In this document: positions 1-64,000 of the stretch, one piece after another | Layout of the letters: each line of letters opens with the position of its first letter | How positions within the stretch are numbered: position 1 is the stretch's first letter | Assembly (NCBI GenBank): GCA_022709525.1 | Contig: JAKLIQ010000005.1 | Span: 71,966 to 135,965 of the forward strand | Direction: 5' to 3' | DNA: 64,000 bases | Source of the DNA: Candidatus Omnitrophota bacterium | GTDB lineage: Bacteria > Omnitrophota > Omnitrophia > Omnitrophales > Aquincolibacteriaceae | Notes under the pieces: model-generated | What the model was told of the DNA's origin: nothing | The model's database searches: none | What the model saw: only the letters and a program-made list of their open reading frames with translations | Translations under genes and position numbers: made by a program

Positions 1-3000
1 ACGTATTTTGCTTGTCGCCCATTTCCGAAAGCCGGATAATTGCGGGGATGGCTTGCGCCCCAAAACGCATGTAAGCCGACTTGCCAAGCGCCTCATTAAA
101 AGAACTCGCCACGCCAAGAACGTCCGTGATTTTCCCGGGAGAATCCGCCTCGGTAAGATACCCGGACTGAACTAGCGCCAAAGCCGCGGCAGCATTTACT
201 TCCCGGTTTTCAAGGTATTTGAGCAGGACGGGAATGGAGCGTTTATCTTTGAGATTGCCCAATGCCTCAATCGCTTGCTTTCGATCGGGCGACCAATAGG
301 TGGATTCCAGTTTCTTGACGAGGGCATCGAATGTTTCCGGGCGGGTCGCCTCAGCCACCTTCGGCGTAACCGCGCCGGAGCTGGAAGATACCCCCGAGCG
401 GCCTGTATTCTCACTCGCTTTGGGTTCTTCCTCGCGCGAAGCGGCGCTGGCCGAGTCCTGATACTTTGGAATATCTTTTTTCGGCGTTTCTTTCTTTTCT
501 TCTTTTTTGGACTGTCCCTGTACGGACTTTGGTTTACGCGCTTCTTCTTTGGATTGAGTCGTCGGGACGTGTTCTTCCGGGACCGATTGCGCCCAGGCCG
601 TACTCTGACTTCCCAAAGCCACTAAAAATGCGAAAGCGATCGAAAGAAGAAAAGACATCGTTTTTCCGCGAAACCACCTTCCCAACAAACCGCCTCCCGC
701 CCGGCTTTTTTCTTGACGGGTTCGCTCCATATAATAATCATGCAGCTTCTCAAGGTCGTGGACATAAGGTTTGCTTTTGTTTTTCTCGGTAAAATTTCTG
801 ACGGCAGCCGCTCTTTTTCCTTCCTTGATCTGGATAAGCGAAGCTAAAAACGATCCGAGCTCGGAAGGCATTTTGTGATCTTCCAGAAATCGGCCGATCG
901 AACGGATCCGCAGTTCCCGCTCGGAGGGAGAAGCGTGATCGGCTGCGCGCAAAAGGACATTGAAAGCGGCGAGGGAACCATTTTCTCGCAAAAGGTCGTC
1001 AAACACGGTCTGGACTTCCGAATCAAGCCCCTTCTCACTCAAAACTTCCTCCGCTTTTGCGACAAACTCGGCGGGAAATTTAACGGCCACCCTGCCAAGC
1101 GCATGCCTTAATAGTTCACTCATATCGGTAAGGTCTTTATCCAGCTTTGCGAGCTTTTCGGCGGCCCGCGCCTTGGATAGTTTTTCCTTCTCGTCAAGTT
1201 CCCTGGCTTTACGCTCATGTTCAAATTCCACCGCTAACTGTTTCGAAAACGGGACGACAAGTTCCGGTCCGAGGTCACGGCCGCGAATTGCTTTTTGCAT
1301 ATCCCGGACCCGGATGAGCGACATTTTGACATCAAGATCGCTGATTTTTCGGAGCATTTCCTGCGCTTCCTGATTTCCCGTAACGGCGATTTGCATCAAC
1401 TGATTGCGATCAATCAGGGCGTTGTTCACGGAGGCCCTATAGAGGTCGGAAAAGATCGAGATCGTTTCGGGAGTCAAAAGAAGAGCCGCCGCTTTCTGCC
1501 AGATAGGCAAACCAATTTCCGGCCTTTCCTCCGGCGCTAGCCCCTTGGTTTTTGCTTCTTTATAAGGACCTACCGCTTGTTCATAATCGTAGTCGCCATT
1601 TAGCAGAAGAAGGACATCCGCTGCGATTTTAACGCCTTTTAATGAGAGAAGAATTTCCGCAGCTTTCTGTCGTATCGGACCATGCCCGGCATGCATCAGA
1701 AATTCAAGATCAAGAGCGAAGGCCGGGGAATTTCTATCCTGATCCGTAAGCGTATTTGTCTGAAGTCTTTCTCGAAAAGCGCTGAGCTCGTCCCATTTAC
1801 GCTGGCGAGCGTCTTCCGCAGTTTCGCGTTTAAATTGGTTTTGGAGTTGTTCCCGAACATTCGCTTCAAGCTCGCGAATCAGACGCGCGTAGGGTGCGCC
1901 TAGCCGTTTGGCGGATTCATGAAGAATTCTGATCTTTTCAGCGTCCTCACGATTGCTTTTCAGATACGCTTCGAGTCGCTTACGCGCCTCCGTTTTCAGA
2001 TCATCAACCCGGCTTTTAACCGCGAACTTAAGCAGGCTTCTTAAGCCGGTTCTGTCCTCAGAAATTCCGTTCAAATCCACATCGTGATCGCCATAGCTGA
2101 TAATTTCATCGATCCAGTCTCCAAGACCTAGGCCGCGCATCAGCCAGTGTTCAGCATCGCGATGATGAAAAAATCTTAGTTTTTCGTAAAAGGGATAACC
2201 CCGCTCGCTCAGGAAACGTCCCATGAGACGGGCCGCTTCCTGCTGGACGTGCGGATTCCGGCTAACCACCAAATCATATAGCGCCGTACTGATTTCGTCG
2301 GACGCAAGCAATTCATTGGGGTTCTTGTCGTAGTGTTGAAGCGCTCTCATCATGGCTTCCGGTTGACCGTGCTGCAATACGGCAAGCCTCGGGTCAGGCT
2401 CTTGATCTAAGCGAACGCTTGTTGGTTCAACCCGATATTGCCACAGCCTTGCGAAACCGCGCCGGTAATTGAAAGAATCGATTTCGTCCGGGAATAAACT
2501 TAAAAACTCGAAATCAAGCGCCTCTTGCTTTTCCTGATAGGCATCCGGTCCGGATTCCGAAAGGGCTGGATCCCCCGAATAATTCTGGTCCCGAAACGGC
2601 TGAACCGCTCCCCGATAGGCGTCGTGATAAGTTCTCTGAAAATGGCCGGCCAAAGGATAAAAATTCGAAACAAAGCCTGCCCACACTTCCATGAAATGAT
2701 GATCCCCGGCATACAGAACGAGCCGTTTCACGGCTTCGTCCATAATTTGAGAAGCAACGTCCTGATCTGGAATCATGAAATCAGGACGAAGATTTTGTGG
2801 AAGTTCCATCCCGTCAGGGTGGGTGATACCGTTCCACGGAAGCTGGAAAGCTTCGAGAAAAAGAATCGGCTTCCCTTCCCGTCTTGCGACAAAAGCGTAG
2901 ATATTGCCAACCCAAGCGCCTCTGGAATTGATCACCCTGAAATTGAGAAAGTCCGGAGAAAGCAAGTGTTTCGTAAGGTATTGATTGAAAGGCGATTCGG

Positions 3001-6000
3001 GATGAACGGGCGGCATCGCGCCGAGAGCGCAGTTGGTGCAGTCGCCAGAAAGATAACCGCGGATGAGGTCTTCGGCATTTCCTTCGGAAAGAACTAAATT
3101 GTAGTTTTCTCCGGCCGCCGAGAAAGGAATCGAATTTCCGGACTCGTCAAAACCGGAATTAACTCCAAGCCTCTTCAGGAGATCTTTGAAACCGGCATAC
3201 TGCTTATCTCCCTCCAATCCTTTGGAAACGCTGCCATGCGTTTCAATCAATTCGATAACACGCGCAAACGGAGAATCGGGGCCGGCTTCTTTGAGGCGCG
3301 CTAGAAGCTGTGTTTCAATATCGCTTTTGGAAAGATGAAAAACGGCAGATAGGTGCTGCCAAAACCCGGGAGAAACTCGTTCCTGTAAAATCTTTTTGAG
3401 TTTCTCCTGCATGGTTTCGGCCGGAGGGGCACGTTCTCTCTGACGGGCCTTCTCGATTTTTTCTGTCGCTTCAAAAAATTCCGTCCGAATCTTTCCGACC
3501 GAGACGTTCAGATCTTCTTCGAACTGCTTAAGCTCCGGCTCAAGCGCCTGAAACCGGGCTTGAAACTCTTTTAATTTGATTTCCATTTCCTCGGCGCTTC
3601 CCGAAACCTGAGTAATCTCTTGAAGCAGCGAATCGAATTTTTGTTTGGCGCTCATGAGTTTCTGGTTGCGTTCGAGTTTCTTCGCCTCAGAGATTTTGCT
3701 TCTAATGTCTAAAATTCCTCTTTCGAGTTCGCGCTCGGGATGATGAAGCGCTTCAAGTAAGTCGGCGTATAAGGAAGTCATTTTTTCGAGCTCGGCTTGA
3801 ATCGCGGAAATCTCGCCTTCTTCGTTTGCGCCCGTAAGTTTTCGAAGTCTTTCGCTGAGGGCCTTAAAGGCGTTCTCAGCGGACGACATTTTTCGTTCTT
3901 TGTCCAGCCGGATCGTTTCCTTCTCTAATACTTTCGACCGCACTCTCTCGATATCATCACCGAGCGGATCAAAATCAAGGCCGGAAAAGCGCGTCTTTAG
4001 CGAAGAAAGTTCTTCTTCGAAACGATCGAGCCGGTCAAGATCGGTCAGGGTTTGAAGTGCTCCGAGAAAATCAGTTTCCTTTTGCGCAAGGTCCGCTTTT
4101 TTTCTTTTTTCATTTTTGTCTTGGGTTACCGAATCTTGCACCAGCCGAAGCGCTTCATGCGCTTCGTCTTTGAGACGCGCAAGTTCAGGGTTGGTCTCTG
4201 TCCCCGCTTCCGAATCAATTCGGAGAAGCGCATTTTCAAGTTCACGGAGCTTTTCTTCATCCTCTGCCATAGCTCGAAAACTCAATTTGCGGATAAATTC
4301 AAGATAGCGCGCTTTGTGAGCCGCTGCATGCGCCGTCCTGGATTGATTCTTAAGACTCTCAAGTTCCTCCTTAAGTTGTTGGGTGTCTCGCTGAAGCTCA
4401 TCGCGGGTTGCTTTAAACTGAGTGATTTCCTCGTGAAGCGCATTCTTTTGCTCTCCGAGCGATTTGAGAGCTTGCAGCAGTTCTTCTGTTTCTTTCTTAA
4501 TTTGATCCCGCACCTGTGTAAGAGACTTCAATTCCTCCTCAAGCAATCCAATCTCCTGAGCTAACCGGTTTTTTTGAAGTTCTAATACCTGAAGGTCTTG
4601 AGCGATATCTGTGATTTTTCCACGATCTTCGATCTCGCGTTCTGCTTTTCTTTTGAGTTCGAGCTTCTCCGCGAGCTCATTTTGGAGAGATCCAATACGC
4701 TCCTCATACTGCCGGACATCCTTTTGGGCCTGATCCGCTTTTGTTTTCACCTGCGCTTCAAGGGAAGCTATTTGATCTGTGAGGTCTTTCACCCTTGATT
4801 CGAGCGCTTCGACTTCCGTGTCGCGTCCGGCTTTGGTTTGAGCCAGCTCATCCAACTTTTTTTTGAGCGCATCGAACTCGGTTTGAAGCGTGGAATAGTC
4901 TATGGATTTGGCGGCAAAATCGGATTTGAGAAGCTCAAGCTTGGCGGAAATATCATCTCTTTGACGAGCGAGTTCCTGATTCGACGCGGCGATAGAATCA
5001 TGAAGCGTGCGCATGCCTTCCATTTCTTTTGTAAGCCGATCTTTCGCGGGCTCAAGGCTTCGAATAACTCCGATGAGTTCGCGGGCGCGGAGGCGAAGCC
5101 TCGAAAGAAGCGTTTTCATTTCCTCTGTCCTTTGCGTGAGCGCTTCCTCGTCTTTGCTGAATTTTGTTGCCGGCGGCTCCGGCGCCCGCGGAGCGACCGT
5201 CTCTTTCTCAGGCGCCTCTCTCACAGGAATGCCAACGTCAAGCGCTTGATCCGCTTCCTTACCCTTTTCGAGCAATTTATTCATTTTCTCAGCATCATCG
5301 GCAGGAAGAGTTTTGGTAAAGCCGGAATCAGGATGAAAATAATAAGCCCGTCTTCCGATAGGACTTTGCGTGCCGGGCTTGACATTCAAAAGACCAAGCG
5401 AAGTAAGATCTTTTCTTAAGGTCGGATCGCTCAAACCGTAATGGCCGTATCTTTCGTGATACGCATTAAGCTTTCCTGAACGCTCAAGAAGTTTACGGAA
5501 CGCTTTTAGCGAAAACACGGGGAATGCATTTTCGTTTTCCTGAATCACTTCCCGGATCGTTTCTTTTCTCAGGCGGATTCTTGTCCGCTCTGCGATACGA
5601 GAGGGTTCCAGGCTTGGAGTTTCGGATACTTTTTCTTGCTGAACAGCCGTCTCTTGAGCCGGTATTTCGCCAATCGGTTCGTGGGATTCGAGTTCCGCCG
5701 GCTGAGCGGGCATCCCCTCCAGGGAAGCGCCGGAAATTTGAGATTTTGCCGGTAATTCGGGCGTTTTTTGAGTCTCAGCTGCGGAACGCTCGGACGTTGG
5801 AAGCGACGCCTTTTCTTCAAACGCTGGAATTTTTTCCGCGAAAGGCACGCCCTCTTCAAGATGTTTCAGAATCGAACGCTCGAGCCCGCTTATTTCGTGC
5901 GTTAAATCGGAGAAAATGAAGTTTAACTCGGGAAAATTAAACTCCTCGAGCGTTTCCTGAATGCTGACGAAATACGAACTGATTCTTTGATGCAATGTTT

Positions 6001-8860
6001 CTTCAAGAGCCTCGGCTCTTTGGTTGATTTCGCTCGCCTTCTGCGTTAACGGGATATCCTCGATATCTTTTTTTGTCTTTTGCGCTTCGCGAAAAATCGA
6101 GCGGGCTATGTCATCGATTTGTCGTTTTGCTTCGTTAGCCTTTTGCTTAATCTTCTGATTAGCTGCGTCTTCGAGTTTAGACAACATCTGAGATTTGATC
6201 TGGGAAAGAGCCTGGTACTGCCGATTCAGATCGTCATAATAAGCCCGGAGATTTGCAGCCGTTTTAAAATCCTCGATTTCGGGAAGTACAGCTTCTAATT
6301 TCGGAGCCATACTTTCATCGAATGTTTTTTTGATTGCGGTTAGCTTCTCCCAAAGCGCGCGGGGTGAAAGCGTCAACGGCAAAGCATTCATCAGGTTCTC
6401 TTGTTCCTGGCCCATCCGGACGATTTCTTCTCGTAACGATTTAAGGCGTTCCTGTATCGCATCCACTTTGGCTTTGACCTTATTTTCTTTCGCATTCGCT
6501 ATAAATTTTCGGATGCCCTGCGCAAGCTCATTTCCAAGCGCCGCCGGTCCTGCCTCTGCGGCACGCGCTAACGGAGTTTGGAGAGGGTCTTGCTTTACAG
6601 GAAGCGGAACTTCTTTGGATCCCTTTTGAGGTTCAGCGCGATTTTCAGGAGCGGGAGCTTCAGTTTTTGGAATTTCTCCCGTGTTTTTCGGAAGCGCTCT
6701 TGCTTCCTCCGGTTTTTTAAGATCCGTCTCATGAACTTTTTCACCTGTTTTTTCGGGAAGCTCGGAAGCCGTTTCCGGCTGCGTGATCTGGGAAGTCTCA
6801 AGCACGAATTTTCCGTCTTGGACTTTGACAGTGCCGCCCTTCAGAAGCTTTAAATTCATACCCTGAATAATGCCATCCTCACTCATCACCAGTTTCCCGG
6901 ATCGATCTTGGAACTGAAAAAGTCCCTTTTCCTGGCTGTATTCGGCTTGCATGTCCGGAAATTTCATCGACACCCGTCCGTCCGTATGAAAGCTAATCGT
7001 AAATGAAGCGGGAAGTTCGAAGCGGAATCCGAGCAAAAGGAAAGTTTGTCGCGATTCCAGGGTAGCATGAAGACCTGTTTGTGTCTCAAATTCCACAGCG
7101 CCATATGCGCTTGAACCTTCTACCTTGGTTTTTTGCGGAGTGACTGCCTTAAAAGTTCCTTTCGCCTCATCGTTTTCAATCGTGGTGCCGTGCGCAAATG
7201 TTATCCAAATGCCGTCTTTACGCTCAATGCGCGGTCTTTTATCGTCGGCCCTGACTTCCGAACGGTTCACGATACCGAAATCACTGGCGAGCGAATAAGC
7301 CGTCTTCGGTTGAGGCGGCTGATTTCCTTGGGAAACAAATTGGTTCCACCTTTGCAACATTTGAGCCAACAAAGAAACCTGTTGTTTAGGGCTTGTTTGA
7401 ACTTCCTTTTGATCTTTTTTGCCAAGAAACCGATCGATATCGAGGAATGAAATCAGATCCCGAATCCGTGAATCGAGATAGGCTCTTTGAGCGCGTTCAA
7501 GCTCTTGTCTTAACGCGGGATAAATGGGAGACCCTAAAGTCGCGGGCATTCTAAGGGCGGACTTTAATTTCTCGCGGAGCATGCGTTCGTATTCTTTGCC
7601 GGCATTTTTCTCGATCGCGGGGATGGCAGGTGAAATAAGCGCTCGCGATATACCTTTCGCTTCGAAAAGCTCCCCTAAATGCTTCGAGTGAAATCCGCCC
7701 GTGATAAGAACCGCTTTCTTCGGGTGCTTTTCTCTTAGAATTCGCTCGATATTTTTAATGAACGCATGATCTCTTTTTCCGGCGAGATCGTAGAACTTAA
7801 GAAAAACGTCCTTTTCCTTCTCAAGAAACGCTGCTGCTTTCTCAAGATTCCCAAAGAAATGATTTCCGCTGATCGTTTCAAGCTCAGCGGCGAGTTTTCC
7901 CGCGTCATACGAAGCCGGATTATTCCGAATCCCTTCAAACTCATCCGAAGTAAGCTCGAGTGAAAAAAGTTTTCTGAGCAGTCGAATGGTTTCACTGATC
8001 TGAAAGAGCCGCTTCGCGGGAGCGTCCGTTAAGAATTCACTTCTGACTTTGTTTTCAATTTCAGTAAGTTCCCGAAAAAATTTGCTCTGGTCGAAGCCGG
8101 AAGGGGCAATTCCTTTTTCAGGATTGGAAAGTTTGTTCCATTCTGCGAAGGAGGCAGTTTCGATTTTCTTTTTCTCGGCTCTGGTTCTTAATTGAAACAG
8201 ATATTGGAGGAGATCACCTTCGCCATCCTGCCAGCGCTCACGCATCCTTTCAAGTTCACGGAACTCGGCGGGGTACAGTTTCGCCTGGAGTGTTCTGATC
8301 TGGCCTTCGATTTGCGAAAGATTCTTTAAAGCAGCTTCTTTTCTTCTTAAAGCTTTTAAATAAACTTCCGCATTTTCACGATAAAGCGCTTCATCCTCGA
8401 TTCCAACGAGTTCCAGTGCGTAATCGCTTGCAAGCTGAAGGTATTCTTCTCCCGCGATCTTGCCCTGCCTTAAAAACCTCTCGGCGACATTACTGCGGAC
8501 GCTTTTGGCTGCGACCTTTCGAAGGGCCGTTAAGCTGACAGTTCCAGACCCTCCTTCGACCAAAACAAGCGATATGTTTTCTTTCCGGATCAGCGTCTCA
8601 AGGATCCGAGCCAGATTCGCCTGCGCGTCATAAACCGCGTGAGCATCCTGAATGTGATAGATCCATGGGGTTTTACCGTTTCCCCGGATTTGGATCTCAT
8701 CGACGCGGCCGATTTCCTGGGAGAGATAAGAAAGCGGTGGAAGTGTTGCGCTGGGAAGTCTCATTGCTCCCTGATTGGCAAAACCGGCATCTTGCACAAC
8801 CATAGTAAAAACGAGCAAAACCGCAATGACTTTTGTCCACAGAGAGGTCAAAATCTTCAT
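1..8860 (-). CDS. Giant secreted or membrane-anchored coiled-coil and HEAT-repeat protein. It is partial: at least 2,953 aa lie in the window and the C-terminus lies beyond position 1.
   Basis: I translated the minus strand by hand from ATG at 8860..8858 (MKILTSLWTKVIAVLLVFTMVVQDAGFA, signal-peptide-like) and met no stop codon through position 1. It is absent from the supplied ORF track because no stop occurs in the window. There are long E/K/L/Q-rich heptad-like stretches. A second hydrophobic segment (TMSFLLSIAFAFLVALGS) lies near nt ~650. HEAT/PBS-lyase-like repeats (RSIPVLLKYLEN...AAALALVQSG) lie near nt 1-300. Confidence 0.7.
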   Translation of the reverse strand, partial: MKILTSLWTKVIAVLLVFTMVVQDAGFANQGAMRLPSATLPPLSYLSQEIGRVDEIQIRGNGKTPWIYHIQDAHAVYDAQANLARILETLIRKENISLVLVEGGSGTVSLTALRKVAAKSVRSNVAERFLRQGKIAGEEYLQLASDYALELVGIEDEALYRENAEVYLKALRRKEAALKNLSQIEGQIRTLQAKLYPAEFRELERMRERWQDGEGDLLQYLFQLRTRAEKKKIETASFAEWNKLSNPEKGIAPSGFDQSKFFRELTEIENKVRSEFLTDAPAKRLFQISETIRLLRKLFSLELTSDEFEGIRNNPASYDAGKLAAELETISGNHFFGNLEKAAAFLEKEKDVFLKFYDLAGKRDHAFIKNIERILREKHPKKAVLITGGFHSKHLGELFEAKGISRALISPAIPAIEKNAGKEYERMLREKLKSALRMPATLGSPIYPALRQELERAQRAYLDSRIRDLISFLDIDRFLGKKDQKEVQTSPKQQVSLLAQMLQRWNQFVSQGNQPPQPKTAYSLASDFGIVNRSEVRADDKRPRIERKDGIWITFAHGTTIENDEAKGTFKAVTPQKTKVEGSSAYGAVEFETQTGLHATLESRQTFLLLGFRFELPASFTISFHTDGRVSMKFPDMQAEYSQEKGLFQFQDRSGKLVMSEDGIIQGMNLKLLKGGTVKVQDGKFVLETSQITQPETASELPEKTGEKVHETDLKKPEEARALPKNTGEIPKTEAPAPENRAEPQKGSKEVPLPVKQDPLQTPLARAAEAGPAALGNELAQGIRKFIANAKENKVKAKVDAIQERLKSLREEIVRMGQEQENLMNALPLTLSPRALWEKLTAIKKTFDESMAPKLEAVLPEIEDFKTAANLRAYYDDLNRQYQALSQIKSQMLSKLEDAANQKIKQKANEAKRQIDDIARSIFREAQKTKKDIEDIPLTQKASEINQRAEALEETLHQRISSYFVSIQETLEEFNFPELNFIFSDLTHEISGLERSILKHLEEGVPFAEKIPAFEEKASLPTSERSAAETQKTPELPAKSQISGASLEGMPAQPAELESHEPIGEIPAQETAVQQEKVSETPSLEPSRIAERTRIRLRKETIREVIQENENAFPVFSLKAFRKLLERSGKLNAYHERYGHYGLSDPTLRKDLTSLGLLNVKPGTQSPIGRRAYYFHPDSGFTKTLPADDAEKMNKLLEKGKEADQALDVGIPVREAPEKETVAPRAPEPPATKFSKDEEALTQRTEEMKTLLSRLRLRARELIGVIRSLEPAKDRLTKEMEGMRTLHDSIAASNQELARQRDDISAKLELLKSDFAAKSIDYSTLQTEFDALKKKLDELAQTKAGRDTEVEALESRVKDLTDQIASLEAQVKTKADQAQKDVRQYEERIGSLQNELAEKLELKRKAEREIEDRGKITDIAQDLQVLELQKNRLAQEIGLLEEELKSLTQVRDQIKKETEELLQALKSLGEQKNALHEEITQFKATRDELQRDTQQLKEELESLKNQSRTAHAAAHKARYLEFIRKLSFRAMAEDEEKLRELENALLRIDSEAGTETNPELARLKDEAHEALRLVQDSVTQDKNEKRKKADLAQKETDFLGALQTLTDLDRLDRFEEELSSLKTRFSGLDFDPLGDDIERVRSKVLEKETIRLDKERKMSSAENAFKALSERLRKLTGANEEGEISAIQAELEKMTSLYADLLEALHHPERELERGILDIRSKISEAKKLERNQKLMSAKQKFDSLLQEITQVSGSAEEMEIKLKEFQARFQALEPELKQFEEDLNVSVGKIRTEFFEATEKIEKARQRERAPPAETMQEKLKKILQERVSPGFWQHLSAVFHLSKSDIETQLLARLKEAGPDSPFARVIELIETHGSVSKGLEGDKQYAGFKDLLKRLGVNSGFDESGNSIPFSAAGENYNLVLSEGNAEDLIRGYLSGDCTNCALGAMPPVHPESPFNQYLTKHLLSPDFLNFRVINSRGAWVGNIYAFVARREGKPILFLEAFQLPWNGITHPDGMELPQNLRPDFMIPDQDVASQIMDEAVKRLVLYAGDHHFMEVWAGFVSNFYPLAGHFQRTYHDAYRGAVQPFRDQNYSGDPALSESGPDAYQEKQEALDFEFLSLFPDEIDSFNYRRGFARLWQYRVEPTSVRLDQEPDPRLAVLQHGQPEAMMRALQHYDKNPNELLASDEISTALYDLVVSRNPHVQQEAARLMGRFLSERGYPFYEKLRFFHHRDAEHWLMRGLGLGDWIDEIISYGDHDVDLNGISEDRTGLRSLLKFAVKSRVDDLKTEARKRLEAYLKSNREDAEKIRILHESAKRLGAPYARLIRELEANVREQLQNQFKRETAEDARQRKWDELSAFRERLQTNTLTDQDRNSPAFALDLEFLMHAGHGPIRQKAAEILLSLKGVKIAADVLLLLNGDYDYEQAVGPYKEAKTKGLAPEERPEIGLPIWQKAAALLLTPETISIFSDLYRASVNNALIDRNQLMQIAVTGNQEAQEMLRKISDLDVKMSLIRVRDMQKAIRGRDLGPELVVPFSKQLAVEFEHERKARELDEKEKLSKARAAEKLAKLDKDLTDMSELLRHALGRVAVKFPAEFVAKAEEVLSEKGLDSEVQTVFDDLLRENGSLAAFNVLLRAADHASPSERELRIRSIGRFLEDHKMPSELGSFLASLIQIKEGKRAAAVRNFTEKNKSKPYVHDLEKLHDYYMERTRQEKSRAGGGLLGRWFRGKTMSFLLSIAFAFLVALGSQSTAWAQSVPEEHVPTTQSKEEARKPKSVQGQSKKEEKKETPKKDIPKYQDSASAASREEEPKASENTGRSGVSSSSGAVTPKVAEATRPETFDALVKKLESTYWSPDRKQAIEALGNLKDKRSIPVLLKYLENREVNAAAALALVQSGYLTEADSPGKITDVLGVASSFNEALGKSAYMRFGAQAIPAIIRLSEMGDKQNT

Positions 8861-9201
8861 GCGGACCTCCACACGGCTTCAAGGCATTTGATTTCTCTTG
8901 AAAGAGGAAAAAATGCGAAATGATCAGACACTTTGCTCTGAATTCGTGCCGAATCTTTTTTGGTTTTGAGGAACGCACGGGCATTCTGAATGTGGTAAAC
9001 AACGAAAGATCCGGCTTTAAAGACCGGGGAGAAAATTTTCTCGACTTGGCCAAACCCGAAAAAAGACGGATAGACGGACTGCTCGACCGACGAGCCAAGA
9101 GAAGCGGGATTGGCCCACAGGATATCGGGAGAAAACAAGCTAACGATCAAAAAGAAGGAGAGAAAACGAAAACGTGATCTCACCCAGCCAAAAGCATTCA
9201 C
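8857..9201 (-). CDS. Small secreted protein, paralogous to the N-terminal ~100 aa of the giant protein.
   Basis: 114-aa ORF with an N-terminal signal-like hydrophobic segment. SVYPSFFGFGQVEKIF...VVYHIQNARAF aligns with giant-protein LSYLSQEIGRVDEIQI...WIYHIQDAHAV. Its stop overlaps the giant-gene start in an ATGA arrangement. Confidence 0.5.
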   Translation of the reverse strand: MNAFGWVRSRFRFLSFFLIVSLFSPDILWANPASLGSSVEQSVYPSFFGFGQVEKIFSPVFKAGSFVVYHIQNARAFLKTKKDSARIQSKVSDHFAFFPLSREIKCLEAVWRSA

Positions 9202-9275
9202 AAAAAACCTGTGAGAAACGGAAGTTTGAATTGTCCGCTAAGCTTTTGGACCTAGACGGAACCTTCACGCTTCTA

Positions 9276-9329
9276 GCTGGGTGTTTATTTAGCTGGGTAT
9301 TTCTTTACTACGCTGGGTGTTTGCTGGGT
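9276..9329. repeat. Array of four direct GCTGGGT(G/A)TTT repeats, spaced 16, 20 and 11 bp, upstream of the giant-gene operon. Inverted copies (ACCCAGC) sit at 9182-9188 and 9639-9645.
   Basis: Seen directly: gctgggt at 9276, 9292, 9312 and 9323. The reverse-complement motif cgcacccagct at 9636-9646 recurs identically at 35398-35408. Confidence 0.6.
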
Positions 9330-9710
9330 TAACTTTAAAACTTTTTTTAAAAAATTTCCGTTTTTTTCAGAAACGAACAACCGAAATATAACCGCACATT
9401 TCTACGCCGTCAAGATTTTGATGCAAAATAATTTTTTTTCTAGCTTTTCCGGTGCTTTTAAAATCGCGAAACTCTCGGGCTAAAAAAGTTTATAAAGTCT
9501 CTGTCCTGGTTCAATATCAACCGCTTTCTTTCATATTCTTCTGCGATTTATAGCAATTTTTACCGACCCCGGCACTATTCAAACCCGTTTTGATCGGGTA
9601 TCTTTCTATTAGGAAGAAAAAACGGCTAGATGGCGCGCACCCAGCTAAGGACGCAACCACCAGGGTCTTCGGCCGGAAGACCTTTTCGCCGCCTTAATCT
9701 TCAAATCATT

Positions 9711-9953
9711 TCAAAGAATTTTCCGCTGTTTAAAAAATTTGGAGATTATTTCTTTTTCGTCAACGGAGAGTTTGAGCAATCCTTTTTCAACGAGGTCAAT
9801 ATCCTCGTACGAAATCCCCGTCTTTACCGCGAGCTCAATCAAGGTAACGCCCCGTTTTTTTCGCCGCTGTGTTAACAACTCGCCATAGTCCTTCGTTAAA
9901 TCTCTCCGGACCTTCCACTGCGGTGCTGATGCAAGCATTTCACATAAAGACAT
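9711..9953 (-). CDS. Small XRE-family helix-turn-helix regulator.
   Basis: 80-aa ORF. GVTLIELAVKTGISYEDIDLVEKG is a typical HTH_XRE helix pair. AT-rich context. Confidence 0.55.
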   Translation of the reverse strand: MSLCEMLASAPQWKVRRDLTKDYGELLTQRRKKRGVTLIELAVKTGISYEDIDLVEKGLLKLSVDEKEIISKFFKQRKIL

Positions 9954-9976
9954 TCCTTGCTCCTTTGGATCGAATT

Positions 9977-10438
9977 TTAAAGTTCTTCGGTGTTGGCTTG
10001 CTTTTCAACTTGAGTCCCGGTCTTTAAACTTTGATGGATTTCAAAAAAGCCTGGGACATTAAAAATCTTGCGTATTTTTAAAATAAGGTCTTTGGCTTTG
10101 CAACGCTCCTGTTCATCCCCCAAATCAAAATAACGCTTCAAAGAGCTTGCGAGCTCGACCCAGCAGACCAATGCCTCAGATGAAATCAGCGAGAGCCTCT
10201 GCACGAAAGATCCGCCCTTCTCAAAAATCGAAGCCAACACGATTTGTTTGATGGTTTTCAGTTCCGAAGGACAAACATCAAGAAGCTTTGAGATAAAATC
10301 CGTGGCTTGAAGAATACGGTCTATGCCGGGCGATGAAAAAACCCGGTCAACCCAATGGGCCCATTCCACGGCCTCTTCGTAAAGCAACGCTGATCCACGG
10401 AGTTTTTCGATCTCAACAACCATAAATCTCCCCGCCAA
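9977..10438 (-). CDS. Hypothetical protein.
   Basis: 153-aa ORF, 24 bp downstream of the next ORF in the same orientation. No recognisable motif. Confidence 0.4.
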   Translation of the reverse strand: MAGRFMVVEIEKLRGSALLYEEAVEWAHWVDRVFSSPGIDRILQATDFISKLLDVCPSELKTIKQIVLASIFEKGGSFVQRLSLISSEALVCWVELASSLKRYFDLGDEQERCKAKDLILKIRKIFNVPGFFEIHQSLKTGTQVEKQANTEEL

Positions 10439-10540
10439 GTTCCGCTTCTACCGCCGCTCTTATCCGTTTCGCGGAAAGTTTAAACCAGCGACAATATTTT
10501 TTGATTTTCCAACTCAAACCTTTTGATCCTTTTTGATGGC

Positions 10541-11038
10541 TCATTTTCGTACCTCCTCTATGGTGTTGTGTCCGGCGTTTCGACGGCCCAACTTGGTGAT
10601 TTCACCGCGATAACCCGTAAAGCTTGGAACGTAATTAAATTGGTACCCCATGCCTTGATACACCCGCGTGATCATCTCAAACGCTCTTTCGCAATGAGTT
10701 TTCGATACATAGGGATAAACCGTCATGTAACGCTTCAAATACCTGAAAGCATTCCGTGTGGATTTCGGCGCGGTTGTCGCGATAAAGTGATGCTCGATCT
10801 CATCGAGGAAGAACGCGCTTTTCATCATGCCGAAAGAGTCCCGAGGCTGGATATACTGCATTTTCATGAGAAGGAGCATCATTTTATTGTTAAACCAAGC
10901 GCGAACAACGTTGTCTAACTTATAGCAACAGCGTTCTTTTTCGATATTCTTTGATAAAAGCATATTACTCATTTCTGTATTATTTTTTTCATTTTTATGA
11001 TTGCTTGTTTCCGTTTCTTTATCCATCGTTTGGTTCAT
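10541..11038 (-). CDS. Hypothetical protein with a low-complexity N-terminus and a C-terminal R-x4-H (RRNAGH) HEPN-like motif.
   Basis: 165-aa ORF in an AT-rich region. The N/K/E-rich N-terminus and RRNAGHN near the C-terminus are reminiscent of the HEPN Rx4-6H motif. This is a weak inference. Confidence 0.35.
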   Translation of the reverse strand: MNQTMDKETETSNHKNEKNNTEMSNMLLSKNIEKERCCYKLDNVVRAWFNNKMMLLLMKMQYIQPRDSFGMMKSAFFLDEIEHHFIATTAPKSTRNAFRYLKRYMTVYPYVSKTHCERAFEMITRVYQGMGYQFNYVPSFTGYRGEITKLGRRNAGHNTIEEVRK

Positions 11039-11179
11039 CCTTCCCTCTTCTAAAACGAACTATGCCTGATATTTTTTCGTAAGTCAAATAACAGAGCCTA
11101 CTTATATATGATTTAATTCTGTTTGTTTTAAACGCTGTTTACGATTGCTCATTTCGGCATTCTGTGCTATCCTAAGGGT

Positions 11180-12553
11180 ATGTATACGTATCAGAGAATC
11201 TGGAAAGACTACAAAGCGGACTTCTATAAACGAAACCCCCGGTTTCCAAGGGAAAAATCCTTCTCAGTAGGCCGAGCCCTTTGGGCAATCAGTAGACAGA
11301 AGAGAATCAAGTTCCTTGAAATCGCTCAAAAAACGGGAATGCTTGAGGGAAGCATCCTCAGAATGAGCTCTTCTCACAAGCTGACGACTACCCCCGAAAG
11401 GGTTAAAGCTCTAACCGAAGCATTAGGCGTTGGCCTTGATGAATTCTTTCGTTCGGCTCGTGAAGAGTTTTTCGGGAATTTCTTCATCACCAAAGCGATC
11501 ATGCCGCCCGAAAAGGAAGTAAGGGAGTACGCAAGGCAGGGGCTTTTTCTTCAAAAACAATCGGTCCTGAAATACCCGGCTACCGATACGCCCGATTTTC
11601 AAGTGATCGTTTACTCTCCCCCAATCGAAAGTCTTGATGATTTTTTTTCGGCAACAATCCTGCTTTCACCGGGAAAGAGCATAAAGGACTGCTTGCTTCC
11701 AAGACCTGCGACAATTCATCTCCCCGTAATAAACGGAAATATCGAGATCAGATCGGAACATGAAACAAAAACGCTGCTCGCCGGACAAACAGCGCATTTT
11801 AATGGGGGCGTGAAACACTCGATTGTTAATCTTTCGAAAGATCGTACCGCAGAAATCCTGATTAGCTTTGCGCCAACCCTCATGCTTGCGCAGGAAATAA
11901 AAGATTCACCCTCCACAACATCAACCGAAAATCTCAACATATCACGCCTTGTGAAACAAACTCAAAGCTGGCTCTCACCGGCTCCAGAGATTTCGCTTCC
12001 TATAAGGGAAGTCGCGCTTTTCGCGGGATTTAAAACGAGGGATCTTGCTTTGCTATCACAAACAAAGCTCAGCAACTACCCTCTTGAGAAAATGGAACGG
12101 CTCGCCGAACTTCTTAAAGTTCCCATAGAAAAACTCTTTAAAGGCGATCCTTTCAACCAAAGACTTAATATTGAGATCACATCGGCTTCCGAACACGGCG
12201 CTTACGATTATCGGGCCCGGCATGGAATGACGTTTTATCCGTGGATTAAATTAGGTGCCGAAAAAAAAGAACTCTTTATAGGACAAGCAACATTCGATGC
12301 TCAATTCCTGCAACAAACCGCTATCGGTAACGAGCCGAGAGAAAAGATATGGAAGGGATTAAACCGTGGGTATCTGCTTGCCAAGGGGCTAAATGGGAAG
12401 CTTGGAGTACATGCGGGCGAGCGGCACAACTATACGAATATTGACCGGGAGGATACGGTGTATCTCGATATGAGCCTTGGATTTTCCGTCAGAAATTTCT
12501 CCGCTGCGGAACCGGCGAACTTCTTTCTGGTATCAAACGCTTCCCTGTTTTAA
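11180..12553 (+). CDS. Duplicated HTH(XRE)-cupin regulator.
   Basis: 457 aa. Two HTH-like segments (near residues ~40-90 and ~265-310), each followed by a beta-rich cupin-like region (e.g. IHLPVINGNIEIRSEHETKTLLAGQTAHFNGGVKHSIVN). It is the only long plus-strand gene in this block. Confidence 0.5.
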   Translation: MYTYQRIWKDYKADFYKRNPRFPREKSFSVGRALWAISRQKRIKFLEIAQKTGMLEGSILRMSSSHKLTTTPERVKALTEALGVGLDEFFRSAREEFFGNFFITKAIMPPEKEVREYARQGLFLQKQSVLKYPATDTPDFQVIVYSPPIESLDDFFSATILLSPGKSIKDCLLPRPATIHLPVINGNIEIRSEHETKTLLAGQTAHFNGGVKHSIVNLSKDRTAEILISFAPTLMLAQEIKDSPSTTSTENLNISRLVKQTQSWLSPAPEISLPIREVALFAGFKTRDLALLSQTKLSNYPLEKMERLAELLKVPIEKLFKGDPFNQRLNIEITSASEHGAYDYRARHGMTFYPWIKLGAEKKELFIGQATFDAQFLQQTAIGNEPREKIWKGLNRGYLLAKGLNGKLGVHAGERHNYTNIDREDTVYLDMSLGFSVRNFSAAEPANFFLVSNASLF

Positions 12554-13344
12554 ACCTGAATAAGGTTACCCCAGCGTCTTATCGCCGCAATAAAATCGTC
12601 GAGATTAACGGGCTTCGTTAAGACCTCACAAGCACCCACCCCGAGCAGACGATCTTTCTCATGGAAAAAGCTAGTAAGACCGGTAAATACCTTTATCGAG
12701 GAATAATCGGTGGATGCTTTCATTTTTTTGATAAGCGCATCCCCGTCCATTAGCTGCATTTTAAGATCCGTGCATAACACGTTCGGTTTGAAAAGTTTGG
12801 CGATTTTGAGGGCTTCTTCGGGAGAATGGGCGGGCTCCGCTTCCGCTCCTTCGGCTCTTGCGAGTTCCACGCTGAAATCGGCCACTTCAGGTTCATCATC
12901 TACGAAAAGAATGCGAAGATTGCTTTCGGGAACTTTCCGGTTTTTCAAACCCAAAAGGTCCTGTTTCGAGAGAGCCAATTCCTCCCCGATCATGGCTTCC
13001 AATTCGCGGTTCGTTTGGTATGCACTCGATTTTTCGACAACACGAACATTAAGGCTTTGGACCTGCTCGCGATAATTATTCAGATAACCCGTAACGACAA
13101 TAACGCGAATGTCCGGCATTATTTCCCGCATTTTAGTGATGACTTGGATACCGTTGATGCGGGGCATCTCAAGATCAATGCAGGCAACGCTTGGGCGATG
13201 AGCCTCGACAAGACGAATCGCTTCTTCCTGATTCGTGGTGCCCCAAGCGACAAAGCCGCGAACTTTAAGAGCCGATTGAAGGGCTCTTACGTTTATTATC
13301 TGATCATCCAAAATTAACGCGGAATAAATCTTTTCGTCAGCCAT
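12550..13344 (-). CDS. Response regulator with two tandem receiver (REC) domains and no output domain.
   Basis: 264 aa. ILDDQ...CIDLEMP...IVVTGY and ILFVDDEPEV...CTDLKM...TKP show two sets of receiver Asp/Lys signatures. It is a paralog of 18349..19137, sharing the nucleotide string atcaatgcaggcaacgcttgggcgatg. Confidence 0.8.
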   Translation of the reverse strand: MADEKIYSALILDDQIINVRALQSALKVRGFVAWGTTNQEEAIRLVEAHRPSVACIDLEMPRINGIQVITKMREIMPDIRVIVVTGYLNNYREQVQSLNVRVVEKSSAYQTNRELEAMIGEELALSKQDLLGLKNRKVPESNLRILFVDDEPEVADFSVELARAEGAEAEPAHSPEEALKIAKLFKPNVLCTDLKMQLMDGDALIKKMKASTDYSSIKVFTGLTSFFHEKDRLLGVGACEVLTKPVNLDDFIAAIRRWGNLIQV

Positions 13345-13348
13345 ACCG

Positions 13349-13846
13349 TTAGTTATCCTCCCACTGTTTATTTTTTAATTCTTCCTTAATCTCGCGAATA
13401 TCCTGAAGCAATTCTTCCGTTTCCGTGCGTTTAGCCTTTTCTTCGGCCTTACGGCGTTCGTAATCTTCCAGAAAACGAGCCCGAATTAGATCGTGAACGG
13501 CATTGCGGATTTGAACCATCCGAAAATTGGAAGAATTAAGAGTCGCGTGCGCTTCGCTTTCAAGAGCGGGTTTTGTGTGAATATTATTGGACTCCAAAAG
13601 CAAGAGAAGTTTTGGAGAAGGAACGATCTTGCGTTTTAAATCTAACAAGATTTCCGGGGAGAGATCCGGGTTATCGTCACCGTTTATGATAATAACATCG
13701 ACCTCTTCGCGTTTCCCGATTTCAACGGTTTCAGCAGCAGTCGCGGCCCGATAAACCAGATAGCCTTTCATGAACTTCGTAAAGATATTCTCGATACGAT
13801 TGCTAACCTCTCCCGTTTTATCAAACGTAAGAATTTTAAAAATCAT
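13349..13846 (-). CDS. Receiver-like domain protein with a coiled-coil C-terminal tail.
   Basis: 165 aa. DVIIINGDDNPD in a CheY-like fold context. K/E-rich C-terminus. Its start overlaps the upstream HK stop (ATGA). Confidence 0.5.
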   Translation of the reverse strand: MIFKILTFDKTGEVSNRIENIFTKFMKGYLVYRAATAAETVEIGKREEVDVIIINGDDNPDLSPEILLDLKRKIVPSPKLLLLLESNNIHTKPALESEAHATLNSSNFRMVQIRNAVHDLIRARFLEDYERRKAEEKAKRTETEELLQDIREIKEELKNKQWEDN

Positions 13847-16158
13847 TGCAGCTCTTCCTCGTCCTTCCAGATCGGAAGCTTGATGATAAACGTGGTGCCT
13901 TTGCCAACCTCGCTTTGAACCAAGATTTTCCCTTTATGCTGGCCTTCAATGATCGCTTTTACGTTATAAAGACCTTTTCCTTCCCCCTCAGAACCCTTGG
14001 TCGTAAATCCATAATCGAAAATCTTGGGAAGAACGTCAGGAGGAATTCCCTTCCCATTATCGGAAAATTCAACGCGAACCATGTCTTTATCATCAGGGTC
14101 AAGCATCGCACGAATTTCGATTTTCTTGGGAAAAATGCCGTCCATAGCATGAATGGAATTTTTGAAAAAGTTAATGAAAACGGCCTTTAAAAGTTCCGTG
14201 TGACCGCGAACCGAAGGAAGCTCGCGAGGAGCATCGACTTCAGGGGGATTCTCAAAACCTTGAGTTTTTACGCGATCTCCATACGTCCTGAGCATACCTA
14301 TCGTCACAATCCCTTTTAAAAAGGTTCTGATAGAAATGCGGCCCATTTTGGCGTATTTGCCCTTGCTGATCTCGGCCAAGGTGCGAGCCACATCATCAAT
14401 ATGCTGACTAGCCTGTTGAACGATGATAATGGCACCTAACGCTTCCTCAAGATTCTCAAAAAGCTCTCGCTTTTGACGAACAGGAACAGCATCGCCCGAC
14501 CTATACCATAGCTTCAAAGATTTACCGATATGGTCAAGTGCCGCTGCGACTTGATCGGCATTGTTGGTCAAACCATAGATGGAATTTTTGATTTCATGGT
14601 TAATACCGCCGGAAAGAGCAGAAACGGCGGCCTCCTCCTTCGCCTGAATGACTTCCGCTTGGGTTCTTTTCAATTCATCGTTCATTTGCTCAAGCTTTAT
14701 GTTTTGTTCGATGAGTTCGTCGTGCTTACGGGCATTTTCAAAAGCAATGGCGGATTCCAACGCAATCGTTTGAAAGAGGTTAATATCCTCCTCGTTATAA
14801 GTTTCATCGGATTTTTTTCCATCCAACACTAAAAGGCCCTGAAGCTTACCCTGATAAAAGCTGGGCACGATGAGATGTGCGCGAAGACGCTTCATGTCTT
14901 CCAACAGTTTTGGCAAATTATAAGAATACATGGCATTTTTCGCATACTTCGTTGCAGCTTCTTCTATCGACTGATATTCCAAATAGGTTTTTTTCTTCTC
15001 GGCTTTCAGATACAAAAGAATCGGCGAATCATATTCCAACTTCTTTATCTGATTAGTCATTTCTTCGGGACGGGATGCTTTTAAAATAAAATTGTTTTCG
15101 CCATTTTCGGGCATATAAATCGCGGCACCTTTGATCCTCGCCCTCAGTGTCAAGAAATGCACCACAAGGCGCAGTTGATGATTCAAACTGTTAATATCCG
15201 CTAAACCTTCACTGGCGATTTTTAATATTCTTCGATAATCAAATTTTTTCTGGAATAGATACTTGTCGGTGAGATTAAGAAGAAGCCGTTCCAATGGGCT
15301 AAAAATTAACGCCGTAGTTATAATCCCTAATAATAAAATAACAAAAGGAGAAGGAGCTCCAAAAACATTTCCTATAGCAACCTGAATTAGGGCAAAAGGA
15401 AAAGCAATTACAGAGACGGCGGCAGCTACTATTCCGGCAAACACTAAGGTCTTTTTTACAATAACTTCAACGTCAATAAATTGATAACGAATCACAGCGT
15501 AAAAAGTAACGCAAACAAAAAAGAAAACGCCCCAAATTCCATAAGGAAATGGAAATAGCTCGATATTATAAACTGGTAAAAAGCAACCAATCCCGCCAAG
15601 ATAACCTAAGGAATTGGCTATTATAAAAAATAATAATTTTTTCTTTTCACCGCCAATCCGCATTCTCGCTTCTAAAAACAATACGGAAAGCGTAAGCATA
15701 ACAAGCAGTACAAATAATGCCGTCCACAAATAAAACAAAGGTCCTGCATTGGGGAAAAAGTGGAAAGTGAATTTTGGAACAACATCCGATATAAATAATT
15801 GGGGTTTTATTAAAATAGAAGCTGATATTATTCCCGCTATAAAATAGGAAATTATTATTACACGCCGCAGCCATTGTTTTTTGCTGTTAATTAAAACGTA
15901 GGAAAAATGCAGAAAAGCAACGGGGATAAATACACCTATAAAATGGCATATCCTTGCTAGCTGATATGAAAGCTCGTGATCTGACACATAAGTGCATGCA
16001 AAAACAAAAAAACTCCAGTGCGCTATGCAGAAAGCATACCAAATAAAATGATGTGCCAACTTTCGATTAGGTGAGTTTCTAAAAACAAATATCGCAAATA
16101 CAAATGCTGTTACAGCAGTAACTAATGCGGATGTGAAATAGTGTTGAGCTGGCGTCAA
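13843..16158 (-). CDS. Multi-transmembrane sensor histidine kinase (N-terminal ~300-aa polytopic membrane domain, GAF-like region, HisKA, HATPase_c).
   Basis: 771 aa. Many hydrophobic helices at the N-terminus. H-box GGINHEIKNSIYGL. C-terminal G-boxes DNGKGIP and GSEGEGKGLYNVK...GKGTTF. The N-terminal membrane part is markedly AT-rich. Confidence 0.85.
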   Translation of the reverse strand: MTPAQHYFTSALVTAVTAFVFAIFVFRNSPNRKLAHHFIWYAFCIAHWSFFVFACTYVSDHELSYQLARICHFIGVFIPVAFLHFSYVLINSKKQWLRRVIIISYFIAGIISASILIKPQLFISDVVPKFTFHFFPNAGPLFYLWTALFVLLVMLTLSVLFLEARMRIGGEKKKLLFFIIANSLGYLGGIGCFLPVYNIELFPFPYGIWGVFFFVCVTFYAVIRYQFIDVEVIVKKTLVFAGIVAAAVSVIAFPFALIQVAIGNVFGAPSPFVILLLGIITTALIFSPLERLLLNLTDKYLFQKKFDYRRILKIASEGLADINSLNHQLRLVVHFLTLRARIKGAAIYMPENGENNFILKASRPEEMTNQIKKLEYDSPILLYLKAEKKKTYLEYQSIEEAATKYAKNAMYSYNLPKLLEDMKRLRAHLIVPSFYQGKLQGLLVLDGKKSDETYNEEDINLFQTIALESAIAFENARKHDELIEQNIKLEQMNDELKRTQAEVIQAKEEAAVSALSGGINHEIKNSIYGLTNNADQVAAALDHIGKSLKLWYRSGDAVPVRQKRELFENLEEALGAIIIVQQASQHIDDVARTLAEISKGKYAKMGRISIRTFLKGIVTIGMLRTYGDRVKTQGFENPPEVDAPRELPSVRGHTELLKAVFINFFKNSIHAMDGIFPKKIEIRAMLDPDDKDMVRVEFSDNGKGIPPDVLPKIFDYGFTTKGSEGEGKGLYNVKAIIEGQHKGKILVQSEVGKGTTFIIKLPIWKDEEELQ

Positions 16159-16162
16159 TTTC

Positions 16163-17152
16163 TTAATTCCTCGCGAAGCAATATTGCATAATTTTTAAAG
16201 GCTCATACTTTAAGTTAAGACTCGAAGATATAAACCCTGCACTCTCAAATATCTTCAAAAACTCTTGTTCGGTTCTATAAACCAACTCCCAGTCCCCTCC
16301 CCATTCCATGAAATGTCTTGCGGGGTTACTCCATTTATCCCGATAATTTGAAATGATCAATAAACCGTTAGGAACTAAAAGTTTTTTAAGATTGGCCACC
16401 AACCGAGTCGATATTTTTTCATCCAAGTAGTCAAAAAGTCCTGTGGAAAATATTAAATGATATTTTTCCGAAAAATACCCTTCAATGTTTTTAGTTAAAG
16501 CTAATTTAATAACATTTTTTTGAAGAAAACATATTTGTTTATTAAAAGTCTTTGTTTTCAGTTTGGACTTTGAATGTTCGATAGCATTTATATCGTGATC
16601 CAAGCAATCCATTAAAACATTCCCCCCTAATTCTTTTGCTTGGTCATAGAACTCGATAATATCAGTACATGGACCTGATGCCAGATCCAAAATTCGAATC
16701 TTGCGTTTTAAAGCATTCTCTTTAGAAAAATCCATTAAAAATTGCTTAAAGTCTTCTTTTCGATTTCTCGTTGCTACGGAAGCTGATGCTTTTAAAAAGT
16801 AGTTGTCCATACATCGTTCAATTCCAGTAGTGTTGGGGGAATTTTTATAAATCTCATCAATAATCATAAAATCGCCATGATACCCATACGGTTTATCAAT
16901 TACATGACGATTGTATTTTCCTAAGCGTATAAGGTCTCGGCAATGCTGGATGAACAAGTGCTTCATTTCATATACTTTACTTTCGTTTGATTCATTATTT
17001 TTCTCAAAATTCGAAAGCCAGTCAAAAACTTCATCAAGAATACTATCTATGTCTTTTTGAGCGTTTTGCCAACCATTAGGCTGAATTTCTAATTCTTTTT
17101 TAACTTTTTCTATTTTCCCTTTATACATCTGAATCATCTCGGAGATATTCAT
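16163..17152 (-). CDS. Class I SAM-dependent methyltransferase with a ~140-aa helical N-terminal domain.
   Basis: 329 aa. Motif I ILDLASGPCTD. Post-I acidic DCLDHD. Motif LIISNY. Not CheR-like (no AxSxGCSTGEE). Very AT-rich gene (~33% GC). Confidence 0.7.
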   Translation of the reverse strand: MNISEMIQMYKGKIEKVKKELEIQPNGWQNAQKDIDSILDEVFDWLSNFEKNNESNESKVYEMKHLFIQHCRDLIRLGKYNRHVIDKPYGYHGDFMIIDEIYKNSPNTTGIERCMDNYFLKASASVATRNRKEDFKQFLMDFSKENALKRKIRILDLASGPCTDIIEFYDQAKELGGNVLMDCLDHDINAIEHSKSKLKTKTFNKQICFLQKNVIKLALTKNIEGYFSEKYHLIFSTGLFDYLDEKISTRLVANLKKLLVPNGLLIISNYRDKWSNPARHFMEWGGDWELVYRTEQEFLKIFESAGFISSSLNLKYEPLKIMQYCFARN

Positions 17153-17156
17153 TAAA

Positions 17157-17552
17157 TTACTTCTTTCTTTTTTCTATGAGAGCATTTTTCACGGCCAAAA
17201 GAAGCTCTTGTATATCGAAAGGCTTCATAATATAGGCGTACGGCATAAGAGCTTTTGCTTCTTTTTCTTTTAGTTCATCTGCAAATCCAGTAATAAAAAT
17301 CGTTGGGATGTTTTCCATTTTTTTTCTTAAAAAGATTTCTCTTAATTTTAAGACGGTTTCAACCCCATCAAGTCCCGGCATTCTAATATCGGATATTATT
17401 AAATCGAAATTTTCTTCTTCCGCCATTTCACAGGCATCTTGTCCTTTCTTAGCAATAAAAACATCGTACCCGGTTTTTTCCAAAACCCTCGAAAAAGTTT
17501 TTGTTAATAATTCTTCATCATCAATCACAAGTATTTTTTTCTTGTCGTCCAT
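17157..17552 (-). CDS. Single-domain CheY-like response regulator.
   Basis: 131 aa. KKILVIDDEE...LIISDIRMPGLDG...IFITGF...IMKPF. AT-rich. Confidence 0.85.
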   Translation of the reverse strand: MDDKKKILVIDDEELLTKTFSRVLEKTGYDVFIAKKGQDACEMAEEENFDLIISDIRMPGLDGVETVLKLREIFLRKKMENIPTIFITGFADELKEKEAKALMPYAYIMKPFDIQELLLAVKNALIEKRKK

Positions 17553-17576
17553 TCTGGCATCTCTCCATTTATAAAA

Positions 17577-18272
17577 TTAACCGCCTTTTTTCGAATCTCC
17601 CGTTAGGGCTTCTTGAATTTTTTCCATTACCACCGTATCAAGATATTCTAAGTTCAACGGTTTTGTAATGTAATCACTTGCACCCAACTCCTTGGCTTTA
17701 TCAATAACAGGTTGATCCACAACCGCCGTAACCATAATGACCTTTATCTCAGGATTGTACTTTTTTATTTCCTGTAAAACCTGCACGCCATCACGCATCC
17801 CACCGCTTGACAGACGAACATCCAGAAGAACAATATTGGGATTGTATTCGCGTAGGATCTCAAGGGCTTTTTCGCCGGAATCGGCTGTGTAGGACTCATA
17901 ACCCTTGTCGCTAAAATAATCACCGAGAAATTCGATAATCTCGGCTTCATCATCAACACAAAGCAGCTTGATTTGTTTTACTTCTTTTTTACTTTTTTCT
18001 TCCATCGGTCGGTTCCCCATCTGTTGGATTTGAGATTCTGGTAAATTTTTTTGCAAAAACTTTACGACATCGCCGACCTTATGCATTCGTTCCACCGCTT
18101 CATCTGAAATCTCGCGGCCAAATGCTTCCTCAAGGGCGATTACGAGTTCTACTGTATCAAGACTCTCTGCCCCTAAGTCTTTTACAAATCGAGATTCTAA
18201 TTTCACTTCCTCGATTGGTAGTTTCAACAAATCGGCTACAATTCGTCGTACCTTTTCTGCAATGTCATCCAT
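17577..18272 (-). CDS. Fusion protein: N-terminal acyl carrier protein domain plus C-terminal receiver (REC) domain.
   Basis: 231 aa. Residues 1-77 ([30 protein letters not shown]) align near-identically with the E. coli AcpP core ([30 protein letters not shown]), including the phosphopantetheine Ser. Residues ~105-225 are a complete REC domain ([10 protein letters not shown]...VLLDVRL...MVTA...ITKP). Confidence 0.8.
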   Translation of the reverse strand: [231 protein letters not shown]

Positions 18273-18348
18273 TCCGGCCGAATGGTCCTTTCTTGCTCTT
18301 ATTCTTACTGCATAATACCCTTCTGTAGTGCTCTCTACGTGTTAAATT

Positions 18349-19137
18349 TTAGTTCTTCAAAAGCAAAGCCCAGCGCCGCATCGAGTTGATAATGGTCGTT
18401 AAATCAAAAGGTTTGCTCAAAACCTCATGAGCGCCAACCGAAAGAAAACGATGATGCGCATCTGGATCGCCAGTCATTCCAACAAAGATTTTAATCGAAG
18501 GATAACTGCCTAAGCGTATTTTTTTAATTAGTTCATCACCTTGCATTTGCGACATCGTTAAATCGGTACAAACAATGTCCGGCCTAAATGATGATATTTG
18601 AATTAGTGCCTCTCCGGGAGAATAGGCAACCTGAGCTTGAAATCCTTCTTCCTCGGCTATATGCTGCATAAAATCACAAATATCATCTTCCTCGCCCACG
18701 AACAATATGCGTGCTTTAAGATCAGGTTTTTCTCTGGTTTTTAAGGCATCAAATTCTTCTCGCGACAATTCAAGTTCCGCGCAAATGACCTTATCGAGTT
18801 CGTGCATTCCTCTTGAGTCTTTTTCAACAACACGAACCTTGAGAGCATCAACCTCCGCGTGATAAGTGTCTAAATACCCTGTAACTACAACCACACGAAT
18901 ATCCGGCATGATCTCTCGCATCTTTTTGATGACTTCGATACCATTCATCTGCGGCATATCCAGATCAATGCAGGCAACGCTTGGGCGATGGCTTTTCACA
19001 AATTCGATTGATGCAAGAGGGTCTTGAGTAGCAAAAGTCATAAACCCACGCCGTTTTAAGGCTTTCTGGAGAACGGCAAGAATTACGGCATCATCGTCCA
19101 CAAGTAGTGCGGAGTAAGCTATTTCTTTTTTATCCAT
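18349..19137 (-). CDS. Response regulator with two tandem receiver domains (paralog of 12550..13344).
   Basis: 262 aa. LLVDDDAVIL...CIDLDMP...VVVTGY and ILFVGEEDD...CTDLTM...SKP. Confidence 0.8.
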   Translation of the reverse strand: MDKKEIAYSALLVDDDAVILAVLQKALKRRGFMTFATQDPLASIEFVKSHRPSVACIDLDMPQMNGIEVIKKMREIMPDIRVVVVTGYLDTYHAEVDALKVRVVEKDSRGMHELDKVICAELELSREEFDALKTREKPDLKARILFVGEEDDICDFMQHIAEEEGFQAQVAYSPGEALIQISSFRPDIVCTDLTMSQMQGDELIKKIRLGSYPSIKIFVGMTGDPDAHHRFLSVGAHEVLSKPFDLTTIINSMRRWALLLKN

Positions 19138-19170
19138 TTACCGTATCCGGCTTTAATTGATGTTGATTTC

Positions 19171-19491
19171 TTATTTCAACCGCCAAAATGGCCCGATTTT
19201 CCATAAAACAAGAACGCTTGCAATGCATGCAATTATACCTATGACCAAAAGTATTGTAGTCACTTTTAATGCTATTTTGGGTAAACCTTTTTCAGTCTTT
19301 GGCTCCTTAGGTAAAAGAAATTCTGCGCCAATAAATAATGCTAAGAATATTAACGGAGCTGCTGCGTAACTCGGTGGGTAAAAGGTCAATGTAAGAATGA
19401 GAAATAGTGCCGCTAAGACAATCAACGAACGCACAATGATTTTCTCTATAGACATACTTCTCCCCCAAAATTGACCTTTTAAGCCTTTCAT
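19171..19491 (-). CDS. Small integral membrane protein (3 predicted TM helices).
   Basis: 106 aa with three hydrophobic stretches. It is the first gene of the minus-strand signalling operon, downstream of an AT-rich 380-bp spacer. Confidence 0.45.
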   Translation of the reverse strand: MKGLKGQFWGRSMSIEKIIVRSLIVLAALFLILTLTFYPPSYAAAPLIFLALFIGAEFLLPKEPKTEKGLPKIALKVTTILLVIGIIACIASVLVLWKIGPFWRLK

Positions 19492-19868
19492 TATTTATCG
19501 GAACTTTCGGCTCTATCTACAGTTAAATCCTCGCATCTATGCGGTTTCTTAATCTCACCGCCTCCTTTGATACCTAATCAAAAAGATCGCCGATCGTCTT
19601 AAGGAAAAATTTTGCAGTTTGCGGCTCATAGAAAACAAGGCGATCCACCCACTCCAGAAGACGAATTCTCGCGAAACCTTTTCAGCAATATGCAGCAAAA
19701 AATATGTTCTTTTTTTATTTTAAAATAAGAAAATTTTATAAGTAAGGCTTGCCATCGGCAAACGGGCAATGCTTCATAAAGTTACTCTTTGAAATTTTTG
19801 ACTTTCCCAGAGCTCCTAGAAAAATAAGAGAAAATTTATAAATTAAGAACACCTTGCACGGTTGATTA

Positions 19869-20489
19869 CTATTTTTTTCCTTGGAATTTACCCATAAAAA
19901 GAAGCTGTCGGATTCGTTCTTTCGACAGTCCCATCTGATACGCTACAGCTTGCAAGGTTCCTAATGTGGTATATAAATTCTTTGCTGAGCGAATTTTCTT
20001 TTTTGTTTCATTGGATATTTCTTTTCGATTTGAGCCGCCTCCAGCGGGCTGCTGACCAGAATAGTGCAGAGATCCTGTGTGGGCGATCAACTTCCATTCT
20101 CTAGTCGGCATCTTTGTGTAAATCTTACAAACCCGTCCTTTCCAGTGGAGGTCTTTCCCTGTTTTTTTATGCTGCCAAAGCGTGTCAATATCTACGACTG
20201 CATAAGCTCCGTCGCCTTCCTGGCTGATTTCAATTTTTATTGTATTTCTCCTATTATGAATTAAGTTGTAGCCGTCAAAGATATCCTGCCAGTTCTTTCG
20301 CCAACGCTTGTAATTAAAACGCCCTAATTCAAAAACCCAATGGACAGGATTGTGAGCATTTTGATGCGGAGGCCAAGGCCAAACCATATCTGGGTGAATA
20401 ATGGAAAGAAATAAATCGGGGTTTTTGGTATTCCATCCCCTTGTTTCGAGATCCACCATCGCTTGGATTTGAGCCTTAATGTTTTTCAT
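19869..20489 (-). CDS. Fusion of an NTF2-like/SnoaL-like (DUF4440-type) domain with a C-terminal sigma-70 region-4-like helix-turn-helix.
   Basis: 206 aa. The N-terminal 150 aa have a SnoaL/NTF2-like pattern. The C-terminal LYTTLGTLQAVAYQMGLSKERIRQLLFMG resembles the sigma-70 r4 TLEEVGKQFGVTRERIRQIE. The start overlaps the upstream gene by 4 bp. Confidence 0.5.
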   Translation of the reverse strand: MKNIKAQIQAMVDLETRGWNTKNPDLFLSIIHPDMVWPWPPHQNAHNPVHWVFELGRFNYKRWRKNWQDIFDGYNLIHNRRNTIKIEISQEGDGAYAVVDIDTLWQHKKTGKDLHWKGRVCKIYTKMPTREWKLIAHTGSLHYSGQQPAGGGSNRKEISNETKKKIRSAKNLYTTLGTLQAVAYQMGLSKERIRQLLFMGKFQGKK

Positions 20490-20992
20490 AATGATATTGT
20501 ATCGATTCCTTGCATTAATTCCTTCTCAAATTGGATACTCTTGTTCCCGCCTCTAGTTCTTCCGGCTTCCCAATCAGCAACCGCATCCAAACATACGCCT
20601 AGCTTTTGGGCCAGTTCCTTTTGGCTTAGGTCGAGACCAAGCCTTCTCTGTCTTAGGCGCCCCCCAAAAGTTTTTGGCTCAGCAGGGTAATCCTTATAAA
20701 TTAATGTGGGAGATACGGAGGCCAAATCCGGAAGTGTTTCTTTAAGCTTGCGGATTACGGAATAATCAGGTCTTAGCCCCCTCTTCTCCCAATGGATTAC
20801 TGAAGCTGGTGTTACCCTTACCTTGCGGGCCAATTCTTTAACCTGCCACCCTCTCTTCATACGTGCTAGCCGTATATGCTCCCCAAAGGTTTTGGGAGGA
20901 GGTAATTTTTCCCAAGCCTTTGGAATATTTATGCTTAGTGTATAGGTAAGAGCGTCCTCCGAAGAAAAGTTGTCGATAACTCCCACAGGCAT
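20486..20992 (-). CDS. Protein with two tandem XRE-type HTH domains.
   Basis: 168 aa. FGEHIRLARMKRGWQVKELARKVRVTPASVIHWEKRG and FGGRLRQRRLGLDLSQKELAQKLGVCLDAVADWEAG. Confidence 0.65.
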   Translation of the reverse strand: MPVGVIDNFSSEDALTYTLSINIPKAWEKLPPPKTFGEHIRLARMKRGWQVKELARKVRVTPASVIHWEKRGLRPDYSVIRKLKETLPDLASVSPTLIYKDYPAEPKTFGGRLRQRRLGLDLSQKELAQKLGVCLDAVADWEAGRTRGGNKSIQFEKELMQGIDTISL

Positions 20993-21471
20993 GTCCTTGC
21001 GGTTATCTCGGCGATACGCGCAAGACCTGCCGTTGTTCTTTAGGACAGATCCACAAGTACCGGTCTAAAATTTCGGGGCCGATCCTCGACAGGATCGATA
21101 TTCATATTGAAGTCCCGGCTCTTTCGTTCCAAACCCTTACAGGGCAAGAACCCGTGGAAGATTCGGCAACAATCCGTCAGAGAATTTGCGACTGCCGGAA
21201 AATACAGAGATCGCGCTATTCTAAAAGACCCTATAAAACAAATTCACAAATGTCCCCCAAGGATATCAAGGAGTTCGCAACGCCGGACCTCCAGGGCCGA
21301 AAACTCATTGAAATGGCGATGAAAGAACTTCATTTGTCAGCCCGGGCTTATTACAAGATCCTCAAGATCTCCCGAACGATCAGCGATCTCGCCGGTTGCG
21401 AGCAAATTCAAAGCGAACATATCGCAGAGGCGATTCAATATCGGAGCTTAGACAGGCAGTGGTATGGATGA
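20980..21471 (+). pseudogene. comM: 3' remnant (C-terminal ~164 aa) of a comM/yifB-family Mg-chelatase-like AAA+ ATPase gene. The N-terminal ATPase part is missing.
   Basis: The in-frame translation from the stop at 20977 reads ACPCGYLGDTRKTCRCSLGQIHKYRSKISGPILDRIDIHIEVP...EDSATIRQRI...LSARAYYKILKISRTISDLAGCEQIQSEHIAEAIQYRSLDR. This aligns with E. coli YifB ...CTPEQTLRYLNRLSGPFLDRFDLSLEIP...ESSATVKQRV...LSIRAWQRLLKVARTIADI...HLQEAVSYRAIDR. There is no upstream ATPase domain. The frame begins 12 bp from the divergent XRE gene start. Confidence 0.75.
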
Positions 21472-21575
21472 TGGTGGGTTGAAAAATAATCTTAAATGCG
21501 CAGCCCAGGGGCGGTTCTCAGCAATCTCAAGCCTTGACCATCGCTTGCGGGAAAACCGCCCCGAATGTCTCTCTG

Positions 21576-22259
21576 TTACTGAATCGCTACCTTCTGCGCA
21601 TCCTTCTGGCCCGGGGCTTTGGGCAGCGTGATGATCAAAACCCCATTTTTGTATTCCGCGACAATCTTTGATTCATCGACCAGCCCGGGCAAACTCAAGC
21701 TTCGCGCAAAAGAGCCATAGCTGCGTTCTTGCGCGTAATATCCGGTTTTTGGGTCTTGAGTCTCGTTCGCCGTCTGACGCACACCTTCAATCGTCAGGAT
21801 GTTCTCTTTCACGGTCAAATTAATTTTATCTTTCTCCAAACCCGGAAGATCGCTCTTGACGATATAAGCGTCTTTTGTCTCTTCAAGATCTACTGCCGGG
21901 GTAAAATCAAATCCAGCGCCTTGAGGCATATTCTGAAAAAGCGGCGAACCGAACATAAAGGCATGCTGCATCAGATTGCTCATGCGCCGACTCATCTGGT
22001 CGAAAGATTCCCATGGATCATCGTTGACCAAAAACTGAGAAAAAGCTCGTGGGGCTTGAGAGGCAGCGTTATGCGTTCTCGCATGCATGACAGATGCCGC
22101 GTTTTGACGCGCAAGAATTGATTCGTCCTGCCGTTTTTCAAGCGCTGTCTGCCGCCGGCCTTGTTGAACCAGTGTGACCGTCTGCAACAACACAACGATC
22201 GCGAGAATAGCAATGATAATATGTGTCCCTTTGATCTTTTTTTCCAATAGTTCGCTCAT
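21576..22259 (-). CDS. Membrane-anchored Hsp20/alpha-crystallin family small heat-shock protein.
   Basis: 227 aa. N-terminal TM helix (HIIIAILAIVVLLQTVTLV). C-terminal alpha-crystallin domain (AVDLEETKDAYIVKSDLPGLEKDKINLTV...GVLIITLPK). Confidence 0.8.
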   Translation of the reverse strand: MSELLEKKIKGTHIIIAILAIVVLLQTVTLVQQGRRQTALEKRQDESILARQNAASVMHARTHNAASQAPRAFSQFLVNDDPWESFDQMSRRMSNLMQHAFMFGSPLFQNMPQGAGFDFTPAVDLEETKDAYIVKSDLPGLEKDKINLTVKENILTIEGVRQTANETQDPKTGYYAQERSYGSFARSLSLPGLVDESKIVAEYKNGVLIITLPKAPGQKDAQKVAIQ

Positions 22260-22349
22260 AGGGGTTTCTCCTCTTTGGTAAAATGTCCTTATTTTCTATT
22301 GCAAGAACGCCCAACCCCGATCGGGCCCGGAGCAGGGCGTTTGCAATAT

Positions 22350-22805
22350 TTATTTTATATCGACTTTGATCTGTTTGGGTTTGGCTTTCTCGGATTTTGG
22401 AAGGGTCAATTCCAAGACGCCGTCTTTATAGCCGGCTACAACCTTGTCCGCGTCAACCTCAGCTGGCAATTCCACCGATCGCCGGAAACTTCCGTAGCGT
22501 CTTTCGGAATAGAAGTAACCTTTCCCTTTTTTACTCTCCTCTTCTTTGCGTTCTCCCTTGACCGTGAGCGTGTTTCCAACAACCGAGATGTCCAGGTCTT
22601 TGCGTTCCATTCCTGGGATGTCAAGATGGAGCAGGAACTGATTCTCGTCTTCCTTGACTTCAAGGCTTGGAAAAAATTCCCCAAAACTCGTCTCCGGGTT
22701 TCGGCGCAAAGACGAAGAAAATAAACGGTTCATGTCATCCTGCAGATCTGTGACAAGATCAAAGGGATCGATCCATCGATTCGTATGTTTCACAAGTGGG
22801 TTCAT
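22350..22805 (-). CDS. Hsp20 family small heat-shock protein.
   Basis: 151 aa. LEVKEDENQFLLHLDIPGMERKDLDISVVGNTLTVKGER...YGSFRRSVELP...GVLELTLPK. Confidence 0.85.
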   Translation of the reverse strand: MNPLVKHTNRWIDPFDLVTDLQDDMNRLFSSSLRRNPETSFGEFFPSLEVKEDENQFLLHLDIPGMERKDLDISVVGNTLTVKGERKEEESKKGKGYFYSERRYGSFRRSVELPAEVDADKVVAGYKDGVLELTLPKSEKAKPKQIKVDIK

Positions 22806-22884
22806 TTTGGCTCCTCCTTTTGTATGCGCTTAATGGTTTTTTTTTATTAACCCACTATGTGTTTTTCAATTTTCATGCCAAAAA

Positions 22885-22915
22885 ATCAATGCCACAACTT
22901 ATTGAAAATCAACAA
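22885..22915. promoter_or_regulatory. Perfect 9-bp inverted repeat CCACAACTT-N13-AAGTTGTGG, ~85 bp upstream of the hsp20 start. Candidate operator.
   Basis: Seen directly in the hsp20 5' region. It matches none of the heat-shock operator consensus sequences I tried (CIRCE, HAIR). Confidence 0.35.
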
Positions 22916-23326
22916 GTTGTGGATCGACGATTTTAAAAATCCTGTGCCGAATGTTTAAAAATGACACAGATTTCTGTGAAAATTTTTTACAGTGCCAAAA
23001 AAGATACCGGCGCGCTTCCGAAAGCTTATTCTCTTTTGGAAAGATATGCCGTGGGAGCTTGCTCATCGCTTCAGCCAGAGGCCATGATTTTCATTTATAA
23101 AAATGAAGATTTGAGAACTGGTAGTGCAGTTTTTAAAGCGACTTAATGCTTTATAGTATTTTTTAGAACTAAAAATATCTCCTCTAACTGCCCTTGTTTG
23201 CTTTTTTTCTATTCTCAAGATATACTTATTTTAGGGAAAGGGAAAATCCAGTCCACGAATGTCGTTCGCTCTTTGGAGATAATGGTTTTGGGATTTTGCC
23301 GCCCACTTATTTTAAGGGGGTAGGAT

Positions 23327-23779
23327 ATGCATACCGACACCGAGAACATGAAAGCAAAGGTTACCCAAAGAAAGGTTCGCTCCGTGGAAAAAGCTCCGGT
23401 GCAAAAGAAAAGGATCTTGATCATCGAAGACGAGTTCAGCGCGAGCAAGTTTTTAACCTTGCGTCTGAAAAGCCTTGGGTTTGAGGTCTCAGCCGCGTTC
23501 GACGGTATGACCGGCCTGAAGGAAGCGACCGAAACGATCCCCGACCTTGTCATCCTGGACCTGATGATCCCGAAACTCCCGGGAGAAGAGGTGTGCAAAA
23601 CGCTTCGGGAAAGTTTCGATGAAAAGATCGCGAAGATCCCCATCATCATGCTCACGGGCAAGGATTCCGTGGTCGACAAGGTCCTCGGGAAAGTCATCGG
23701 CGCGGACGCTTATTTGACCAAGCCCTATGATTTCAGCGACCTTCTTGTAGCGATCAAGAAAATACTTCCGGACTCTTAA
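23327..23779 (+). CDS. Single-domain response regulator receiver protein.
   Basis: 150 aa. KRILIIEDEF...LVILDLMIP...IIMLTGK...LTKPY. Confidence 0.85.
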   Translation: MHTDTENMKAKVTQRKVRSVEKAPVQKKRILIIEDEFSASKFLTLRLKSLGFEVSAAFDGMTGLKEATETIPDLVILDLMIPKLPGEEVCKTLRESFDEKIAKIPIIMLTGKDSVVDKVLGKVIGADAYLTKPYDFSDLLVAIKKILPDS

Positions 23780-23836
23780 ACGTTAAAAACGGAAACGTCC
23801 CGGGGCGGGGCCTCGGGACAAAAAGAGGGCAGGAAG

Positions 23837-25528
23837 ATGGAGCAGGAAAAGTTCATACAGCCCGGTTTGCGGGTTCTCCTCATTGAGGATGACCAGGAAT
23901 TCGCGGATGTTCTCAGCATGCGTCTGGATCAGGAGAAAAACCCCTCGTTCGAAGTAACCCGCCTTACGACCCTGAAGCAAGCCCTGGAAGCCCTCGGACA
24001 AAACTCCTGGGACCTCATCCTTTTGGACCTGATGCTCCCCGACTCTTCCGGGATCGAAACTTTCGCAAACGTTCACGCGAAGGCCCGCCACACTCCCGTC
24101 GTGATCGTAAGCGGCCTGGACAGCGACAGCCTCGCGATCGATGCCGTCCGGAAAGGCGCCGAGGATTACCTGGTCAAGGGCGAGATCGACTCCAGGCTGC
24201 TTCTTCGCGTCCTCCACCACGCCATTGACCGGCACCGCATCAAGGAAAAACTGGCCTCTGTTACCGGCCGCCTTCATGAGACCAATCGCCGCTTGGAAAA
24301 AATGGCCCTTCTGGACCCGTTGACCGAGCTTTATAACCGCCGAGGGCTCCAGCAGGTCCTCAAGCGCGAGATCCAGCTCATCGCCCGCGAAGGCGGCAAC
24401 CTCATGGTGCTGCTCCTGGATCTTGACGACCTGAAGAAGATCAACGATTCCCTGGGCCATCCCGTGGGCGATATTCTTTTGAAGGAAACGGCCAGGAAAA
24501 TACGCGATTCGGTGCGCGGCTCAGACCACGTCGCGAGGATCGGCGGAGATGAGTTCATTCTTCTCCTGCCAAAAACATCCGTCAAAGAAGGCCTCCAGCT
24601 GGCCGAGCGGCTTCGCTCCTCGATCGCCAATACCACGATCACCGTCTCCGAAAAAAGGACGATCAAGATCACGGCAAGCTTCGGGCTTGTTTCTGTCCCG
24701 GACCATGTGACTTCCGTGGACGAGCTTTTGGCGGTTTCGGACCCTTTTTTAAGGCAAAGCAAAAATGAAGGAAAAAACAAGGTCTCCTACCAGCATCCCG
24801 AAGAAACGCGGAACGGTCCGCGGCCGCCCGAAGCCGAACATGTGGCCGAGCTTTTACGGAACGGACGGGACTTCTTTGCTCTGAAACAACCGATCTTCCG
24901 CCTCGCCGACCAGACCGTCGTAGGCTACGAATTCCTCTCCCGCTTGAAAAATAGCGGTATCCATATGCCGGATGTTTTTTTCAGGATCGCGATGGAAAAT
25001 AACATCCTGACACTCGTGGATCATCACTGTTTCCGTTCTTGCGTCGCGGCCGCGGCAACGCTTCCGCCCAAGATCCGCCGCCACATCAACCTTTTCCCGA
25101 CAACGATCATCGCCCTGGCGACCGAAGAGCTTGTGGAGAAACTGGCAACGACCTGTCCCGCCGAGAACTACTGTTTTGAGATCAGCGAACAACAGATCCT
25201 GGGCGACCCGTCCCACTTAATCGGCCCCGTGGAACAATTCAGGCGCTATGGCATTTCGATCGCGATCGACGACGTGGGTTTCGGGAACACCTGCCTCGAG
25301 GGCCTGATCCTCCTTGAGCCCGACGTGATCAAACTCGATAAAAAATATGTCCGGGGGATCGCGCAGGATATCCACATCGAACGCTCGCTGCGGCGGACCC
25401 TCAAGGTCGCCGAAGACCTGAATGCCGAGGTCATCGCCGAAGGCATTGAAACGGAGGAGGATCTCGAGCGCCTTAAAGAGCTGGGGGTAAAGTACGGGCA
25501 AGGATTTTACCTCGGGATGCCCGCGTGA
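23837..25528 (+). CDS. Response regulator with REC, GGDEF and EAL domains (c-di-GMP turnover).
   Basis: 563 aa. REC (LRVLLIEDDQ...LILLDLMLP). GGDEF with an RxxD I-site (RGSDHVARIGGDEF). An EAL-type domain with E-F-L-S-R, DDVGFG, EGIETEE, KLDK and QGFYLG motifs. Confidence 0.85.
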   Translation: MEQEKFIQPGLRVLLIEDDQEFADVLSMRLDQEKNPSFEVTRLTTLKQALEALGQNSWDLILLDLMLPDSSGIETFANVHAKARHTPVVIVSGLDSDSLAIDAVRKGAEDYLVKGEIDSRLLLRVLHHAIDRHRIKEKLASVTGRLHETNRRLEKMALLDPLTELYNRRGLQQVLKREIQLIAREGGNLMVLLLDLDDLKKINDSLGHPVGDILLKETARKIRDSVRGSDHVARIGGDEFILLLPKTSVKEGLQLAERLRSSIANTTITVSEKRTIKITASFGLVSVPDHVTSVDELLAVSDPFLRQSKNEGKNKVSYQHPEETRNGPRPPEAEHVAELLRNGRDFFALKQPIFRLADQTVVGYEFLSRLKNSGIHMPDVFFRIAMENNILTLVDHHCFRSCVAAAATLPPKIRRHINLFPTTIIALATEELVEKLATTCPAENYCFEISEQQILGDPSHLIGPVEQFRRYGISIAIDDVGFGNTCLEGLILLEPDVIKLDKKYVRGIAQDIHIERSLRRTLKVAEDLNAEVIAEGIETEEDLERLKELGVKYGQGFYLGMPA

Positions 25529-27816
25529 CCGCTCACGAACCGGAAAAGACCCATAAAGCCCCGCCGAAGGCAAGGCGGGACCCTATCCTTTCTGCCACCA
25601 ATCTGAAATTTCTTTTTGCCTTCATCTTCCTTTGCTGCTCCGCGGTCGGGAACTTCCTTATCATGAACCACCAGATCCGTTACGCGTCGCGGGACGCGGC
25701 GATCACGGGCTTTATGGAAAGCCAGTACAGTCTTGTCCAGAAAACCGCTTACCTGGCGACTGCCTACGCGCAGTCGATCGATTTTGCGGACCGCAAAACG
25801 TTCCGCGCCAACATCCGGGACGAATCGCGGTTGATCCTTCTTTTCAACACGACCTCCAACGACATTATTTCCGAAAAAACCCACCTTCCGAGGGAGTTGA
25901 TCCCGACGCTCCGGCGGCTTTATTTTTACTCCTCCCCTCCCTTGAACCAGGAAGTGGACGAATATTTTTCCGCTTTAAAAAAATTCCTGATGGGCTCCCC
26001 GATCCGCGTTAGCTCCGACAATCCCTATCTTCTCGCCTTCCAGGCGAAGAACGCGAAACTTCTTAGTTTTTTCCGCGCCGCGATCAAGACATTCCAGAAA
26101 GAGAGCAGCGGAAAGATCACGATGCTCAAATACCTCGGAACAGGCCTTTTCTTTCTTAACATCTTCTGTCTTGCGATAATCGGTATGCTTGTCTTCCTCC
26201 CGACGCTCAAGCGGCTCGGGATCTATCTGCAGCAGTTGAAGAACATGAATGAGGCCCTCGAGGTCAAGGTGCGCGAAAGGACGGCCGAGCTGGAACATAA
26301 GACCCAGCAGCTCGTGCTCATCAACGAGGAACTGCGCGCCCATATCGACGAACGGATCCGGGCAGAAAAAGAGCTCCGCCAGACCAACACCTTCCTTGAT
26401 TCCATCATCGAAAATATCCCGAACATGATCTTCATGAAGGACGCCGAAGAGTTGAAATTTGTCCGTTTTAACCGTTCTGGTGAGGATTTGGTGGGCTATA
26501 AGCGGGAAGAGCTTCTCGGAAAAAACGATTACGCCTTTTTCCCAAAAGAAGAAGCTGATTTTTTTATCCAGCAGGACAAAAACGCTTTGGCGGGCAGAAC
26601 GACCATTGAGATCGCCGAAGAATCCATTCACACGAAGCAAAAAGGCGTCCGGATCCTGCATACCAAAAAGATCCCCGTCCTGGACCACGACGGAAAACCC
26701 GTTTACCTTCTTGGCATCTCCGAGGACATCACCGAGAAGATCCGTTCCGAACAACAACTGCGGGAACTTTCCATGGCGATGGAACACGCCCTGGACGGTA
26801 TCGCCCGTCTGGACGCGAACGAGAAATTCTTAAGCGTCAACAAATCCTACGCGGCCATGATGGGCTACACTCCCCAGGAAATGATGGGGTTGAATTTCAG
26901 CGCCACGGTCTGTCCCGAAGACGCGGACAAGGCCGAGGCCGCCTTCGAGATGATGAAAGAAACAGGCAAATCCGAGGTGGAGCTTAAGGTCTTCCAAAAA
27001 GATAGCTCCGTTTTTTACCAGTATGTGGTCATGGTGCGGACCCTGGATGCGGCCAAGAACTTTGACGGATTTTATTGTTTTTCCAAAGATATCACTGAGC
27101 GTAAATACCAGGAATCCATCGAGATCAAGGCAGACCTTATCCAGATGGTCTCCCACGAGCTCCGCACCCCGATCCATTCCGTGAAGGAAGGCCTGAGCAT
27201 CGTGCTGGAAGGCCTGACTGGCGAGATCACGGAAGAGCAGAGGGACGTCCTGAGCATTTCCAAACGTTGCATCGACCGGCTGGTGCGGCTCGTGAACGAC
27301 GTGCTCGCTTTCCATAAACTTGAGGCCGGGGTCATCGAGTTCAATATGGAGCCGGGAGATATCAACCAGCTTCTTGAGGAGGTGGGCGATACGATGCTGC
27401 CCCTCGCGGAAGATAAAAAACTTTCGATGAGGCTTGAGCTTGAAAAAAACCTGCCCCCGGTAACCTTTGACCGGGACAAGATCTTTCAGGTCCTTACGAA
27501 TTTCATCCAGAATGCCATCAAGTTCACCTCCCAGGGATCCATCACGCTTGTCTCGTCGCGGATCGATCATGGCGTGAAGATCTCGGTGCGGGATACGGGG
27601 GTGGGGATCCAGCAACAGGACCTTCCGAAACTTTTCAGGAAATTCGGCCAGCTTGAATCGGCCAAACTTCTCGCGCCGGGAGGCACGGGGCTGGGGCTTG
27701 CGATCTCAAAAAAACTTGTGGAGTGCCATCACGGAAAGATCGAGGTGGAATCGGAATATAAAAAGGGAAGCTCTTTTTCCTTTATCCTTCCTTTGGAGCA
27801 ACCAAAACCGGCTTGA
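25525..27816 (+). CDS. Membrane sensor histidine kinase (2 TM, coiled coil, two PAS domains, HisKA, HATPase_c).
   Basis: 763 aa. GTG start overlapping the upstream stop. H-box VSHELRTPIHSV. G-boxes RDTGVGI and GGTGLGLAISKKLVECHHGKIEVESEYKKGSSF. Confidence 0.85.
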   Translation: MTAHEPEKTHKAPPKARRDPILSATNLKFLFAFIFLCCSAVGNFLIMNHQIRYASRDAAITGFMESQYSLVQKTAYLATAYAQSIDFADRKTFRANIRDESRLILLFNTTSNDIISEKTHLPRELIPTLRRLYFYSSPPLNQEVDEYFSALKKFLMGSPIRVSSDNPYLLAFQAKNAKLLSFFRAAIKTFQKESSGKITMLKYLGTGLFFLNIFCLAIIGMLVFLPTLKRLGIYLQQLKNMNEALEVKVRERTAELEHKTQQLVLINEELRAHIDERIRAEKELRQTNTFLDSIIENIPNMIFMKDAEELKFVRFNRSGEDLVGYKREELLGKNDYAFFPKEEADFFIQQDKNALAGRTTIEIAEESIHTKQKGVRILHTKKIPVLDHDGKPVYLLGISEDITEKIRSEQQLRELSMAMEHALDGIARLDANEKFLSVNKSYAAMMGYTPQEMMGLNFSATVCPEDADKAEAAFEMMKETGKSEVELKVFQKDSSVFYQYVVMVRTLDAAKNFDGFYCFSKDITERKYQESIEIKADLIQMVSHELRTPIHSVKEGLSIVLEGLTGEITEEQRDVLSISKRCIDRLVRLVNDVLAFHKLEAGVIEFNMEPGDINQLLEEVGDTMLPLAEDKKLSMRLELEKNLPPVTFDRDKIFQVLTNFIQNAIKFTSQGSITLVSSRIDHGVKISVRDTGVGIQQQDLPKLFRKFGQLESAKLLAPGGTGLGLAISKKLVECHHGKIEVESEYKKGSSFSFILPLEQPKPA

Positions 27817-28224
27817 TCACGAGCGCCCGCCGCGGTCCTCCCCTTTTTCAAAAGCGTCGAGAATCAGCTTGATCTCCGGGGGCTGTCCTTCCTTCCAAAG
27901 CACCGAAATAACATCGAACGCAACCGGCGTTCCGGAAAGTTTTTTCTCTTTTAAATACCAAGAAGCGATCTTGAAGATCTTCTCCTGCTTAACGAGATTG
28001 ACGGCCTCTTGCGGCGCGCCGTAGTGATCGCTTGTGCGTGTTTTAACTTCGATAAAAGCGATCCTTCCGGCCCGCCTGGCGATCACGTCTATTTCGCCGA
28101 GCTTGCAGTGATAATTCTTTTCGACGAGGTCGTAGCCCTGTTTTTTAAGAAATTCCCAGGCAGCCGCTTCGCCGCGATCCCCGAGGGGTAAGCGGAACGG
28201 TCCGGGTTTTGGAATTAACTTCAT
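27817..28224 (-). CDS. yraN: YraN/UPF0102 family endonuclease.
   Basis: 135 aa. GEAAAWEFLKKQGYDLVEKNYHCKLGEIDVIARRAGRIAFIEVKTR. Confidence 0.8.
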   Translation of the reverse strand: MKLIPKPGPFRLPLGDRGEAAAWEFLKKQGYDLVEKNYHCKLGEIDVIARRAGRIAFIEVKTRTSDHYGAPQEAVNLVKQEKIFKIASWYLKEKKLSGTPVAFDVISVLWKEGQPPEIKLILDAFEKGEDRGGRS

Positions 28225-28886
28225 GCGTTCTTCCCGCTCAGGGCGGCTTCCCGGACCGGGGCAAAGCTATGGCGATGAACCGGCGACGGGCCGAATTCGC
28301 GAAGGGCGCTAAGATGCTCGGCGGTACCGTATCCTTTGTGGCGGTGGAAAGCGTAGGCCGGATAAAGTTCGTGTGTTTTGCGCATCCAGTGATCGCGGAA
28401 CACCTTGGCGACGATCGAGGCGGCGGCGATGCTCGCGGATTTCTGATCGCCGCGGATCACGCCCTTCTGCTCAAGAGCCAGATCGAGGCGTATGGGCCCG
28501 TCGATCAACAGGCGCGCCGGCGTGTGGGAAAGGTTCAGAACGGCTTTTTTCATGGCAAGCCGCGTCGCTTCGTAGATATTGAGTTCGTCGATCTGTTTTT
28601 CGTCGGCGGATCCGATGCCGACGATCCCGGAACGGGCGATCTGAAGATAAAGTTTTTCGCGCCGGGCGGCGCTTAATTTTTTGGAATCATTGATCCCGAC
28701 GAGTTCCTGGGGGGACACAAGAATGACCGCGGCCGCAACGACGGGGCCCGCCAAAGGGCCGCGACCGGCTTCATCCACTCCTGCAAGCCATCCGCCAACG
28801 GCCGAGGAGGCCTCTGCGCAATCGAAAGCCCACATCTTCTCAAAGCGGATCCTTTGGCGGGACGCTTTTTGAGAGACCTCCGTCAT
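28221..28886 (-). CDS. rnhB: Ribonuclease HII.
   Basis: 221 aa. GVDEAGRGPLAGPVVAAAVIL...DSKKL...AASIVAK. Confidence 0.9.
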   Translation of the reverse strand: MTEVSQKASRQRIRFEKMWAFDCAEASSAVGGWLAGVDEAGRGPLAGPVVAAAVILVSPQELVGINDSKKLSAARREKLYLQIARSGIVGIGSADEKQIDELNIYEATRLAMKKAVLNLSHTPARLLIDGPIRLDLALEQKGVIRGDQKSASIAAASIVAKVFRDHWMRKTHELYPAYAFHRHKGYGTAEHLSALREFGPSPVHRHSFAPVREAALSGKNA

Positions 28887-28904
28887 GGAGAACTCCTTAG
28901 CGGC

Positions 28905-29213
28905 TTATTGCTGCCTCAGGTAATAAAGCTTGGAACGGCGCGCTTTGCCTTTTCCGCTTACCGTGATCTTCTCGACCGTGGGTGAGTGGAGCGGGAAGAT
29001 CTTTTCGACCTTATCCCCGTAGCTTTCCTTCAGGACCGTAAAGCTGGCGCGAACGCCTTTTCCTTTTTTACGGATGCAGATCCCTTCAAAAAGCTGGGTG
29101 CGGGTCTTATCGCCTTCCTTCACGCGGATGTGCACCTTCAGGGTGTCTCCGACGCGGAATTCCGGCGTTTTTTTGGATGCAGCTTCTTTTTCGACAATGT
29201 CCATTTTGCTCAT
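28905..29213 (-). CDS. rplS: 50S ribosomal protein L19.
   Basis: 102 aa. FRVGDTLKVHIRVKEGDKTRTQLFEGICIRKKGKG...SPTVEKI. Confidence 0.92.
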   Translation of the reverse strand: MSKMDIVEKEAASKKTPEFRVGDTLKVHIRVKEGDKTRTQLFEGICIRKKGKGVRASFTVLKESYGDKVEKIFPLHSPTVEKITVSGKGKARRSKLYYLRQQ

Positions 29214-29221
29214 GGCTATTC

Positions 29222-29321
29222 CCCCGTTAGAGTTTCAACTTGTATGAAACTGTTTTTCTTGTTGAGTAGTTCATATTTAAAAAATAATTGCCCGTCTTGA
29301 GCCGTTCTAGCTCTAACGGGG
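29222..29321. repeat. ~100-bp element bounded by 11-12-bp terminal inverted repeats CCCCGTTAGAG / CTCTAACGGGG with an AT-rich interior (copy A).
   Basis: Seen directly. The same terminal inverted repeats bound a second ~110-bp element at 40187..40296. Interiors share GAACGG(G)C...TTAT next to one terminus but are in opposite orientation relative to the downstream gene. Copy A ends 9 bp upstream of the rplS ATG. Confidence 0.6.
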
Positions 29322-29334
29322 TAAATCCTTGAAA

Positions 29335-30006
29335 TTATTTCAAAAGGTCCGGCCGTTTCCGGCGCGTGGCTCGTTCCGCCTCATGATGGCGCCAAAGCGC
29401 CACTTGTTGATGATCTCCAGAGCAAAGCACCTCCGGAACTTTCCACCCCCGGTATTCCCGGGGCCTTGTGTAATGCGGGTGCTCCAGTTTCCCCGACTGA
29501 AAACTTTCATGCCGGACCGACTCTTTGTTCCCCAAAACCCCGGGGATCAGTCTCACGATCGACTCGATCAGGCAAAGGGCCGGGGCCTCGCCGCCCATCG
29601 TGATAAAATCGCCGACCGAAATCTCTTGATCGGCCAAATGATCTTTGACCCTTTGGTCGACGCCTTCATAATGCCCCGCGATCAAGACCAGGTGTTTTTT
29701 TCTCGCGAGCTTTGCGGCAAGCGTTTGGCTCATCGGCTCGCCCTGCGGGTCTAAAAGGATCACCCAGGCTTTTTTTCCGACCTCTTCAACGCATTCAAAG
29801 ATGGGTTCGGGTTTCATGACCATGCCCGCCCCGCCGCCAAACGGTTTATCGTCCGCCGTTTTATGCCGGTCATGCGTCCAACCGCGAAGATTGTGCGTCC
29901 GGATCCTTACAAGCCCTTTGGCCTGGGCTTTCTCCAGAAGCGACTCTTCCAGCGGACTCTTAAAAAAACCGGGGAAGAGCGTTACGATATCGATCGCAAG
30001 CGCCAT
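29335..30006 (-). CDS. trmD: tRNA (guanine37-N1)-methyltransferase.
   Basis: The listed ORF starts upstream and overlaps rpsP. Homology begins at the internal ATG 30006 (MALAIDIVTLFPGFF...). It carries the SPOUT-knot glycine-rich motif (DKPFGGGAGMVM). Confidence 0.88.
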   Translation of the reverse strand: MALAIDIVTLFPGFFKSPLEESLLEKAQAKGLVRIRTHNLRGWTHDRHKTADDKPFGGGAGMVMKPEPIFECVEEVGKKAWVILLDPQGEPMSQTLAAKLARKKHLVLIAGHYEGVDQRVKDHLADQEISVGDFITMGGEAPALCLIESIVRLIPGVLGNKESVRHESFQSGKLEHPHYTRPREYRGWKVPEVLCSGDHQQVALWRHHEAERATRRKRPDLLK

Positions 30007-30032
30007 AGGTTCTGACTTTCTTGAAAAAGAGA

Positions 30033-30290
30033 TCAGGCGCTCTTCTTGGCTTTTTTCTTCTGACGGCGCACCAGGCTTCTTAAGGCAACGCTCATTTGCG
30101 CGCCCTTTTTCACCCAGTAATCGAGACGATCCTGCTTGACGACAAAAATATCCTCTTTGGGAAGAGCGTCGTAATGGCCGATCTCCTCGATGAAACGTCC
30201 ATCCCGCGGCATTTTCGCGTCGCTGACAACGATGCGCCACTGAGGACGGTTCTTGCTACCGAAACGCTTCATTCTTATCTTGACTGCCAC
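30033..30290 (-). CDS. rpsP: 30S ribosomal protein S16.
   Basis: 85 aa. [22 protein letters not shown]. Confidence 0.92.
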
Positions 30291-30331
30291 ATTGCCTCCT
30301 TTGTGATCATTTCAAATTTAAGATTTGAATT

Positions 30332-31597
30332 TTATTCTTTTTCCCTGCGGATCGAAGCTCCGAGAGCGGTGAGTTTCTGTTCGAGATTCTCATACCCACG
30401 GTCTAAGTGGTAAACGCGCTGGACCTCGGTCGCTCCTTCGGCGACAAGTCCCGCGAGCACAAGCGCCGCGCTGGCCCTGAGATCGGAAGCCATGACCGGC
30501 GCTCCGCTCAATTTTTTCACGCCGTGCACGATCGCACTCGGCCCTTCCAAAAATATCTTCGCTCCCATGCGCCCAAGCTCCGGCACGTGCATAAAGCGGT
30601 TCGGATAGATCTTTTCCGTCAAGATGCTGATCCCCGGCGTAATGGTCGCGAGCGCCATGGCTTGCGCCTGAAGATCCGTCGGAAATGCCGGATACGGAAG
30701 CGTTGTGATGTCCACGGGCTTGAGCCGTCCATTTTTCCGCACCCTTACCGAATTTTTGAATTTATCGACCCGCACGCCCGCTTGGCCTAATTTATCGATC
30801 ACCGCGTTCAGATGGGCCGGTTCCATTTTTCGGACCAGGATGTCCCCGCCCGTGATCGCCGCGGCGTAAAGGAACGTCCCCGCTTCGATGCGGTCCGGGA
30901 TCACTTGGTACTCTGCCCCGCGCAGCTTCCGGACGCCTTCGACCTCAAGGCGAGGGGATCCTTCTCCCGCGATCTTGGCGCCCATTTTTTTTAAAAACCT
31001 TGCAAGGTCCACGACCTCGGGTTCGCAGGCGGCGTTCTCGATCACGGTCTTTCCCTGCGCCAGCGTCGCCGCCATCATGACGTTACCCGTGGCCAGCACC
31101 GAGGAGCCGTACCCGCCTCCAAGATAGATGTCTGTGCCGCGTAATTTTTTTCTCGCGCGGACCTTTACATACCCGTGCTGGATATTGATATCGGCATTAA
31201 GCGCTTCGAGCCCTTTGAGATGAAGATCGATGGGCCGAGGGCCGATCGCGCAGCCGCCCGGAAGCGATACCTCGGCTTCGCCGAAGCGCGCCAAAAGCGG
31301 CCCCAAGACACAAACCGAAGCGCGCATGGTTTTGACAAGCTTGTACGGCGCGAGCGGCCTTAAATTCTTCCCTGGCTTGATCTTAAGGCAGCCGTTTTCA
31401 AGAATGGCCTTCGCGCCAAGGGAGCGAAGAAGCTTGACCATCGTATGCACGTCCCAAAGCGACGGAACGTTCGAAATAACGGATTCTTCTTCGGTAAGAA
31501 GCGCGGCCGCCATGATCGGCAGGACCGCGTTCTTTGAACCGGAGATATCGACTTCTCCCCGGAGCCGGTTCCCGCCTTGAATAATGATCTTATCCAT
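30332..31597 (-). CDS. murA: UDP-N-acetylglucosamine 1-carboxyvinyltransferase.
   Basis: 421 aa. MDKIIIQGGNRLRGEVDISGSKNAVLPIMAAALL... Confidence 0.92.
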   Translation of the reverse strand: MDKIIIQGGNRLRGEVDISGSKNAVLPIMAAALLTEEESVISNVPSLWDVHTMVKLLRSLGAKAILENGCLKIKPGKNLRPLAPYKLVKTMRASVCVLGPLLARFGEAEVSLPGGCAIGPRPIDLHLKGLEALNADINIQHGYVKVRARKKLRGTDIYLGGGYGSSVLATGNVMMAATLAQGKTVIENAACEPEVVDLARFLKKMGAKIAGEGSPRLEVEGVRKLRGAEYQVIPDRIEAGTFLYAAAITGGDILVRKMEPAHLNAVIDKLGQAGVRVDKFKNSVRVRKNGRLKPVDITTLPYPAFPTDLQAQAMALATITPGISILTEKIYPNRFMHVPELGRMGAKIFLEGPSAIVHGVKKLSGAPVMASDLRASAALVLAGLVAEGATEVQRVYHLDRGYENLEQKLTALGASIRREKE

Positions 31598-31603
31598 AAA
31601 AAA

Positions 31604-32485
31604 TCAGTTTTTCCTTCGGGCCATCACGACCCGTTCGATCCCCAAATGGTCACGAAAACGCTGGATATTATCATAACCCGCTTCTTGAAACCACTTTGAA
31701 ACGGTCTCGGCCTGCCCCGCCCCCACTTCAAACCCTATAAGGCCGCCTGCCGTTAGGAGGTCTTTTGCTTGGGCAATGATCGCCCTGTAAAAATCCAGGC
31801 CGTCCTTCCCGCCGTCCAAAGCCATCCGGGGCTCATAGCGAAGCTCTTCCTGGGCCTCTTTCAGGTCTTTTTCCGAAAGATAAGGGGGATTGGAAACGAT
31901 CAAATCCCATTTTTTTGGATCAGTGAACGCCCTAAAAAGATCGCTTGGGACAATTTCTGCCCGGTTTTCCAGGCCGTAGCGTTTTAAATTTTCAAACGCC
32001 GCTTCAAGGGCGCCCCCGGAAATATCCGTCATGGTGGCCGTGGCATTGCCGCAGGCGCGCAGGATCGCGATGGCGATGGCGCCCGATCCGGTCCCGAGGT
32101 CCAGGAATGAAAATTTTTCTTTTTTCATTTCACCGATATTTTTTAAAACCTGCTCGACGAGGATCTCGGTCTCGGGACGAGGGATAAGGCACCGCTCGTC
32201 CACCAAAAGCGTTTCATGCCAAAAATCCGTTTCTTTCAAAAGATACGCGAGCGGGACGCGCTTCGTTCTTTTCTCAAGGATCTCCAGAAATCTGTTCCGG
32301 ATCCCCGAAGGGTCTGTTTCATGTTCTTTTAAAAAAAGTTCCGCGCGAGAACATCTCAAAAGCTTCATCATGACGCGTTCGCATTCTTCGCGGCCCTCTT
32401 CGATCCCTGCCCGCAAAAGTTCTCCTTGCCCCCACGCGAGCAACTCCAAAAGTTCTCCGTTCCGAACACTTTGAAGGCATTTCAT
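31604..32485 (-). CDS. prmC: Release factor glutamine N5-methyltransferase (HemK/PrmC).
   Basis: 293 aa. DLGTGSGAIAIA and the NPPY motif (IVSNPPYL). Its stop overlaps the prfA region (4-bp overlap). Confidence 0.88.
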   Translation of the reverse strand: MKCLQSVRNGELLELLAWGQGELLRAGIEEGREECERVMMKLLRCSRAELFLKEHETDPSGIRNRFLEILEKRTKRVPLAYLLKETDFWHETLLVDERCLIPRPETEILVEQVLKNIGEMKKEKFSFLDLGTGSGAIAIAILRACGNATATMTDISGGALEAAFENLKRYGLENRAEIVPSDLFRAFTDPKKWDLIVSNPPYLSEKDLKEAQEELRYEPRMALDGGKDGLDFYRAIIAQAKDLLTAGGLIGFEVGAGQAETVSKWFQEAGYDNIQRFRDHLGIERVVMARRKN

Positions 32486-33558
32486 AGCGCCGTAAGCCGC
32501 CTTTCTTTTTCGTCCTCGGCCAGCGCTTGAATGAGCGCATCCATTTGGCCGTCCAGAACTTGCGAAAGACTATGAAGCGTCAATCCGATTCGGTGATCGG
32601 TCACCCGGTTGTCGGGATAATTATAAGTTCTGATCTTTCCGGACCGGTCGCCCGAGCCCACCTGTTCTTTGCGGTTCTTGGCGATCTCGGCTTCCTGCCG
32701 CTCGCGGCGGAATTCATAGATCTTCGCGCGAAGGATACGCATGGCTTTCGCTTTGTTCTTTTGCTGCGACCTCTCATCCTGGCACGCGACGACAAACCCC
32801 GTCGGGATGTGCGTGATACGCACCGCCGATTCGGTCTTGTTCACATGCTGGCCGCCGGCACCGGAAGCGCGGTAAACATCGATCCGGAGATCGGTCGGGA
32901 TGATCTCGATCTCTTCTTCCGCGACTTCGGGCAGCACCGCGACCGTCACGGCGGAAGTGTGAATGCGCCCGCTTGCCTCGGTTTTGGGAACGCGTTGGAC
33001 GCGATGAATGCCGCTTTCGTATTTAAAACAGCTGTAAGCGTGTTCGCCGCTTACGCCAAAAATGATCTCTTTGAAGCCGCCGATCCCGGTGGGGTTCAGA
33101 TCCATAACTTCAACGCGCAAACCATGATCGCTGGCGTACATGCTGTACATGCGAAAAAGATCGGCCGCAAAAAGCGCCGCTTCTTCGCCGCCGGTGCCGG
33201 CGCGGATCTCGACGATCACATCCCTCGCCGCATCGGGTTCGGTATCCCGCAAAAAAAGGTCTTCCAGGCGGACCTCTCTTTGCCGCTGCTCTTCTTCGAG
33301 AGTTCTTAATTCCTCGTTAATGAGATTTTTCATGCCGTCGTCGCCATGGCTTTCGGTAAGGCCGTGCTTCAGTCCTTCAACCTCCTTCTCTATTTTCCTG
33401 TATTGCTCGAAGGTCTCGACGATCGGCCGGAGAAGCGACATTTCCTTACTGAGAGACTGGAACTTGTTCCGGTCCCGGACGGTCTCCGGGTTCGCGAGCA
33501 ATCCTTCGAGCTCGCGGAACCGGGCCTCGGTCTTTTCAAGTCTTTCGCGTATTCTCAT
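32482..33558 (-). CDS. prfA: Peptide chain release factor 1.
   Basis: 358 aa. [20 protein letters not shown] (GGQ motif). PST-type tripeptide region. Confidence 0.93.
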
Positions 33559-33878
33559 TTCCCCTGGGCTTTGACCTTGTCTTTAAGCGCCTGGAGTTTT
33601 TCGCGGCGGGCATCCTCGGAAAATTTGAGTTTGACCGGCATTTTCGGCGCGGCTTTGGTCGATTTTTTCGTGACCGCAACACGGTCCTGGAATTTCTTCT
33701 TGAAACGGTCGATGCGGCCGGCGGTGTCGAGGATCTTCTGCTTGCCAGTATAAAATGGGTGGCAAACCGAACAGATATCGACCTGGATCCGCGGAAGGAC
33801 GCTGCGCGTTTCCACGATATTGCCGCAAGCGCACTGGATGGTGCAGGGACCGTATTTAGGATGGATTTCTTTTTTCAT
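33555..33878 (-). CDS. rpmE: 50S ribosomal protein L31.
   Basis: 107 aa. MKKEIHPKY...CACG...[13 protein letters not shown], with a C-terminal K/A-rich extension. Confidence 0.9.
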
Positions 33879-33883
33879 GGGTC

Positions 33884-35323
33884 TTACTCCTTTACTTTAT
33901 TCATGCTGAGAAGAAAATCAGCGTTGGATTTGGTTTTCTTAAGGCGGTCCACCAGAAGCTCCATGGCTTCCGACGGATTGAGCTCGTTTAAGACTTTGCG
34001 GAGGATCCACACGCGGTTCAGTTCCTCGGCCGGGATCAAAAGATCTTCTTTACGCGTGTTGGATTTTTTCACGTCAATGGCCGGGTAGATCCTGCGCTGG
34101 AAGAGATTGCGGTCAAGCTGCAGCTCCATATTCCCCGTGCCTTTGAATTCTTCGAAGATGACCTCGTCCATGCGCGATCCCGTGTCCACGAGCGCGGTGG
34201 CGATGATCGTGATGCTGCCGCCCTCCTCGACGTTGCGGGCCGACCCGAAAAAGCGTTTCGGTTTGTGGAGCGCGTTGGAATCCACGCCGCCGGAGAGGAT
34301 CTTCCCGGAATGCGGCGCCACAGTGTTGTAGGCGCGCGCAAGACGTGTGATGCTGTCTAAAAGAATCACCACGTCGCGCTTGTGTTCGACAAGACGCTTG
34401 GCTTTCTCAAGCACGATCTCCGCGACTTGCACGTGACGATCGGCCGGCTCATCAAAGGTTGAAGCGATAACTTCGCCTTTGACGGAACGCTGCATGTCCG
34501 TCACCTCTTCGGGGCGCTCATCGATCAGAAGCACGATCAAATAAGCGTCCGGATGGTTCGTTGTGATGCTGTTGGCGAGTTTCTGCAAGAGGATCGTTTT
34601 ACCGCTGTAGGGAGGCGCCACGATCAACCCTCTTTGCCCGAAACCGATCGGCGTTAAAAGGTCCATGACCCGCATCGAAACTTCTTCCTGCGTCGTTTCA
34701 AGCTGGATCCGCTGGTCCGGATAAAGCGGCGTGAGATTGTCGAAGGCGATCTTGTCCTTCGCGCTGTCCGGCTCTTCAAAGTTGATCATTTCAACCTTGA
34801 GGAGCGCGAAATACCGCTCGCCTTCTTTCGGCGGACGGATAAGTCCTCCGACCACGTCGCCGGTCCGGAGGTTAAAGCGGCGGATCTGGCTCGGGCTGAC
34901 ATAGATGTCATCTGGCGAAGGAAGATAATTGTAGTTGGGCGAACGCAGGAACCCAAAACCATCCTCCAGGATCTCCAGGACGCCTTCACCGAACATGAGC
35001 CCCGATTGCTGGGCCTGCCCTTGAAGGATCTTGAAGATCAAGTCCTGGCGTTTCAAGCCCGCAACGTTCTCGATTTTGAACTTATGCGCCATTTTCTGAA
35101 GTTCGCTGATCTTCATTTTCTTCAGACTGGCCACATCCAGCGGTTTCTCGCCGGATTTCTGCTGTTGCAGGGCTTTTTCCAGGGCTTCGCCGTTCGCTGC
35201 GGCGTCTTCCTGCATGATGCGGGGCGGGCGCGGCTTTGCGACATTGCCATCTTCGGCACGACGGTGATGTCCGTGAGGTCTTTCTCTGGGTTCGCGCACT
35301 TCTCTAGTTTCTTTTGTTGTCAT
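33884..35323 (-). CDS. rho: Transcription termination factor Rho, with a ~60-aa basic N-terminal extension.
   Basis: 479 aa. From [14 protein letters not shown] onward it aligns with E. coli Rho throughout (GKTILLQ Walker A; [16 protein letters not shown]). The extra N-terminus is R/E/H-rich. Confidence 0.93.
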
Positions 35324-35346
35324 GATGGTTTGGCTCCTTTTTTAAT

Positions 35347-35500
35347 GAACGCATAACTTACGGTCGTTACGCCGTAAGTTATTTGCGTGAATTAAACCCC
35401 GCACCCAGCTCGCATGAGCCAAGAAGGGTTATTTAAATTACTAATTTTTCTGAAAGATGCTTTGTTCCCTTTGCCCCAGCCGCCAATTTGGGTGCGGGGT
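35347..35500. promoter_or_regulatory. Structured rho leader / coaE 3' region. Contains a 14-bp stem hairpin (CGCATAACTTACGG...CCGTAAGTTATTTGCG), a 10-bp inverted-repeat pair CCCCGCACCC...GGGTGCGGGG flanking an 84-bp AT-rich interior, and the motif CGCACCCAGCT.
   Basis: Seen directly. The architecture (GC-rich 10-bp terminal inverted repeats plus ~85-bp AT-rich core) resembles the CCCCGTTAGAG elements. Confidence 0.45.
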
Positions 35501-35536
35501 CAATTTGCCCAAACAACTTAGCATCGCTCTTGCTCG

Positions 35537-36145
35537 CTAAGTTGTGGATTTATTGAGGGAAACGAACTTGCTCCAAAGACGCTCGATCTCCCTTTGTGTT
35601 TGGTAAATAGATTTTGAATTATCGATAATAAAATCCGCTTTTCGGGCTTTTAAACTCTCTGCCATTTGGGCTCGTTCACGCGCCCGGACCTCTTGGGGCG
35701 GGAACCCGTCCTTTTTAAGACGCTTCAGTTTGATCGTGTTATTGCAGGTAACGGTCAAGACCTTGTCGCAGAGTTTTTCGAACCCCGTTTCAAAAAGAAG
35801 CGGAACCTCCACCAAGACCACCCTGCTCATGGACGCTTCGATCTTTTCTTTGATCCGCTCGTAGACATAAGGGTGGATGATCTTCTCGAGCTCTTTTCTT
35901 TTTCCGGGATCCGCAAAAACGATCTCCGCAACCTGTTCGCGGTCCATTTTTTTCCCCGAAGGATGAAGCGCCTCTTCAAAAAGTTGGGCGATCAGGTCAA
36001 AAACGGGGCTTCCTTTTTTCATCGCGTCATGGGCGATCTTGTCGGCATCGATCACGTCGGCCCCGAGGTTCTTAAAGCGCTGCGCGACGGAGCTTTTCCC
36101 GGCCCCGAAACCTCCCGTCAGGCCCACGATCAGTTTTTGTACCAT
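35537..36145 (-). CDS. coaE: Dephospho-CoA kinase.
   Basis: 202 aa. LIVGLTGGFGAGKSSVAQ. Confidence 0.9.
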   Translation of the reverse strand: MVQKLIVGLTGGFGAGKSSVAQRFKNLGADVIDADKIAHDAMKKGSPVFDLIAQLFEEALHPSGKKMDREQVAEIVFADPGKRKELEKIIHPYVYERIKEKIEASMSRVVLVEVPLLFETGFEKLCDKVLTVTCNNTIKLKRLKKDGFPPQEVRARERAQMAESLKARKADFIIDNSKSIYQTQREIERLWSKFVSLNKSTT

Positions 36146-38844
36146 GTGTCTCCCGAAAAAACATCCGCCTTAAGCGGCACCTTCAGTTTGTAAGCGCCTT
36201 CCATTTCTTCTCTGACGAGCCGGGTGAGCGCGTCGACTTCGGCGGCTGGAGCGTCGAACACAAGCTCATCATGCACCTGAATGATCATGAGACTCTGGCT
36301 CTTTTCTTTTTCGAGGCGGCTTTGGATCGCGATCATGGCGATCTTGATCAGGTCCGCCGCGGAGCCTTGAAGCGGCGCATTGATCGCGGCGCGCTCGGCG
36401 TATTGCCTTAACTGCACGTTTGAAGCGTGAATGTTCGGAAAATAGGACCGGCGGCCAAGGATCGTGGTCAAATACCCTTCCTTTTTGGCTTTCTCTTTCT
36501 GGCCGTCCAAGAATTCTTTGATCTTCGGATAGCGGGAAAAATAATTTTTAATGAACTCATCCGCCTCCGAGATCGACATATGAAGGTCCTGGGAAAGGCC
36601 GTAACTAGTCTTACCGTAAACAATACTGAAGTTGATGGTCTTGGCGGCATTCCGCATTTCGCGCGTCACGTCCTTTTCCTTGACGCCATAAAGCAGCGTG
36701 GCTGTATAGGCGTGAATGTCCCGGTCCTCTTCAAAAGCTTTTGTTAAATTCGGATCTTCCGAAAAATGGGCGAGGATCCTTAATTCGATCTGGGAATAGT
36801 CGGCCGAGAGGATCTTGCCTTTTCCTCTCCCTCTCGAACGAGGCACGAAAGCTTTGCGGATCAACCGGCCCATTTCTGTTTTGATAGGAATATTCTGTAG
36901 ATTGGGTTCCGAACTTGAAAGCCGTCCGGTATCTGTCGTTGTCTGGTTGAATGAAGTATGCACGCAATGGGTTTGGGGATTGACCATTTCCGGCAACGCG
37001 TCGAGATAAGTGGATTTGAGTTTCGCGCGCTCGCGATATTCAAGGATCTTCCGCGGCAACTCGTGAGAAAGCGCGAGTTTTTCAAGCACGCCCGCGTCCG
37101 TGGAATAGCCGGTCTTGATCTTTTTAAAAGCCGGCAGCTTTTTTTGAACGAAAAGAATGTCCGCGAGTTGTTTGGGAGAATCGAGATTGAATTCGGTGCC
37201 CGCGTCCGCGTAAATATCTTTGACAAGCGCCGCGATCTCCCCCGTGGCCTTTTCGGAAAGTTTTTTAAGGAACTCGAGGTCCAGCGCCACGCCGTTCATT
37301 TCAACCTTGGCAAGGACCCCCGAAAGCGGCAGCTCTGTTTTTTTATAAAGTTCCGTCAGCCCGAACTCTTTAAGCTTGGCCTCGAGGATCGGCACAAGCC
37401 GCAGGACACAGTCGGCGTCCTCGCAGGCATAGGCGGTGATCGTTTCGAGGGGCACAACGTCCATGGTGATGCTTTTTTTGCCGCTTCCGATGAGACTTTC
37501 GGTCGGGATCTTTTTCACATCCAGATATTCCAGCGAAATGTCGTCCAGATTGTGGTTTCTTTTAACAGGATCGATCAAATAGCTTGCGATCATGGTATCG
37601 AACGCGACGCCGGCGAGCCGGATCCCGTGGCGGGCCATGACGATCTCGTCATATTTGATGTTCTGACCGTATTTAGCTATTTTTTCATCTTCCAGAACGG
37701 ACTTTAAAGCTTTCAGGACGTCTTTTTCAGAGAGGCCGGGTCCCTGGTGCAAAGAAGAGGACACGGGAACATAATAAGCTGTAAGGGGCTCCCAGCAAAA
37801 ACTCATGCCGACAAGGGCCGCTCTCATCGGATCGGAAGAGGTCGTCTCGGTGTCAAAGCTGAATGCTTTTATTTTTTTCAATTTTTCGGCAAGAATTTGA
37901 AGTTCTTCTGAGGCCGTAACGGCTTTATAGTTCCGTTTTTCCGCCCCTTTTTCTCCCTGCGGCGCAGAGCTTTTAAGAAGCCCGCGGAATTCATAACGCT
38001 TGAAAAATTCCGTTAAAGCCGCGTTGTCTGGTTCGGTAACGCGGATTTTGTCCCAGTCGATCTCGAGGGAAACGTCCGTATCGATCGTGGCGAGTTTTTG
38101 AGACAATTGAAGTTCTTCCATGTTTTCCTGGATCTTTTGTCTTTGCTTTTCCGATGAAAGCTTCTCGAGGCCCTTAAGAAGCCCTTCTACGGAACCGAAT
38201 TCCTGCATGAGCTTGATGGCCGTTTTTTCTCCAATCCCCGGCACCCCTGGAATGTTGTCGGAAGCGTCGCCCATGAGCGCGAGGATATCCACAACCTTGT
38301 CGGGGCCGAGGCCGCCAAAGCGTTCCCGAACCGCCGCGGCATCGTAGACCTTGTTCTCTTTGTGCGGCTGGAGGATCTTGACCTTCTCGTCAACCAGCTG
38401 GAAGGCGTCCTTGTCACCCGTGATGATAAAGACCCGGTAGCCTTCTTGCTTGCCCCGGAGCGCCAAGGTCCCGATCACGTCATCGGCCTCATAGCCGGCC
38501 TTTTCAAAGACCGCGAGTTTGGAGATCCGGCAGAACTCCTTGATGGGTTCGATCTGGCTCACCAGCTCCTCGGGCATGGGCTTGCGGTGCGCCTTGTATT
38601 CCTTGTACTGCTCGTGACGAAAGGTCGGCTCCCTCCGGTCAAAACACACCGCCGCGTGGTCCGGCTTCTGTTCTTCCATAAGCTTGCGGAGCATGGTCAC
38701 GAAACCATAGATCGCGTTGGTCGGCTCCCCCTTGGAATTCGTCAAGCCCGGGATCGCGTAGAAGGCCCGGTAACAAAGAGAGTGGCCGTCGATCAGGAAA
38801 AGTTTTCCCTCTCGGGGGTTTCTTTCCGGGGTCCGTTTGGCCAT
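36130..38844 (-). CDS. polA: DNA polymerase I.
   Basis: 904 aa. 5'-3' exonuclease N-terminus, 3'-5' exonuclease domain and pol domain (RRSAKTINFSIVYG, QVHDELVF). Confidence 0.93.
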   Translation of the reverse strand: MAKRTPERNPREGKLFLIDGHSLCYRAFYAIPGLTNSKGEPTNAIYGFVTMLRKLMEEQKPDHAAVCFDRREPTFRHEQYKEYKAHRKPMPEELVSQIEPIKEFCRISKLAVFEKAGYEADDVIGTLALRGKQEGYRVFIITGDKDAFQLVDEKVKILQPHKENKVYDAAAVRERFGGLGPDKVVDILALMGDASDNIPGVPGIGEKTAIKLMQEFGSVEGLLKGLEKLSSEKQRQKIQENMEELQLSQKLATIDTDVSLEIDWDKIRVTEPDNAALTEFFKRYEFRGLLKSSAPQGEKGAEKRNYKAVTASEELQILAEKLKKIKAFSFDTETTSSDPMRAALVGMSFCWEPLTAYYVPVSSSLHQGPGLSEKDVLKALKSVLEDEKIAKYGQNIKYDEIVMARHGIRLAGVAFDTMIASYLIDPVKRNHNLDDISLEYLDVKKIPTESLIGSGKKSITMDVVPLETITAYACEDADCVLRLVPILEAKLKEFGLTELYKKTELPLSGVLAKVEMNGVALDLEFLKKLSEKATGEIAALVKDIYADAGTEFNLDSPKQLADILFVQKKLPAFKKIKTGYSTDAGVLEKLALSHELPRKILEYRERAKLKSTYLDALPEMVNPQTHCVHTSFNQTTTDTGRLSSSEPNLQNIPIKTEMGRLIRKAFVPRSRGRGKGKILSADYSQIELRILAHFSEDPNLTKAFEEDRDIHAYTATLLYGVKEKDVTREMRNAAKTINFSIVYGKTSYGLSQDLHMSISEADEFIKNYFSRYPKIKEFLDGQKEKAKKEGYLTTILGRRSYFPNIHASNVQLRQYAERAAINAPLQGSAADLIKIAMIAIQSRLEKEKSQSLMIIQVHDELVFDAPAAEVDALTRLVREEMEGAYKLKVPLKADVFSGDTWYKN

Positions 38845-39089
38845 TTTGGGATTTAACTCGAAGTTTCCTGATTGATCTGTATTGGGAGCTGATCTTTTCG
38901 CTCCGAATTCGTTTTAAAATAACGCGGAAAACAAAAGCGGCTCTTAAAGCGCTGGGATTATGTTTGAATTGGATCTCGTTTGCGTGGAATTATTCCCGGG
39001 CCTGGCTTATACCCGCCGGGCCGCCTCCCCTGCTTGAAGGCGGGCATAGAATACCCAACCCCCCAGGCGGGGTCAAGTTTTATTTGGGT

Positions 39090-40172
39090 CTATCTTCTTC
39101 CTCTGGCCGGCGCCTGGATCTTCGAAAGCTGAACGCTCAGTTCGTGGGCATCCACGGCGAACTCAAGCGCTGCGTCATAGCCGATCACGCCTTGGGAATA
39201 GAGTTGTTTTAAGTAATCGTCGAGCATGATCATTCCGAAACGCGACCCCGTCTGCAACTCCGAAAGAATCTGATAAGTTTTGCCTTCCCGGATAAGGTTG
39301 CGGATGGCCGGCGTCGCGAACATGATCTCGAACGCGGCAACGCGCCCTTTCCCGTCCAGTCGCGGGACCAAGACCTGGGAAATGACAGCGACGATCGTCG
39401 CGGCGAGCTGGACCCGGACAAGCGGCTGTTGGTGGGAGGGAAAAACATCGATGATGCGATCGACCGTTCGTGCGGCACCCGTCGTGTGAAGCGTGGAAAA
39501 GACCAAATGGCCCGTTTCCGCGGCGCGGATCGCCGATTCCATGGTCGGAAGATCGCGCATTTCCCCGATCAGGATGACATCCGGGTCCTGCCTTAAGGAT
39601 TTTACGATCGCTTCGGAAAAACTCGGTACGTCCTCGCCCACTTCGCGCTGGGTCACAATGCCTTTTTTATGCGGGTGGACGAATTCAATGGGGTCTTCCG
39701 CCGTAATGAGGTGCTTCGGAAAGGTTTCGTTGATGTAATTGAGCATGGTGGCGAGCGTCGTCGTCTTACCGGAACCGGTGGGGCCGGTCACAAGTACGAG
39801 ACCGCGCGGAAGGTTCAGAGTTTCGATGATCTGCGGCGGCAGGCCGATGTCCTGGAAGGTATAGAACCGGGACGGCAGAAGGCGCAACACCATGGAATAA
39901 TGACCTTGTTGCTTAAAACAGGAAACGCGGAATCTGGCTTTTTCCTTAAATGAAAAACCAAAGTCGATACCGCCGACTTCCTCGATCTTCTTACGCTGGA
40001 CTTCCGTCGTGATCTCCTTCGCCAGCGCCTCTGTATCTTGAGGCACCAAAGGCCTTGAGCCGACCGAGACCAGGCTCCCGACCATGCGGTAGGTCACGGG
40101 CCTTCCCACGGTCAGATGAATGTCCGAAGCTTCTTTTTCAACCGCGCCCAACAAAATATCTTCGATAGCCAT
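39090..40172 (-). CDS. pilT: Type IV pilus retraction ATPase PilT.
   Basis: 360 aa. Walker A GPTGSGKTTT. The AIRNLIREGK motif typical of PilT/PilU. Confidence 0.9.
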   Translation of the reverse strand: MAIEDILLGAVEKEASDIHLTVGRPVTYRMVGSLVSVGSRPLVPQDTEALAKEITTEVQRKKIEEVGGIDFGFSFKEKARFRVSCFKQQGHYSMVLRLLPSRFYTFQDIGLPPQIIETLNLPRGLVLVTGPTGSGKTTTLATMLNYINETFPKHLITAEDPIEFVHPHKKGIVTQREVGEDVPSFSEAIVKSLRQDPDVILIGEMRDLPTMESAIRAAETGHLVFSTLHTTGAARTVDRIIDVFPSHQQPLVRVQLAATIVAVISQVLVPRLDGKGRVAAFEIMFATPAIRNLIREGKTYQILSELQTGSRFGMIMLDDYLKQLYSQGVIGYDAALEFAVDAHELSVQLSKIQAPARGRR

Positions 40173-40186
40173 AGAGAGCTCCTTTG

Positions 40187-40296
40187 CCCCGTTAGAGATG
40201 AACGGGCTTATAATACTTTAAACATACGCCATTAACTAAGCACCCGTTTAAAATTAATTCGATACAAAAATATAAACGATTTTATCTCTAACGGGG
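40187..40296. repeat. ~110-bp element bounded by terminal inverted repeats CCCCGTTAGAG / CTCTAACGGGG (copy B), ending 15 bp upstream of the pilT ATG.
   Basis: Seen directly. Same termini as 29222..29321. Confidence 0.6.
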
Positions 40297-40361
40297 TGAA
40301 AATAAGTTCCTGATCCTAAAACGTTTCTTCCCCCTATTTTCGGCTTTTTAAAGCAAAAACC

Positions 40362-40868
40362 TTAGAAAACCAGTCGCGTGATCCCCCATAGAGCCATAGA
40401 AATAAATCCTGCCAAAAGACAAAGAAGCGGCCATCCTTTCATGGATGAGGGAACCCTCGAAAGAAGCAACTGGTACCGGAGCCCTAAAAAGCAGACCTGG
40501 AAAAATGCGATTCCCAAGCTTATCGCCCAAACCCATGAAAGCGAGGTTAAAAAACCTTCCTGCCTTAAAAGAACCGCAAAGACCGTTACGGCGACACAGA
40601 GGAAAAAAAGATCCGTCTTTTTTTGATAACGGGCAAGAAGGTAGCTCGCGGCCCCGATCCCCAGGAACGCGTACTCGCGGGCAAGGGCTTGGGCCTTCCC
40701 GACCGACGTCCATACGATCCAGAGCGCGACAAGCAGCGCCGTCGTTAAAAAAAAGTCTACGGCTTCGCGCCAAACGCGCCTCAGTCCTTCTTTGGGGTCC
40801 TGCAGAGGCGCGGGTTTTGCGCCCCGCACCGCCAGCAAGAAACCGAACGCGATGATCAAAAAATACAC
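40362..40868 (-). CDS. Hypothetical integral membrane protein (4-5 TM).
   Basis: 168-aa hydrophobic ORF at the 3' end of the bio-rnf operon. No GLCP-type RnfA/E motif. Confidence 0.4.
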   Translation of the reverse strand: MYFLIIAFGFLLAVRGAKPAPLQDPKEGLRRVWREAVDFFLTTALLVALWIVWTSVGKAQALAREYAFLGIGAASYLLARYQKKTDLFFLCVAVTVFAVLLRQEGFLTSLSWVWAISLGIAFFQVCFLGLRYQLLLSRVPSSMKGWPLLCLLAGFISMALWGITRLVF

Positions 40869-40869
40869 G

Positions 40870-41397
40870 TTATCCTCTTTTCTGGTAGGGCTGGTTCTTC
40901 CATAAAAAAGCGATCGCGGCGATCACAAGCAGCGTGCCCGCCGGCTGTTCGAAGATCCCGAGGCCGAGGTCTTTGGCGGCAACATCCTTTACCAAAGCTA
41001 AAAGCGCCGTAAAACCCGCGAAGCCGATCCCCGCCGCGATCCGTTCAAAAGCATAGCGCGGGATCTTTTTTGAAAAAATACGCACGGGGTCCGTGCTTGC
41101 GCGATCGTCAAAAAAAGGTGAGGGGGTCAGAAAAAAAACGCTCAGGATCCAAAAAGGCGGCAGTTTCGTTACCGCCCAAACCGCCTGCCCCCAAACGATC
41201 AGCCAAAGAAAAAAAGCGTGTTTGAGGACCGGCCGGAAGAAAAACCGGCGGGTCAGCCAGAAAAAAAGGACGCTCCCCCAGAAGAACAGAACGATCCAGG
41301 CCGCGGCCACGCAGCTTCTAAAAAAACCGTATGGGTAGACCATCAACGGCAGGTAGGCCAAAAGGACTCGTGAAAAGAACCGTTCGGGCAGTTTCAT
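40870..41397 (-). CDS. Hypothetical integral membrane protein (4-5 TM).
   Basis: 175-aa hydrophobic ORF. It starts 2 bp after the previous gene's end. Confidence 0.4.
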   Translation of the reverse strand: MKLPERFFSRVLLAYLPLMVYPYGFFRSCVAAAWIVLFFWGSVLFFWLTRRFFFRPVLKHAFFLWLIVWGQAVWAVTKLPPFWILSVFFLTPSPFFDDRASTDPVRIFSKKIPRYAFERIAAGIGFAGFTALLALVKDVAAKDLGLGIFEQPAGTLLVIAAIAFLWKNQPYQKRG

Positions 41398-41512
41398 TGT
41401 TTTGAAGTCCTTATTTCAGCGCCTTAAAAGTTCGGCCACATAGAGAATGCCGGCGAGAAGGCATAGAAAGAAGATCAGGAAGAGGCCTTTCAGCGCCGCA
41501 ATGGCTGCTTTT

Positions 41513-42376
41513 TTAATGTTCATAGGGATAAGTCGCTTGGATCAGGTTCTTTGCCCTGTAAGGAGCCGGCTTAAAGCCCGCGTCGAGCCAGGGCGTTAGA
41601 AGATTCATGAAAAGAACGGCGTATCCGGCGCTTGCGATCGAAAAGCCGCCGGGATCAAGCCGGGAACTTAAAAGCGCCGCGCCGAGAACAAAAAACGCCG
41701 CGCCTTTTTTTGTCAGCGGCATGCCGGAAGGATCGGCCAAAAGAAAAAAGGCGGTAAAGAGAACACCGCTAAAAAACATGAGGGGCGTTGCTTCCCCTCC
41801 GAATAGCGCTTCACAGAAAAAACATGCCGCCATAAAAAGAAGCGGTGTTTCCCACCGGCCCTGCTTTGAATCAAAAAAAATGCCTGCGCTGAGAAGCAAA
41901 GCGGCAAACGTCCAGACGCTACTCTCCCCGGCAAAAAGCGCCGGCTCGACCATGACCCCCGGAAAACAGATCTGTAAAAAGACCCTTGAAAGCAAGAGAG
42001 GATGGAACGGGCAGGCGCCTGTTCCGCCAAAAAGTTCCCTGGCCCCCACGACCGCCAGGAACATCCCGAGCACAACAAGCTCCGAGGGGCATCGCGAAGG
42101 CAGAAGGAGCGAAAAAACCGAGGCCATGAAAACAATTTCGCCTGTTTGAAGCCTTTCTTTTTTTCCGAAGATTTTCGCCGAAAGAAAGTCGAACGCGACT
42201 CCGCTTACCAGAGAGATCAGAAGCGTCCGCAAAACCTCCGCGTGTCCGGTCAAGCAAGCCGCCAGGAACAAAGGTATGAGCGCGAGCGTTTGCCTCCCAT
42301 AGCGCCGGGAGAGACTGTTTTGGGAATGGATGTAAGGAGAAATTGTTTGTCCGGAAGAAGTTTTTAGATCAACCAT
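41513..42376 (-). CDS. rnfD: RnfD/NqrB-family membrane subunit (short form).
   Basis: 287 aa. [36 protein letters not shown] aligns with E. coli RsxD [39 protein letters not shown] vs [25 protein letters not shown] vs FFILTDPVTASTT. Confidence 0.7.
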   Translation of the reverse strand: [287 protein letters not shown]

Positions 42377-43655
42377 GGGCCGCCACCTGCCTCATATGGC
42401 CTTTGGCCAAATGGATCAGCTCCAGCATCGGACGGTTGGAAGGGCAAATATAGGCGCAGTTGCCGCATTCGATGCAATCCGCGGCATCCCACGCCCCGGC
42501 GATCCCGAATTCTTTTTGTTCCGCCGCGAGCGTGATCGTCGCCGGCGAAAGCGAGACCGGGCAATGATCCACGCAAAGACCGCACCGGATGCACGGCTCT
42601 TCTTTACCTTTTTTGACGACCTCTTTGGGTAATGCCAAAATGGCGCTTGTGCCCGCTGTCACGAAGGATTCTCCGGTTTTTTTCTCCGCCCCGGCCATGG
42701 GGCCGCCCATCAGGACTTTTTCCGGTTCGCGCATGACGCCTTTGCACGCGCGGATCGCGTCCTGAAAAGAAACGCCTAAAGGAAGCCACAGGCTGCGCGG
42801 TTCCACCACACATTCGCCGCCGACGGTTACGACCCTTTCATAAAAAGGTTTTTGGAGCGCAACGGCTTCATAGGCCGCGAACGCCGTGGATGCCGGAAAA
42901 ACCACCGCCTCGTCTTCCTTCCCACGGGACCACGCCTGAAGCAATGTGCTTTCGAGGCCTTGCGGGTAGATCGCCGGCACGGTCCGGACTTCGGCTTGTT
43001 CCCATTTTAAAAAATAGATCTTACTTTTGATAAGTTCGATCGTTTCAAGATTGGTGTCTTCGAACGCGAAAACGATCCTTGCCGCGCCACAGGCCTTTCT
43101 GAGGATCTCCGCACCTCGAAGAACCTCGACGGGATGAGACATGATGAGGACCTGCTCACAGGTAAGGTAGGGCTCGGGTTCGCAACCATTGATGATAACG
43201 CTTCGCGCGCTGACGTGACGCTGGATCTTCACATGAACGGGTTCTTCTCCGGGGTTGGTCATCACAAGCCCCGAATTGCGGAAGATCTTAAGAAGTTCTT
43301 CGGAATCGATCCCCTCCCACCCTTTGCGCGGGTCCGGAGCCGGAACCGTTTTAGGTTCTCCCTGCCGCCGGATCCCGATGGCGGAAATCTCGCGGTTGCG
43401 ACCGTTTTCGAGTATGCCGGTCTTCTCGACAACGCCCGCGATACCGGCATGAACGCTCACGCCTTTGGGTCCCTCCGGCTTCGCGATCATTTGCCCGGCC
43501 TGAACGGCGTCTCCCGCCCGGACACAGGGCAAGGAGGCCAGAGAAAGGGGGATGCTTATTTTTTCGGGAGGCAAGGGACGCTTGAGGTTCCAGTTCAGGA
43601 GGCTGGCCTCTTTTTTTCTTTCGAGACGAACGCCGGTCGGTTTGCGTATTTGCAA
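42369..43655 (-). CDS. rnfC: RnfC/NqrA-like subunit with two C-terminal 4Fe-4S ferredoxin motifs.
   Basis: The in-frame region downstream of the bioD stop aligns with E. coli RsxC: ASLLNWNLKRPLPPEKIS vs NKIWDFNGGIHPPEMKT. VIINGCEPEPYLTCEQVLI vs LIINAAECEPYITADDRLM. CIRCGLCVDHCPV and CIECGNCAYICPSNRP vs CIRCSACADACPA and CIECGACAWVCPSNIP. The listed 713-aa ORF's first ~280 codons overlap bioD in another frame and are spurious. The start is probably TTG 43655 (preceded by AAGGAA), overlapping the bioD 3' end. Confidence 0.7.
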   Translation of the reverse strand: MQIRKPTGVRLERKKEASLLNWNLKRPLPPEKISIPLSLASLPCVRAGDAVQAGQMIAKPEGPKGVSVHAGIAGVVEKTGILENGRNREISAIGIRRQGEPKTVPAPDPRKGWEGIDSEELLKIFRNSGLVMTNPGEEPVHVKIQRHVSARSVIINGCEPEPYLTCEQVLIMSHPVEVLRGAEILRKACGAARIVFAFEDTNLETIELIKSKIYFLKWEQAEVRTVPAIYPQGLESTLLQAWSRGKEDEAVVFPASTAFAAYEAVALQKPFYERVVTVGGECVVEPRSLWLPLGVSFQDAIRACKGVMREPEKVLMGGPMAGAEKKTGESFVTAGTSAILALPKEVVKKGKEEPCIRCGLCVDHCPVSLSPATITLAAEQKEFGIAGAWDAADCIECGNCAYICPSNRPMLELIHLAKGHMRQVAAHG

Positions 43656-43672
43656 AGGCGTTTCCTTTCGGA

Positions 43673-44518
<846 letters not shown>

Positions 44519-45868
44519 TTATTTTTTCGTGGTTTCTTCGATTGATTCATAAGTAATTTCCAGCAGTTTATTCAGCTCCCGTTCACTCATCGCTAAAGGC
44601 GGCATCAGCACGATCACGGGGCCCAAGGGCCGCAGAATCGCTCCTTTTTTTCTCGCCCGCTCGATCACGCGAACACCGATTTTTTCTTCGGGCTTAAAAG
44701 ATCCTTTCGTCTTTTTGTCGCGCACAAGCTCGATCCCGACCATGGTCCCGCACTGCCGGATATCGCCGACCGATTTCAGCCGATGAAAATCCTTCAGGCG
44801 GTCCCGCATCAGCCGGATCTTCGGCTGAAGTTTTTCCAGCGTTCTGTCTTTACGGAAAAGATCGATTGTCGCGTTCGCGGCAGCACAGGCTAACGGGTTC
44901 GCGGTATAAGTGTGGCCGTGAAAAAATGTTTTAAATTCTTCGTGACGGCCCAGGAACGCTTCGTAGACCTCTTCGGTCGTCAGCGTCGCGGCGAGCGGCA
45001 AATAACCGCCCGTCATGCCTTTGGCGACCGCCATGATATCCGGCGTTACGTTCTCATGGTCTGCCGCAAACATCTTTCCCGTGCGGCCGAACCCTGTCGC
45101 GACCTCATCAAAGATCAGAAGGATATTATACTTTCGGGTCAATTCCCTGGCACGGGAAATGTATTCGGCGGGCTGGTCGATCATGCCGGCGGCGCCTTGC
45201 ATGAGGGGCTCCATCACGAGCGCGGCGATCTCTTCGTGATGTTCGCGCAAAACTTTTTCCATGGCTTCGAGCGATTCTTTTTTGACTTTTCCCGGGTCGT
45301 CGCCCGTAGGCCATCGGTAGCGGTAAGGCGACGGCATCTCAAAAGTGTCAAAAAGAAGCGGTTTATAGATCTGATGAAAAAGGTCGACCCCGCCGACGCT
45401 CACGGAGCCCAGCGTGTCGCCGTGATAAGCGTTCGTGAGTTTGGCGAAACGCTTTTTTTTCGTATTGCCCCGCTGCTGCCAGTACTGGAACGCCATTTTA
45501 AGCGCGACCTCAACGGCTTCGGAGCCGGAATCGGAATAAAAAACGCGAGCGAGTCCCTTAGGCGAGATCTGAATGAGTTTTTCCGCAAGCTCAATGGCGG
45601 CGGGATGGGTCAAGCCGAGGAAAGTCGTGTGCGCGATCTTTCCGAGCTGCTTTTTGACGGCCCGGTCGATCGCTTTCACGCGGTGCCCGAACACATTGCA
45701 CCAAAGCGACGACACGCCGTCCAGATATTTCCGGCCGGTCGTATCATAAAGGTAAGAGCCCTTCCCTTTTTCGATGACCAGGACTTCTTCGGATTGCCAG
45801 TCACGCATCTGCGTGAAAGGATGCCAGATATATTTCTTATCTTTGGAGATGAGTTTTTTTGCGTCCAT
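44519..45868 (-). CDS. bioA: Adenosylmethionine-8-amino-7-oxononanoate aminotransferase.
   Basis: 449 aa. Class III aminotransferase signatures, LIFDEVATGFGRTG. Confidence 0.9.
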   Translation of the reverse strand: MDAKKLISKDKKYIWHPFTQMRDWQSEEVLVIEKGKGSYLYDTTGRKYLDGVSSLWCNVFGHRVKAIDRAVKKQLGKIAHTTFLGLTHPAAIELAEKLIQISPKGLARVFYSDSGSEAVEVALKMAFQYWQQRGNTKKKRFAKLTNAYHGDTLGSVSVGGVDLFHQIYKPLLFDTFEMPSPYRYRWPTGDDPGKVKKESLEAMEKVLREHHEEIAALVMEPLMQGAAGMIDQPAEYISRARELTRKYNILLIFDEVATGFGRTGKMFAADHENVTPDIMAVAKGMTGGYLPLAATLTTEEVYEAFLGRHEEFKTFFHGHTYTANPLACAAANATIDLFRKDRTLEKLQPKIRLMRDRLKDFHRLKSVGDIRQCGTMVGIELVRDKKTKGSFKPEEKIGVRVIERARKKGAILRPLGPVIVLMPPLAMSERELNKLLEITYESIEETTKK

Positions 45869-45871
45869 TCC

Positions 45872-47053
45872 TTAGCTTTTTTCCATTTTTATTTTTTTGA
45901 ACGCCGCAAAAAGACCTTGGATGTCTTTTTCCGTATGCGCGGCGGAGACGGTGATGCGGAGGCGGGCTTTGCCTCTAGGAACGGTCGGATAGCGAATGGC
46001 GGGAATAAAAATCCCCAGGGCGAGCAGTTTTTCGAACGCTTCCATCGCTTTTTTTTCGTCGCCAAGGATCACGGGCAGAACCGCGGATTCGGGCTCCGCG
46101 AGCCGGAACCCGAGCTTCGTAAGCCTTTGATGGACTTCGCGGATATTCGCCCAGAGTTTTTTAACAAGCGCCGGCTCTTCTTCGATCACGCAGAAAGCTT
46201 CGTGTGCGGATTCGCAAAGGACGGGCGGGAGGGCCGTTGCAAAAAGGAACGGCCGGGCAAAATTGGTCAAATAGCCGATCAGGTCTTTATCTGCCGCCAC
46301 GAACCCGCCGAGCCCCCCAATGGCTTTGGAAAGCGTTCCCATGATGATGTCGATGCTTTTTGAAAAAAGAGTGGTGGCTCCGGAACCATTTTTGCCGAAT
46401 ACACCTGTGCCGTGCGCATCGTCCACGATGAGAAACGCGCCGTATTTTTTTTTAAGGCGCGCCAGCTCTTTAAGGTCTGCCCGATCGCCGTCCATCCCGA
46501 AAACGTTTTCCGTGACAAGAAGTTTCCGCCGCGCCGTGCATTTTTTCAGGAGCTCTTCGCATTTTTCATAATTTTTGTGAGGAAAAACGCGGATCTCGGC
46601 CCCGGAAAGCCTCGCCCCGTCGATCAGTGAGGCGTGGCAGAGTTTGTCCATGATAATGACGTCCCCTTTTCCGGCAAAAACCGTCAAAATGCCGAGATTG
46701 GCAAGAAATCCCGCCGCAAACACAAGCGCGCTTTCCTTTTGTTTGAAGGCCGCGATCTTTTTTTCGAGCTTCGCGTGCGCGTCCGTAGTTCCGGCGATCA
46801 GCCGCGCGGAACGCGCGCCGACCCCGTAGCGGTCAATCGCTTGATGGGCCGCCGCGAGGACGCGCGGGTGGCGGCTTAAGCCGAGATAATCGTTCCCGCA
46901 AAAAAGAAGGAGCTCTCGCCCTTCGAAGGACGCGCGCGTGCCGCGATGGTTCTCAAGGACGCGGAGTTTCCGGTAGAGGTTTTTTTTCTGAAGCTCTTTG
47001 AGTTCTTTTTGATATTCGCTTTTCATGTCCTTCCCCCTCACCCCTGTACACAC
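45872..47053 (-). CDS. bioF: 8-amino-7-oxononanoate synthase.
   Basis: 393 aa. Class II aminotransferase (GTLSKAIGGLGG PLP-Lys region). Confidence 0.88.
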   Translation of the reverse strand: MCTGVRGKDMKSEYQKELKELQKKNLYRKLRVLENHRGTRASFEGRELLLFCGNDYLGLSRHPRVLAAAHQAIDRYGVGARSARLIAGTTDAHAKLEKKIAAFKQKESALVFAAGFLANLGILTVFAGKGDVIIMDKLCHASLIDGARLSGAEIRVFPHKNYEKCEELLKKCTARRKLLVTENVFGMDGDRADLKELARLKKKYGAFLIVDDAHGTGVFGKNGSGATTLFSKSIDIIMGTLSKAIGGLGGFVAADKDLIGYLTNFARPFLFATALPPVLCESAHEAFCVIEEEPALVKKLWANIREVHQRLTKLGFRLAEPESAVLPVILGDEKKAMEAFEKLLALGIFIPAIRYPTVPRGKARLRITVSAAHTEKDIQGLFAAFKKIKMEKS

Positions 47054-47068
47054 CGGGTGTGTACAGGG

Positions 47069-48274
47069 TTAAATCTTTCGTAAAAGAACCGCGGCGACTT
47101 GGCCGCCGAATCCCATGGAAACCTTGATCGCGTTCCCGATCGTGGCGGACCGTGCTTTTCCCGGCGTATAGTCAAGATCGCATGCCGGTTCTTTTTCCTC
47201 GAGCCCTACGGTCGGCGGGATAAAGCCCTCTTTTATGCCCAGAAGCGTCGCGATGATCTCGACCGCGCCGGTCGCGCCGAGCACATGCCCTGTCGCGCCT
47301 TTGGTTGAACTCATGGGGATCTTATAAGCGTCTTGGCCAAGCGCCTCTTTCAGTTCCAGCGTTTCATAAAGATCGCCGTGTTTCGTCCCGGTCCCGTGAA
47401 GGTTGATATAGTCGATCTCTTTAGCGGTAAGCCCTGTTTTTTCCATTAAAAGTTTCAGCGTGGAAGAGAGGGCGTGCTCCTCGAAGTCAAAATGGATCGG
47501 CTGTTTACTGTCCTGCCCGTAGGCGGCCTCGCTGATCTCGCCATAAATCCTCGCCCCGCGCGCCTTCGCGCTTTCCAGCGTTTCAAGAAAGACCACGCCG
47601 GCGCCTTCGCCGATAAGGAATCCGTCGCGGCGCTTATCGAACGGGCGGAGGTCCCGGGACGCAAGCGCCTTCATATTTTGATAACCGCCCAGCATAAGAG
47701 GCGTCATAGAGGCATCGGTCGCCCCGGCAAGGCAATATTCGGCTTGACCTTCCGAGACCATGCGGAACCCTTGAATGATAGCCACTGTCCCTGTCGCGCA
47801 CGCCGCCACATAACATTTAGCGGGCCCCTGGATCTTCAGGCGACGCGCGATCCACTGATCGGCAAAATTCGGCACCGCGCTTGTATACATCCGGGCGCCT
47901 AAAATGGCGCTTGGGTTTTTCAACAGGCGGCCCTTGAAACGGTCGAGACTGTGAACGCCGCCTTTGCTTGAACTCACGGAGAGTGAAATACTGTAAGGAT
48001 CCGCGGCCGAAAGATCAAAGCGGGCATCCGTAACGGCCTGTTCCGCGGCGGCCACGGCATATTGGATGAAAGGGTCAAGAAGGTGCGTCTTGTAAGCTCT
48101 CGGGTCAAATTTTTTGAGAGGAAAGATCGGGGGAAACTCGTAACCCCCCACGATGGAATGCTCTTCTTTTTCTTTGCCACAAATGCCGGCTTTGAGATTT
48201 TGAGAAAATTCGGCGACCGTATTTCCAATCGAGGAAAGGATCCCAATACCCGTCACTACCACCCGTCGTTTCAT
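47069..48274 (-). CDS. Beta-ketoacyl-ACP synthase (FabF/FabB-like) embedded in the bio operon.
   Basis: 401 aa. VVTGIGILSS. Active-site region CYVAACATGTVAI. HGTGT. Confidence 0.85.
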   Translation of the reverse strand: MKRRVVVTGIGILSSIGNTVAEFSQNLKAGICGKEKEEHSIVGGYEFPPIFPLKKFDPRAYKTHLLDPFIQYAVAAAEQAVTDARFDLSAADPYSISLSVSSSKGGVHSLDRFKGRLLKNPSAILGARMYTSAVPNFADQWIARRLKIQGPAKCYVAACATGTVAIIQGFRMVSEGQAEYCLAGATDASMTPLMLGGYQNMKALASRDLRPFDKRRDGFLIGEGAGVVFLETLESAKARGARIYGEISEAAYGQDSKQPIHFDFEEHALSSTLKLLMEKTGLTAKEIDYINLHGTGTKHGDLYETLELKEALGQDAYKIPMSSTKGATGHVLGATGAVEIIATLLGIKEGFIPPTVGLEEKEPACDLDYTPGKARSATIGNAIKVSMGFGGQVAAVLLRKI

Positions 48275-48319
48275 TTTTTTGATAGCCCCTCCAGGATGCG
48301 AACAGAGAGGGATTTTACC

Positions 48320-49048
48320 CTAGAAAAGCCGGGATTCAAAATGAAAGACTTGTCCGGTGACCTGGCGCATCCGGTCGGAGGAAAGAAAAACGAGGAAATC
48401 CGCGACTTCCGAGGGATCCGAAAAAGCCTTGAGCGGACTGATCGCAAGATTCTTTTGTAAAATCTCTTCGGGCACCTTTTCCGTAATGGAAGAACGCATA
48501 AATCCCGGGTTCACGGCGTTCACGAGGATCTTTTTGCGGCCCAATTCTTTAGCGAGCGTTTTGGTCATGGCGATCAAGCCGCCCTTGGCCGCGGCATAGT
48601 TCGCGGCTCCGGCGAGCCCGTTCAGGCCCGCAATGCTGACGATATGAAAGACTTTGCTGGGCGCGCTCCGGAGCAATAAAGGAAGCAGCCGCTTGGTAAG
48701 GTAGAAGGGGGCTTTCAGATCGACTTTAAGGACTTTGTCCCACTGCTCTTCGGACATTCTTTCGATCAAAGCGTCGGCGGTCGCAACGGCATTGTGGATC
48801 AGGACATCCAACCGGCCGGTTTTTTTCTCCACTCCCGCCGCAAACTCTTCGATGGCCCGCGTATCGGCAAGATCTAAAACAGATCCTTCGCTGCCGGCCG
48901 CTTCGAGTTCTCGCGCTTTTTCGGCGGATTTGAGATAAGTAAAAAGAACGCGCGCGCCGGCTGAAATAGCTTTCCGCACAAAGGCCTGTCCGAGGACTCC
49001 GGTGCCGCCCGTGATTAAAATGGTTTTATCTTTAAGAGTTGTTTCCAA
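48320..49048 (-). CDS. 3-oxoacyl-ACP reductase-like SDR (FabG-like) embedded in the bio operon.
   Basis: 242 aa. TGGTGVLG Rossmann motif. NAV...S..Y...K catalytic pattern. Confidence 0.85.
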   Translation of the reverse strand: METTLKDKTILITGGTGVLGQAFVRKAISAGARVLFTYLKSAEKARELEAAGSEGSVLDLADTRAIEEFAAGVEKKTGRLDVLIHNAVATADALIERMSEEQWDKVLKVDLKAPFYLTKRLLPLLLRSAPSKVFHIVSIAGLNGLAGAANYAAAKGGLIAMTKTLAKELGRKKILVNAVNPGFMRSSITEKVPEEILQKNLAISPLKAFSDPSEVADFLVFLSSDRMRQVTGQVFHFESRLF

Positions 49049-49051
49049 GGA

Positions 49052-50074
49052 TTACCGGGCAGGACCGCAAACGCTGTCTGCGGCGGGAGTTGCGGCTTCG
49101 ACGGAAAAACCGGCATTCCGGAGCATGCCCAAGTCTTCCCGGACCGGATTGCCGGTCGTGGTGAGATAGCCCCCCACCACAAATCCGTTCACGCCGCCGC
49201 GAAGCGCTTTTTCCTGGAAATAAACTCCGAGATTAAGCTCCCTGCCGCCCGCGAGTTTGATATTGACGCGGGGATGGATCAAGCGGAAGATCGCGATCGT
49301 TTTCACGATCTCGGCGGGATCGACGGGCGGCCGGTCTTCAAGCGGTGTTCCCGGGCGCGGGTTCAAGATGTTGATAGGAAGACAGCGCGGGCTAAAGGGT
49401 TTGAGCTCGAACGCGAGCCTGATGCGGTCTTCGCGCGTCTCCCCCATTCCGAAAATACCGCCCGAACAGACCTCAACGTCATTTTCATTTAAAAATTTGA
49501 GCGTTTCCATGCGTTCATCATAAGTGTGTGTGGAAACGATCTCCGGATAGAATTCCCGCGAACACTGCAGATTATGGTTAAAGCGCCGCATGCCCGCGCC
49601 CCGGAGCTTTCGGATCTGTTCGGCCGTCAGATTCCCCAGCGATCCGTCCAAGCGAAGATTTGTTTTTTCGCTTAAAAGGCGGAAGGTGGCGAGGACCTGC
49701 TCAAATTCGGAATGATCCAGGGTTTCGCCGCTTGTCACGACACAAAAGCTTTTGACGCCGGCCGCTTCGCTTTGCCGCGCGGCTTCCAGAACTTCTTCGG
49801 GCTTCATGAGCGGGTAGCGTTTGACGCCGGTTTTATAGTGGGAAGATTGGGAACAAAAACCGCAGTCCTCGGAACAAAGATAACTTTTTGCGTTCACGAG
49901 CGAGCAAAGGTCCGGCTGTGAGGGGCAGAATTTTTGGGTCACTGCGTGAGCGGCTTCCAAGAGAAGGTCTGTCGTGGGAATATCTTCGATGGAGGCCAAG
50001 CGGAGGGCCTCGTCGTAGGTGATCTCTCCCCCCGAAAGGACCCTGGACTGCAGCGCTTGGATGAGTTTTTTCAT
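49052..50074 (-). CDS. bioB: Biotin synthase (radical SAM).
   Basis: 340 aa. CSEDCGFCSQS (CxxxCxxC). Aligns along its length with E. coli BioB (CSGGI.G.GET). Confidence 0.9.
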   Translation of the reverse strand: MKKLIQALQSRVLSGGEITYDEALRLASIEDIPTTDLLLEAAHAVTQKFCPSQPDLCSLVNAKSYLCSEDCGFCSQSSHYKTGVKRYPLMKPEEVLEAARQSEAAGVKSFCVVTSGETLDHSEFEQVLATFRLLSEKTNLRLDGSLGNLTAEQIRKLRGAGMRRFNHNLQCSREFYPEIVSTHTYDERMETLKFLNENDVEVCSGGIFGMGETREDRIRLAFELKPFSPRCLPINILNPRPGTPLEDRPPVDPAEIVKTIAIFRLIHPRVNIKLAGGRELNLGVYFQEKALRGGVNGFVVGGYLTTTGNPVREDLGMLRNAGFSVEAATPAADSVCGPAR

Positions 50075-50098
50075 GTCCGGACCCGGCTGCCGGAACTG

Positions 50099-51352
50099 CT
50101 AGGCCTGCGCGAAGACCTCGCGGGCGACGATGCCGACGACGCCGAGCGCCACGGCGTTCTCGCCAAAGGCCGACGGGATGATCTTCACCTGGGTGGCGGC
50201 CTCTTCGACCGACCATTCCTTGACCGTGTTCTTGATGGAGTCAAGGAGCGGCGCGCCGCAGTCTTCCACGCCGCCGCCGATCACGACCACTTCGGGATTA
50301 AGAAGATTTACGATAAAAGCGATCTTCTTGCCAAGATCTTGGCCGGCCTGCTCAACCACTTTCAGGGTTAAAGGGTCTTTTTCTTTGACGCCGCGGACGA
50401 TCTCTTTGAAGGTGATCTTGTTCAGGTCGCCTTTGACGAAATCCTTAATGGCGGAAGTCTCGCCTTTTTCGATCCTCTCGCGAGCGTGCCGCACGGTGCC
50501 GATCTCCATTTCCCAACGGCCGAGCTGGTTCTCGATTTTGAAGGCATAATCCTTGGTGGCGCGCGGGCTCATGATCCCGAGCTCTCCCGCGGCTCCGTTC
50601 GCCCCGCGGTAGATCTCCTCATTAATGAGAATGCCGCAGCCGACGCCTGAGAACATATAGACCATGTTCCGTACGTCACGGTCAAGGCCAAGCCATTTTT
50701 CGCCGAGCACCGCCGCGTTCGCGTCATTTTCAACGATCGTGGGGATGTTGAGACGTTTTTCAAAAGTGTCTTTAATGGAAGAGCAGACTGAAATATCCTT
50801 ATCGCCCAAGCTCTGCGGCCAACGGATCGTGCGGCCGCGCTCGTCGATGATGCCCGGAACGCCGACGCCCACGCCGACGATCTTGGATTTGTCGATCTCC
50901 GCTTTTTCGATGATCTCCGCCGCAAGGTCGACCATTTGCAAAATGACTTTTTCGGAATTTTCGGGGGCCCTTTCGCGCTTGATCTCGCTGATCACGTTGA
51001 TCTCAAGATCCACTAAGACCGCGACCATGCTCATCATGTTCAACCCGACGCCCACGATATAGCCGGCCTTCGGGTTGAGCTCCACGAGCACGGGTTTCCG
51101 GCCACCGGTGGATTCGTCCAGCTCACCTTCGATCACAAGGCCTTTTTTGATGTAATGGCTGACGTAGTTCGAGACCGTCACAATGTTCAATTCGGTCAGT
51201 TTGGAAATATCCGTCCTGGAGATAGGGCCGTTTTTCCGGATCACTTCAAGAATGGCGAGGTTTTTTCTCTCCTTGTCGGTCAGGGTTCGGTCTTTGAGCA
51301 TCTGTTTAATGATCATGAGATTGGAACTCCTTTCAGGAACGGTTTCTGTCAT
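50099..51352 (-). CDS. ROK-family transcriptional regulator (NagC/Mlc-like).
   Basis: 417 aa. N-terminal winged HTH. ROK sugar-kinase-like core with a glycine-rich GVGVGVPGIID. Confidence 0.8.
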   Translation of the reverse strand: MTETVPERSSNLMIIKQMLKDRTLTDKERKNLAILEVIRKNGPISRTDISKLTELNIVTVSNYVSHYIKKGLVIEGELDESTGGRKPVLVELNPKAGYIVGVGLNMMSMVAVLVDLEINVISEIKRERAPENSEKVILQMVDLAAEIIEKAEIDKSKIVGVGVGVPGIIDERGRTIRWPQSLGDKDISVCSSIKDTFEKRLNIPTIVENDANAAVLGEKWLGLDRDVRNMVYMFSGVGCGILINEEIYRGANGAAGELGIMSPRATKDYAFKIENQLGRWEMEIGTVRHARERIEKGETSAIKDFVKGDLNKITFKEIVRGVKEKDPLTLKVVEQAGQDLGKKIAFIVNLLNPEVVVIGGGVEDCGAPLLDSIKNTVKEWSVEEAATQVKIIPSAFGENAVALGVVGIVAREVFAQA

Positions 51353-51514
51353 AACTTCTTTCGTTAACGCTATATAAGTAGCTCAAGAGCCACTCATTTT
51401 AACTCCAACATATGCTTTGTCAAAGCATTAATTGAGTGCCGCCTGCGCGCTCATTTTTGCGCGCTTTTTAAGCATCTTAACTTATTTCAATGAAACAAGT
51501 TAGGTTATTTCTGG

Positions 51515-53602
51515 TTAAAAGAAACTTTCCTTCCCGAGCAGCTCTTTGGCCTTTTCGCCGACAGGGTCTTTGTGAAAATAGTCCTGGATCACACCTTTTT
51601 TAAGATAATTCGCGATCGGAATAAGGACCATCCCCTGATCCAGCGCCAAATATTGAGGGTTTACCTTCTGGCTCGGAAAAGTGATTGTGTCATAAAAACC
51701 GTACTCGCCATAGATGCTGAATTGAAGAAATGCGCGAATGTTGGCAATAGCGTCTTTCGGCAGGGTTTCCAACGCGAGAAAGCTTACGTGCGGCGTGATC
51801 ACGCCGCGGTCGGGATACCCTTTGACGCCGAGCCGCTTGATGCCATATTCGCCGTACTGCCATTTCCGGCCGTCCGTGGTGGCGGAAGGCGAGATGCCCC
51901 AAACCGGATATTTCTTTTCCCGCAACGCGTAATCCCGGTGAAGCTCCGTCACGATCCGGTTGTTGAGCCCGAGGTTTCTGGGGGCAAATTTTTTCTCGTG
52001 AACCACCATGGTCGGCATCAGGAACTCAAAAAGCGACCCGCCCCAGCTTGGCACGAATTTTTCTTTGCCGTCCTTATAATAGCCCTGAAAATAACTGACC
52101 CGGTCGCGCTGGACCATTTTCCCCTGAGGTTTTTGCGTCTGCCAGTTCCAGGCCGCCGGAGCCGTGCGATAAAGATACCACCAGTGATCTTTGGGAAGAT
52201 CGCCCTTGCCGATCCCGCAAAGGCTCATGGCCCGCGCCTCGGTGGCGAGCATGCCGTAATGGTAAGGGGTCATGGATTGGCGTTCTATGTCATAACCGAT
52301 CACAAGATGGTTGTTCTCCGGATCAAGGAATTCCTGGAAATGCATGGCGTCAAGAAGGGCAGTGGCGTCCTTGGCGATCTCTCCCTGGAAGGCCTGGCGG
52401 ACCACTACAAGAGAAATGGCGAGCCAGCCGTTATCGATGCTTGAGACAAATTGCCGGCTCACATTAAGCTGCGTTGTTTCATAAAAATTATAGAAAAACC
52501 CTTTCCAGGTCTTTAGCTTTTTCAGGGTCCGCAAAACGTCCTGAACGCGTTCCTCGGCTTCCGAGAAAGTGATAAGCTCCAGTTCGCGCGCCGCGACCGT
52601 GCCCATAAGGTCCATAGCGATATTGGTGGGCGAGGTGTACGCCGCGGCCAGAGGAAAATCCCCGACCTTGATGTGGTCGACCACGAGATGTTTTTTCTTA
52701 TCCCGCGCATCTTCAAAGTAACGCCACGTATCCTTGGCGATCCCGAGCAGGAATTCTTTTTCCCTTTTTGTCGCCAAGAGTTCCTTGCGCCGGGGTTCGT
52801 CAAATACGGTTTTAGGAAATCCCATCAGGTTATCCTCCACGCTCTCAAACCCCACTTCAGGGTGGCCGAAAAACGCGACCTCATCCAGGCCCAGTTTCCC
52901 CGCCATGTTGGTGTTCCGGGCAAGAATGTTGAAAGAAAGATAGTTCAGCTGGTTTAGATCGATGCCCGCGAAGGTCGAAAGCGGAAGCGTGGCATCATTC
53001 CAATCCGGTTTTTCGACGCAGGATTCCGTTATGTCTTTTTCAACCGTTTTCCCCGCCCAATCAGTCAAAGAGACCCGGATGCGGCCGCTGAAAGGCGTCG
53101 CAGAATCCACTTTGCATTTGAAAACAAGATAGCGCGCCGCGCTGATATCAAGGCGTTCCAGCGGGGCGCGGAACGAACCCTGGTCTTTGCTCCGGAGGTT
53201 GTACCTCGCCCAAAGCGAGGATCCGGACCTGACGCCGCGGCCGTCCTCTTTTTTAAGGTCAAGCCGGATTTTCTTTTCCTGCCCTTCCGCGACGAACCAG
53301 TTACCGCCGAGCTTGTTCTTAAGTTCCCCCGAATTGAAGTCGTCCACTACCTTGAATTGAGTGGAAGTTTGAAGGGATTTGCTGGGGGGCATGTTCTTGT
53401 AGACGTTCCCGATATCAAGCTCTTCTTTTTCCTCAGCGGGGCCGATCTGCTGCACGTAGGTTTCTGAGGGTCGAGAACGGGTTTCTTTGGAAGCGGCGTG
53501 AACCGTAAGAACAAAAGCAAAAAGCGGGAAAAGGGAAACGGAGAAGAAAGCGGCCTTCAGGATCTTTTTCGAACCCGACGGCCGCTTCCTTGAAAGGATC
53601 AT
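51515..53602 (-). CDS. Secreted DUF3131 / GH144-like (alpha/alpha)6 glycoside hydrolase family protein.
   Basis: 695 aa. Signal peptide. Overall pattern recalled as similar to endo-beta-1,2-glucanase-type DUF3131 proteins. Adjacent to the GH94 gene. Family assignment is from memory only. Confidence 0.5.
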   Translation of the reverse strand: MILSRKRPSGSKKILKAAFFSVSLFPLFAFVLTVHAASKETRSRPSETYVQQIGPAEEKEELDIGNVYKNMPPSKSLQTSTQFKVVDDFNSGELKNKLGGNWFVAEGQEKKIRLDLKKEDGRGVRSGSSLWARYNLRSKDQGSFRAPLERLDISAARYLVFKCKVDSATPFSGRIRVSLTDWAGKTVEKDITESCVEKPDWNDATLPLSTFAGIDLNQLNYLSFNILARNTNMAGKLGLDEVAFFGHPEVGFESVEDNLMGFPKTVFDEPRRKELLATKREKEFLLGIAKDTWRYFEDARDKKKHLVVDHIKVGDFPLAAAYTSPTNIAMDLMGTVAARELELITFSEAEERVQDVLRTLKKLKTWKGFFYNFYETTQLNVSRQFVSSIDNGWLAISLVVVRQAFQGEIAKDATALLDAMHFQEFLDPENNHLVIGYDIERQSMTPYHYGMLATEARAMSLCGIGKGDLPKDHWWYLYRTAPAAWNWQTQKPQGKMVQRDRVSYFQGYYKDGKEKFVPSWGGSLFEFLMPTMVVHEKKFAPRNLGLNNRIVTELHRDYALREKKYPVWGISPSATTDGRKWQYGEYGIKRLGVKGYPDRGVITPHVSFLALETLPKDAIANIRAFLQFSIYGEYGFYDTITFPSQKVNPQYLALDQGMVLIPIANYLKKGVIQDYFHKDPVGEKAKELLGKESFF

Positions 53603-53610
53603 AGCTTCGT

Positions 53611-56070
53611 CTACCCCAAAATGACTTCGACCCGGTGGATTCCGCTATCCCGGAAGTCGGGAATGAGATTTTCTTTTTGTTTCTTCCCGTCCACAAAAAC
53701 GCTTCGGACGCCCTGCCCCGTCTGACCGGGATTTTTGACTTCAATGAGATACGTCGCTCCGCGGAAAAGCCGTTTTATTTTAAATCCCGCCCATTTTTTC
53801 GGGATCACGGGATCGACCAAGAGCCCTTTGGCCGTCGGCCGGATGCCGAGAAGCCAGTTCATCACGACGACAGCATACCACGCCGCCGAACCGGTGTACC
53901 AGGTCCAGCCGCCGCGGCCGTTGTTGGGAGAATCCGGACCGTCTACGTTCCCCGGCGTCACATAGGGTTCGCTGTAATAGATGTCCGGCTCGGTGCCGCG
54001 AAGCGCGGGATTGAAACTTTTATAGACCTGATAGGCCTTGTCGCCGTCGCGCATCATGGTCTCCGCCTGAACGGCCCAAGTACCCGCGTGCGTGTAAAGG
54101 CCGCCGTTCTCGCGGACCGAAGGCGCATAGCGCGTGATGTAGCCGATCGTCGCGTCGGTCTTGTTATAGCCCGGCGTTAAAAGAAGCGGGCCGTATTTTT
54201 TATAGAGCCATTTCGCGGCCGAATCCATGGCGACCCGCGCTCTTTTTTCATCGGCCACGCCCGTGATCACCGCCCAGGTCTGGCAGTTGAGGAAGATCTT
54301 ACCCGTTTCGCATTTTTTGCTGCCAAGCGGCCTTCCGTCATCACGCGTCGCCCCGAGATACCACTCCCCGTCCCATCCGTGCTCATTAAGGGCGCGTTTC
54401 ATCGCTTCCGCGCGTTTGAGATATTCCGCGGCTTTTGTTTTATCGCCGCGTTTTTCCATGATGGGCGCGATACGGTTAAGGATCCCGTAAAGAAAGTGCC
54501 CGAGCCATATCGATTCGCCTTTCCATTTAATGCCGACATGGCTTAAACCATCGTTCCAATCGCATTCTCCCATCAAGGGCAGACCGCGCGGCGAAAATCT
54601 TGTAAACGCTTTATCGATCGACCGGAGAAGATGGTCATAAAGCGTGCCGGAGGTGACCTCTTTGGTCTTCGGGTCCGGAAGAAATTTTACTTTTGTGTCC
54701 AGGATCGCTTCGTCGGCTGTTTCATCGAGATAATTCAGTGTGATGAAATCAAGCCACAAAAGATCGTCGGAACAGTTCGTAATGGCCCCGGTGTTCGTGC
54801 CGTGATGCCACCAGTGATAGACGGTCCCGTCGGGGAACTGTTGCTCGGCGTGCATGAGGATCTGCTTTTTGGCAAGTTCCGGGCGCGTCGCGAAAAAGAT
54901 CTGGCAGTCCTGGAGCTGGTCGCGGAATCCGTAGCCGCCGCTCGATTGGTAGTAGGCGCACTTGGCCCAAATACGCGCCGAGATGGCCTGGTACTTCATC
55001 CAAATATTGGTCATGAAGTTAAGGGCTTCGTCCGGCGTTTCGACTTCCGAAGCGTGGATAAAAGAGTCCCAGAGCGCTTTGACGCGGTGCAATTCCTGGT
55101 CGACCGACTTGGGATGAGAATATTTCTGAATGATCCGTTCCGCTTCTTCGCGATTGCGCGTCGACCCGAGCGTAAAGACAACGGTTTTGGATTCTTTGGG
55201 TCCCAATTCAACATCGACTTGAAGGCTTGCTGCGGCATCGCCCCATTTGCCTTCCGAATTGCGGCATTTGCCTTCCACGACCGCGGCAGGCGCGTGGGTT
55301 TCGCCGTACCGGCCTAAAAAAGATTCTTTGTCGCCGTCATAAGCGACGGGTTTGGGGCTTGCCGCATGAAACCCCTGGAGCGGTTTCTCGGCCATGCCGG
55401 TCGAGATAAAACCGGGCACGAGCGGCGCCCGCTTCAGGCCGTGAATGCAGCCGTTCTTCCGGTCGATCCATGTTTCAATGAACGTTTTATGGAACTCGCG
55501 GTGCGTGTCCGACCAGTTGCCGAGGCACCAATCAAAGTAAGTAAAAACGCTGAGACGGCGTTTTTTCCCCGACTCGTTCGTTAAAACGACTTTCCAGACT
55601 TCGACCGGGTCTTCCACGTCGACAAAGACCGTTTTTTCGAAGCGGATCCCATGGAGCTTGCTGGTCAAAACCGAGTAGCCCTGCCCATGACGAACCTCGA
55701 AAAAATCATATCTCGGCATGCAGGGTTTCCAGGTACCGGACCAATAATCGCCGTTGTCCCGGTCGCGGACATAGATGTATTTCCCCCAATTGTCCCGGAT
55801 GAGGTCCTGGTCCCAGCGCGTAACCCGTGAGAGGTTGGAATTGTCGCGCCATGAAAATCCCGATCCCGTCTGGGTTTCGATCATGCCGTAATCCCCGTTG
55901 GAGATCACATTCACCCAGGGCCGCGGCGTATCGGGGCGCGTGATCACATATTCGCGCCCGTCGGCCGTGAAATAACCGTACTTGGAAGCGAATTTTTTTT
56001 CGGCGGGAATCCCCGCTTTCCCTCGAACTGTTATTTTTACCTTTTCTTTAGTTTTTGTTTTTTTGGGCAT
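53611..56070 (-). CDS. GH94-family glycoside phosphorylase (cellobiose/cellodextrin/beta-1,2-oligoglucan phosphorylase-like).
   Basis: 819 aa. GGYGFRDQLQDCQ, ENGGLYTHAGTWAV and GRGGWTWYTGSAAW are characteristic of GH94 catalytic domains. Confidence 0.8.
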   Translation of the reverse strand: MPKKTKTKEKVKITVRGKAGIPAEKKFASKYGYFTADGREYVITRPDTPRPWVNVISNGDYGMIETQTGSGFSWRDNSNLSRVTRWDQDLIRDNWGKYIYVRDRDNGDYWSGTWKPCMPRYDFFEVRHGQGYSVLTSKLHGIRFEKTVFVDVEDPVEVWKVVLTNESGKKRRLSVFTYFDWCLGNWSDTHREFHKTFIETWIDRKNGCIHGLKRAPLVPGFISTGMAEKPLQGFHAASPKPVAYDGDKESFLGRYGETHAPAAVVEGKCRNSEGKWGDAAASLQVDVELGPKESKTVVFTLGSTRNREEAERIIQKYSHPKSVDQELHRVKALWDSFIHASEVETPDEALNFMTNIWMKYQAISARIWAKCAYYQSSGGYGFRDQLQDCQIFFATRPELAKKQILMHAEQQFPDGTVYHWWHHGTNTGAITNCSDDLLWLDFITLNYLDETADEAILDTKVKFLPDPKTKEVTSGTLYDHLLRSIDKAFTRFSPRGLPLMGECDWNDGLSHVGIKWKGESIWLGHFLYGILNRIAPIMEKRGDKTKAAEYLKRAEAMKRALNEHGWDGEWYLGATRDDGRPLGSKKCETGKIFLNCQTWAVITGVADEKRARVAMDSAAKWLYKKYGPLLLTPGYNKTDATIGYITRYAPSVRENGGLYTHAGTWAVQAETMMRDGDKAYQVYKSFNPALRGTEPDIYYSEPYVTPGNVDGPDSPNNGRGGWTWYTGSAAWYAVVVMNWLLGIRPTAKGLLVDPVIPKKWAGFKIKRLFRGATYLIEVKNPGQTGQGVRSVFVDGKKQKENLIPDFRDSGIHRVEVILG

Positions 56071-56111
56071 AAAAACAGCTGCTCCTTTTTCCTTATTTAG
56101 AAATATGCCGG

Positions 56112-57497
56112 TTATTCGGGTGACTGCAGTTCGGCGTTCACTTCAGGGACAAGCTCGCGCGCGGCTTCGACCGCCGTTTTCTTGCCGCTAAAAATGAGGT
56201 CGAGTTTCGGGCGGATGTATTTTTCTTCGATCTCCCGCCACTTCGGGTGGAACGGGCTGAACACAGCGTACTGGACCGCTTCGTTCAGCATTTTTTTGTT
56301 CTGCGGCACAGAAGTGTCCTGCGCAAAGGCGTCGCTTTGGGCGACGGCGATACGCGCCGGTTGCGCGAGGCCTTTTTTCGCGAATTGTTCCTGTCCTTCC
56401 GGCCCCGTCAGGGCCTTGATCACTTCCCAGGCTTCTTTTTTGTGTTTGGAGGACTTCAGGATGGCGTATCCCGTTCCCCCGGTGCCGAAAGCGCGGACCC
56501 CCTTGTCATTTTTCGGGAACATCGCGACGTCCCAATCAAAATCATAATTGCGGAACTGCGGAGTTTCCCAAATGCCCGAGAGGAACATCGCGATACGGCC
56601 GTTGGCGAACATGCGGTCGGCGCCCATGCCGAAATTGGTGAAAGCCGAAGGTGTCGGCATCGCTTCGTAAAGATTGCTCAGGTCCGAGTAGAATTGGATC
56701 CCCATCACCGAGCGATCTTCTCCTAAAAGCGTTTTGGTGGGGTGCTTGACGCTGTCGACAAGCGCTCCGCCGTTGCCGTAAACAAAGTTCTGCCACGCCC
56801 ACGTGTAAAAACCATACTGCGTGACGCGTCCGGTTTCGTCTTTTTTGGTGAGTTCGCGGGCGGCGCGGAGCATGTCGCTCCAGGTCCAGTCGTCGGTGGG
56901 ATACGGAATGCCCGCTGCGTCGAACACCTTCTTGTTATAGAAAACACAGGCAAAAGGCGCGATATCGCGCGGAATGGCGAGAAGCTTTCCTTCATAAGTA
57001 AAGCGATCGATGATTTGCGGGAAAAAATCGTTTTTATTAAACCCGGTGGTATCCGCTGCGGCGTATGGCGAAAGGTCCTCGAGAACCCCTTTGACTGCGA
57101 AAGTCACGAAGTAATCGACTTCGGTGGCGATGATGTCGGGAGCGGCGCCGCCGGCAATACGTGTTAAAACCTTGCTGATGTAACCTGTATAGGGGGTATG
57201 CTCAAAAACAATCTTGATCTCGGGGTGCTGCTGCCGCCAAGGGGCAAGCGCTTCCGTAATGATAGCGATCTCTTCCGGCGTTCCCCAGAAGCTCACTTTG
57301 ACTTCGGTCACGCCTTTATCGCCCGTATCCAGCGAGGAACCGCAACCGGCCAAAATAAAGATTGTTAAAAGGATGGAAAAACTTTTCGCCAAAAAACATT
57401 TCGGCATCATACGGAAATCCTTTCGGTTGAAAGGTCTTTGTCGGTTTTGCGAGGAATTGCTTCTAGTAATGATAACGGCAGAGCGCAAAAGCGACAA
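56112..57497 (-). CDS. ABC transporter sugar-binding lipoprotein (family 1 SBP).
   Basis: 461 aa. Lipobox LTIFILAGCGS. Typical extracellular solute-binding fold pattern. No permease genes adjacent. Confidence 0.75.
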   Translation of the reverse strand: MSLLRSAVIITRSNSSQNRQRPFNRKDFRMMPKCFLAKSFSILLTIFILAGCGSSLDTGDKGVTEVKVSFWGTPEEIAIITEALAPWRQQHPEIKIVFEHTPYTGYISKVLTRIAGGAAPDIIATEVDYFVTFAVKGVLEDLSPYAAADTTGFNKNDFFPQIIDRFTYEGKLLAIPRDIAPFACVFYNKKVFDAAGIPYPTDDWTWSDMLRAARELTKKDETGRVTQYGFYTWAWQNFVYGNGGALVDSVKHPTKTLLGEDRSVMGIQFYSDLSNLYEAMPTPSAFTNFGMGADRMFANGRIAMFLSGIWETPQFRNYDFDWDVAMFPKNDKGVRAFGTGGTGYAILKSSKHKKEAWEVIKALTGPEGQEQFAKKGLAQPARIAVAQSDAFAQDTSVPQNKKMLNEAVQYAVFSPFHPKWREIEEKYIRPKLDLIFSGKKTAVEAARELVPEVNAELQSPE

Positions 57498-57569
57498 ACC
57501 GGCAAATTATAGCATGTTAGATAGGACTTCTGTAAAGACCCTTTTCTTCGTGGCCCGCGAGCACCGGCC

Positions 57570-58514
57570 TTAATTCTTAGGAAGCCCTATTTTTTGGAGC
57601 ACGCGATCAAGGTCGTCGAGCGAAAAATATTGGATCTCGATGCGCCCTTCTTTTTGGTTTTTGCGCGGGTAAAGCTTCGCCTGGGTCCCGAGAAAATGCG
57701 TCAGCCGCGTTTCAAGGTCGACGATCTCGGCGCTCAAATGCCGCGCTGTTTTTGCCTTCCGTTTGTGCGCGTTGCTCCGGTTCACGATCGCTTCGACCTG
57801 GCGGACCGAGAGGTTTTCTTCGACGATTCGTTTGGCCATGTGGCGCTGGTGTTCCGGAGTTAAAAGCCCTAAAAGCGCGCGGGCGTGGCCGGCTGAAAGA
57901 CGTCCTTCAATCAGGTATTGTTTGATCTCGGAGGGTAGGCGCAAAAGTCTTAAAGTGTTGGCGACCGTCGCGCGGTTCTTCCCCACCCGTTTGGCGACCT
58001 CTTCCTGGGAGATCGCCCTTTCTTCCGCGAGGCGTTGGTAGGCCTCCGCTTCTTCGATGGGATTCAAGTCCTCGCGTTGGATGTTCTCGATAAGCGCCCA
58101 TTCAAGAAAATCTTCGTTAGCAACATCCTTAATGATGGCCGGCACTTCCTGCAGCCCGCAAAGCGTTGCCGCGCGAAATCGCCGCTCGCCGCAAACCAGT
58201 TCGTAGTTCCCGTCCTTTTTTTGTTTCACGATCACCGGCTGAAGGACGCCCTTTTCCCGTATGGAATCAGCAAGCTCTTCGATGGTCTCGGTGTTGAAAG
58301 TTTTGCGCGGCTGGTTCGCGTTCGAAGAGATCCGAGATATGGGGATCAGCTGGAATGCCGCTGTTTTTGAAAAAACCGTCGTTTTTTGCGCGGCCTTTTC
58401 GGGTTCGACGGTTACGGTGGCGGCCGGCATTTCCTGGAGAGTTGCGGCAGCCATTTGGTCTTTGTAGCTGTCCGGGATCAGGGCGCTTAATCCTTTGCCG
58501 AGTGCTTTTTTCAT
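57570..58514 (-). CDS. parB: Chromosome partitioning protein ParB.
   Basis: 314 aa. QPVIVKQKKDGNYELVCGERRFRAA (ParB box). Confidence 0.92.
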   Translation of the reverse strand: MKKALGKGLSALIPDSYKDQMAAATLQEMPAATVTVEPEKAAQKTTVFSKTAAFQLIPISRISSNANQPRKTFNTETIEELADSIREKGVLQPVIVKQKKDGNYELVCGERRFRAATLCGLQEVPAIIKDVANEDFLEWALIENIQREDLNPIEEAEAYQRLAEERAISQEEVAKRVGKNRATVANTLRLLRLPSEIKQYLIEGRLSAGHARALLGLLTPEHQRHMAKRIVEENLSVRQVEAIVNRSNAHKRKAKTARHLSAEIVDLETRLTHFLGTQAKLYPRKNQKEGRIEIQYFSLDDLDRVLQKIGLPKN

Positions 58515-58547
58515 GGTATGGCTCCTTTTAAAAAATAGATTGCTGTC

Positions 58548-59441
58548 TTAGGTGTTGGACGGGGTTGTCTGCGCTTGCTCGCCTGCCGGCGCCGGTTCGG
58601 AATTTTGCGCCGTGGTCGTTTGAGTGTCTAAATTAGCGACGGTTTCCTGCCTGGAAAGATTTTGCCGGTCCTCATCGGAACCGAAGCGCGATAAAAACTC
58701 GCGCCCCAATTCGACATAGGCTTGGGCCCCACGGTTATGCGGGTCATAAAGAACAGCGGGCTTGCCAAAACTCGGGGCTTCTGAAAGCTTTACGGACCTC
58801 GGGATCACGGTTTGGAACGCTTTGTCTTTAAAATAATTCCGGACCTCCTCGATCACCTGCTGCGTCAGGTTGGTCCGGAAATCGGCCATGGTAAGAATGA
58901 CGCCGCCAAGCTCCAGATTTGAACTCAGATTTTTTTTGACAAGTTGATAGGTATTGAGGAGTTGCCCGAGCCCTTCTAGAGCGTAATATTCGCACTGAAG
59001 AGGTATAACAACGTAACTACTTGAAGTTAAAGCGTTTATGCTTATAAGCCCTAGCGATGGCGGACAGTCTAAAAAGATATAATCAAATTCAACGGATATT
59101 TTTTCCAGTTGCTCACGAAGAACAAATTCTCTTTTTTCCTGGCTAATCAGATGCATTTCCGCCCCGGCCAAATGCGCGTTGGACGGTATGGCCCATAGAT
59201 TCTCTATAGTTGTTTTCTTAATAATTGTCTTAGGATCAGTGTTTTCCACAAGAAGTTGATAAGCTGTGGATTCATTTTCATTCTTTTCTATCCCAAGTCC
59301 GCTTGTAGCATTGCCTTGCGAATCGAGATCTATTAACAAAACTTTCTTTCCTAAGTTTGCTATAACAGTGGCTATATTGATAACGGATGTTGTTTTTCCA
59401 ACGCCGCCTTTTTGATTGAAAAATGAGAATATTTTACCCAT
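58548..59441 (-). CDS. parA: Chromosome partitioning ATPase ParA/Soj with a ~50-aa disordered C-terminal tail.
   Basis: The canonical N-terminus MGKIFSFFNQKGGVGKTT starts at ATG 59441. The listed longer ORF start (59477) runs through the parS site. Confidence 0.9.
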   Translation of the reverse strand: MGKIFSFFNQKGGVGKTTSVINIATVIANLGKKVLLIDLDSQGNATSGLGIEKNENESTAYQLLVENTDPKTIIKKTTIENLWAIPSNAHLAGAEMHLISQEKREFVLREQLEKISVEFDYIFLDCPPSLGLISINALTSSSYVVIPLQCEYYALEGLGQLLNTYQLVKKNLSSNLELGGVILTMADFRTNLTQQVIEEVRNYFKDKAFQTVIPRSVKLSEAPSFGKPAVLYDPHNRGAQAYVELGREFLSRFGSDEDRQNLSRQETVANLDTQTTTAQNSEPAPAGEQAQTTPSNT

Positions 59442-59453
59442 GGATCCTCCGAA

Positions 59454-59469
59454 TGTTTCACGTGAAACG
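59454..59469. promoter_or_regulatory. parS site (TGTTTCACGTGAAACG, 15/16 match to consensus).
   Basis: Seen directly, 13 bp upstream of parA. Consensus tGTTNCACGTGAAACa. Confidence 0.85.
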
Positions 59470-59674
59470 TTTGTCATATGAAATCAGTGATTCTTTCTAT
59501 ATCATTTTATCGTCAAACGTTTTTGATAGTTTACTTATTTTTTCTGCTATGGCAAGCATGTTCTTTTGTTCGAGTTTACCCGCTAAGAACGAATTTTTCT
59601 TTTTGGAAACGCCTGGATTGGTTCTTCGGCTTTTTGATCATGTTTTAGTTTTAAATTTAAAGGGATTGGTAACA

Positions 59675-59690
59675 TGTTTCACGTGAAACA
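59675..59690. promoter_or_regulatory. parS site (TGTTTCACGTGAAACA, 16/16 match to consensus).
   Basis: Seen directly in the parA-mnmG spacer. Confidence 0.9.
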
Positions 59691-59805
59691 ATACACAATT
59701 TTGACGTAACCACATACGGTGATAGATATAAAATAATAGGCGTTTTAAGGAAAGGAGGATCTTTTATCGTGAGGTGGGCCATGAAAAAGAAACGCCAGCC
59801 CTTGG

Positions 59806-61638
59806 TCAGCGTGCCTGGTCTTTTCTGGCGTTTTTCTCGATATGGACGGCGATCAAGGAAAGGTCGCAGGAGGAAATTCCCGGGATTCTTGCGGCATGGC
59901 CGATCGATTCGGGTTGGATTTTTTTGAGCTTTTCTTTTGCTTCACGGCCGATGCCTGTGATCTCGTCATAGTTCGTACCAGCGGGGATCTTCTTTTTTTC
60001 GAGTCTGGAAAATTTTTTTACTTCGCTTCGCTGCTGGGCGATGTAGCCCTCGTATTTAATTTCTGTCTCAACGCGATGGGCTTCTTCATCCGAAAGACAG
60101 CTTGAGTGTAAATTATTATTTATCAATGACTTATAGCTCTGTTCAGGACGCTTTAAATATTGATACAGCGTGTCACCGTGAAACCTTTTTGTTTTTAAAG
60201 TTTCAAGGTCTTTCCGGATCCGGTCCATGCGCTCATTAAATGCCGCGAAGGTTTTTTCATCGATCAAGTTAAATTGATGGCCGTAAAACATGAGCCGTTC
60301 GTCGGCGTTGTCCTGCCGCAACAAAAGCCGGAACTCGGCGCGCGAGGTAAACATCCGGTAGGGCTCGTTGGTTCCGCAGGTAACCAGGTCGTCGATCAAA
60401 ACTGCGGTATAAGCTTCCGTCCGGTCAAGAACGAATTCGCTTTCACCGCAAAGCTTGCGGACCACATTAAGGCCGGCCATAAGCCCCTGAGCCGCGGCTT
60501 CTTCGTAGCCGGAGGTGCAGTTGATCTGCCCCGCAAAGAACAGGTTCCGGATCTTTTTGCTTTCAAGAGAGTGCTTTAGTTGGGTCGGCGGCGCGGCATC
60601 GTATTCGATTGCGTAGCCGAATTTCAGGATCTCGGCGCTCTCAAGCCCGCGGATCTTATGAAGCGCCGCGTCCTGGACGTCTTTGGGGAGCGAAGTGGGG
60701 AAGCCGTTCACGTAGATCTCGTTTGTGTCGCGTCCTTCGGGCTCCAGGTAGATTTGGTGGCTTTTTTTGTCCGGGAATTTTACAACCTTGTCTTCGACGG
60801 AAGGACAGTAGCGGGGGCCGATCCCGGTGATCCTGCCGGCGTAAAGCGGGGACCGCTGAAGATTCGCCCGGATGATCTCATGGACTTTTTCGTTCGTGTG
60901 GGTCAGGTAGCAAGAAAGTTGTTCGACTTTGAGATTTTTCGTCCGGTATGAAAAAGGAGAAGGGGGGTTATCTCCTTTTTGTTCCTCAAGGATTTCCCAC
61001 CGAATGCTTTTTTGATCTAAACGCGGCGGCGTTCCTGTTTTAAATCGAACCAGCTCGACCCCGTGCTGCCGAAGCGAATCGGAAAGCCCGACGGCCGGAG
61101 GCTCGTCGCGCCGCCCGCCCGGAAAATGTTCTTCGCCGACATGGATCAATCCTTGAAGAAAAGTGCCTGTGGTCAGGATCACGTGTTCACTTAAAAAAGT
61201 TTCGCCCTCTTTGGTGCGAACGCCGTAACAGGCGTTGTCTTTAACGAGGATCTCTGTGGCCTGGCCTCGCCGGAGTGTCAGATTTTTTTCCGCCTCCAGC
61301 GCATGTTTCATGTAAAGCTCGTATTGTTGTTTGTCGGCTTGCGCCCGCGGCGCCCACACGGCGGGGCCTTTGGATTTGTTAAGCATGCGGAACTGGATCC
61401 CGGTCGCGTCGGTCGCAAGGCCCATTTCGCCCCCGAGCGCGTCGATCTCCCGGACGATGTGGCCTTTAGCCAGTCCGCCGATCGCGGGATTGCACGACAT
61501 GCGGGCGATGGCGCTCGTATCCATGGTGATGACAAGGACGGGGAATCCGTTCCTTGCGACGGCGAGGGAAGCTTCCACGCCAGCGTGTCCGGCGCCTACG
61601 ACAATCGCTGCATATTTAGAACTTGAAGATAAAGACAT
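59806..61638 (-). CDS. mnmG: tRNA uridine-5-carboxymethylaminomethyl modification enzyme MnmG (GidA).
   Basis: 610 aa. FAD-binding motif AAIVVGAGHAGVEA and typical MnmG length. Confidence 0.93.
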   Translation of the reverse strand: MSLSSSSKYAAIVVGAGHAGVEASLAVARNGFPVLVITMDTSAIARMSCNPAIGGLAKGHIVREIDALGGEMGLATDATGIQFRMLNKSKGPAVWAPRAQADKQQYELYMKHALEAEKNLTLRRGQATEILVKDNACYGVRTKEGETFLSEHVILTTGTFLQGLIHVGEEHFPGGRRDEPPAVGLSDSLRQHGVELVRFKTGTPPRLDQKSIRWEILEEQKGDNPPSPFSYRTKNLKVEQLSCYLTHTNEKVHEIIRANLQRSPLYAGRITGIGPRYCPSVEDKVVKFPDKKSHQIYLEPEGRDTNEIYVNGFPTSLPKDVQDAALHKIRGLESAEILKFGYAIEYDAAPPTQLKHSLESKKIRNLFFAGQINCTSGYEEAAAQGLMAGLNVVRKLCGESEFVLDRTEAYTAVLIDDLVTCGTNEPYRMFTSRAEFRLLLRQDNADERLMFYGHQFNLIDEKTFAAFNERMDRIRKDLETLKTKRFHGDTLYQYLKRPEQSYKSLINNNLHSSCLSDEEAHRVETEIKYEGYIAQQRSEVKKFSRLEKKKIPAGTNYDEITGIGREAKEKLKKIQPESIGHAARIPGISSCDLSLIAVHIEKNARKDQAR

Positions 61639-61659
61639 TCTCTTTTAGGGGGTTTTCCT

Positions 61660-61740
61660 GCGCGTTTGCTGCGGGACTTGGGACTGGTCCCTCGGGACTC
61701 GTTTTGGTTTTTACGAGGCCCGAACCGCGAGAGACGAGTC
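61660..61740. repeat. GGGACT / GAGTCCC palindromic repeat cluster in the mnmG-yidC spacer.
   Basis: gcgggacttgggactggtccctcgggactcg...cgagtccctg. Related to the cluster at 44425..44505. Confidence 0.5.
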
Positions 61741-61747
61741 CCTGTCT

Positions 61748-63385
61748 TTATTGGTCTTCGTGGTGCAGAACGATTACGATGCGGTTAATAAAAACCTGCT
61801 GGATAATCGAAAAAAAGTTCTGCAGTGTCCAGTAAAGTGTCAGCCCTGAAGGCATGTTATAACAAAAGATGCCGAAAGCGAGAGGCATGATGTTCATCAT
61901 CATTTTTTGTTCCGGGTTCGAGCCGGGCTGGGACGGCATGAGTTTTTGGTACCAAACCTGAGACGCAGCCATTAGAAGCGGAAGAAGGTTGAAAGAGTTA
62001 AAAGTGCCGACGAGGGGAAGGTTCCAGCTAAAAGGAAGCATGAACATTCTGTCCGGAGCGGAGAGATCGGTGATCCAGCCAATAAAAGGTGCCCCATGAA
62101 GCTCGACGGCTTGGGTTAATAGTTGGTACATAGCAATAAAAATGGGGGCCTGGATGATCATCGGCAAGCAACCCATCATGGGGTTAACCTTGTTCCGCCG
62201 GTAGAGCGCCATCAGTTCTTGTTGGGATTTCGCGGGATCTTTTTTGTGGTGCTCCTGGATCGCCTTCATTTTGGGCGCGAGAGCTTGCATTTTCCTCATA
62301 TTGGCGTACATGGCGTGCGAAGGATATGCAAAGATGAGTTTGACCAAAAGCGTTAGAAGTACTATTGCCCACCCAAAATTATGCGTATACCGATAGAAAA
62401 ATCTCAGAGCCGAAAAAAGCATCCCTCGAAATATTCCAAAAAATCCTCGCGAAAAAATCTCTTCGAACCCGGCGCCGAAACTTTTTAGTTCTTCATAGCG
62501 CTGCGGCCCGGCATAGACCAAAAAGCTGCGTTCGCCCTCGTCTCCCGATGAAACAGTGAGGGGCGCGATCGTCATTTCGCCCCAAAGGGCTTTTTCATCG
62601 GCGCGGGCCGTCCCTTCCAGGATCTTCCCGGCGGGCTTCACAAGCAACGCGAAATATTTTTTAATGAAACCGGCCCAAACGGTCTTTTCGGGAAAGAAAA
62701 ACCCTTTCTTCTTGATGTGCGCCAGGTCTTTAGTCTGGAGTTTATCCGCGTAAACGGCGGCGTCATAATAGCCGTAGTTTTTCTCGAACCCTTTTTCATA
62801 GTTCATGCCGTAATTGAGCGTGAGAGGGAAGTGCTTTTCTTTTTCGGAAAGGTTCTTGACCCGGACGACCAGATCGACTACGGGCTGTTTTTTATGGACC
62901 GTATAAGTCTTGGTGACCCGGTATGCTCCCGGCAGCTCGTAAACAAATTCGACAACCTCGTCTTCGCCGCCGCGCCGGACCATTTTAAAAATGGTCTCCG
63001 CGAGATCCGCTTTTTCGTGCAGAACGCTTAACCCAAAAATGCCCGACTCGTTCGCCTCTCCCGAAAAAAAGTCTGTTTTGGTAAGTTCTTCGCGCCCTTT
63101 TTCTCCCAGAAAAGAAAGGTTCGTGATCGTTCCTCCCAGCGTGGAAAATTCGATCTTATAAAAATCGTTTTCGAGGAGTGCCACGGCCGGCGCGGGGGCC
63201 TTTCCTAAAGCGGGTATTTCGGTGGCGGTAACAACCGGAGCGGATGAGACGGGAAGAGGCCCGGGGGCTGTTACTTCAACCGTTTTTTTCTGATAGGCCT
63301 GCGGGTAGAACCATTTTACGAGAAAGGGATAAAAGATCAGGACAAGCATTGAAAGGACGACCGCTTTTACTGTGTTTTTGTCCAT
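61748..63385 (-). CDS. yidC: Membrane protein insertase YidC.
   Basis: 545 aa. N-terminal TM, periplasmic domain, conserved C-terminal 5-TM core. Confidence 0.9.
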   Translation of the reverse strand: MDKNTVKAVVLSMLVLIFYPFLVKWFYPQAYQKKTVEVTAPGPLPVSSAPVVTATEIPALGKAPAPAVALLENDFYKIEFSTLGGTITNLSFLGEKGREELTKTDFFSGEANESGIFGLSVLHEKADLAETIFKMVRRGGEDEVVEFVYELPGAYRVTKTYTVHKKQPVVDLVVRVKNLSEKEKHFPLTLNYGMNYEKGFEKNYGYYDAAVYADKLQTKDLAHIKKKGFFFPEKTVWAGFIKKYFALLVKPAGKILEGTARADEKALWGEMTIAPLTVSSGDEGERSFLVYAGPQRYEELKSFGAGFEEIFSRGFFGIFRGMLFSALRFFYRYTHNFGWAIVLLTLLVKLIFAYPSHAMYANMRKMQALAPKMKAIQEHHKKDPAKSQQELMALYRRNKVNPMMGCLPMIIQAPIFIAMYQLLTQAVELHGAPFIGWITDLSAPDRMFMLPFSWNLPLVGTFNSFNLLPLLMAASQVWYQKLMPSQPGSNPEQKMMMNIMPLAFGIFCYNMPSGLTLYWTLQNFFSIIQQVFINRIVIVLHHEDQ

Positions 63386-63394
63386 AAACTCTCC

Positions 63395-63610
63395 TTACGG
63401 GACCGGGTCAAATCCGCCCGGATGGAATGGATGGCATTTGCAAAGTCGTTTTAGCATGAGCAACAGGCCGCGAAAGACCCCTTTTTGTTTTAGCGCTTCC
63501 TCGGCGTAAATGGAACAGCTTGGGCTAAAACGGCAGCAAGGCCCGAAAAGCGGCGCGAACACGGCGCGGTAACAACGGACCAAAAAGATCAAAACCTGCT
63601 TCATGCCCAA
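63395..63610 (-). CDS. yidD: Membrane protein insertion efficiency factor YidD.
   Basis: 71 aa. LIRCYRAVFAPLFGPCCRFSPSCSIYAEEAL. Confidence 0.9.
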   Translation of the reverse strand: MGMKQVLIFLVRCYRAVFAPLFGPCCRFSPSCSIYAEEALKQKGVFRGLLLMLKRLCKCHPFHPGGFDPVP

Positions 63611-63978
63611 ATCCCCGCTTTTTTAAAAAGTCCGACGAGCTCTTGTTCCATCGCTTCGTACGAGGGCTGCTTTACTTGCGGCCGCGCCTTGATGAGGCAA
63701 AGCGCCTCTTGGCGGAGGTCTTTCTGGTGTTTTTGAAAGATCTCGCGGATACGGCGTTTCCATAAGTTCCGCCCGACCGCCTTGGAGTCTGTTTTCCGAC
63801 CCACGACGATCCCCACCATCGGCTTTGGTTTCGCCGGCGCGCGCCCTAGATCCTCGGCGCGGCAGGCCCATAGGTAAAAAAAGCTGCCCCGGACAAAACG
63901 TCCTTTCTCGGAAAGGAGCTTGAAGGTTGTTTGCCGGCGGATCCTCTGGTCGGATCCGAGCCGTTTTGTGGGTTCCAA
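63601..63978 (-). CDS. rnpA: Ribonuclease P protein component.
   Basis: 125 aa. Basic protein. Position immediately upstream of yidD-yidC. Confidence 0.85.
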   Translation of the reverse strand: MEPTKRLGSDQRIRRQTTFKLLSEKGRFVRGSFFYLWACRAEDLGRAPAKPKPMVGIVVGRKTDSKAVGRNLWKRRIREIFQKHQKDLRQEALCLIKARPQVKQPSYEAMEQELVGLFKKAGIWA

Positions 63979-64000
63979 CTTTTTATACTTGGGTCAGTTT

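Follow-up and report, generated by a model that had tools for sequence, protein, structure and literature searches.

A recurrent break in comM before its CPCG codons, and a candidate element border in an Omnitrophota genome

ComM (YifB) is a helicase that helps to integrate transformed DNA, and disruption of its gene is discussed as a way for mobile elements to escape curing by transformation (PMC4774983; PMC12378983). Islands of the Aggregatibacter actinomycetemcomitans type, which carry tyrosine integrases and are also found in Acinetobacter, Mannheimia, Francisella and Pseudomonas syringae, insert site-specifically at the orthologous comM position across distant hosts and bring variable cargo (Croucher et al. 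2016, PMC4774983; review PMC12378983). A 95-kb island at comM, iMGE6 of A. ferrooxidans, contains Int and RitABC and has a 14-bp direct repeat (PMC10322971). The Tn7-like Tn6022/AbaR elements and Tsy, which combines YRec, an HTH protein and TnsF, are experimentally characterised comM-targeting transposons (Faure et al. 2023, PMC10293859). Both are cargo carriers, often of defence genes (PMC10293859; PMC8649781).

Here we describe a comM locus in a 64-kb stretch of a Candidatus Omnitrophota contig, referred to below as the window. It shares with the integrase islands comM as the target gene and variable cargo. However, those islands carry an integrase and the window has none, their descriptions do not mention a tandem-XRE gene that is terminal and starts on the junction, and the hosts of the window type are Omnitrophota and other uncultured phyla. 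With Tn6022 and Tsy the locus has in common the specificity for comM, a conserved ATPase motif as target and a site that is portable between species. In contrast to those transposons, which target the Walker B codons (LFLDE), the window break lies ~46 codons (138 bp) further downstream at the sensor-1/CPCG junction, and none of their core genes is found near it.

The comM remnant and its break point

When eight full-length ComM proteins were compared with the window by tblastn, homology began at 20992, which is the Cys codon of the CPCGY motif and residue 356 of a 516-aa ComM, and continued over residues 356-515 with 49-53% identity (Table 1). An earlier sequence-only reading had correctly recognised a comM remnant, but let it start midway through CPCGY at 20980 and assigned it ~164 codons. 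The + frame is open from 20980 through the stop at 21469-21471, but codons 20980-20991 (LPQA) are not comM; the remnant has 159 codons plus stop, its CPCGY motif is whole and the break falls immediately 5' of the codons for this motif. What is present is the C-terminal part of the AAA+ module with the CPCG...C.C motif, matching Pfam Mg_chelatase (PF01078) at profile positions 158-206/207 with an E value of 2e-14, and the Mg_chelatase_C domain (PF13335, E 3.5e-31). Residues 1-355, comprising the N-terminal Lon-protease-like ChlI domain and the AAA+ core with Walker A/B, had no tblastn match in the 64-kb window, and for this reason the loss of comM from the genome cannot be judged.

Table 1. Positions of the features discussed, in window coordinates.
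Feature	Position	Strand	Remarks
Low-GC stretch	9000..19491	.	Genes for receivers, histidine kinases and methyltransferases; several ORFs belong to no family
AT-rich intergenic gap	19492..19868	.	377 bp, 36% GC, beyond the XRE/NTF2-HTH operon
206-aa NTF2-like + HTH gene	19869..20489	-	4-bp overlap with the XRE ORF (20486-20489)
Sigma-70 region-4-like HTH module, aa 155-206	19872..20027	-	phmmer relatives, Pfam, AF2
NTF2-like domain, aa 1-143 of the 206-aa protein	20061..20489	-	Homologues, AF2, Foldseek
Tandem-XRE regulator gene	20486..20992	-	168 aa, two HTH domains; terminal gene of the putative element
Conserved terminus of the putative inserted element	20969..20991	.	+ strand reads GTTGTCGATAACTCCCACAGGCA
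comM/yifB 3' remnant	20992..21471	+	159 codons + stop, from Cys of CPCGY to the natural stop

The genes downstream of the remnant (RR150, GGDEF and HK763) are syntenic with those of the relatives L007 and L009, and in L009 comM stands in one piece, though frameshifted, before the same three genes and represents the uninterrupted (empty) site. Sequences P0124-P0129 likewise run uninterrupted through LVAAMNPCPCG. Judged by homology and synteny, the remnant is the host's own 3' end of comM, still joined to its native downstream flank. Six contigs that come from different samples carry this sequence with 100% identity, and it is therefore no assembly artefact.

The junction in other genomes

Homologues of the XRE protein are rare, with only 9 among 5.8 billion proteins. 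They are 65-83% identical, and every one with genomic context is divergently oriented beside a comM remnant (L093/L094/L095/L098, L096 and L097). In five contig sets comM breaks at the same nucleotide beside the XRE homologue, the shared junction sequence being ...GATAACTCCCACA[A/G/T]GCA|TGTCCNTGCGG, and in L007 comM homology starts at 10031, the same codon as window position 20992. At these loci the XRE gene is always terminal and the genes behind it differ among the contig sets: L096 has histidine kinases, L094/L098 have patatin, a CD-NTase and an E1/JAB protein (CBASS-like), GmrSD and a methylase, and L007, which has kept only about 30 XRE codons, continues with ThiF, a restriction-modification system and a Prim-Pol primase. 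An NTF2 gene lies behind XRE in the window and in L097, the closest relative, whose contig ends before the HTH tail.

Breaks that hit the same motif or fall a few codons away from it, with the terminal XRE more distant or absent, were found in L055, L033, L100, L084, L065, P0130, P0138, P0142 and P0143; L084, in which a tyrosine integrase lies 1.7 kb from the junction, is similar to the described integrase islands. Truncation at the comM site was seen in 4 of ~73 assessable species-representative genomes. A metagenome scan for XRE-type loci yielded one extra locus, of the CBASS type, and a scan of viral contigs yielded none. Records labelled as phage that had comM matches were rejected, since they proved to be either normal bacterial contigs on which comM is full-length or a fragment of an Acinetobacter chromosome. 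Among complete E. coli genomes yifB is intact in 5423 of 5426, and one listed split copy breaks at nt 903, near Walker B, and therefore is no model for the CPCG site.

The two sides of the junction differ in their relationships. Between the window and L093 the values are 73% for XRE and 53% for comM, and between the window and L096 they are 65% and 68%, respectively; within the first 50 remnant residues, 30/50 are identical to L093 and 37/50 to L096. The order of the hosts by XRE similarity thus differs from their order by comM similarity, and it is the comM side that follows host similarity. This incongruence indicates that the element moved between hosts, re-creating the same junction. The alternative that homologous recombination integrates an element of which the XRE/comM junction is a constant inner part was rejected because the comM side tracks the host and not XRE, even in the first 50 residues.

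XRE and the remnant are divergent, with XRE reading inward from the junction, and the XRE ATG straddles the junction, taking its A from the comM side and its TG from the element; an alternative GTG start lies two codons in. The XRE start codon and the GGA-rich stretch upstream of its GTG are antisense of the CPCG codons in all copies. The 23-nt terminus occurs once in the window and is nearly invariant in the window, L093/94, L096 and L097. Third positions of XRE codons 1-8 never vary, compared with an invariant third position in only 27 of the next 63 codons, so that conservation of the final 23 nt of the putative element exceeds what its coding role demands (roughly p ~0.001).

These recurrent junctions bear on the initial suggestion of an island or deletion scar at a comM hotspot, of which the island border stands, recurring to the nucleotide with the same terminal XRE. 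If the locus were a mere scar of deletion or rearrangement, the 5' part of comM would have been lost in an unrelated event that brought the XRE/NTF2 operon next to the remainder by chance, which would agree with the lack of a recombinase or second end in the window, with the signalling genes nearby and with the extensive rearrangement around comM in relatives (L099, L101; two extra HSP20 genes in the window). However, chance would have to account for a nucleotide-exact junction with homologous XRE in at least five distinct contig sets that differ in hosts and cargo, for the incongruence of XRE and comM similarities and for the conservation of the terminal 23 nt. We consider a scar highly improbable, and the recurrent XRE/comM junctions appear to have largely refuted it already.

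Because the break recurs exactly, the cargo differs, XRE and comM are incongruent and 23 nt are conserved, we read 20991/20992, with a probability of about 0.75, as a junction of the attR type, at the right-hand side of a mobile, integrative element that would insert site-specifically into comM. Insertion would occur immediately 5' of the conserved CPCG codons (5'-TGYCCNTGYGG), with ...ATGAAYCCN|TGTCCTTGCGG as the predicted empty comM site. The tandem-XRE gene would be the terminal gene of the element, its start codon spanning the junction, and the NTF2-like/HTH fusion gene, next inward, would be accessory or regulatory cargo. The enzyme would probably be a tyrosine recombinase encoded at the far end of the element.

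Left of the junction GC falls from 0.53 to 0.34-0.46. The low-GC stretch, at 41% GC compared with 53% right of the junction, may belong to the cargo of the element or have no connection with it, and NCBIfam, Pfam and PADLOC scans found no recombinase in it. The AT-rich gap of ~380 bp described before was confirmed at 377 bp and 36% GC, and contains a terminator-like hairpin (19763-19747, - strand). No recombinase, transposase, second end or direct repeat of the core was found in the 21 kb left of the junction or elsewhere in the window; searches for a second copy of the terminal 19 nt (inverted or direct) and of the 22-nt core found none, and a general repeat search over 1-24000 returned chance-level repeats only. 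The window has no tRNA genes or Rfam families, and a promoter scan gave sites no more numerous than in shuffled sequence. Both ends of an XRE-type element and a recombinase occur together in none of the loci compared, the far ends of L007, L094 and L096 lying outside the compared DNA. In this genome the element would be either longer than 21 kb or decayed and rearranged. A point against an element is that, both in the window and in L096, XRE is followed by ordinary signalling genes, which could be host DNA. Compared with relatives, the window has two extra HSP20 genes.

An alternative identity for the element is suggested by its end, which reads 5'-TG...CA-3', contains TGTGGG and resembles Tn7 termini. 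The junction could accordingly mark a Tn6022-type (Tn7-like) transposon or a Tsy element, both of which choose their target via TnsF, are highly specific for comM and have variable cargo, Tsy also having a small HTH gene (PMC10293859). However, these elements insert at or within ~40 bp of the Walker B codons, far short of the 138 bp measured here, and tnsA/B/C, tniQ, tnsF and a tyrosine recombinase gene are all absent among the genes called in the 21 kb left of the junction, where neither repeated transposase-binding sites nor an inverted copy of the end was found. Moreover, the HTH gene of Tsy neighbours its tyrosine recombinase gene at the 5'-comM end and is not at the 3' end (PMC10293859). 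Membership of either group is in our estimation very unlikely.

The gene pair behind the junction

If the junction is of the attR type, the tandem-XRE protein may repress or control genes of the element or its cargo. In Pfam it matches HTH_3 (PF01381; 55.8 bits, cut-off 23, E 4.7e-15) and HTH_31 (48.9 bits, cut-off 27), each in two stretches. The PADLOC capH model matches its first HTH with an E value of 4e-7, a match to a generic HTH. Likeness to CapH-type XRE regulators is seen in L094/L098, where XRE stands directly before a CBASS-like operon, but there is no partner of the CapP-like peptidase kind and the same XRE fronts non-defence cargo in the window and in L096.

The second gene has the same orientation as the tandem-XRE gene and overlaps it by 4 bp, as had been noted from the letters. 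The description of its 206-aa product as a fusion of an NTF2-like domain with a sigma-70 region 4 HTH finds support for both parts in homologues, AF2 models, Foldseek and the tail relative P0256, but in Pfam both parts stay below the cut-offs. The NTF2-like domain reaches 20.7 bits against 27 and 19.7 against 25.2 (SnoaL_2 and DUF4440 tested), and the Sigma70_r4 match of the tail covers aa 178-197 only, with 16.7 bits against 24.1; the tail also has an RpoH match (E 0.001). More than 2000 homologues of ~150 aa, with 58-74% identity, cover the NTF2-like part only, so that by similarity the first ~145 aa fall into a very large NTF2-like family whose members are stand-alone proteins of ~150 aa. 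AF2 predicts residues 1-140 with core pLDDT >90, and with this predicted fold Foldseek retrieves ketosteroid-isomerase-like/NTF2 structures (probability 1.0, target-normalised TM 0.75-0.81). Between the domains lies a low-confidence linker (aa 145-158) for which disorder is predicted; the tail helices that follow it, at 160-185 and 190-198, have block-mean pLDDT of about 60-73. For the tail, phmmer found 10 relatives in 1.84 billion representatives, among them a stand-alone protein of 76 aa (60% identity) and others in which the module is repeated 3-7 times in tandem; one of the relatives, P0256, scores 28.2 bits with Pfam Sigma70_r4 and is thereby above the cut-off. For the 206-aa protein as a whole, nothing specific came from PADLOC, from PHROG-type searches or from sequence searches of solved structures.

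We also asked how this architecture relates to sigma factors. ECF41/ECF56-type sigma factors such as M. tuberculosis SigJ have a C-terminal SnoaL/NTF2-like extension. The 206-aa protein resembles them in combining an NTF2-like domain and a sigma-70 region-4-type HTH in one polypeptide. It differs from them in its reversed order (NTF2, then HTH), in having no region 2 and only a 4.2-like helix-turn-helix, and in the origin of its parts, the NTF2 domain coming from a different stand-alone family and the HTH from a non-sigma module family. Pfam detected no Sigma70_r2 match, Pfam and NCBIfam detected no anti-sigma domain, and there is no sigma factor gene among the neighbours. The proposal of a novel anti-sigma or sigma-mimic regulator found no support in these comparisons, as the NTF2 part belongs to a stand-alone family, the HTH module of the tail is known by itself and in tandem arrays too, region 2 is missing and no sigma gene is nearby. 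The protein may instead be a small-molecule-responsive DNA-binding regulator.

It is conceivable, though we think it the lesser chance, that the fusion is an accident, an NTF2 gene having run into a neighbouring small HTH gene through a deletion or the loss of a stop codon, and that the product has no joint function. Nearly all of the >2000 homologues end at about 150 aa, the full 206-aa protein is known only from 100% identical copies, the linker is predicted disordered and the HTH module exists as the stand-alone 76-aa protein, the last ~20 residues of which are missing here. On the other hand, all six contigs, which stem from different samples, have the same open frame, and the nearest homologue, P0002 (74%), runs past the NTF2 domain with a similar linker (GDSNKKKVSEET vs GGGSNRKEISNET), which suggests that the NTF2/linker junction is older than the window genome. 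The closest relative, L097, gives no score in this question since its contig ends before the tail.

Displaced comM 3' ends and the comM hotspot

The remnants themselves bear signs of constraint. All copies retain an intact frame of 157-159 codons, and dN/dS among the window, L007 and L097 is about 0.03 with dS saturated. Together with the XRE start and GGA-rich stretch that lie antisense to the CPCG codons in all copies, this would suit a functional two-gene module in which a truncated ComM C-terminal fragment is expressed and kept by selection with the divergent XRE. We nevertheless regard such a module as very unlikely: the remnant has no start codon at or near its 5' end, the first being a GTG at 21154 that is not conserved in L007; it tracks host similarity and not XRE, including in the first 50 residues; and low dN/dS would also result from recent insertions or from 3' ends that were functional in comM until they were displaced.

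Such displacement is known elsewhere. Phage 21 and e14 at icd, and islands in tRNA genes, bring the 3' end of their target with them, so that the gene stays intact and a 5'-truncated displaced copy is left at the far junction. For comM this pattern is matched in L100 and L101, and the possibility of a duplicated fragment beside an intact comM in relatives had been raised at the outset. L101, a relative, and L100 have full-length comM plus a separate diverged 3' copy, the divergence being pS 0.45 with pN 0.02 in L101 and pS 0.62 with pN 0.13 in L100; the window remnant may be a displaced duplicate. These duplicates and the low dN/dS fit displaced or replacement comM 3' ends. The element may therefore be one that brings a replacement comM 3' end, leaving comM functional and the remnant as the displaced copy, an idea that rests on L100 and L101. 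The element end of L101 is unlike the window type; in L100 the XRE is a different single-HTH protein and the element end shares CAAGCA|TGTCC with L093/L096. The duplicated segment is 165 bp at icd and would be about 480 bp at comM, a value we infer from loci other than the window's own element. A comM 3' duplication also surrounds plain metabolic genes in L045, without any recombinase.

comM-targeting islands are a known kind of element, and the window junction extends the known comM hotspot and reveals no new regulator. With considerable reservation, one may see in these loci an undescribed family of comM-specific elements that would use the CPCG codons and not Walker B, place the XRE start and a ribosome-binding stretch across the att core, bring a replacement 3' end so that comM is not inactivated, ferry defence systems such as CBASS, and encode in the NTF2-HTH protein a new ligand-sensing regulator.

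With Walker B as the experimentally characterised site, the CPCG codons would make a second portable landing site within a conserved coding motif of comM, here in uncultured phyla. The same few comM nucleotides appear to be used by at least two kinds of elements, the terminal-XRE type and the type with an integrase near the junction. For annotation, a ~160-codon ComM C-terminal ORF that starts at CPCG would mark an island border and not a gene. If the elements bring their own comM 3' end, the hotspot would be occupied without a comM knockout, and the 'anti-transformation' reading of comM insertions would need qualifying.

The comM Breakpoint and Its Counterpart in Relatives

Using tblastn with eight full-length ComM proteins, we found that ComM homology begins at 20992, at the Cys codon of CPCGY (residue 356 of the 516-residue ComM), and detected no further comM pieces elsewhere in the window. 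The sequence-only reading had described a comM remnant starting midway through this motif; the remnant was confirmed by Pfam, but since homology begins at the Cys codon, the whole motif is retained and comM is broken immediately 5' of it. The four codons before the break (20980-20991) are foreign and do not belong to comM. The 168-aa tandem-XRE ORF, its overlap with the 206-aa ORF and the AT-rich gap behind the latter were present as first described.

Features of the comM locus in the window and on compared contigs
Contig	Feature	Position	Strand	Details
Window	Stop-free frame	2-8878	-	at least 2959 codons, start near 8878, continues past left window edge; Pfam: only HEAT repeats, near its C-terminal part
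Window	Double-receiver paralogue	12550-13344	-	264 aa
Window	Double-receiver paralogue	18349-19137	-	262 aa; 78% nucleotide identity over 171 nt between the pair
Window	Gap after 206-aa ORF	19492-19868		36% GC
Window	206-aa ORF	19869-20489	-	4-bp overlap with tandem-XRE ORF
Window	NTF2-like part of 206-aa ORF	20061-20489	-
Window	Tandem-XRE ORF	20486-20992	-	168 aa; Pfam HTH_3 E 4.7e-15, two stretches; two XRE-type HTH domains
Window	comM 3' frame	open 20980 to stop 21469-21471	+	last 49 profile positions of Pfam Mg_chelatase, all of Mg_chelatase_C
Window	Two HSP20 genes	21576-22805	-
L009	comM in three reading frames	9102-10625
L007	Extra comM C-terminus pieces	11247-11345, 11664-11768		around IS200-like gene
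L102	Extra comM C-terminus pieces	3757-4248, 6007-6516		around HEPN pair
L101	Extra comM C-terminus piece	2060-2224		around IS3
L045	comM and its 3' copy	8945-16404
L094	CBASS-like operon	808-5051
L098	CBASS-like operon	711-5008
L090	NTF2 gene and overlapping ORF	1486-2271

Contigs from several independent samples carry the region 9869-30489 with 100% identity. GC content is ~0.53 on the right-hand side of the junction and drops to 0.34-0.46 in the 9-21 kb interval, and the genes at 9-19.5 kb encode receivers, a 7TM kinase, a methyltransferase and ORFs without family. The double-receiver paralogues lie in this low-GC stretch, alongside a PP-binding/receiver fusion and a 7TM histidine kinase. 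Neither tRNA genes nor Rfam families were found in the window.

Two related Omnitrophota contigs, L007 and L009, carry the same genes after comM (a 150-aa receiver, a GGDEF-EAL protein and a PAS kinase), and comparison of the locus in these relatives, suggested with the sequence-only reading, revealed comM in one piece at the syntenic place in L009 and broken at the window's codon in L007. The L009 copy is spread over three frames, implying at least two frameshifts and either a pseudogene or an assembly error. In a three-way DNA alignment, the uninterrupted L009 copy reads GCCATGAACCCC|TGTCC, the window CCCACAGGCA|TGTCC and L007 ACCACAGGGA|TGTCC, with a second common block, TATAGGTAARA, ~40 bp further in. 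When translated, the L007 end yields ~30 codons of a decayed XRE N-terminus, beyond which lie ThiF, an XRE/ImmA pair, a Vsr-Dcm-NmeDI restriction-modification system and a Prim-Pol/PriCT primase, which is a typical mobile-element set. Downstream of the main remnant, L007, L102 and L101 contain further fragments of the comM C-terminus, which suggest repeated events at the site. The two HSP20 genes that separate the comM remnant from the receiver gene are missing at this place in L007 and L009 and therefore represent a second local insertion in the window.

The XRE Gene at the Probable Element Tip

A search of 5.8 billion proteins gave just nine relatives for the tandem-XRE protein, and wherever the contig is readable their genes are divergently oriented and adjoin a comM 3' remnant. 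The junction, ...GTYGNCGATAACTCCCACA[A/G/T]GCA|TGTCCNTGCGG, is nucleotide-identical in the window, L093/94/95/98, L096 and L097, all of which have a junction-spanning ATG with its A on the comM side and its TG in the element, followed by xVGVI(D/A)N. What lies behind the XRE gene varies: an NTF2-like gene in the window and L097, histidine kinases in L096, and in L094 and L098 a CBASS-like operon (patatin, CD-NTase, E1/JAB) followed by GmrSD and a methylase. The nucleotidyltransferase of this operon is SMODS/DncV-like and its third product is a 762-aa ThiF and Prok-JAB protein; the methylase that the L094 element carries with GmrSD is of the D12 type.

Between the window and L093, the XRE proteins share 73% identity and the comM remnants only 53%, while the values for L096 are 65% and 68%, respectively; counted from the remnant sequences, the comM side tracks the host even over its first 50 residues. 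Since element and host similarities disagree, the junction was re-created in different hosts and does not reflect one inherited arrangement. Moreover, third positions of XRE codons 1-8 are invariant among four diverged copies, compared with 27 of the next 63 codons, which points to a conserved recombination site of ~23 nt at the element tip. Identical junctions, differing cargo and host/element incongruence thus support and sharpen the initial proposal of an island at the comM hotspot. We found no integrase, transposase, second end or core repeat anywhere in the 64-kb window; here the element must thus be very large, or else decayed and rearranged.

The 206-aa Protein as Putative Cargo

The 206-aa protein had been read as an NTF2-like/sigma-70 region-4 fusion, and its first part is NTF2-like by predicted fold. 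Residues 1-145 (only ~69% of the query) are 58-74% identical to >2000 proteins of ~150 aa, which come from many phyla and carry ketosteroid-isomerase-like or NTF2 family labels; the AlphaFold model reaches pLDDT >90 for this part, and Foldseek matches are NTF2-like structures of unknown function. This ~150-aa family (P0002-P0120) is unusually conserved across phyla that include Verrucomicrobiota, Calditrichota and Hydrogenedentes, with the invariant motifs HPDMVWPWPP, VVDIDTLW and WKGRVCKIYTK, and matches Pfam below threshold only.

The Pfam Sigma70_r4 cut-off was passed by one tail relative and not by the tail itself, which only weakly resembles RpoH region 4.2. The tail has ten relatives among 1.84 billion representatives, with a common small sigma-70-r4-like HTH module, LYDELGTLEAVAxxxGLSRERVRQLL, which is found on its own in a 76-aa protein (60% identical), repeated three to seven times in arrays, and fused to other domains. 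The tandem arrays within single proteins (P0250, P0251, P0252 and P0255) have an architecture that matches no family that could be named. The protein contains neither sigma region 2 nor an anti-sigma domain and there is no sigma factor gene near its gene; the proposed anti-sigma or sigma-mimic regulator is not supported.

In P0002, the closest homologue, the NTF2 domain is followed by a similar linker, so the fusion may predate this genome; the L097 contig, however, ends before the tail. On the contig of P0002 (L090), an ORF begins within the NTF2 gene and corresponds to an internal piece of the RNA polymerase beta' subunit. Our best guess is that the 206-aa protein is a putative small-molecule-responsive DNA-binding regulator carried as cargo, an accidental fusion being the less likely alternative.

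Fate of comM and Relation to Known comM Islands

In all copies the remnant frame is open for 157-159 codons, and dN/dS is ~0.03 among the window, L007 and L097 with synonymous sites saturated, which is unlike an old pseudogene. In the relative L101, where DUF212-YkuD-AccA forms the native upstream flank as it does in L009, full-length comM is accompanied by a separate remnant that begins at CPCG; the two comM 3' copies share 96% protein identity, yet 44.5% of synonymous sites differ. L100 has, in order, a full-length comM, ~330 bp, an inward-facing single-HTH XRE gene with a junction-spanning ATG and a second comM 3' copy (82% identity between copies, pS 0.62, pN 0.13). Phage 21 and e14 at icd bring their own copy of the target gene's 3' end, and the duplication in L100 and L101 is the pattern left by such elements. 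By this analogy, it is plausible that the element carries its own comM 3' end and that the window remnant is the displaced host 3' end, in which case full-length comM would lie at the far end of the element, beyond the window. Two observations count against this reading: the L101 remnant has an element end different from the window type, and the Nitrospira MAG contig L045 shows a recent comM 3'-end duplication around plain metabolic genes. There, a nearly identical copy of the last ~120 codons lies 5.6 kb downstream of full-length comM, with hydrolase, flavodoxin, dehydrogenase, aldo-keto reductase and AraC genes but no recombinase in between.

Of 80 species-representative genomes that have a comM relative, most carry a full-length gene (510-560 aa), and four (L055, L033, L065 and L084) have it truncated at the CPCG motif or no more than six codons away. 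A two-HTH XRE gene faces inward at the junction in L055 (Geothermobacteraceae) and L033 (Opitutaceae), and a tyrosine integrase lies 1.7 kb from the junction in L084. In the protein database, numerous short comM products likewise begin with foreign residues that lead straight into CPCG or CKCG (e.g. ...PHA|CPCG, ...THG|CPCG, ...VYG|CPCG, ...HQG|CKCG). As judged from these sequences, the CPCG site is widely used. In complete E. coli genomes, yifB is intact in 5423 of 5426; a single split copy is listed, with its break close to Walker B.

Tn6022 and Tsy use TnsF to select comM, and their insertions fall at the codons for Walker B or no more than ~40 bp from them (Faure et al. 2023, PMC10293859). 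Since CPCG follows Walker B (LFLDE) of ComM at a distance of 46 codons, the site described here differs from theirs, and none of their genes is found near the window junction. The closest known kind are tyrosine-integrase islands, which occur in comM of several Proteobacteria (Croucher et al. 2016, PMC4774983; review PMC12378983) and include A. ferrooxidans iMGE6 with its 14-bp repeat (PMC10322971); the window element may be a relative of these. Islands targeting comM are thus already known as a kind of element; here, CPCG joins Walker B as a second portable landing motif, and the terminal XRE gene is built across the junction.

Follow-up and report, generated by a model that had tools for sequence, protein, structure and literature searches.

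The closest known system to the repeats studied here is the pairing of Ssn nucleases with the SRM repeat (Chenal et al. 2025, Nat Commun, PMC11893778). Ssn proteins are single-domain GIY-YIG nucleases of ∼94 amino acids (aa). On single-stranded DNA, they bind to a directional hairpin repeat and cleave immediately upstream of it; their genes are flanked by this repeat, which is present in hundreds of copies (PMC11893778). Rickettsia is among the repeat-rich genomes of that study, whose authors remarked on an IS-like architecture and drew a comparison with REP/RAYT systems; duplications or empty sites were not reported (PMC11893778). We analyzed a stretch of 64,000 nucleotides (the window) from a Candidatus Omnitrophota MAG from anaerobic digesters, in which two copies (A and B) of another nuclease-associated repeat are found.

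The present family shares with Ssn/SRM a single-domain GIY-YIG protein of ∼90 aa, a gene bracketed by its own inverted-repeat motif, and a motif that is directional and dispersed in many, mostly intergenic copies. The conserved residues Y5, Y16, and E62 are also close to the published Ssn active-site residues Y6, Y17, and E64 (PMC11893778). However, the Ssn repeat is a compact hairpin of 20 to 50 nucleotides (nt), whereas here 11-bp termini lie 80 to 260 bp apart and enclose the gene or its remnant, with the right terminus inside the open reading frame (ORF) and the stop codon in the target. Unlike for Ssn, we document 4-bp duplications, empty sites, nested copies, and insertion that is locked in orientation, and the host range also differs: Patescibacteria and Omnitrophota here, and Neisseria, Wolbachia, or Rickettsia for Ssn. 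The published degenerate SRM pattern had no match in the window copies, in a 26-bp junction palindrome formed by tandem copies, or around five GIY genes. The pairing of a small nuclease with its own repeat was recognized only recently, and what we describe is a variant from a GIY-YIG mini-element.

Other systems resemble the family in part. In REP/REPIN-RAYT systems, one small enzyme gene is likewise flanked by palindromic repeats that it presumably moves, many gene-less palindromic doublets of ∼100 bp occupy intergenic regions, and recognition of single-stranded-DNA hairpins is likely. RAYT, however, is a domesticated IS200/IS605-type HUH tyrosine transposase and not a GIY-YIG hydrolase, REPINs lack target duplications, and inheritance is vertical within a lineage, whereas here proteins 70 to 80% identical and identical termini are found across phyla. 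The IS200/IS605 elements themselves are minimal in size, with hairpin ends and strand- and orientation-specific insertion beside a 4- to 5-nt target, but they use HUH chemistry and have neither terminal inverted repeats nor target duplications. At ∼700 bp, they are the smallest known autonomous insertion sequences; the element described here is under half that size.

Classical MITEs (Correia/CREE of Neisseria, RUP, ERIC, and Nezha) are of similar size (∼100 bp), likewise have terminal inverted repeats and duplicate a short target, lie in intergenic regions beside gene starts, and are cotranscribed into hairpins. They are derived from or assigned to DDE insertion sequences, whereas the only related coding element here is a GIY-YIG one and the target, which is asymmetric, sets a single polarity of insertion. 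Rickettsia palindromic elements (RPE), palindromes of ∼100 to 150 bp, are tolerated in frame inside protein-coding genes, as are some copies here, but are confined to one lineage, and the present termini and duplication are not known for them; given the repeat-rich Rickettsia genomes, a deeper link is possible. When the literature was searched for the arm sequences, all matches were unrelated primers, and a search on MITEs in Patescibacteria or Omnitrophota returned nothing relevant. The arm family and the GIY-YIG mini-element are described in no paper of the literature searched.

The two copies and the wider repeat family

Exactly two arm pairs of the form CCCCGTTAGAG...CTCTAACGGGG occur in the window, with none expected from shuffled sequences (Table 1). 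In both copies, the arms are perfect 11-bp terminal inverted repeats around cores of 78 nt (copy A) and 88 nt (copy B), with G+C contents of 32% and 27%, versus 50% for the window; this agrees with the paired identical repeats and the AT-rich cores of ∼80 to 90 bp recorded in a first-pass annotation. Other arm matches in the window, with one mismatch, fall within coding sequence and look like chance. All genes flanking the two copies are on the minus strand, and the upstream gene that borders copy B ends near 40362. That annotation had also placed both copies 9 to 15 bp from a start codon. The proximity is real, with measured arm-to-ATG distances of 8 nt (rplS) and 14 nt (pilT) in place of those figures.

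Table 1. Positions of the repeat copies, their parts, and the adjoining genes in the window
Feature	Position	Strand	Remarks
Copy A (probable MITE), 100 bp	29222..29321	+ (sense); antisense to trmD/rplS	Between trmD stop and rplS start
Copy A, left terminal inverted repeat CCCCGTTAGAG	29222..29232	+	mRNA strand reads CTCTAACGGGG
Copy A, putative remnant of GIY-YIG gene 3′ end, TATTTAAAAAAT..CGTCTTGAGCCGTTCTAG	29274..29310	+	Codons Y-L-K-N-R-L-K-R-F-L
Copy A, right terminal inverted repeat CTCTAACGGGG	29311..29321	+	Parent codons (T)CT CTA ACG GGG = S-L-T-G
Copy A, right flank TAAA	29322..29325	+	TRAA target class; would give TAA stop in nuclease frame
Copy B (probable MITE), 110 bp	40187..40296	+ (sense); antisense to pilT	Upstream of pilT start
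Copy B, left terminal inverted repeat CCCCGTTAGAG	40187..40197	+	pilT-proximal arm
Copy B, putative remnant of 5′ leader and first codons, ATGAACGGGCTTATAATAC..ACATACG	40198..40230	+	Compare L223
Copy B, putative last codons and right repeat, AAACGATTTTAT CTCTAACGGGG	40274..40296	+	Then TGA
Copy B, right terminal inverted repeat CTCTAACGGGG	40286..40296	+	
Copy B, right flank TGAA	40297..40300	+	TRAA class; would give TGA stop in nuclease frame
Third repeat, same geometry, other arms (ACCCCGCACCCA..TGGGTGCGGGGT)	35396..35500	Not assigned (.)	
rplS (ribosomal protein L19), downstream of copy A	28905..29213	−	PF01245
trmD, upstream of copy A, same operon	29335..30006	−	Stop at 29335-29337
pilT, downstream of copy B	39090..40172	−	Relatives up to 92% identical

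Both copies have the features of a MITE, namely, small size and no coding capacity beyond what appear to be remnants of the ends of a parent ORF. No GIY-YIG nuclease gene of the arm family was found within the 64-kb window. The window does contain a third repeat with the same geometry and other arms (Table 1), which probably represents a sister-family MITE, since locus L041 has a GIY-YIG ORF between CCCCGCACCTAT and ATAGGTGCGGGG.

For the wider search for the arm pair that the first-pass annotation had proposed, we scanned GTDB (one genome per species) for the 10-bp arm cores separated by 65 to 95 nt and obtained at least 120 loci, with ∼17 expected by chance (a figure that holds for 20 specified bases). 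Because the scan required perfect arms, the conservation of the arms partly reflects how the copies were found. As assigned by record titles, the matches listed include 26 loci from Saccharibacteria, 42 from other Patescibacteria (68 for Patescibacteria in total), 16 from Omnitrophota, 6 of Desulfobacterota type, 5 from Planctomycetota, 3 from Nitrospirota, 2 from Bdellovibrionales, 5 that are single representatives of other phyla, and 15 that are unclassified, where some phylum assignments depend on MAG binning. Arms were present almost exclusively as convergent pairs 20 to 220 bp apart, and certain genomes harbored several copies within 8 kb. The cores were mostly unrelated (89 singletons among 131 copies), and near-identical copies were found at separate loci of one genome (L044/L055/L116, three in L074, and L076/L105). 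Viral contigs scanned with the arm pattern yielded 0 matches, and the element is therefore not phage-borne.

A GIY-YIG element with the same termini

The parent element is represented in L002, L223, L224, L213, and L019, and the units of L002, L223, and L224 measure 276 to 279 bp. A full-length element consists of an 11-bp left repeat (YCCCGTTAGAG), a 7- to 10-nt leader, and an 86-codon ORF, the last four codons of which (S-L-T-G) constitute the right repeat (CTCTAACGGGR). The stop codon of the nuclease (TAA/TGA) lies outside the element, within the duplicated 4-bp target TRAA. With slashes marking the element ends, L223 reads C/CCCGTTAGAG-ATTACGGCTT-ATG...TCT CTA ACG GGG/TAG, and L224 reads CCCGTTAAAG-ACAAAAAT-ATG...CTCTAACGGG/ATGA. 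In the Omnitrophota locus L002, the arms are 386 bp apart and the GIY-YIG ORF is interrupted by a nested 106-bp copy; the ORF of the Saccharibacteria locus L019 is 65% identical to that of L002. The genes that neighbor full-length elements are different in every case. The design is extremely economical, in that the nuclease takes its stop codon from the target and a gene truncated by the insertion receives a TAG stop from the left arm.

The nuclease is an 86-aa single-domain protein (PF01541) for which AF2 predicts a confident GIY-YIG fold (pLDDT 94). Foldseek matched this fold to UPF0213, Slx1, and I-TevI; among solved structures, the UPF0213 protein BH0048 is the best relative (E = 7e-7). 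Residues Y3, Y5, Y16, and G18 are invariant and R24, R26, E62, and N76 nearly so, and the GIY-YIG catalytic set (Tyr, Tyr, Arg, Glu, and Asn) is conserved; on these grounds, the element nuclease looks intact. We found 2,517 homologues in a collection clustered at 90%, and the nuclease family comprises 7,087 cluster representatives at 50% identity (E ≤ 1e-3). The best 120 of the 2,517 homologues are 68 to 82% identical to the L019 query protein and, according to their source names, belong to Omnitrophota, Patescibacteria, Planctomycetota, and Flavobacteriales. An exact xLTG C terminus is found in at least 84 of these best 120 (63 have SLTG), and 17 of them continue past KRFLSLTG into unrelated tails, as the right arm forms the last codons and the stop lies in the flank.

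Many short copies end in CGC TTC CTA TCT CTA ACG GGG, the seven codons with which the nuclease gene terminates. For the window copies, the alignments to the parent ends are modest (z = 2 to 3.6). The 3′ half of copy A on the plus strand aligned locally to L223, L224, and L002 with z values of 3.6, 3.2, and 2.1, respectively, against z ≤ 1.8 for copy A in the opposite orientation. In copy B, it is the 5′ half (plus strand) that aligned to L223 (z = 2.9) and L002 (z = 2.0), with a remnant that matches ATTACGGCTT ATG GTA TAC ACA TAC G of L223. The other end of copy B (40274..40296) resembles AAA CGT TTC CTA TCT CTA ACG GGG (K-R-F-L-S-L-T-G), a match made by eye with an alignment z of only 1.4.

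The end alignments, together with the TRAA-class right flanks, indicate that both copies are sense on the plus strand. They thus have the same polarity, antisense to rplS and pilT, and not the opposite orientations that the first-pass annotation had assigned to them, alongside a shared subterminal motif, GAACGG(G)C. This motif lies in the remnant of the nuclease 3′ end in copy A and in the remnant of the 5′ leader in copy B. The cores of the two copies have no significant similarity in either orientation (alignment z = 0.6 and −0.4), so a shared motif cannot fix their relative orientation. The argument for a mobile element that had been built on orientation is consequently invalid, and the conclusion rests on other evidence.

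We consider it likely that the window copies are nonautonomous, internally deleted MITEs of a very small GIY-YIG element. This judgment is a joint one that covers the MITE descent, insertion at TRAA in a fixed orientation, and the GIY-YIG nuclease as the mobilizing enzyme.

Target duplications, fixed polarity, and empty sites

Target-site duplication is a family-wide feature of 4 bp. Identical central 4-mers were present on both flanks in 82 of 129 copies, compared to 11 on average and at most 21 when partners were shuffled. The flanking 4-mers are usually TNNA, most commonly TTCA/TGAA and TAAA/TTTA, and the arm-adjacent hexamers have the form nTxyAY (left) or RTxyAn (right). The left duplicate is absent in both window copies (ATTC versus TAAA for copy A and TTTG versus TGAA for copy B). 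Tandem copies have a single 4-mer in common, which results in a 26-bp palindrome, and one copy is inserted inside another element (L002).

The family inserts in a fixed orientation relative to TRAA. When the right end was set by the nuclease-end signature, the flanks were TRAA/TRAA in 28 copies and TTYA/TTYA in 0. Placed after GGR, TRAA supplies a stop codon, TAA or TGA, in frame with the nuclease. The same orientation lock is seen in gene-less copies, which points to the insertion mechanism rather than to selection for a stop codon.

The 26-bp palindrome led us to consider a tyrosine-recombinase core site (10-bp arms with a 6-bp spacer), but only the central four positions are duplicated and the outer ones agree in 44 to 50%. 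An integron attC reading was also rejected: the GTT/AAC core order is inverted, and crossover would not yield the observed flanks.

A clean empty site was found for the full-length L223 element in the relatives L225 (adjoining gene 94% identical) and L226. The acyltransferase gene adjoining L223 is followed by the next gene after 10 or 49 bp in relatives with 94% and 85% identity, and GAG[CAAA]CCAAATC in L225 corresponds to GAG[TAAG]-279 bp-[TAGA]CCTAGTC in L223. This empty site confirms the target-site duplication of the family. The left arm of L223 serves as a new stop codon for the truncated upstream gene (CCC CGT TAG).

The comparison with relatives lacking the insertions, likewise suggested by the first-pass annotation, revealed that both window loci are polymorphic for filled and empty sites among close Omnitrophota relatives. 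At the trmD-rplS junction, the element is present in 7 of 7 independent assemblies of the species, always in one orientation. The 86%-identical relative L127 has an element with a different core, the left arm of which is a new stop codon for trmD. The element is absent from the 90%-identical relative P0002, in which the genes overlap, and from L128, L129, L130, and L131, which have gaps of 5 to 57 bp without arms. The site upstream of pilT is empty in the closest relatives (PilT identities of 92%, 91%, and 90%; L161, L152, L132, and others). These empty sites read ..CATTTY/AAAGGAG, and the window has a perfect copy at the same point (slash). In two further groups of relatives, the copies at the pilT site differ from that of the window and are longer or shorter. 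The arms of old copies there have decayed, compensatory changes are absent, and the junctions are identical in all filled lineages. The pilT site may have undergone repeated site-specific insertion, or a single old insertion may have been followed by interior turnover and excisions.

An AT-rich segment enclosed by inverted repeats immediately ahead of genes, among them surface-structure genes (pilT and pilin genes), could also be an inverton, in which a recombinase flips the core to switch the downstream gene. We regard this as extremely unlikely: the trmD-rplS element has a single orientation in all seven assemblies, the polarity relative to the flanks is fixed across the family, no sigma-70 promoter was found in either window copy, and no recombinase recurs near the copies in ∼0.9 Mb around the at least 120 pattern-matched loci. 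Segments of 78 to 88 bp are also short for recombinase-mediated inversion.

The first-pass annotation favored a small mobile repeat over a conserved cis-regulatory RNA, and it associated a regulatory stem with a family of only two copies and conserved orientation in the orthologous loci of relatives. Such a stem, a leader or attenuator that masks or exposes the ribosome-binding site of rplS or pilT, is suggested by the position of both copies next to a Shine-Dalgarno region and by their stable predicted hairpins. The hairpins closed by the arms have predicted energies of −31 and −39 kcal/mol (z = −3.6 and −2.9) and fold on either strand (−31 to −39 kcal/mol; z = −2.9 to −5.7). As the annotation had proposed, the terminal repeat contributes to or abuts the ribosome-binding site. 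The G-run of the Shine-Dalgarno-like sequence of rplS (GGGGGAA) comes from the left arm of copy A, with 4 to 5 G residues paired in the predicted fold, and the Shine-Dalgarno sequence of pilT (AAAGGAG) is 2 nt from the left arm of copy B on the mRNA strand, outside the stem.

The pattern of filled and empty pilT sites and the uncompensated decay of the arms nevertheless rule out a conserved regulatory stem and show turnover. The element is missing from the same junctions in close relatives, unrelated genes adjoin the same arm pair in many phyla, the cores are unrelated, and Rfam searches of the window and 15 related loci matched no family. A conserved cis-regulatory RNA is therefore very improbable. 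The family is not limited to two copies with conserved orientation in orthologous loci, and its occurrence in at least 120 species genomes, the duplications, the filled and empty loci, and the parent element bear out the mobile repeat.

In these compact genomes, intergenic gaps are tiny, and copies are consequently found at Shine-Dalgarno sequences, start codons, and prepilin leader codons; they are also found at the 3′ ends of genes. The copies in L005, L023, and L074 are in frame within prepilin leaders. The GGGG of the right arm re-creates the prepilin Gly at −1, which would allow copies to survive in pilin genes as extended leader peptides. Reading the arms as pilin leader coding sequence was rejected, since pilin N termini make up only 7 of 262 flanks and S-L-T-G derives from the nuclease C terminus. 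Likewise, a leader mini-ORF or translation through the copies of CPR genomes was inconsistent with copy lengths (53/47/31 modulo 3).

Proposed mobilization and possible consequences for the host

Beyond the anatomy, duplication, polarity, filled/empty polymorphism, and descent from a GIY-YIG unit established above, we infer that the GIY-YIG nuclease mobilizes the family. To our knowledge, this catalytic class is absent from prokaryotic transposases. Under the proposed mechanism, the nuclease would recognize the single-stranded-DNA hairpin of the paired repeats, in the manner of the related Ssn nucleases, and cleave it at the base, with the cuts located at the TRAA junctions. Elements and MITEs insert at TRAA in one orientation and duplicate these 4 bp. 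A hydrolytic nuclease conserves no bond energy, and one of 86 aa cannot join DNA; joining would be completed by host functions. We speculate that compatible 4-nt ends may be rejoined by host ligase, giving the fixed polarity and shared 4-mers. A cut at the base of the terminal hairpin and subsequent sticky-end-like rejoining at TRAA would jointly explain why orientation is fixed, why the 4-mers are specific to subfamilies, and why tandem arrays share a 4-mer. A more tentative proposal, which we hold to be possible rather than probable, is that the 277-bp parent is an autonomous transposon with the 86-aa GIY-YIG nuclease as its sole protein.

Alternatively, the copies may be ordinary MITEs moved in trans by an unfound DDE transposase, for example, of the IS1380/piggyBac type, with the GIY-YIG ORF as a captured passenger. 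Terminal inverted repeats with a 4-bp duplication are the classic DDE signature, the YCCC termini and TNNA flanks fit IS1380/piggyBac ends (CC start and 4-bp TNNA duplication), the same arms enclose other cargo (tRNA-Thr genes in L010 and L106), and strand-transfer activity is not known for an 86-aa hydrolytic nuclease. Yet no transposase recurs near the copies, the recurrent neighbors in the ∼0.9 Mb of pattern-matched loci being housekeeping genes only, and a tblastn search with the ISEcp1 transposase had no match in the window or L001 to L211. The right arm belongs to the nuclease ORF in well over 100 homologues from several phyla, and the MITE ends descend from the ends of the nuclease gene. 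Finally, orientation is locked 28 to 0 relative to a nonpalindromic target, which a symmetric DDE transpososome does not predict. We consequently consider mobilization by a DDE transposase unlikely.

Less probable again is a host-domesticated system of the Ssn/SRM type, in which a resident nuclease for single-stranded DNA uses the repeats as recognition hairpins to restrict or shape the DNA taken up in natural transformation, and spread occurs mainly via recombination rather than transposition; we judge this reading to be improbable. Ssn sets a precedent as a single-domain GIY-YIG protein of ∼94 aa flanked by its own hairpin repeats in hundreds of copies (PMC11893778). In the present family, type IV pili are abundant in the host phyla, which are presumed competent, and copies adjoin pilT and sit within pilin genes. 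However, duplicated targets, a fixed orientation, clean empty sites, and copies that are nested or in tandem all bear the mark of insertion, old copies decay, and the SRM consensus does not fit the arms. A mobile origin and a host role of the repeats are compatible and can coexist.

With a mobile GIY-YIG element as the preferred reading, the window copies are likely passengers in the trmD-rplS gap and the pilT leader. In relatives, trmD and rplS overlap or are separated by ≤25 nt, with a single exception of 57 nt; copy A interrupts this tightly coupled pair and is almost certainly cotranscribed with it. No terminator-like site was found on the minus strand at copy A. Cotranscribed copies should fold into long hairpins and may affect the expression of rplS and pilT.

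The results tie a dispersed repeat of ultrasmall uncultured bacteria (Patescibacteria and Omnitrophota) to a defined 277-bp coding element, and the insertion footprints (duplications, empty sites, nesting, and fixed polarity) are what the Ssn/SRM description lacked. The copies are an annotation hazard, as they will mislead gene callers (for example, through extended or truncated ORFs and false leaders), and each family is a potential tool in the form of a small nuclease and a hairpin that make up a sequence-specific pair. If the nuclease is the mobilizing enzyme, it would represent a new enzyme class in bacterial transposition and set a new lower size limit for autonomous elements. If the autonomous reading is true, the parent would be by far the smallest self-mobilizing DNA element, and Ssn/SRM pairs would be transposons and not solely host systems for single-stranded-DNA restriction. 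For their hosts, the copies may alter the translation of essential genes.

Copies joined to host genes

Copies of the MITE family and its GIY-YIG-encoding parent element are found at the edges of host genes. At an upstream border, the left arm can replace the 3′ end of the gene and supply a new stop codon (CCC CGT TAG), as seen for trmD in the relative with a filled trmD-rplS junction (L127) and for an acyltransferase gene at the locus with a full-length element (L223). In Patescibacteria (CPR), the right arm directly adjoins, with zero spacer, the true start codons of housekeeping genes, including those for adenylate kinase, L9, S8, S20, GyrA, DnaN, and ValRS. Among the 68 flanks that begin with ATG or GTG, 45 start ORFs of 80 aa or longer, and TGnTAnAAT-like −10 boxes are frequent in the upstream flanks of these CPR copies, near the duplicated ATG.

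Prepilin genes of Omnitrophota carry copies positioned exactly at the peptidase site, in the arrangement leader-G↓FT[PLE...SLTG FT]LIE. Six of these copies keep the reading frame and contain no stop codon. Their GGGG end restores the Gly at position −1, and the insert would therefore be cleaved away together with the leader peptide.

Features of the element family and related units (L numbers denote loci)
Feature	Location	Details
Left arm as stop of upstream gene	L127 2205-2352; L223 660-700	
Copies in or at Omnitrophota prepilin genes	L005 901-1011; L023 6335-6424, 6919-7020; L074 6073-6279, 7115-7219; L046; L070; L109	
CPR copies at gene starts (examples)	L024 1979-2092; L093 1866-1983; L103 7022-7123; L119 6884-6996	
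tRNA-Thr genes between arms	L010 4972-5127; L106 2730-2820	CGU and UGU
Subfamily of ~110 bp	L005, L012, L027, L031, L037, L044, L058, L069, L088, L094	Example, L069 2767-2877
Mini forms	L064 3480-3515; L012 3406-3434	Two arms around an 8-10-nt loop
Third intergenic repeat	Window 35396-35500	12-bp perfect arms ACCCCGCACCCA/TGGGTGCGGGGT around 81 nt
Neighboring GIY-YIG mini-ORFs, 81 and 86 aa	L041 4063-4308 and 4476-4780	Minus strand

tRNA cargo and variant forms

At two loci, a tRNA-Thr gene lies exactly between the two arms, which thereby lengthen the acceptor stem; at one of them (L010), an incomplete copy of the tRNA is also present, with a second right arm after it. In the ∼110-bp subfamily, common to Omnitrophota, Nitrospirota, WOR-3, Desulfobacterota, and some CPR genomes, a further copy of the right arm lies inside the element, which also contains two hairpins maintained by compensatory changes (seven pairs with double changes). 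The mini forms, one of which is in frame within a CapA-like ORF, are probably deletion derivatives. Among the scan hits, one arm pair (L087 3040-3160, on a contig binned as Desulfovibrio) sits within a far longer, nearly perfect palindrome and might be unrelated or have matched by chance.

Related repeats and GIY-YIG units

The third intergenic repeat in the window has the same geometry as the window's two MITE copies. Its arm agrees at 10 of 11 bases with the repeats, CCCCGCACCTAT..ATAGGTGCGGGG with TAG flanks, that bracket the 86-aa GIY-YIG ORF in L041; this third repeat probably represents a sister-family MITE. Elsewhere in the window, positions 14000-20000 are low in G+C (35-40% versus ∼52% in the remainder), possibly a horizontally acquired island.

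Each of the two L041 mini-ORFs has its own inverted termini, starting with CCCC and ending with GGGG. The stop codon of the 81-aa ORF lies just past the terminal GGGG, and that of the 86-aa ORF overlaps the right repeat at its beginning. These adjacent mini-ORFs, each with its own termini, suggest a superfamily of GIY-YIG units with differing arm sequences.

Follow-up and report, generated by a model that had tools for sequence, protein, structure and literature searches.

An apparently cofactor-stripped Rnf paralog lies head to tail with a biotin operon in Candidatus Omnitrophota

The window analysed here is a stretch of 64,000 nt of Candidatus Omnitrophota DNA, and the assignment of the organism is backed by 53 rnf' loci, of which every named one belongs to Omnitrophota. 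Its minus strand carries, in this order, bioB, fabG', fabF', bioF, bioA, bioD, rnfC', rnfD', rnfG', rnfE' and rnfA', with the biotin genes (bio) just upstream of the Rnf-like genes (rnf'). The contiguous bioB-fabG-fabF-bioF-bioA-bioD run recognised in a sequence-only reading of this DNA is confirmed by profile matches for each gene, all on one strand, and so is the RnfC-like gene with two 4Fe-4S motifs followed by a short RnfD-like gene (Table 1). The top sigma-70-like promoter match (11/12) is found at 51423-51396.

Table 1. Features of the bio-rnf' locus and its flanks, in the order of the minus strand.
Feature	Position	Strand	Evidence and remarks
ROK-family (NagC-like) regulator or kinase	50099..51352	-	Flank, 24 nt upstream of bioB; NagC/ROK profile matches under cutoff; PF00480 in relatives
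bioB, biotin synthase	49052..50074	-	TIGR00433, 361 bits (cutoff 225); Radical_SAM and BATS domains
fabG', 3-oxoacyl reductase paralog (SDR/FabG-like)	48320..49048	-	adh_short_C2, E 6e-47
fabF', KAS II/FabF-like beta-ketoacyl synthase paralog	47069..48274	-	ketoacyl-synt N and C domains
bioF, 8-amino-7-oxononanoate synthase	45872..47053	-	TIGR00858, 442 bits (cutoff 426)
bioA	44519..45868	-	TIGR00508, 570 bits (cutoff 405)
bioD, dethiobiotin synthase	43673..44473	-	TIGR00347, 165 bits (cutoff 83); coordinates of the longest ORF
bioD-rnfC' spacer, 17 nt	43656..43672	-	AAGGA ribosome-binding site; read directly in the sequence
rnfC' (428 aa, TTG start)	42369..43655	-	TIGR01945, 281 bits (cutoff 246)
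rnfD' (287 aa)	41513..42376	-	PF03116, E 1.9e-41, match in two stretches
rnfG' remnant (35 aa)	41416..41523	-	Micro-ORF, single transmembrane helix; present in 28 loci
rnfE' (175 aa)	40870..41397	-	Highly divergent; RnfE fold; no conserved Cys
rnfA' (168 aa)	40362..40868	-	NCBIfam RsxA, E 9e-6; C-terminal half recognisably RnfA/NqrE
pilT	39090..40172	-	Flank, 189 nt downstream of rnfA'; TIGR01420, 442 bits

Among the window ORFs scanned there is no candidate for bioC, bioH or bioW, in agreement with the sequence-only reading; the sole methyltransferase among them (16163-17152) sits within an unrelated signalling island. The likely ATG start of bioD is at 44407 and its TAA stop at 43675-43673. 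When aligned to E. coli BioB, the window BioB shows an unusual set of auxiliary-cluster ligands, with a Cys at the S43 position, Cys97 and Cys188 present, no Cys at 128 and R260 replaced by Lys, and this set is common to all 27 Omnitrophota sequences aligned.

Both fatty-acid-synthesis paralogs score under the cutoffs of their families (FabG', TIGR01830, 200 bits against an equivalog cutoff of 298; FabF', TIGR03150, 344 bits against 494). FabG' conserves S138/Y151/K155, and the NADPH residues R15/T37 are not conserved. FabF' conserves C163/H303/H340/K335/F400 and has kept the Cys-His-His catalytic set, while its back gate is altered, I108 to Lys in 36/36 and F202 to Tyr in 37/37 sequences (E. 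coli numbering). The I108-F202 gate acts on the acyl chain at C7-C8 (PMC9006962), and the Lys/Tyr gate is in keeping with omega-carboxy substrates and a pimelate route without methyl esters. In such a route FabF' and FabG' would elongate a free omega-carboxy acyl thioester from malonyl via glutaryl to pimeloyl, and would do so without the methyl-ester disguise provided by BioC and BioH; for the dehydratase, the enoyl reductase and the ACP it would rely on general fatty-acid synthesis.

It had been proposed that the 3' end of bioD overlaps the start of rnfC' and that the biotin operon is translationally fused to the Rnf module. The sequence of the junction shows neither: rnfC' starts at TTG 43655, 17 nt past the bioD stop and preceded by AAGGA. 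Upstream of the RnfC_N domain no other in-frame start is available, with none from this TTG to 43900, and translation from it yields exactly the 428-aa RnfC' of the public gene call P0001. The 713-aa ORF at 42369-44510 does no more than run on without a stop through bioD, in a different frame. Nor do relatives have an overlap, the gap between bioD and rnfC' being never negative in 49 loci (5-203 nt in 31, 1-2.1 kb in 16, >3 kb in 2). A terminator or promoter separating bioD from rnfC' was the observation that would count against a common transcript, and no terminator-like or strong promoter-like site was found between the two genes in the window sequence. Because of the spacing and the absence of such sites, bio and rnf' are probably co-transcribed in the window genome.

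The Rnf complex is an ion-translocating ferredoxin:NAD+ oxidoreductase. The loss of its cofactor sites from Rnf' was assessed by sequence motifs across 27-57 sequences, using a review (PMC12174285) as the reference for the strictly conserved cofactors. RnfC' has RnfC_N, NuoF-like and SLBB domains and 2x[4Fe-4S], and matches PDB RnfC 7zc6_C with E 5e-57; GMGGATFP is replaced by MTNPGEEPV, and the GG..FP (FMN) loop is present in 0/57 RnfC' loci. Each of the eight Fe-S Cys is present in 56-57/57 loci, and there are four additional family-specific Cys, namely C282 (57/57), C158 (54/57), C44 (47/56) and C304 (47/57). The rnfD' gene shares 8 nt with rnfC' at the rnfC' stop, and rnfG' shares 11 nt with rnfD' at the rnfD' stop. 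The family profile of RnfD' matches PDB RnfD (E 1e-59) with the segment bearing TTATPL deleted, and the flavinylation motif was not found in 29/29 sequences. The small rnfG' product aligns with the N-terminal helix of the 160-255-aa proteins which occupy the G slot in distant relatives (hhalign probability 94.9%, E 4.5e-8), and these longer proteins match essentially only RnfG in PDB (E 4.6e-7). They keep a periplasmic domain, though one that lacks the GAT motif, whereas in the window the whole periplasmic FMN domain is missing. Conserved Cys ligands for [2Fe-2S] are found in neither RnfE' nor RnfA' across the family sequences. As judged by motifs, the two [4Fe-4S] sites of RnfC' are the only canonical cofactor sites left in Rnf'.

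The sequence-only reading had seen a partial Rnf with two uncharacterised membrane proteins and without RnfA, RnfE or RnfG signatures. A profile search of the small membrane ORFs against RnfA/E/G corrects this: the 168-aa product is homologous to RnfA/NqrE (RsxA; PDB 8ahx_A at E 4.9e-10, NqrE at 4e-8), and together with the RnfG remnant, which that reading had missed, and the divergent RnfE' it completes a C-D-G-E-A set in canonical order. By profiles and motifs Rnf' is a complete rnfC-D-G-E-A paralog from which RnfB and nearly all cofactor sites are missing, and it is conserved across Candidatus Omnitrophota in 57 loci. The family is small and stands apart: out of 1.84 billion proteins it accounts for no more than 105 representative clusters, and even two members with weak scores, P0321 and P0306, are encoded downstream of an RnfD-like gene.

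Two simple explanations of these genes have to be considered. The canonical gene order might suggest that they are the mere edge of a normal rnfABCDGE operon, an idea which is refuted for the window: 43655-40362 holds the complete set, with pilT after it, its subunits are degenerate, and no RnfB or second rnf set is present among the window ORFs scanned (ORF 33555-33878 left out). They might also be what is left of a duplicated rnf operon in decay, without function, as could be thought from the very poor conservation of the membrane subunits (mean column identity 30-33%) and their loss of all catalytic cofactor sites. Decay is nevertheless very improbable, since five intact frames persist in dozens of genomes spanning 38-71% RnfC' identity, with the Fe-S Cys and the overlapping stop/start junctions preserved. 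The dN/dS values, 0.13-0.21 for all five genes (rnfG' 0.13, rnfA' 0.16) against 0.25 for pilT, likewise indicate that rnf' is under purifying selection.

A more specific model, put forward in the sequence-only reading, holds that the Rnf-like module is co-transcribed with bio and feeds low-potential electrons to BioB or to a reductive reaction in the making of pimelate. The short spacer without a terminator-like site agrees with it, as do the two [4Fe-4S] clusters predicted for RnfC', and bio is upstream of rnfC' in 49/49 informative loci, including L003 where the outer flanks are rearranged; a genuine functional link could account for this constant position. There is also a precedent for an extra redox protein, as biotin synthesis in D. 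vulgaris needs an FMN/[4Fe-4S] nitroreductase-like protein encoded outside the cluster (PMC10102598). Against the model, Rnf' has none of the elements by which canonical Rnf makes or uses low-potential electrons: RnfB and the NADH/FMN site are missing, and so are the two covalent FMN sites and the [2Fe-2S] cluster. With RnfB and nearly all cofactor sites lost, the canonical generation of low-potential electrons is unavailable, and Rnf' probably cannot feed electrons to biotin synthase in the canonical Rnf manner. Moreover, the adjacency is part of a phylum-wide synteny block, ROK-bio-rnf'-pilT-polA, in which bio is no more conserved as a neighbour than pilT and polA (pilT neighbours rnf' in all 36 loci reaching that far). 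One to several unrelated genes stand between bioD and rnfC' in 18/49 loci, and in three loci a cluster of about 7 kb on the opposite strand separates rnfC' from rnfD'. Because the block also holds pilT and polA and is interrupted in a deeper subclade by mnmA, larE and other genes, conservation of the junction does not prove functional coupling. We consider the model unlikely, and the adjacency is best read as ancient synteny, which does not count as evidence for a role of Rnf' in biotin synthesis. By its location alone, RnfC' with its 2x[4Fe-4S] may still be an electron donor or helper for biotin synthesis.

In another hypothesis, Rnf' is a thiol/sulfur redox module acting through the Fe-S clusters and extra Cys of RnfC' on BioB, MnmA and LarE and/or on periplasmic DsbA-like oxidoreductases. 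Between bioD and rnfC' the deeper subclade has mnmA (414 bits), in some cases accompanied by larE (313 bits), and in L003 mnmA overlaps rnfC' by 4 nt; at least 16 loci have, tightly between rnfC' and rnfD' and on the same strand, a gene for a membrane-anchored protein that contains 1-3 DsbA/Thioredoxin_4 domains. The four family-specific Cys of RnfC' would suit such a role, and a helper factor for the anaerobic type of BioB is reported as not found (PMC10813225). The hypothesis is doubtful: its basis is gene neighbourhood alone, the mnmA, larE and DsbA-like neighbours are absent from the window and its subclade, and the membrane subunits offer neither conserved Cys nor a recognisable cofactor site for transmembrane electron transfer.

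The explanation we favour, with a probability of about 0.6, is that two separate systems lie head to tail, a biotin operon and a complete but cofactor-stripped Rnf paralog. In this arrangement Rnf' would be unable to act as an ion-coupled ferredoxin:NAD+ oxidoreductase. Its most likely role would be a generic one, with D'/G'/E'/A' forming a membrane platform that tethers the Fe-S protein RnfC', which would exchange electrons with some partner or sense the redox state. Flavin or metal may also be bound in a non-canonical manner, for which the four extra Cys of RnfC' or a riboflavin site still present in RnfD' might serve. Energy conservation would be left to an Rnf complex encoded at another locus of the genome by a canonical rnfBCDGEA operon, as is reported for other Omnitrophota; of the 14 Omnitrophota MAGs tabulated in PMC8542988 (Table S5), nearly all are listed with such an operon, in which G, E, A and B have their full length.

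Compared with the Rnf complex (RnfABCDGE; 7ZC6, 8AHX, 9ERI), Rnf' has homologues of 5/6 subunits in the canonical C-D-G-E-A order. The domain architecture of RnfC is kept down to the 2x[4Fe-4S] at its C terminus, and Rnf' also shares the core of RnfD and the fold of RnfE/RnfA. It differs in having no RnfB, no FMN loop in RnfC and no flavinylation loop in RnfD, in the reduction of RnfG' to a 35-aa helix, in the absence of Cys for the intramembrane [2Fe-2S] from RnfE' and RnfA', and in the strong divergence of the membrane subunits. A precedent for an RnfC-type subunit retained after loss of its flavin site is NqrA of Na+-NQR, an RnfC homologue which has lost all redox cofactors and yet stays in the complex (PMC12174285). 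Unlike NqrA, RnfC' keeps both [4Fe-4S] motifs, and it scores as RnfC (281 bits) and not as NqrA (E 2e-9); the rnf' locus also lacks NqrF, and flavin sites of the NqrB/C type are absent too.

The biotin synthase fits, by its aligned ligands, neither Type I nor Type II (Lachowicz et al., 2024). The radical-SAM CxxxCxxC, Cys188 and the BATS domain are common to all. The Cys at the E. coli S43 position is shared with Type II, which in turn has Ser where the window BioB keeps Cys97; both types have the Cys128 missing here, and R260 is Lys.

For the pimelate route, the earlier proposal that dedicated KAS and ketoreductase paralogs indicate a Desulfovibrio-type pathway is supported by a matching layout. 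The cluster DVU2558-2565 (bioB, two FabZ-like genes, a FabG-like gene, ACP, a FabF-like gene, bioF, bioD, bioA) is required for biotin synthesis in D. vulgaris by RB-TnSeq (PMC10102598), and Omnitrophota are absent from the phyla named there. In both cases bioB and bioF/A/D bracket the KAS and ketoreductase genes, bioC and bioH are absent and the host is anaerobic; the window differs in having FabG' and FabF' only, with no dedicated ACP, FabZ-like genes or birA. In the BioZ pathway of alpha-proteobacteria, a KAS III is reported to condense glutaryl-CoA with malonyl-ACP (PMC7645780, PMC8024396), and the route proposed here would likewise use a dedicated ketosynthase to take a C5 omega-carboxy primer to a C7 dicarboxylate skeleton without BioC or BioH. 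Unlike the FabH-type BioZ, FabF' is of the KAS II type with a Cys-His-His triad.

The rnf-like genes next to the biotin operon make up a complete but degenerate rnfCDGEA set without RnfB. We write these genes with a prime (rnf'), and their positions are collected in the table together with those of the other features discussed; all long ORFs from 50074 down to 40362 lie on the minus strand. The sequence-only reading saw here a partial Rnf module followed by two uncharacterised membrane proteins, with no RnfA/E/G signatures, and this description has to be abandoned. RnfC' keeps the C-terminal 2x[4Fe-4S] ferredoxin domain of canonical Rnf, and RnfD' aligns end to end with solved RnfD (family profile E 1e-59). 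The two small ORFs of 175 and 168 aa have no Pfam match. The 168-aa protein gives a weak RsxA/RnfA match (E 9e-6), and the profile of its family matches no solved chains other than those of RnfA and NqrE (8ahx_A E 4.9e-10; 7xk3_E 4e-8). The RnfA/RnfE homology and fold are present in the RnfE'/RnfA' pair; hhalign found no similarity between the RnfE' family and the RnfA' family. The genes stand in the order C-D-G-E-A, as in several canonical Omnitrophota operons, and pilT comes 189 nt after rnfA'.

The G position is taken by a 35-aa ORF, conserved between rnfD' and the 175-aa gene, which recurs in 28 loci. Deeper-branching loci carry in the same slot a protein of 160-255 aa with a transmembrane helix and a periplasmic domain, and the profile of these longer proteins gives essentially RnfG matches only (8ahx_G E 4.6e-7; 7zc6_G 5.6e-4). 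The remnant is linked to RnfG through these proteins, as hhalign places the 35-aa family on their N-terminal helix (probability 94.9%, E 4.5e-8). On its own, the 35-aa family profile led in the PDB only to PscF, which we reject as a chance transmembrane match, and the single G-slot protein of L062, a locus of the deeper subclade, had no Pfam or PDB match when used alone. It should be noted that L062 also has a 308-aa protein in the place of rnfE' and rnfA', the first ~90 residues of which match the RnfE' profile and which is directly followed by a PilT-type ATPase gene; it may be an RnfE'-RnfA' fusion. Upstream, L062 shows a peroxiredoxin-like fragment and not rnfC', as judged by eye from the translation.

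Table. Features of the window and of related loci (named by L numbers); bit scores are from profile searches.
Feature	Locus	Coordinates	Strand	Support or remark
bioB	window	49052-50074	-	TIGR00433, 361 bits
FabG-type SDR (FabG')	window	48320-49048	-	profile search, 200 bits (equivalog cutoff 298)
KAS II/FabF-type ketosynthase (FabF')	window	47069-48274	-	344 bits (equivalog cutoff 494)
bioF	window	45872-47053	-	profile search
bioA	window	44519-45868	-	profile search
bioD	window	43673-44473	-	profile search
RnfC-type (rnfC')	window		-	TIGR01945, 281 bits (cutoff 246)
RnfD-type (rnfD'), 287 aa	window	41513-42376	-	profile search
rnfG' remnant, 35 aa, single helix	window	41416-41523	-	overlaps rnfD' stop by 11 nt
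rnfE', 175 aa	window	40870-41397	-	
rnfA', 168 aa	window	40362-40868	-	
mnmA region	L003	8883-10004		mnmA stop overlaps rnfC' start by 4 nt
mnmA region	L049	8093-9995		
Insertion between rnfC' and rnfD'	L035	11359-18953	opposite	
Insertion between rnfC' and rnfD'	L049	11330-18520	opposite	
Insertion between rnfC' and rnfD'	L046		opposite	
DsbA/Thioredoxin_4 gene	L003	11508-13835		
DsbA/Thioredoxin_4 gene	L036-L040, L042-L045, L047, L048, L050, L053, L056			
DsbA/Thioredoxin_4 gene	L062	539-2395		deeper subclade
308-aa protein	L062	3847-4773		
Long stop-free frame	window	1-8878	-	
Low-GC island	window	12550-19500		
ACP-like/receiver fusion	window	17577-18272		
Two HSP20/alpha-crystallin genes	window	21576-22805		
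ROK gene and neighbours	window	50099-56070		
parB, parA, mnmG (gidA), yidC, rnpA	window	57570-63978		

The genes might also have been the edge of a canonical complete rnfABCDGE operon. No RnfB-like ORF was found in the cluster or among the scanned window ORFs, and these ORFs include no ferredoxin and no second rnf set. Table S5 of Williams et al. (PMC8542988) gives rnf operons, mostly complete, for that study's 14 Omnitrophota MAGs, with subunits of normal length (RnfG about 170-195 aa, RnfE and RnfA about 190-215 aa, RnfB mostly 250-300 aa). Since complete operons of normal length exist elsewhere in the phylum, the bio-linked set is probably a second, divergent paralog, as judged from other Omnitrophota MAGs.

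The degenerate set was compared with 53 loci from a one-genome-per-species scan (38-71% RnfC' identity), four metagenome loci and L059, a close relative of about 93% nucleotide identity which served as the reference for dN/dS. The nearest named RnfC' relatives are all Candidatus Omnitrophota, as is every named locus in the 53-locus scan. With 105 representative clusters out of 1.84 billion proteins, RnfE' is a small family; two weak-scoring members, the proteins P0321 and P0306, are both encoded 3' of an RnfD-like gene, in the case of P0306 with a PilT-type ATPase gene following. The dN/dS values are 0.21 for rnfC', 0.17 for rnfD', 0.13 for the 35-aa ORF and 0.16 for both rnfE' and rnfA', against 0.25 for pilT. 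Intact frames and this mark of purifying selection argue that the rnf' genes are alive.

In canonical Rnf (EC 7.2.1.2) RnfC carries FMN and two [4Fe-4S] clusters, RnfD covalent FMN and riboflavin and RnfG covalent FMN, while cysteines of RnfA and RnfE hold an intramembrane [2Fe-2S]; the cofactors of the membrane subunits have been called “strictly conserved” (PMC12174285). RnfC' retains its eight Fe-S cysteines in 56-57 of 57 loci. Its NuoF-type FMN/NADH site, with the glycine-rich GGxxFP loop, appears to be gone: GMGGATFP of 7zc6_C aligns to MTNPGEEPV, and GG..FP is found in 0/57 loci. RnfC' also has family-specific cysteines which the C. tetanomorphum RnfC taken for comparison lacks (C282 in 57/57, C158 in 54/57, C44 in 47/56 and C304 in 47/57). 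In RnfD' the periplasmic loop with the flavinylated threonine (TTATPL) is deleted, and the (S/T)GAT-type flavinylation motif is missing from all 29 sequences. The G subunit has in the window's subclade lost its whole periplasmic domain, leaving the transmembrane remnant; distant relatives with an RnfG-like domain show a gap at the GAT segment of the profile alignment, and L035, one of the related loci, reads GAV. RnfE' and RnfA' have no conserved cysteines for the intramembrane [2Fe-2S]: in the RnfE' family, several members of which contain no cysteine at all, every Cys column stays below 30%, and in the RnfA' family only position 150 (11/27) does not. Taken together, the loss of these sites from the sequences indicates that the Rnf' complex can have neither the electron path of Rnf nor its redox-driven ion pump.

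We have here a paralog kept by purifying selection throughout the phylum minus RnfB, all flavin sites and the intramembrane [2Fe-2S], yet with every subunit slot occupied. A literature search for RnfB-less or degenerate Rnf found none, and this cofactor-stripped Rnf paralog conserved throughout Omnitrophota is previously unremarked. The membrane cofactors of Rnf/NQR are treated as invariant, and Rnf' suggests a second, non-pumping use of the scaffold. Metabolic reconstructions which score a match to RnfC or RnfD as “Rnf present” can be misled in Omnitrophota.

The bioD 3' end was said to overlap the start of rnfC, giving a translational fusion of the biotin operon to the Rnf-like module. The two genes neither overlap nor are they fused. 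The start of rnfC' is TTG 43655, 17 nt past the bioD stop (TAA 43675-43673) and preceded by an AAGGA ribosome-binding site; the RnfC_N domain begins seven residues after this TTG, and the public gene call for an identical RnfC' protein (P0001) is also 428 aa long. The apparent overlap arises because a 713-aa ORF (42369-44510) happens to stay open across bioD, which is read in another frame. As a BioD-RnfC fusion this ORF is rejected, having no start codon in its frame between 43900 and 43655. In 49 related loci the bioD-rnfC' gap is never negative. A terminator or promoter might still divide the two genes; a consensus scan of the spacer and of the sequence immediately ahead of it found no terminator-like site and no promoter-like site with 9/12 or more matches. 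The genes are adjacent and probably co-transcribed. A search of the whole window against Rfam and for tRNAs found no riboswitch, leader or tRNA.

Upstream of rnfC' we find bioD in 49/49 loci showing both genes, with a gap of 5-203 nt in 31 loci. On the other side rnfA' and pilT are within 1 kb of each other in 36/36 loci, pilT-polA is also kept, and ROK-bioB is kept in one subclade. The block is not closed to other genes. The tRNA 2-thiouridine synthase gene mnmA lies between bioD and rnfC' in 16 to about 20 loci of the deeper subclade, joined by a gene for a LarE-type sulfur transferase in L030, L033, L039 and L049, and in 2 loci several unrelated genes are found there. In at least 16 loci a closely spaced same-strand gene lies between rnfC' and rnfD', and its membrane-anchored product contains one to three DsbA/Thioredoxin_4 domains; three loci have rnfC' parted from rnfD' by an opposite-strand cluster of ~7 kb. 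Judged by eye from the translations, that cluster appears to code for an outer-membrane-like protein, a LolCDE-like ABC transporter and a LolA-like protein, as well as ThiF-like E1 enzyme, nitroreductase-like and PilZ/acyltransferase-like proteins. The window has no DsbA-like, MnmA or LarE gene. The bio-rnf' arrangement is a slowly eroding ancestral block and not a biotin-specific operon; the adjacency, being phylum-wide synteny, does not show that Rnf' has a part in biotin synthesis.

The sequence-only reading proposed that the module could supply low-potential electrons to BioB or the pimelate pathway. The neighbours BioB, MnmA, LarE and the DsbA-like proteins share a sulfur/thiol theme, and Lachowicz et al. 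(PMC10813225) state that the helper of the anaerobic BioB type has not been found. Our literature search found no report of a link between rnfC and bioB. From the gene neighbourhood, Rnf' may be a repurposed membrane machine whose RnfC', with its 2x[4Fe-4S] and a possible four-Cys site, serves Fe-S-dependent sulfur-insertion enzymes, acting as the electron or sulfide helper that has been missing for the non-Type-I biotin synthases of anaerobes. We give this role a chance of roughly one in ten. If true, it would account for the phylum-wide persistence of bioB next to Rnf', and for that of mnmA, larE and the DsbA-like genes in sister lineages.

A ROK-family NagC-like gene lies 24 nt upstream of bioB, behind a DUF3131/glucoamylase-like gene and an 819-aa gene, which corresponds to a GH94 glycosyl hydrolase gene in relatives. 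The ROK-bioB adjacency is found in 21/21 loci of one subclade, and the ROK protein more likely controls the sugar genes than the biotin genes. Beyond it, parB, parA, mnmG, yidC and rnpA stand together and the cumulative GC skew has its minimum near 54-56 kb (50-60 kb region); the window probably adjoins the replication origin. At the other end a stop-free frame of at least 2959 codons runs off the window start, with HEAT repeats in its last 1000 residues and no Pfam match in its first 1000; it resembles the giant proteins that have been reported from Omnitrophota. An island of 35-40% GC, against about 53% elsewhere, holds signalling genes, among them those for a 7TM-GAF histidine kinase, for a methyltransferase and for two receiver-domain proteins; one further gene oddly joins a phosphopantetheine-binding, ACP-like domain to a receiver domain. 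One of the two adjacent HSP20/alpha-crystallin genes has an N-terminal extension of ~120 aa.

The gene content of the biotin operon was read correctly. Dedicated KAS (FabF-like) and 3-oxoacyl reductase genes stand between bioB and bioF/bioA/bioD, and no candidate for bioC, bioH or bioW is present among the scanned window ORFs. Both paralogs fall well short of the housekeeping equivalog cutoffs, as expected for specialised enzymes. FabG' keeps the S138/Y151/K155 triad and has not kept R15/T37, which we take to be the residues touching the 2'-phosphate of NADPH. FabF' has kept C163, H303, H340, K335 and F400 of E. coli FabF. FabF's back gate, the pair I108/F202, sits at about C7-C8 of the bound acyl chain (PMC9006962), and in FabF' I108 is replaced by Lys in 36/36 relatives and F202 by Tyr in 37/37. 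Such a Lys/Tyr gate would shut out long chains and would also hold a glutaryl intermediate by its free omega-carboxylate; it gives a testable structural explanation for how some anaerobes could make pimelate and do without the methyl-ester trick of BioC/BioH.

BioB in 27/27 Omnitrophota sequences has Cys at the position of E. coli S43, Cys97 and Cys188, no Cys at 128, and Lys for R260. This differs from Type I (2Fe-2S) BioB, which has Cys97, Cys128, Cys188 and Arg260, and also from Type II (4Fe-5S), defined by Cys at S43, Ser97, Cys128 and Cys188 (PMC10813225), as the window BioB has Cys97 instead of Ser and no Cys128. On these residues the Omnitrophota pattern may represent a third type of auxiliary-cluster coordination, adding a candidate to the two known kinds.

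The operon resembles the Desulfovibrio cluster in that FAS-like genes are bracketed by bioB and bioF/bioA/bioD, with no bioC/bioH in the cluster. It is a reduced version of that layout: there is no dedicated ACP and no FabZ-like dehydratase between bioB and bioD, nor in the bio-cluster gene calls of four related loci (L001-L004), from which we infer that the ACP/FabZ-type steps must be borrowed. We regard it as a Desulfovibrio-like but minimal FabF'/FabG' bio operon, in a phylum not listed for that route, and the route would in this way be extended to another phylum.
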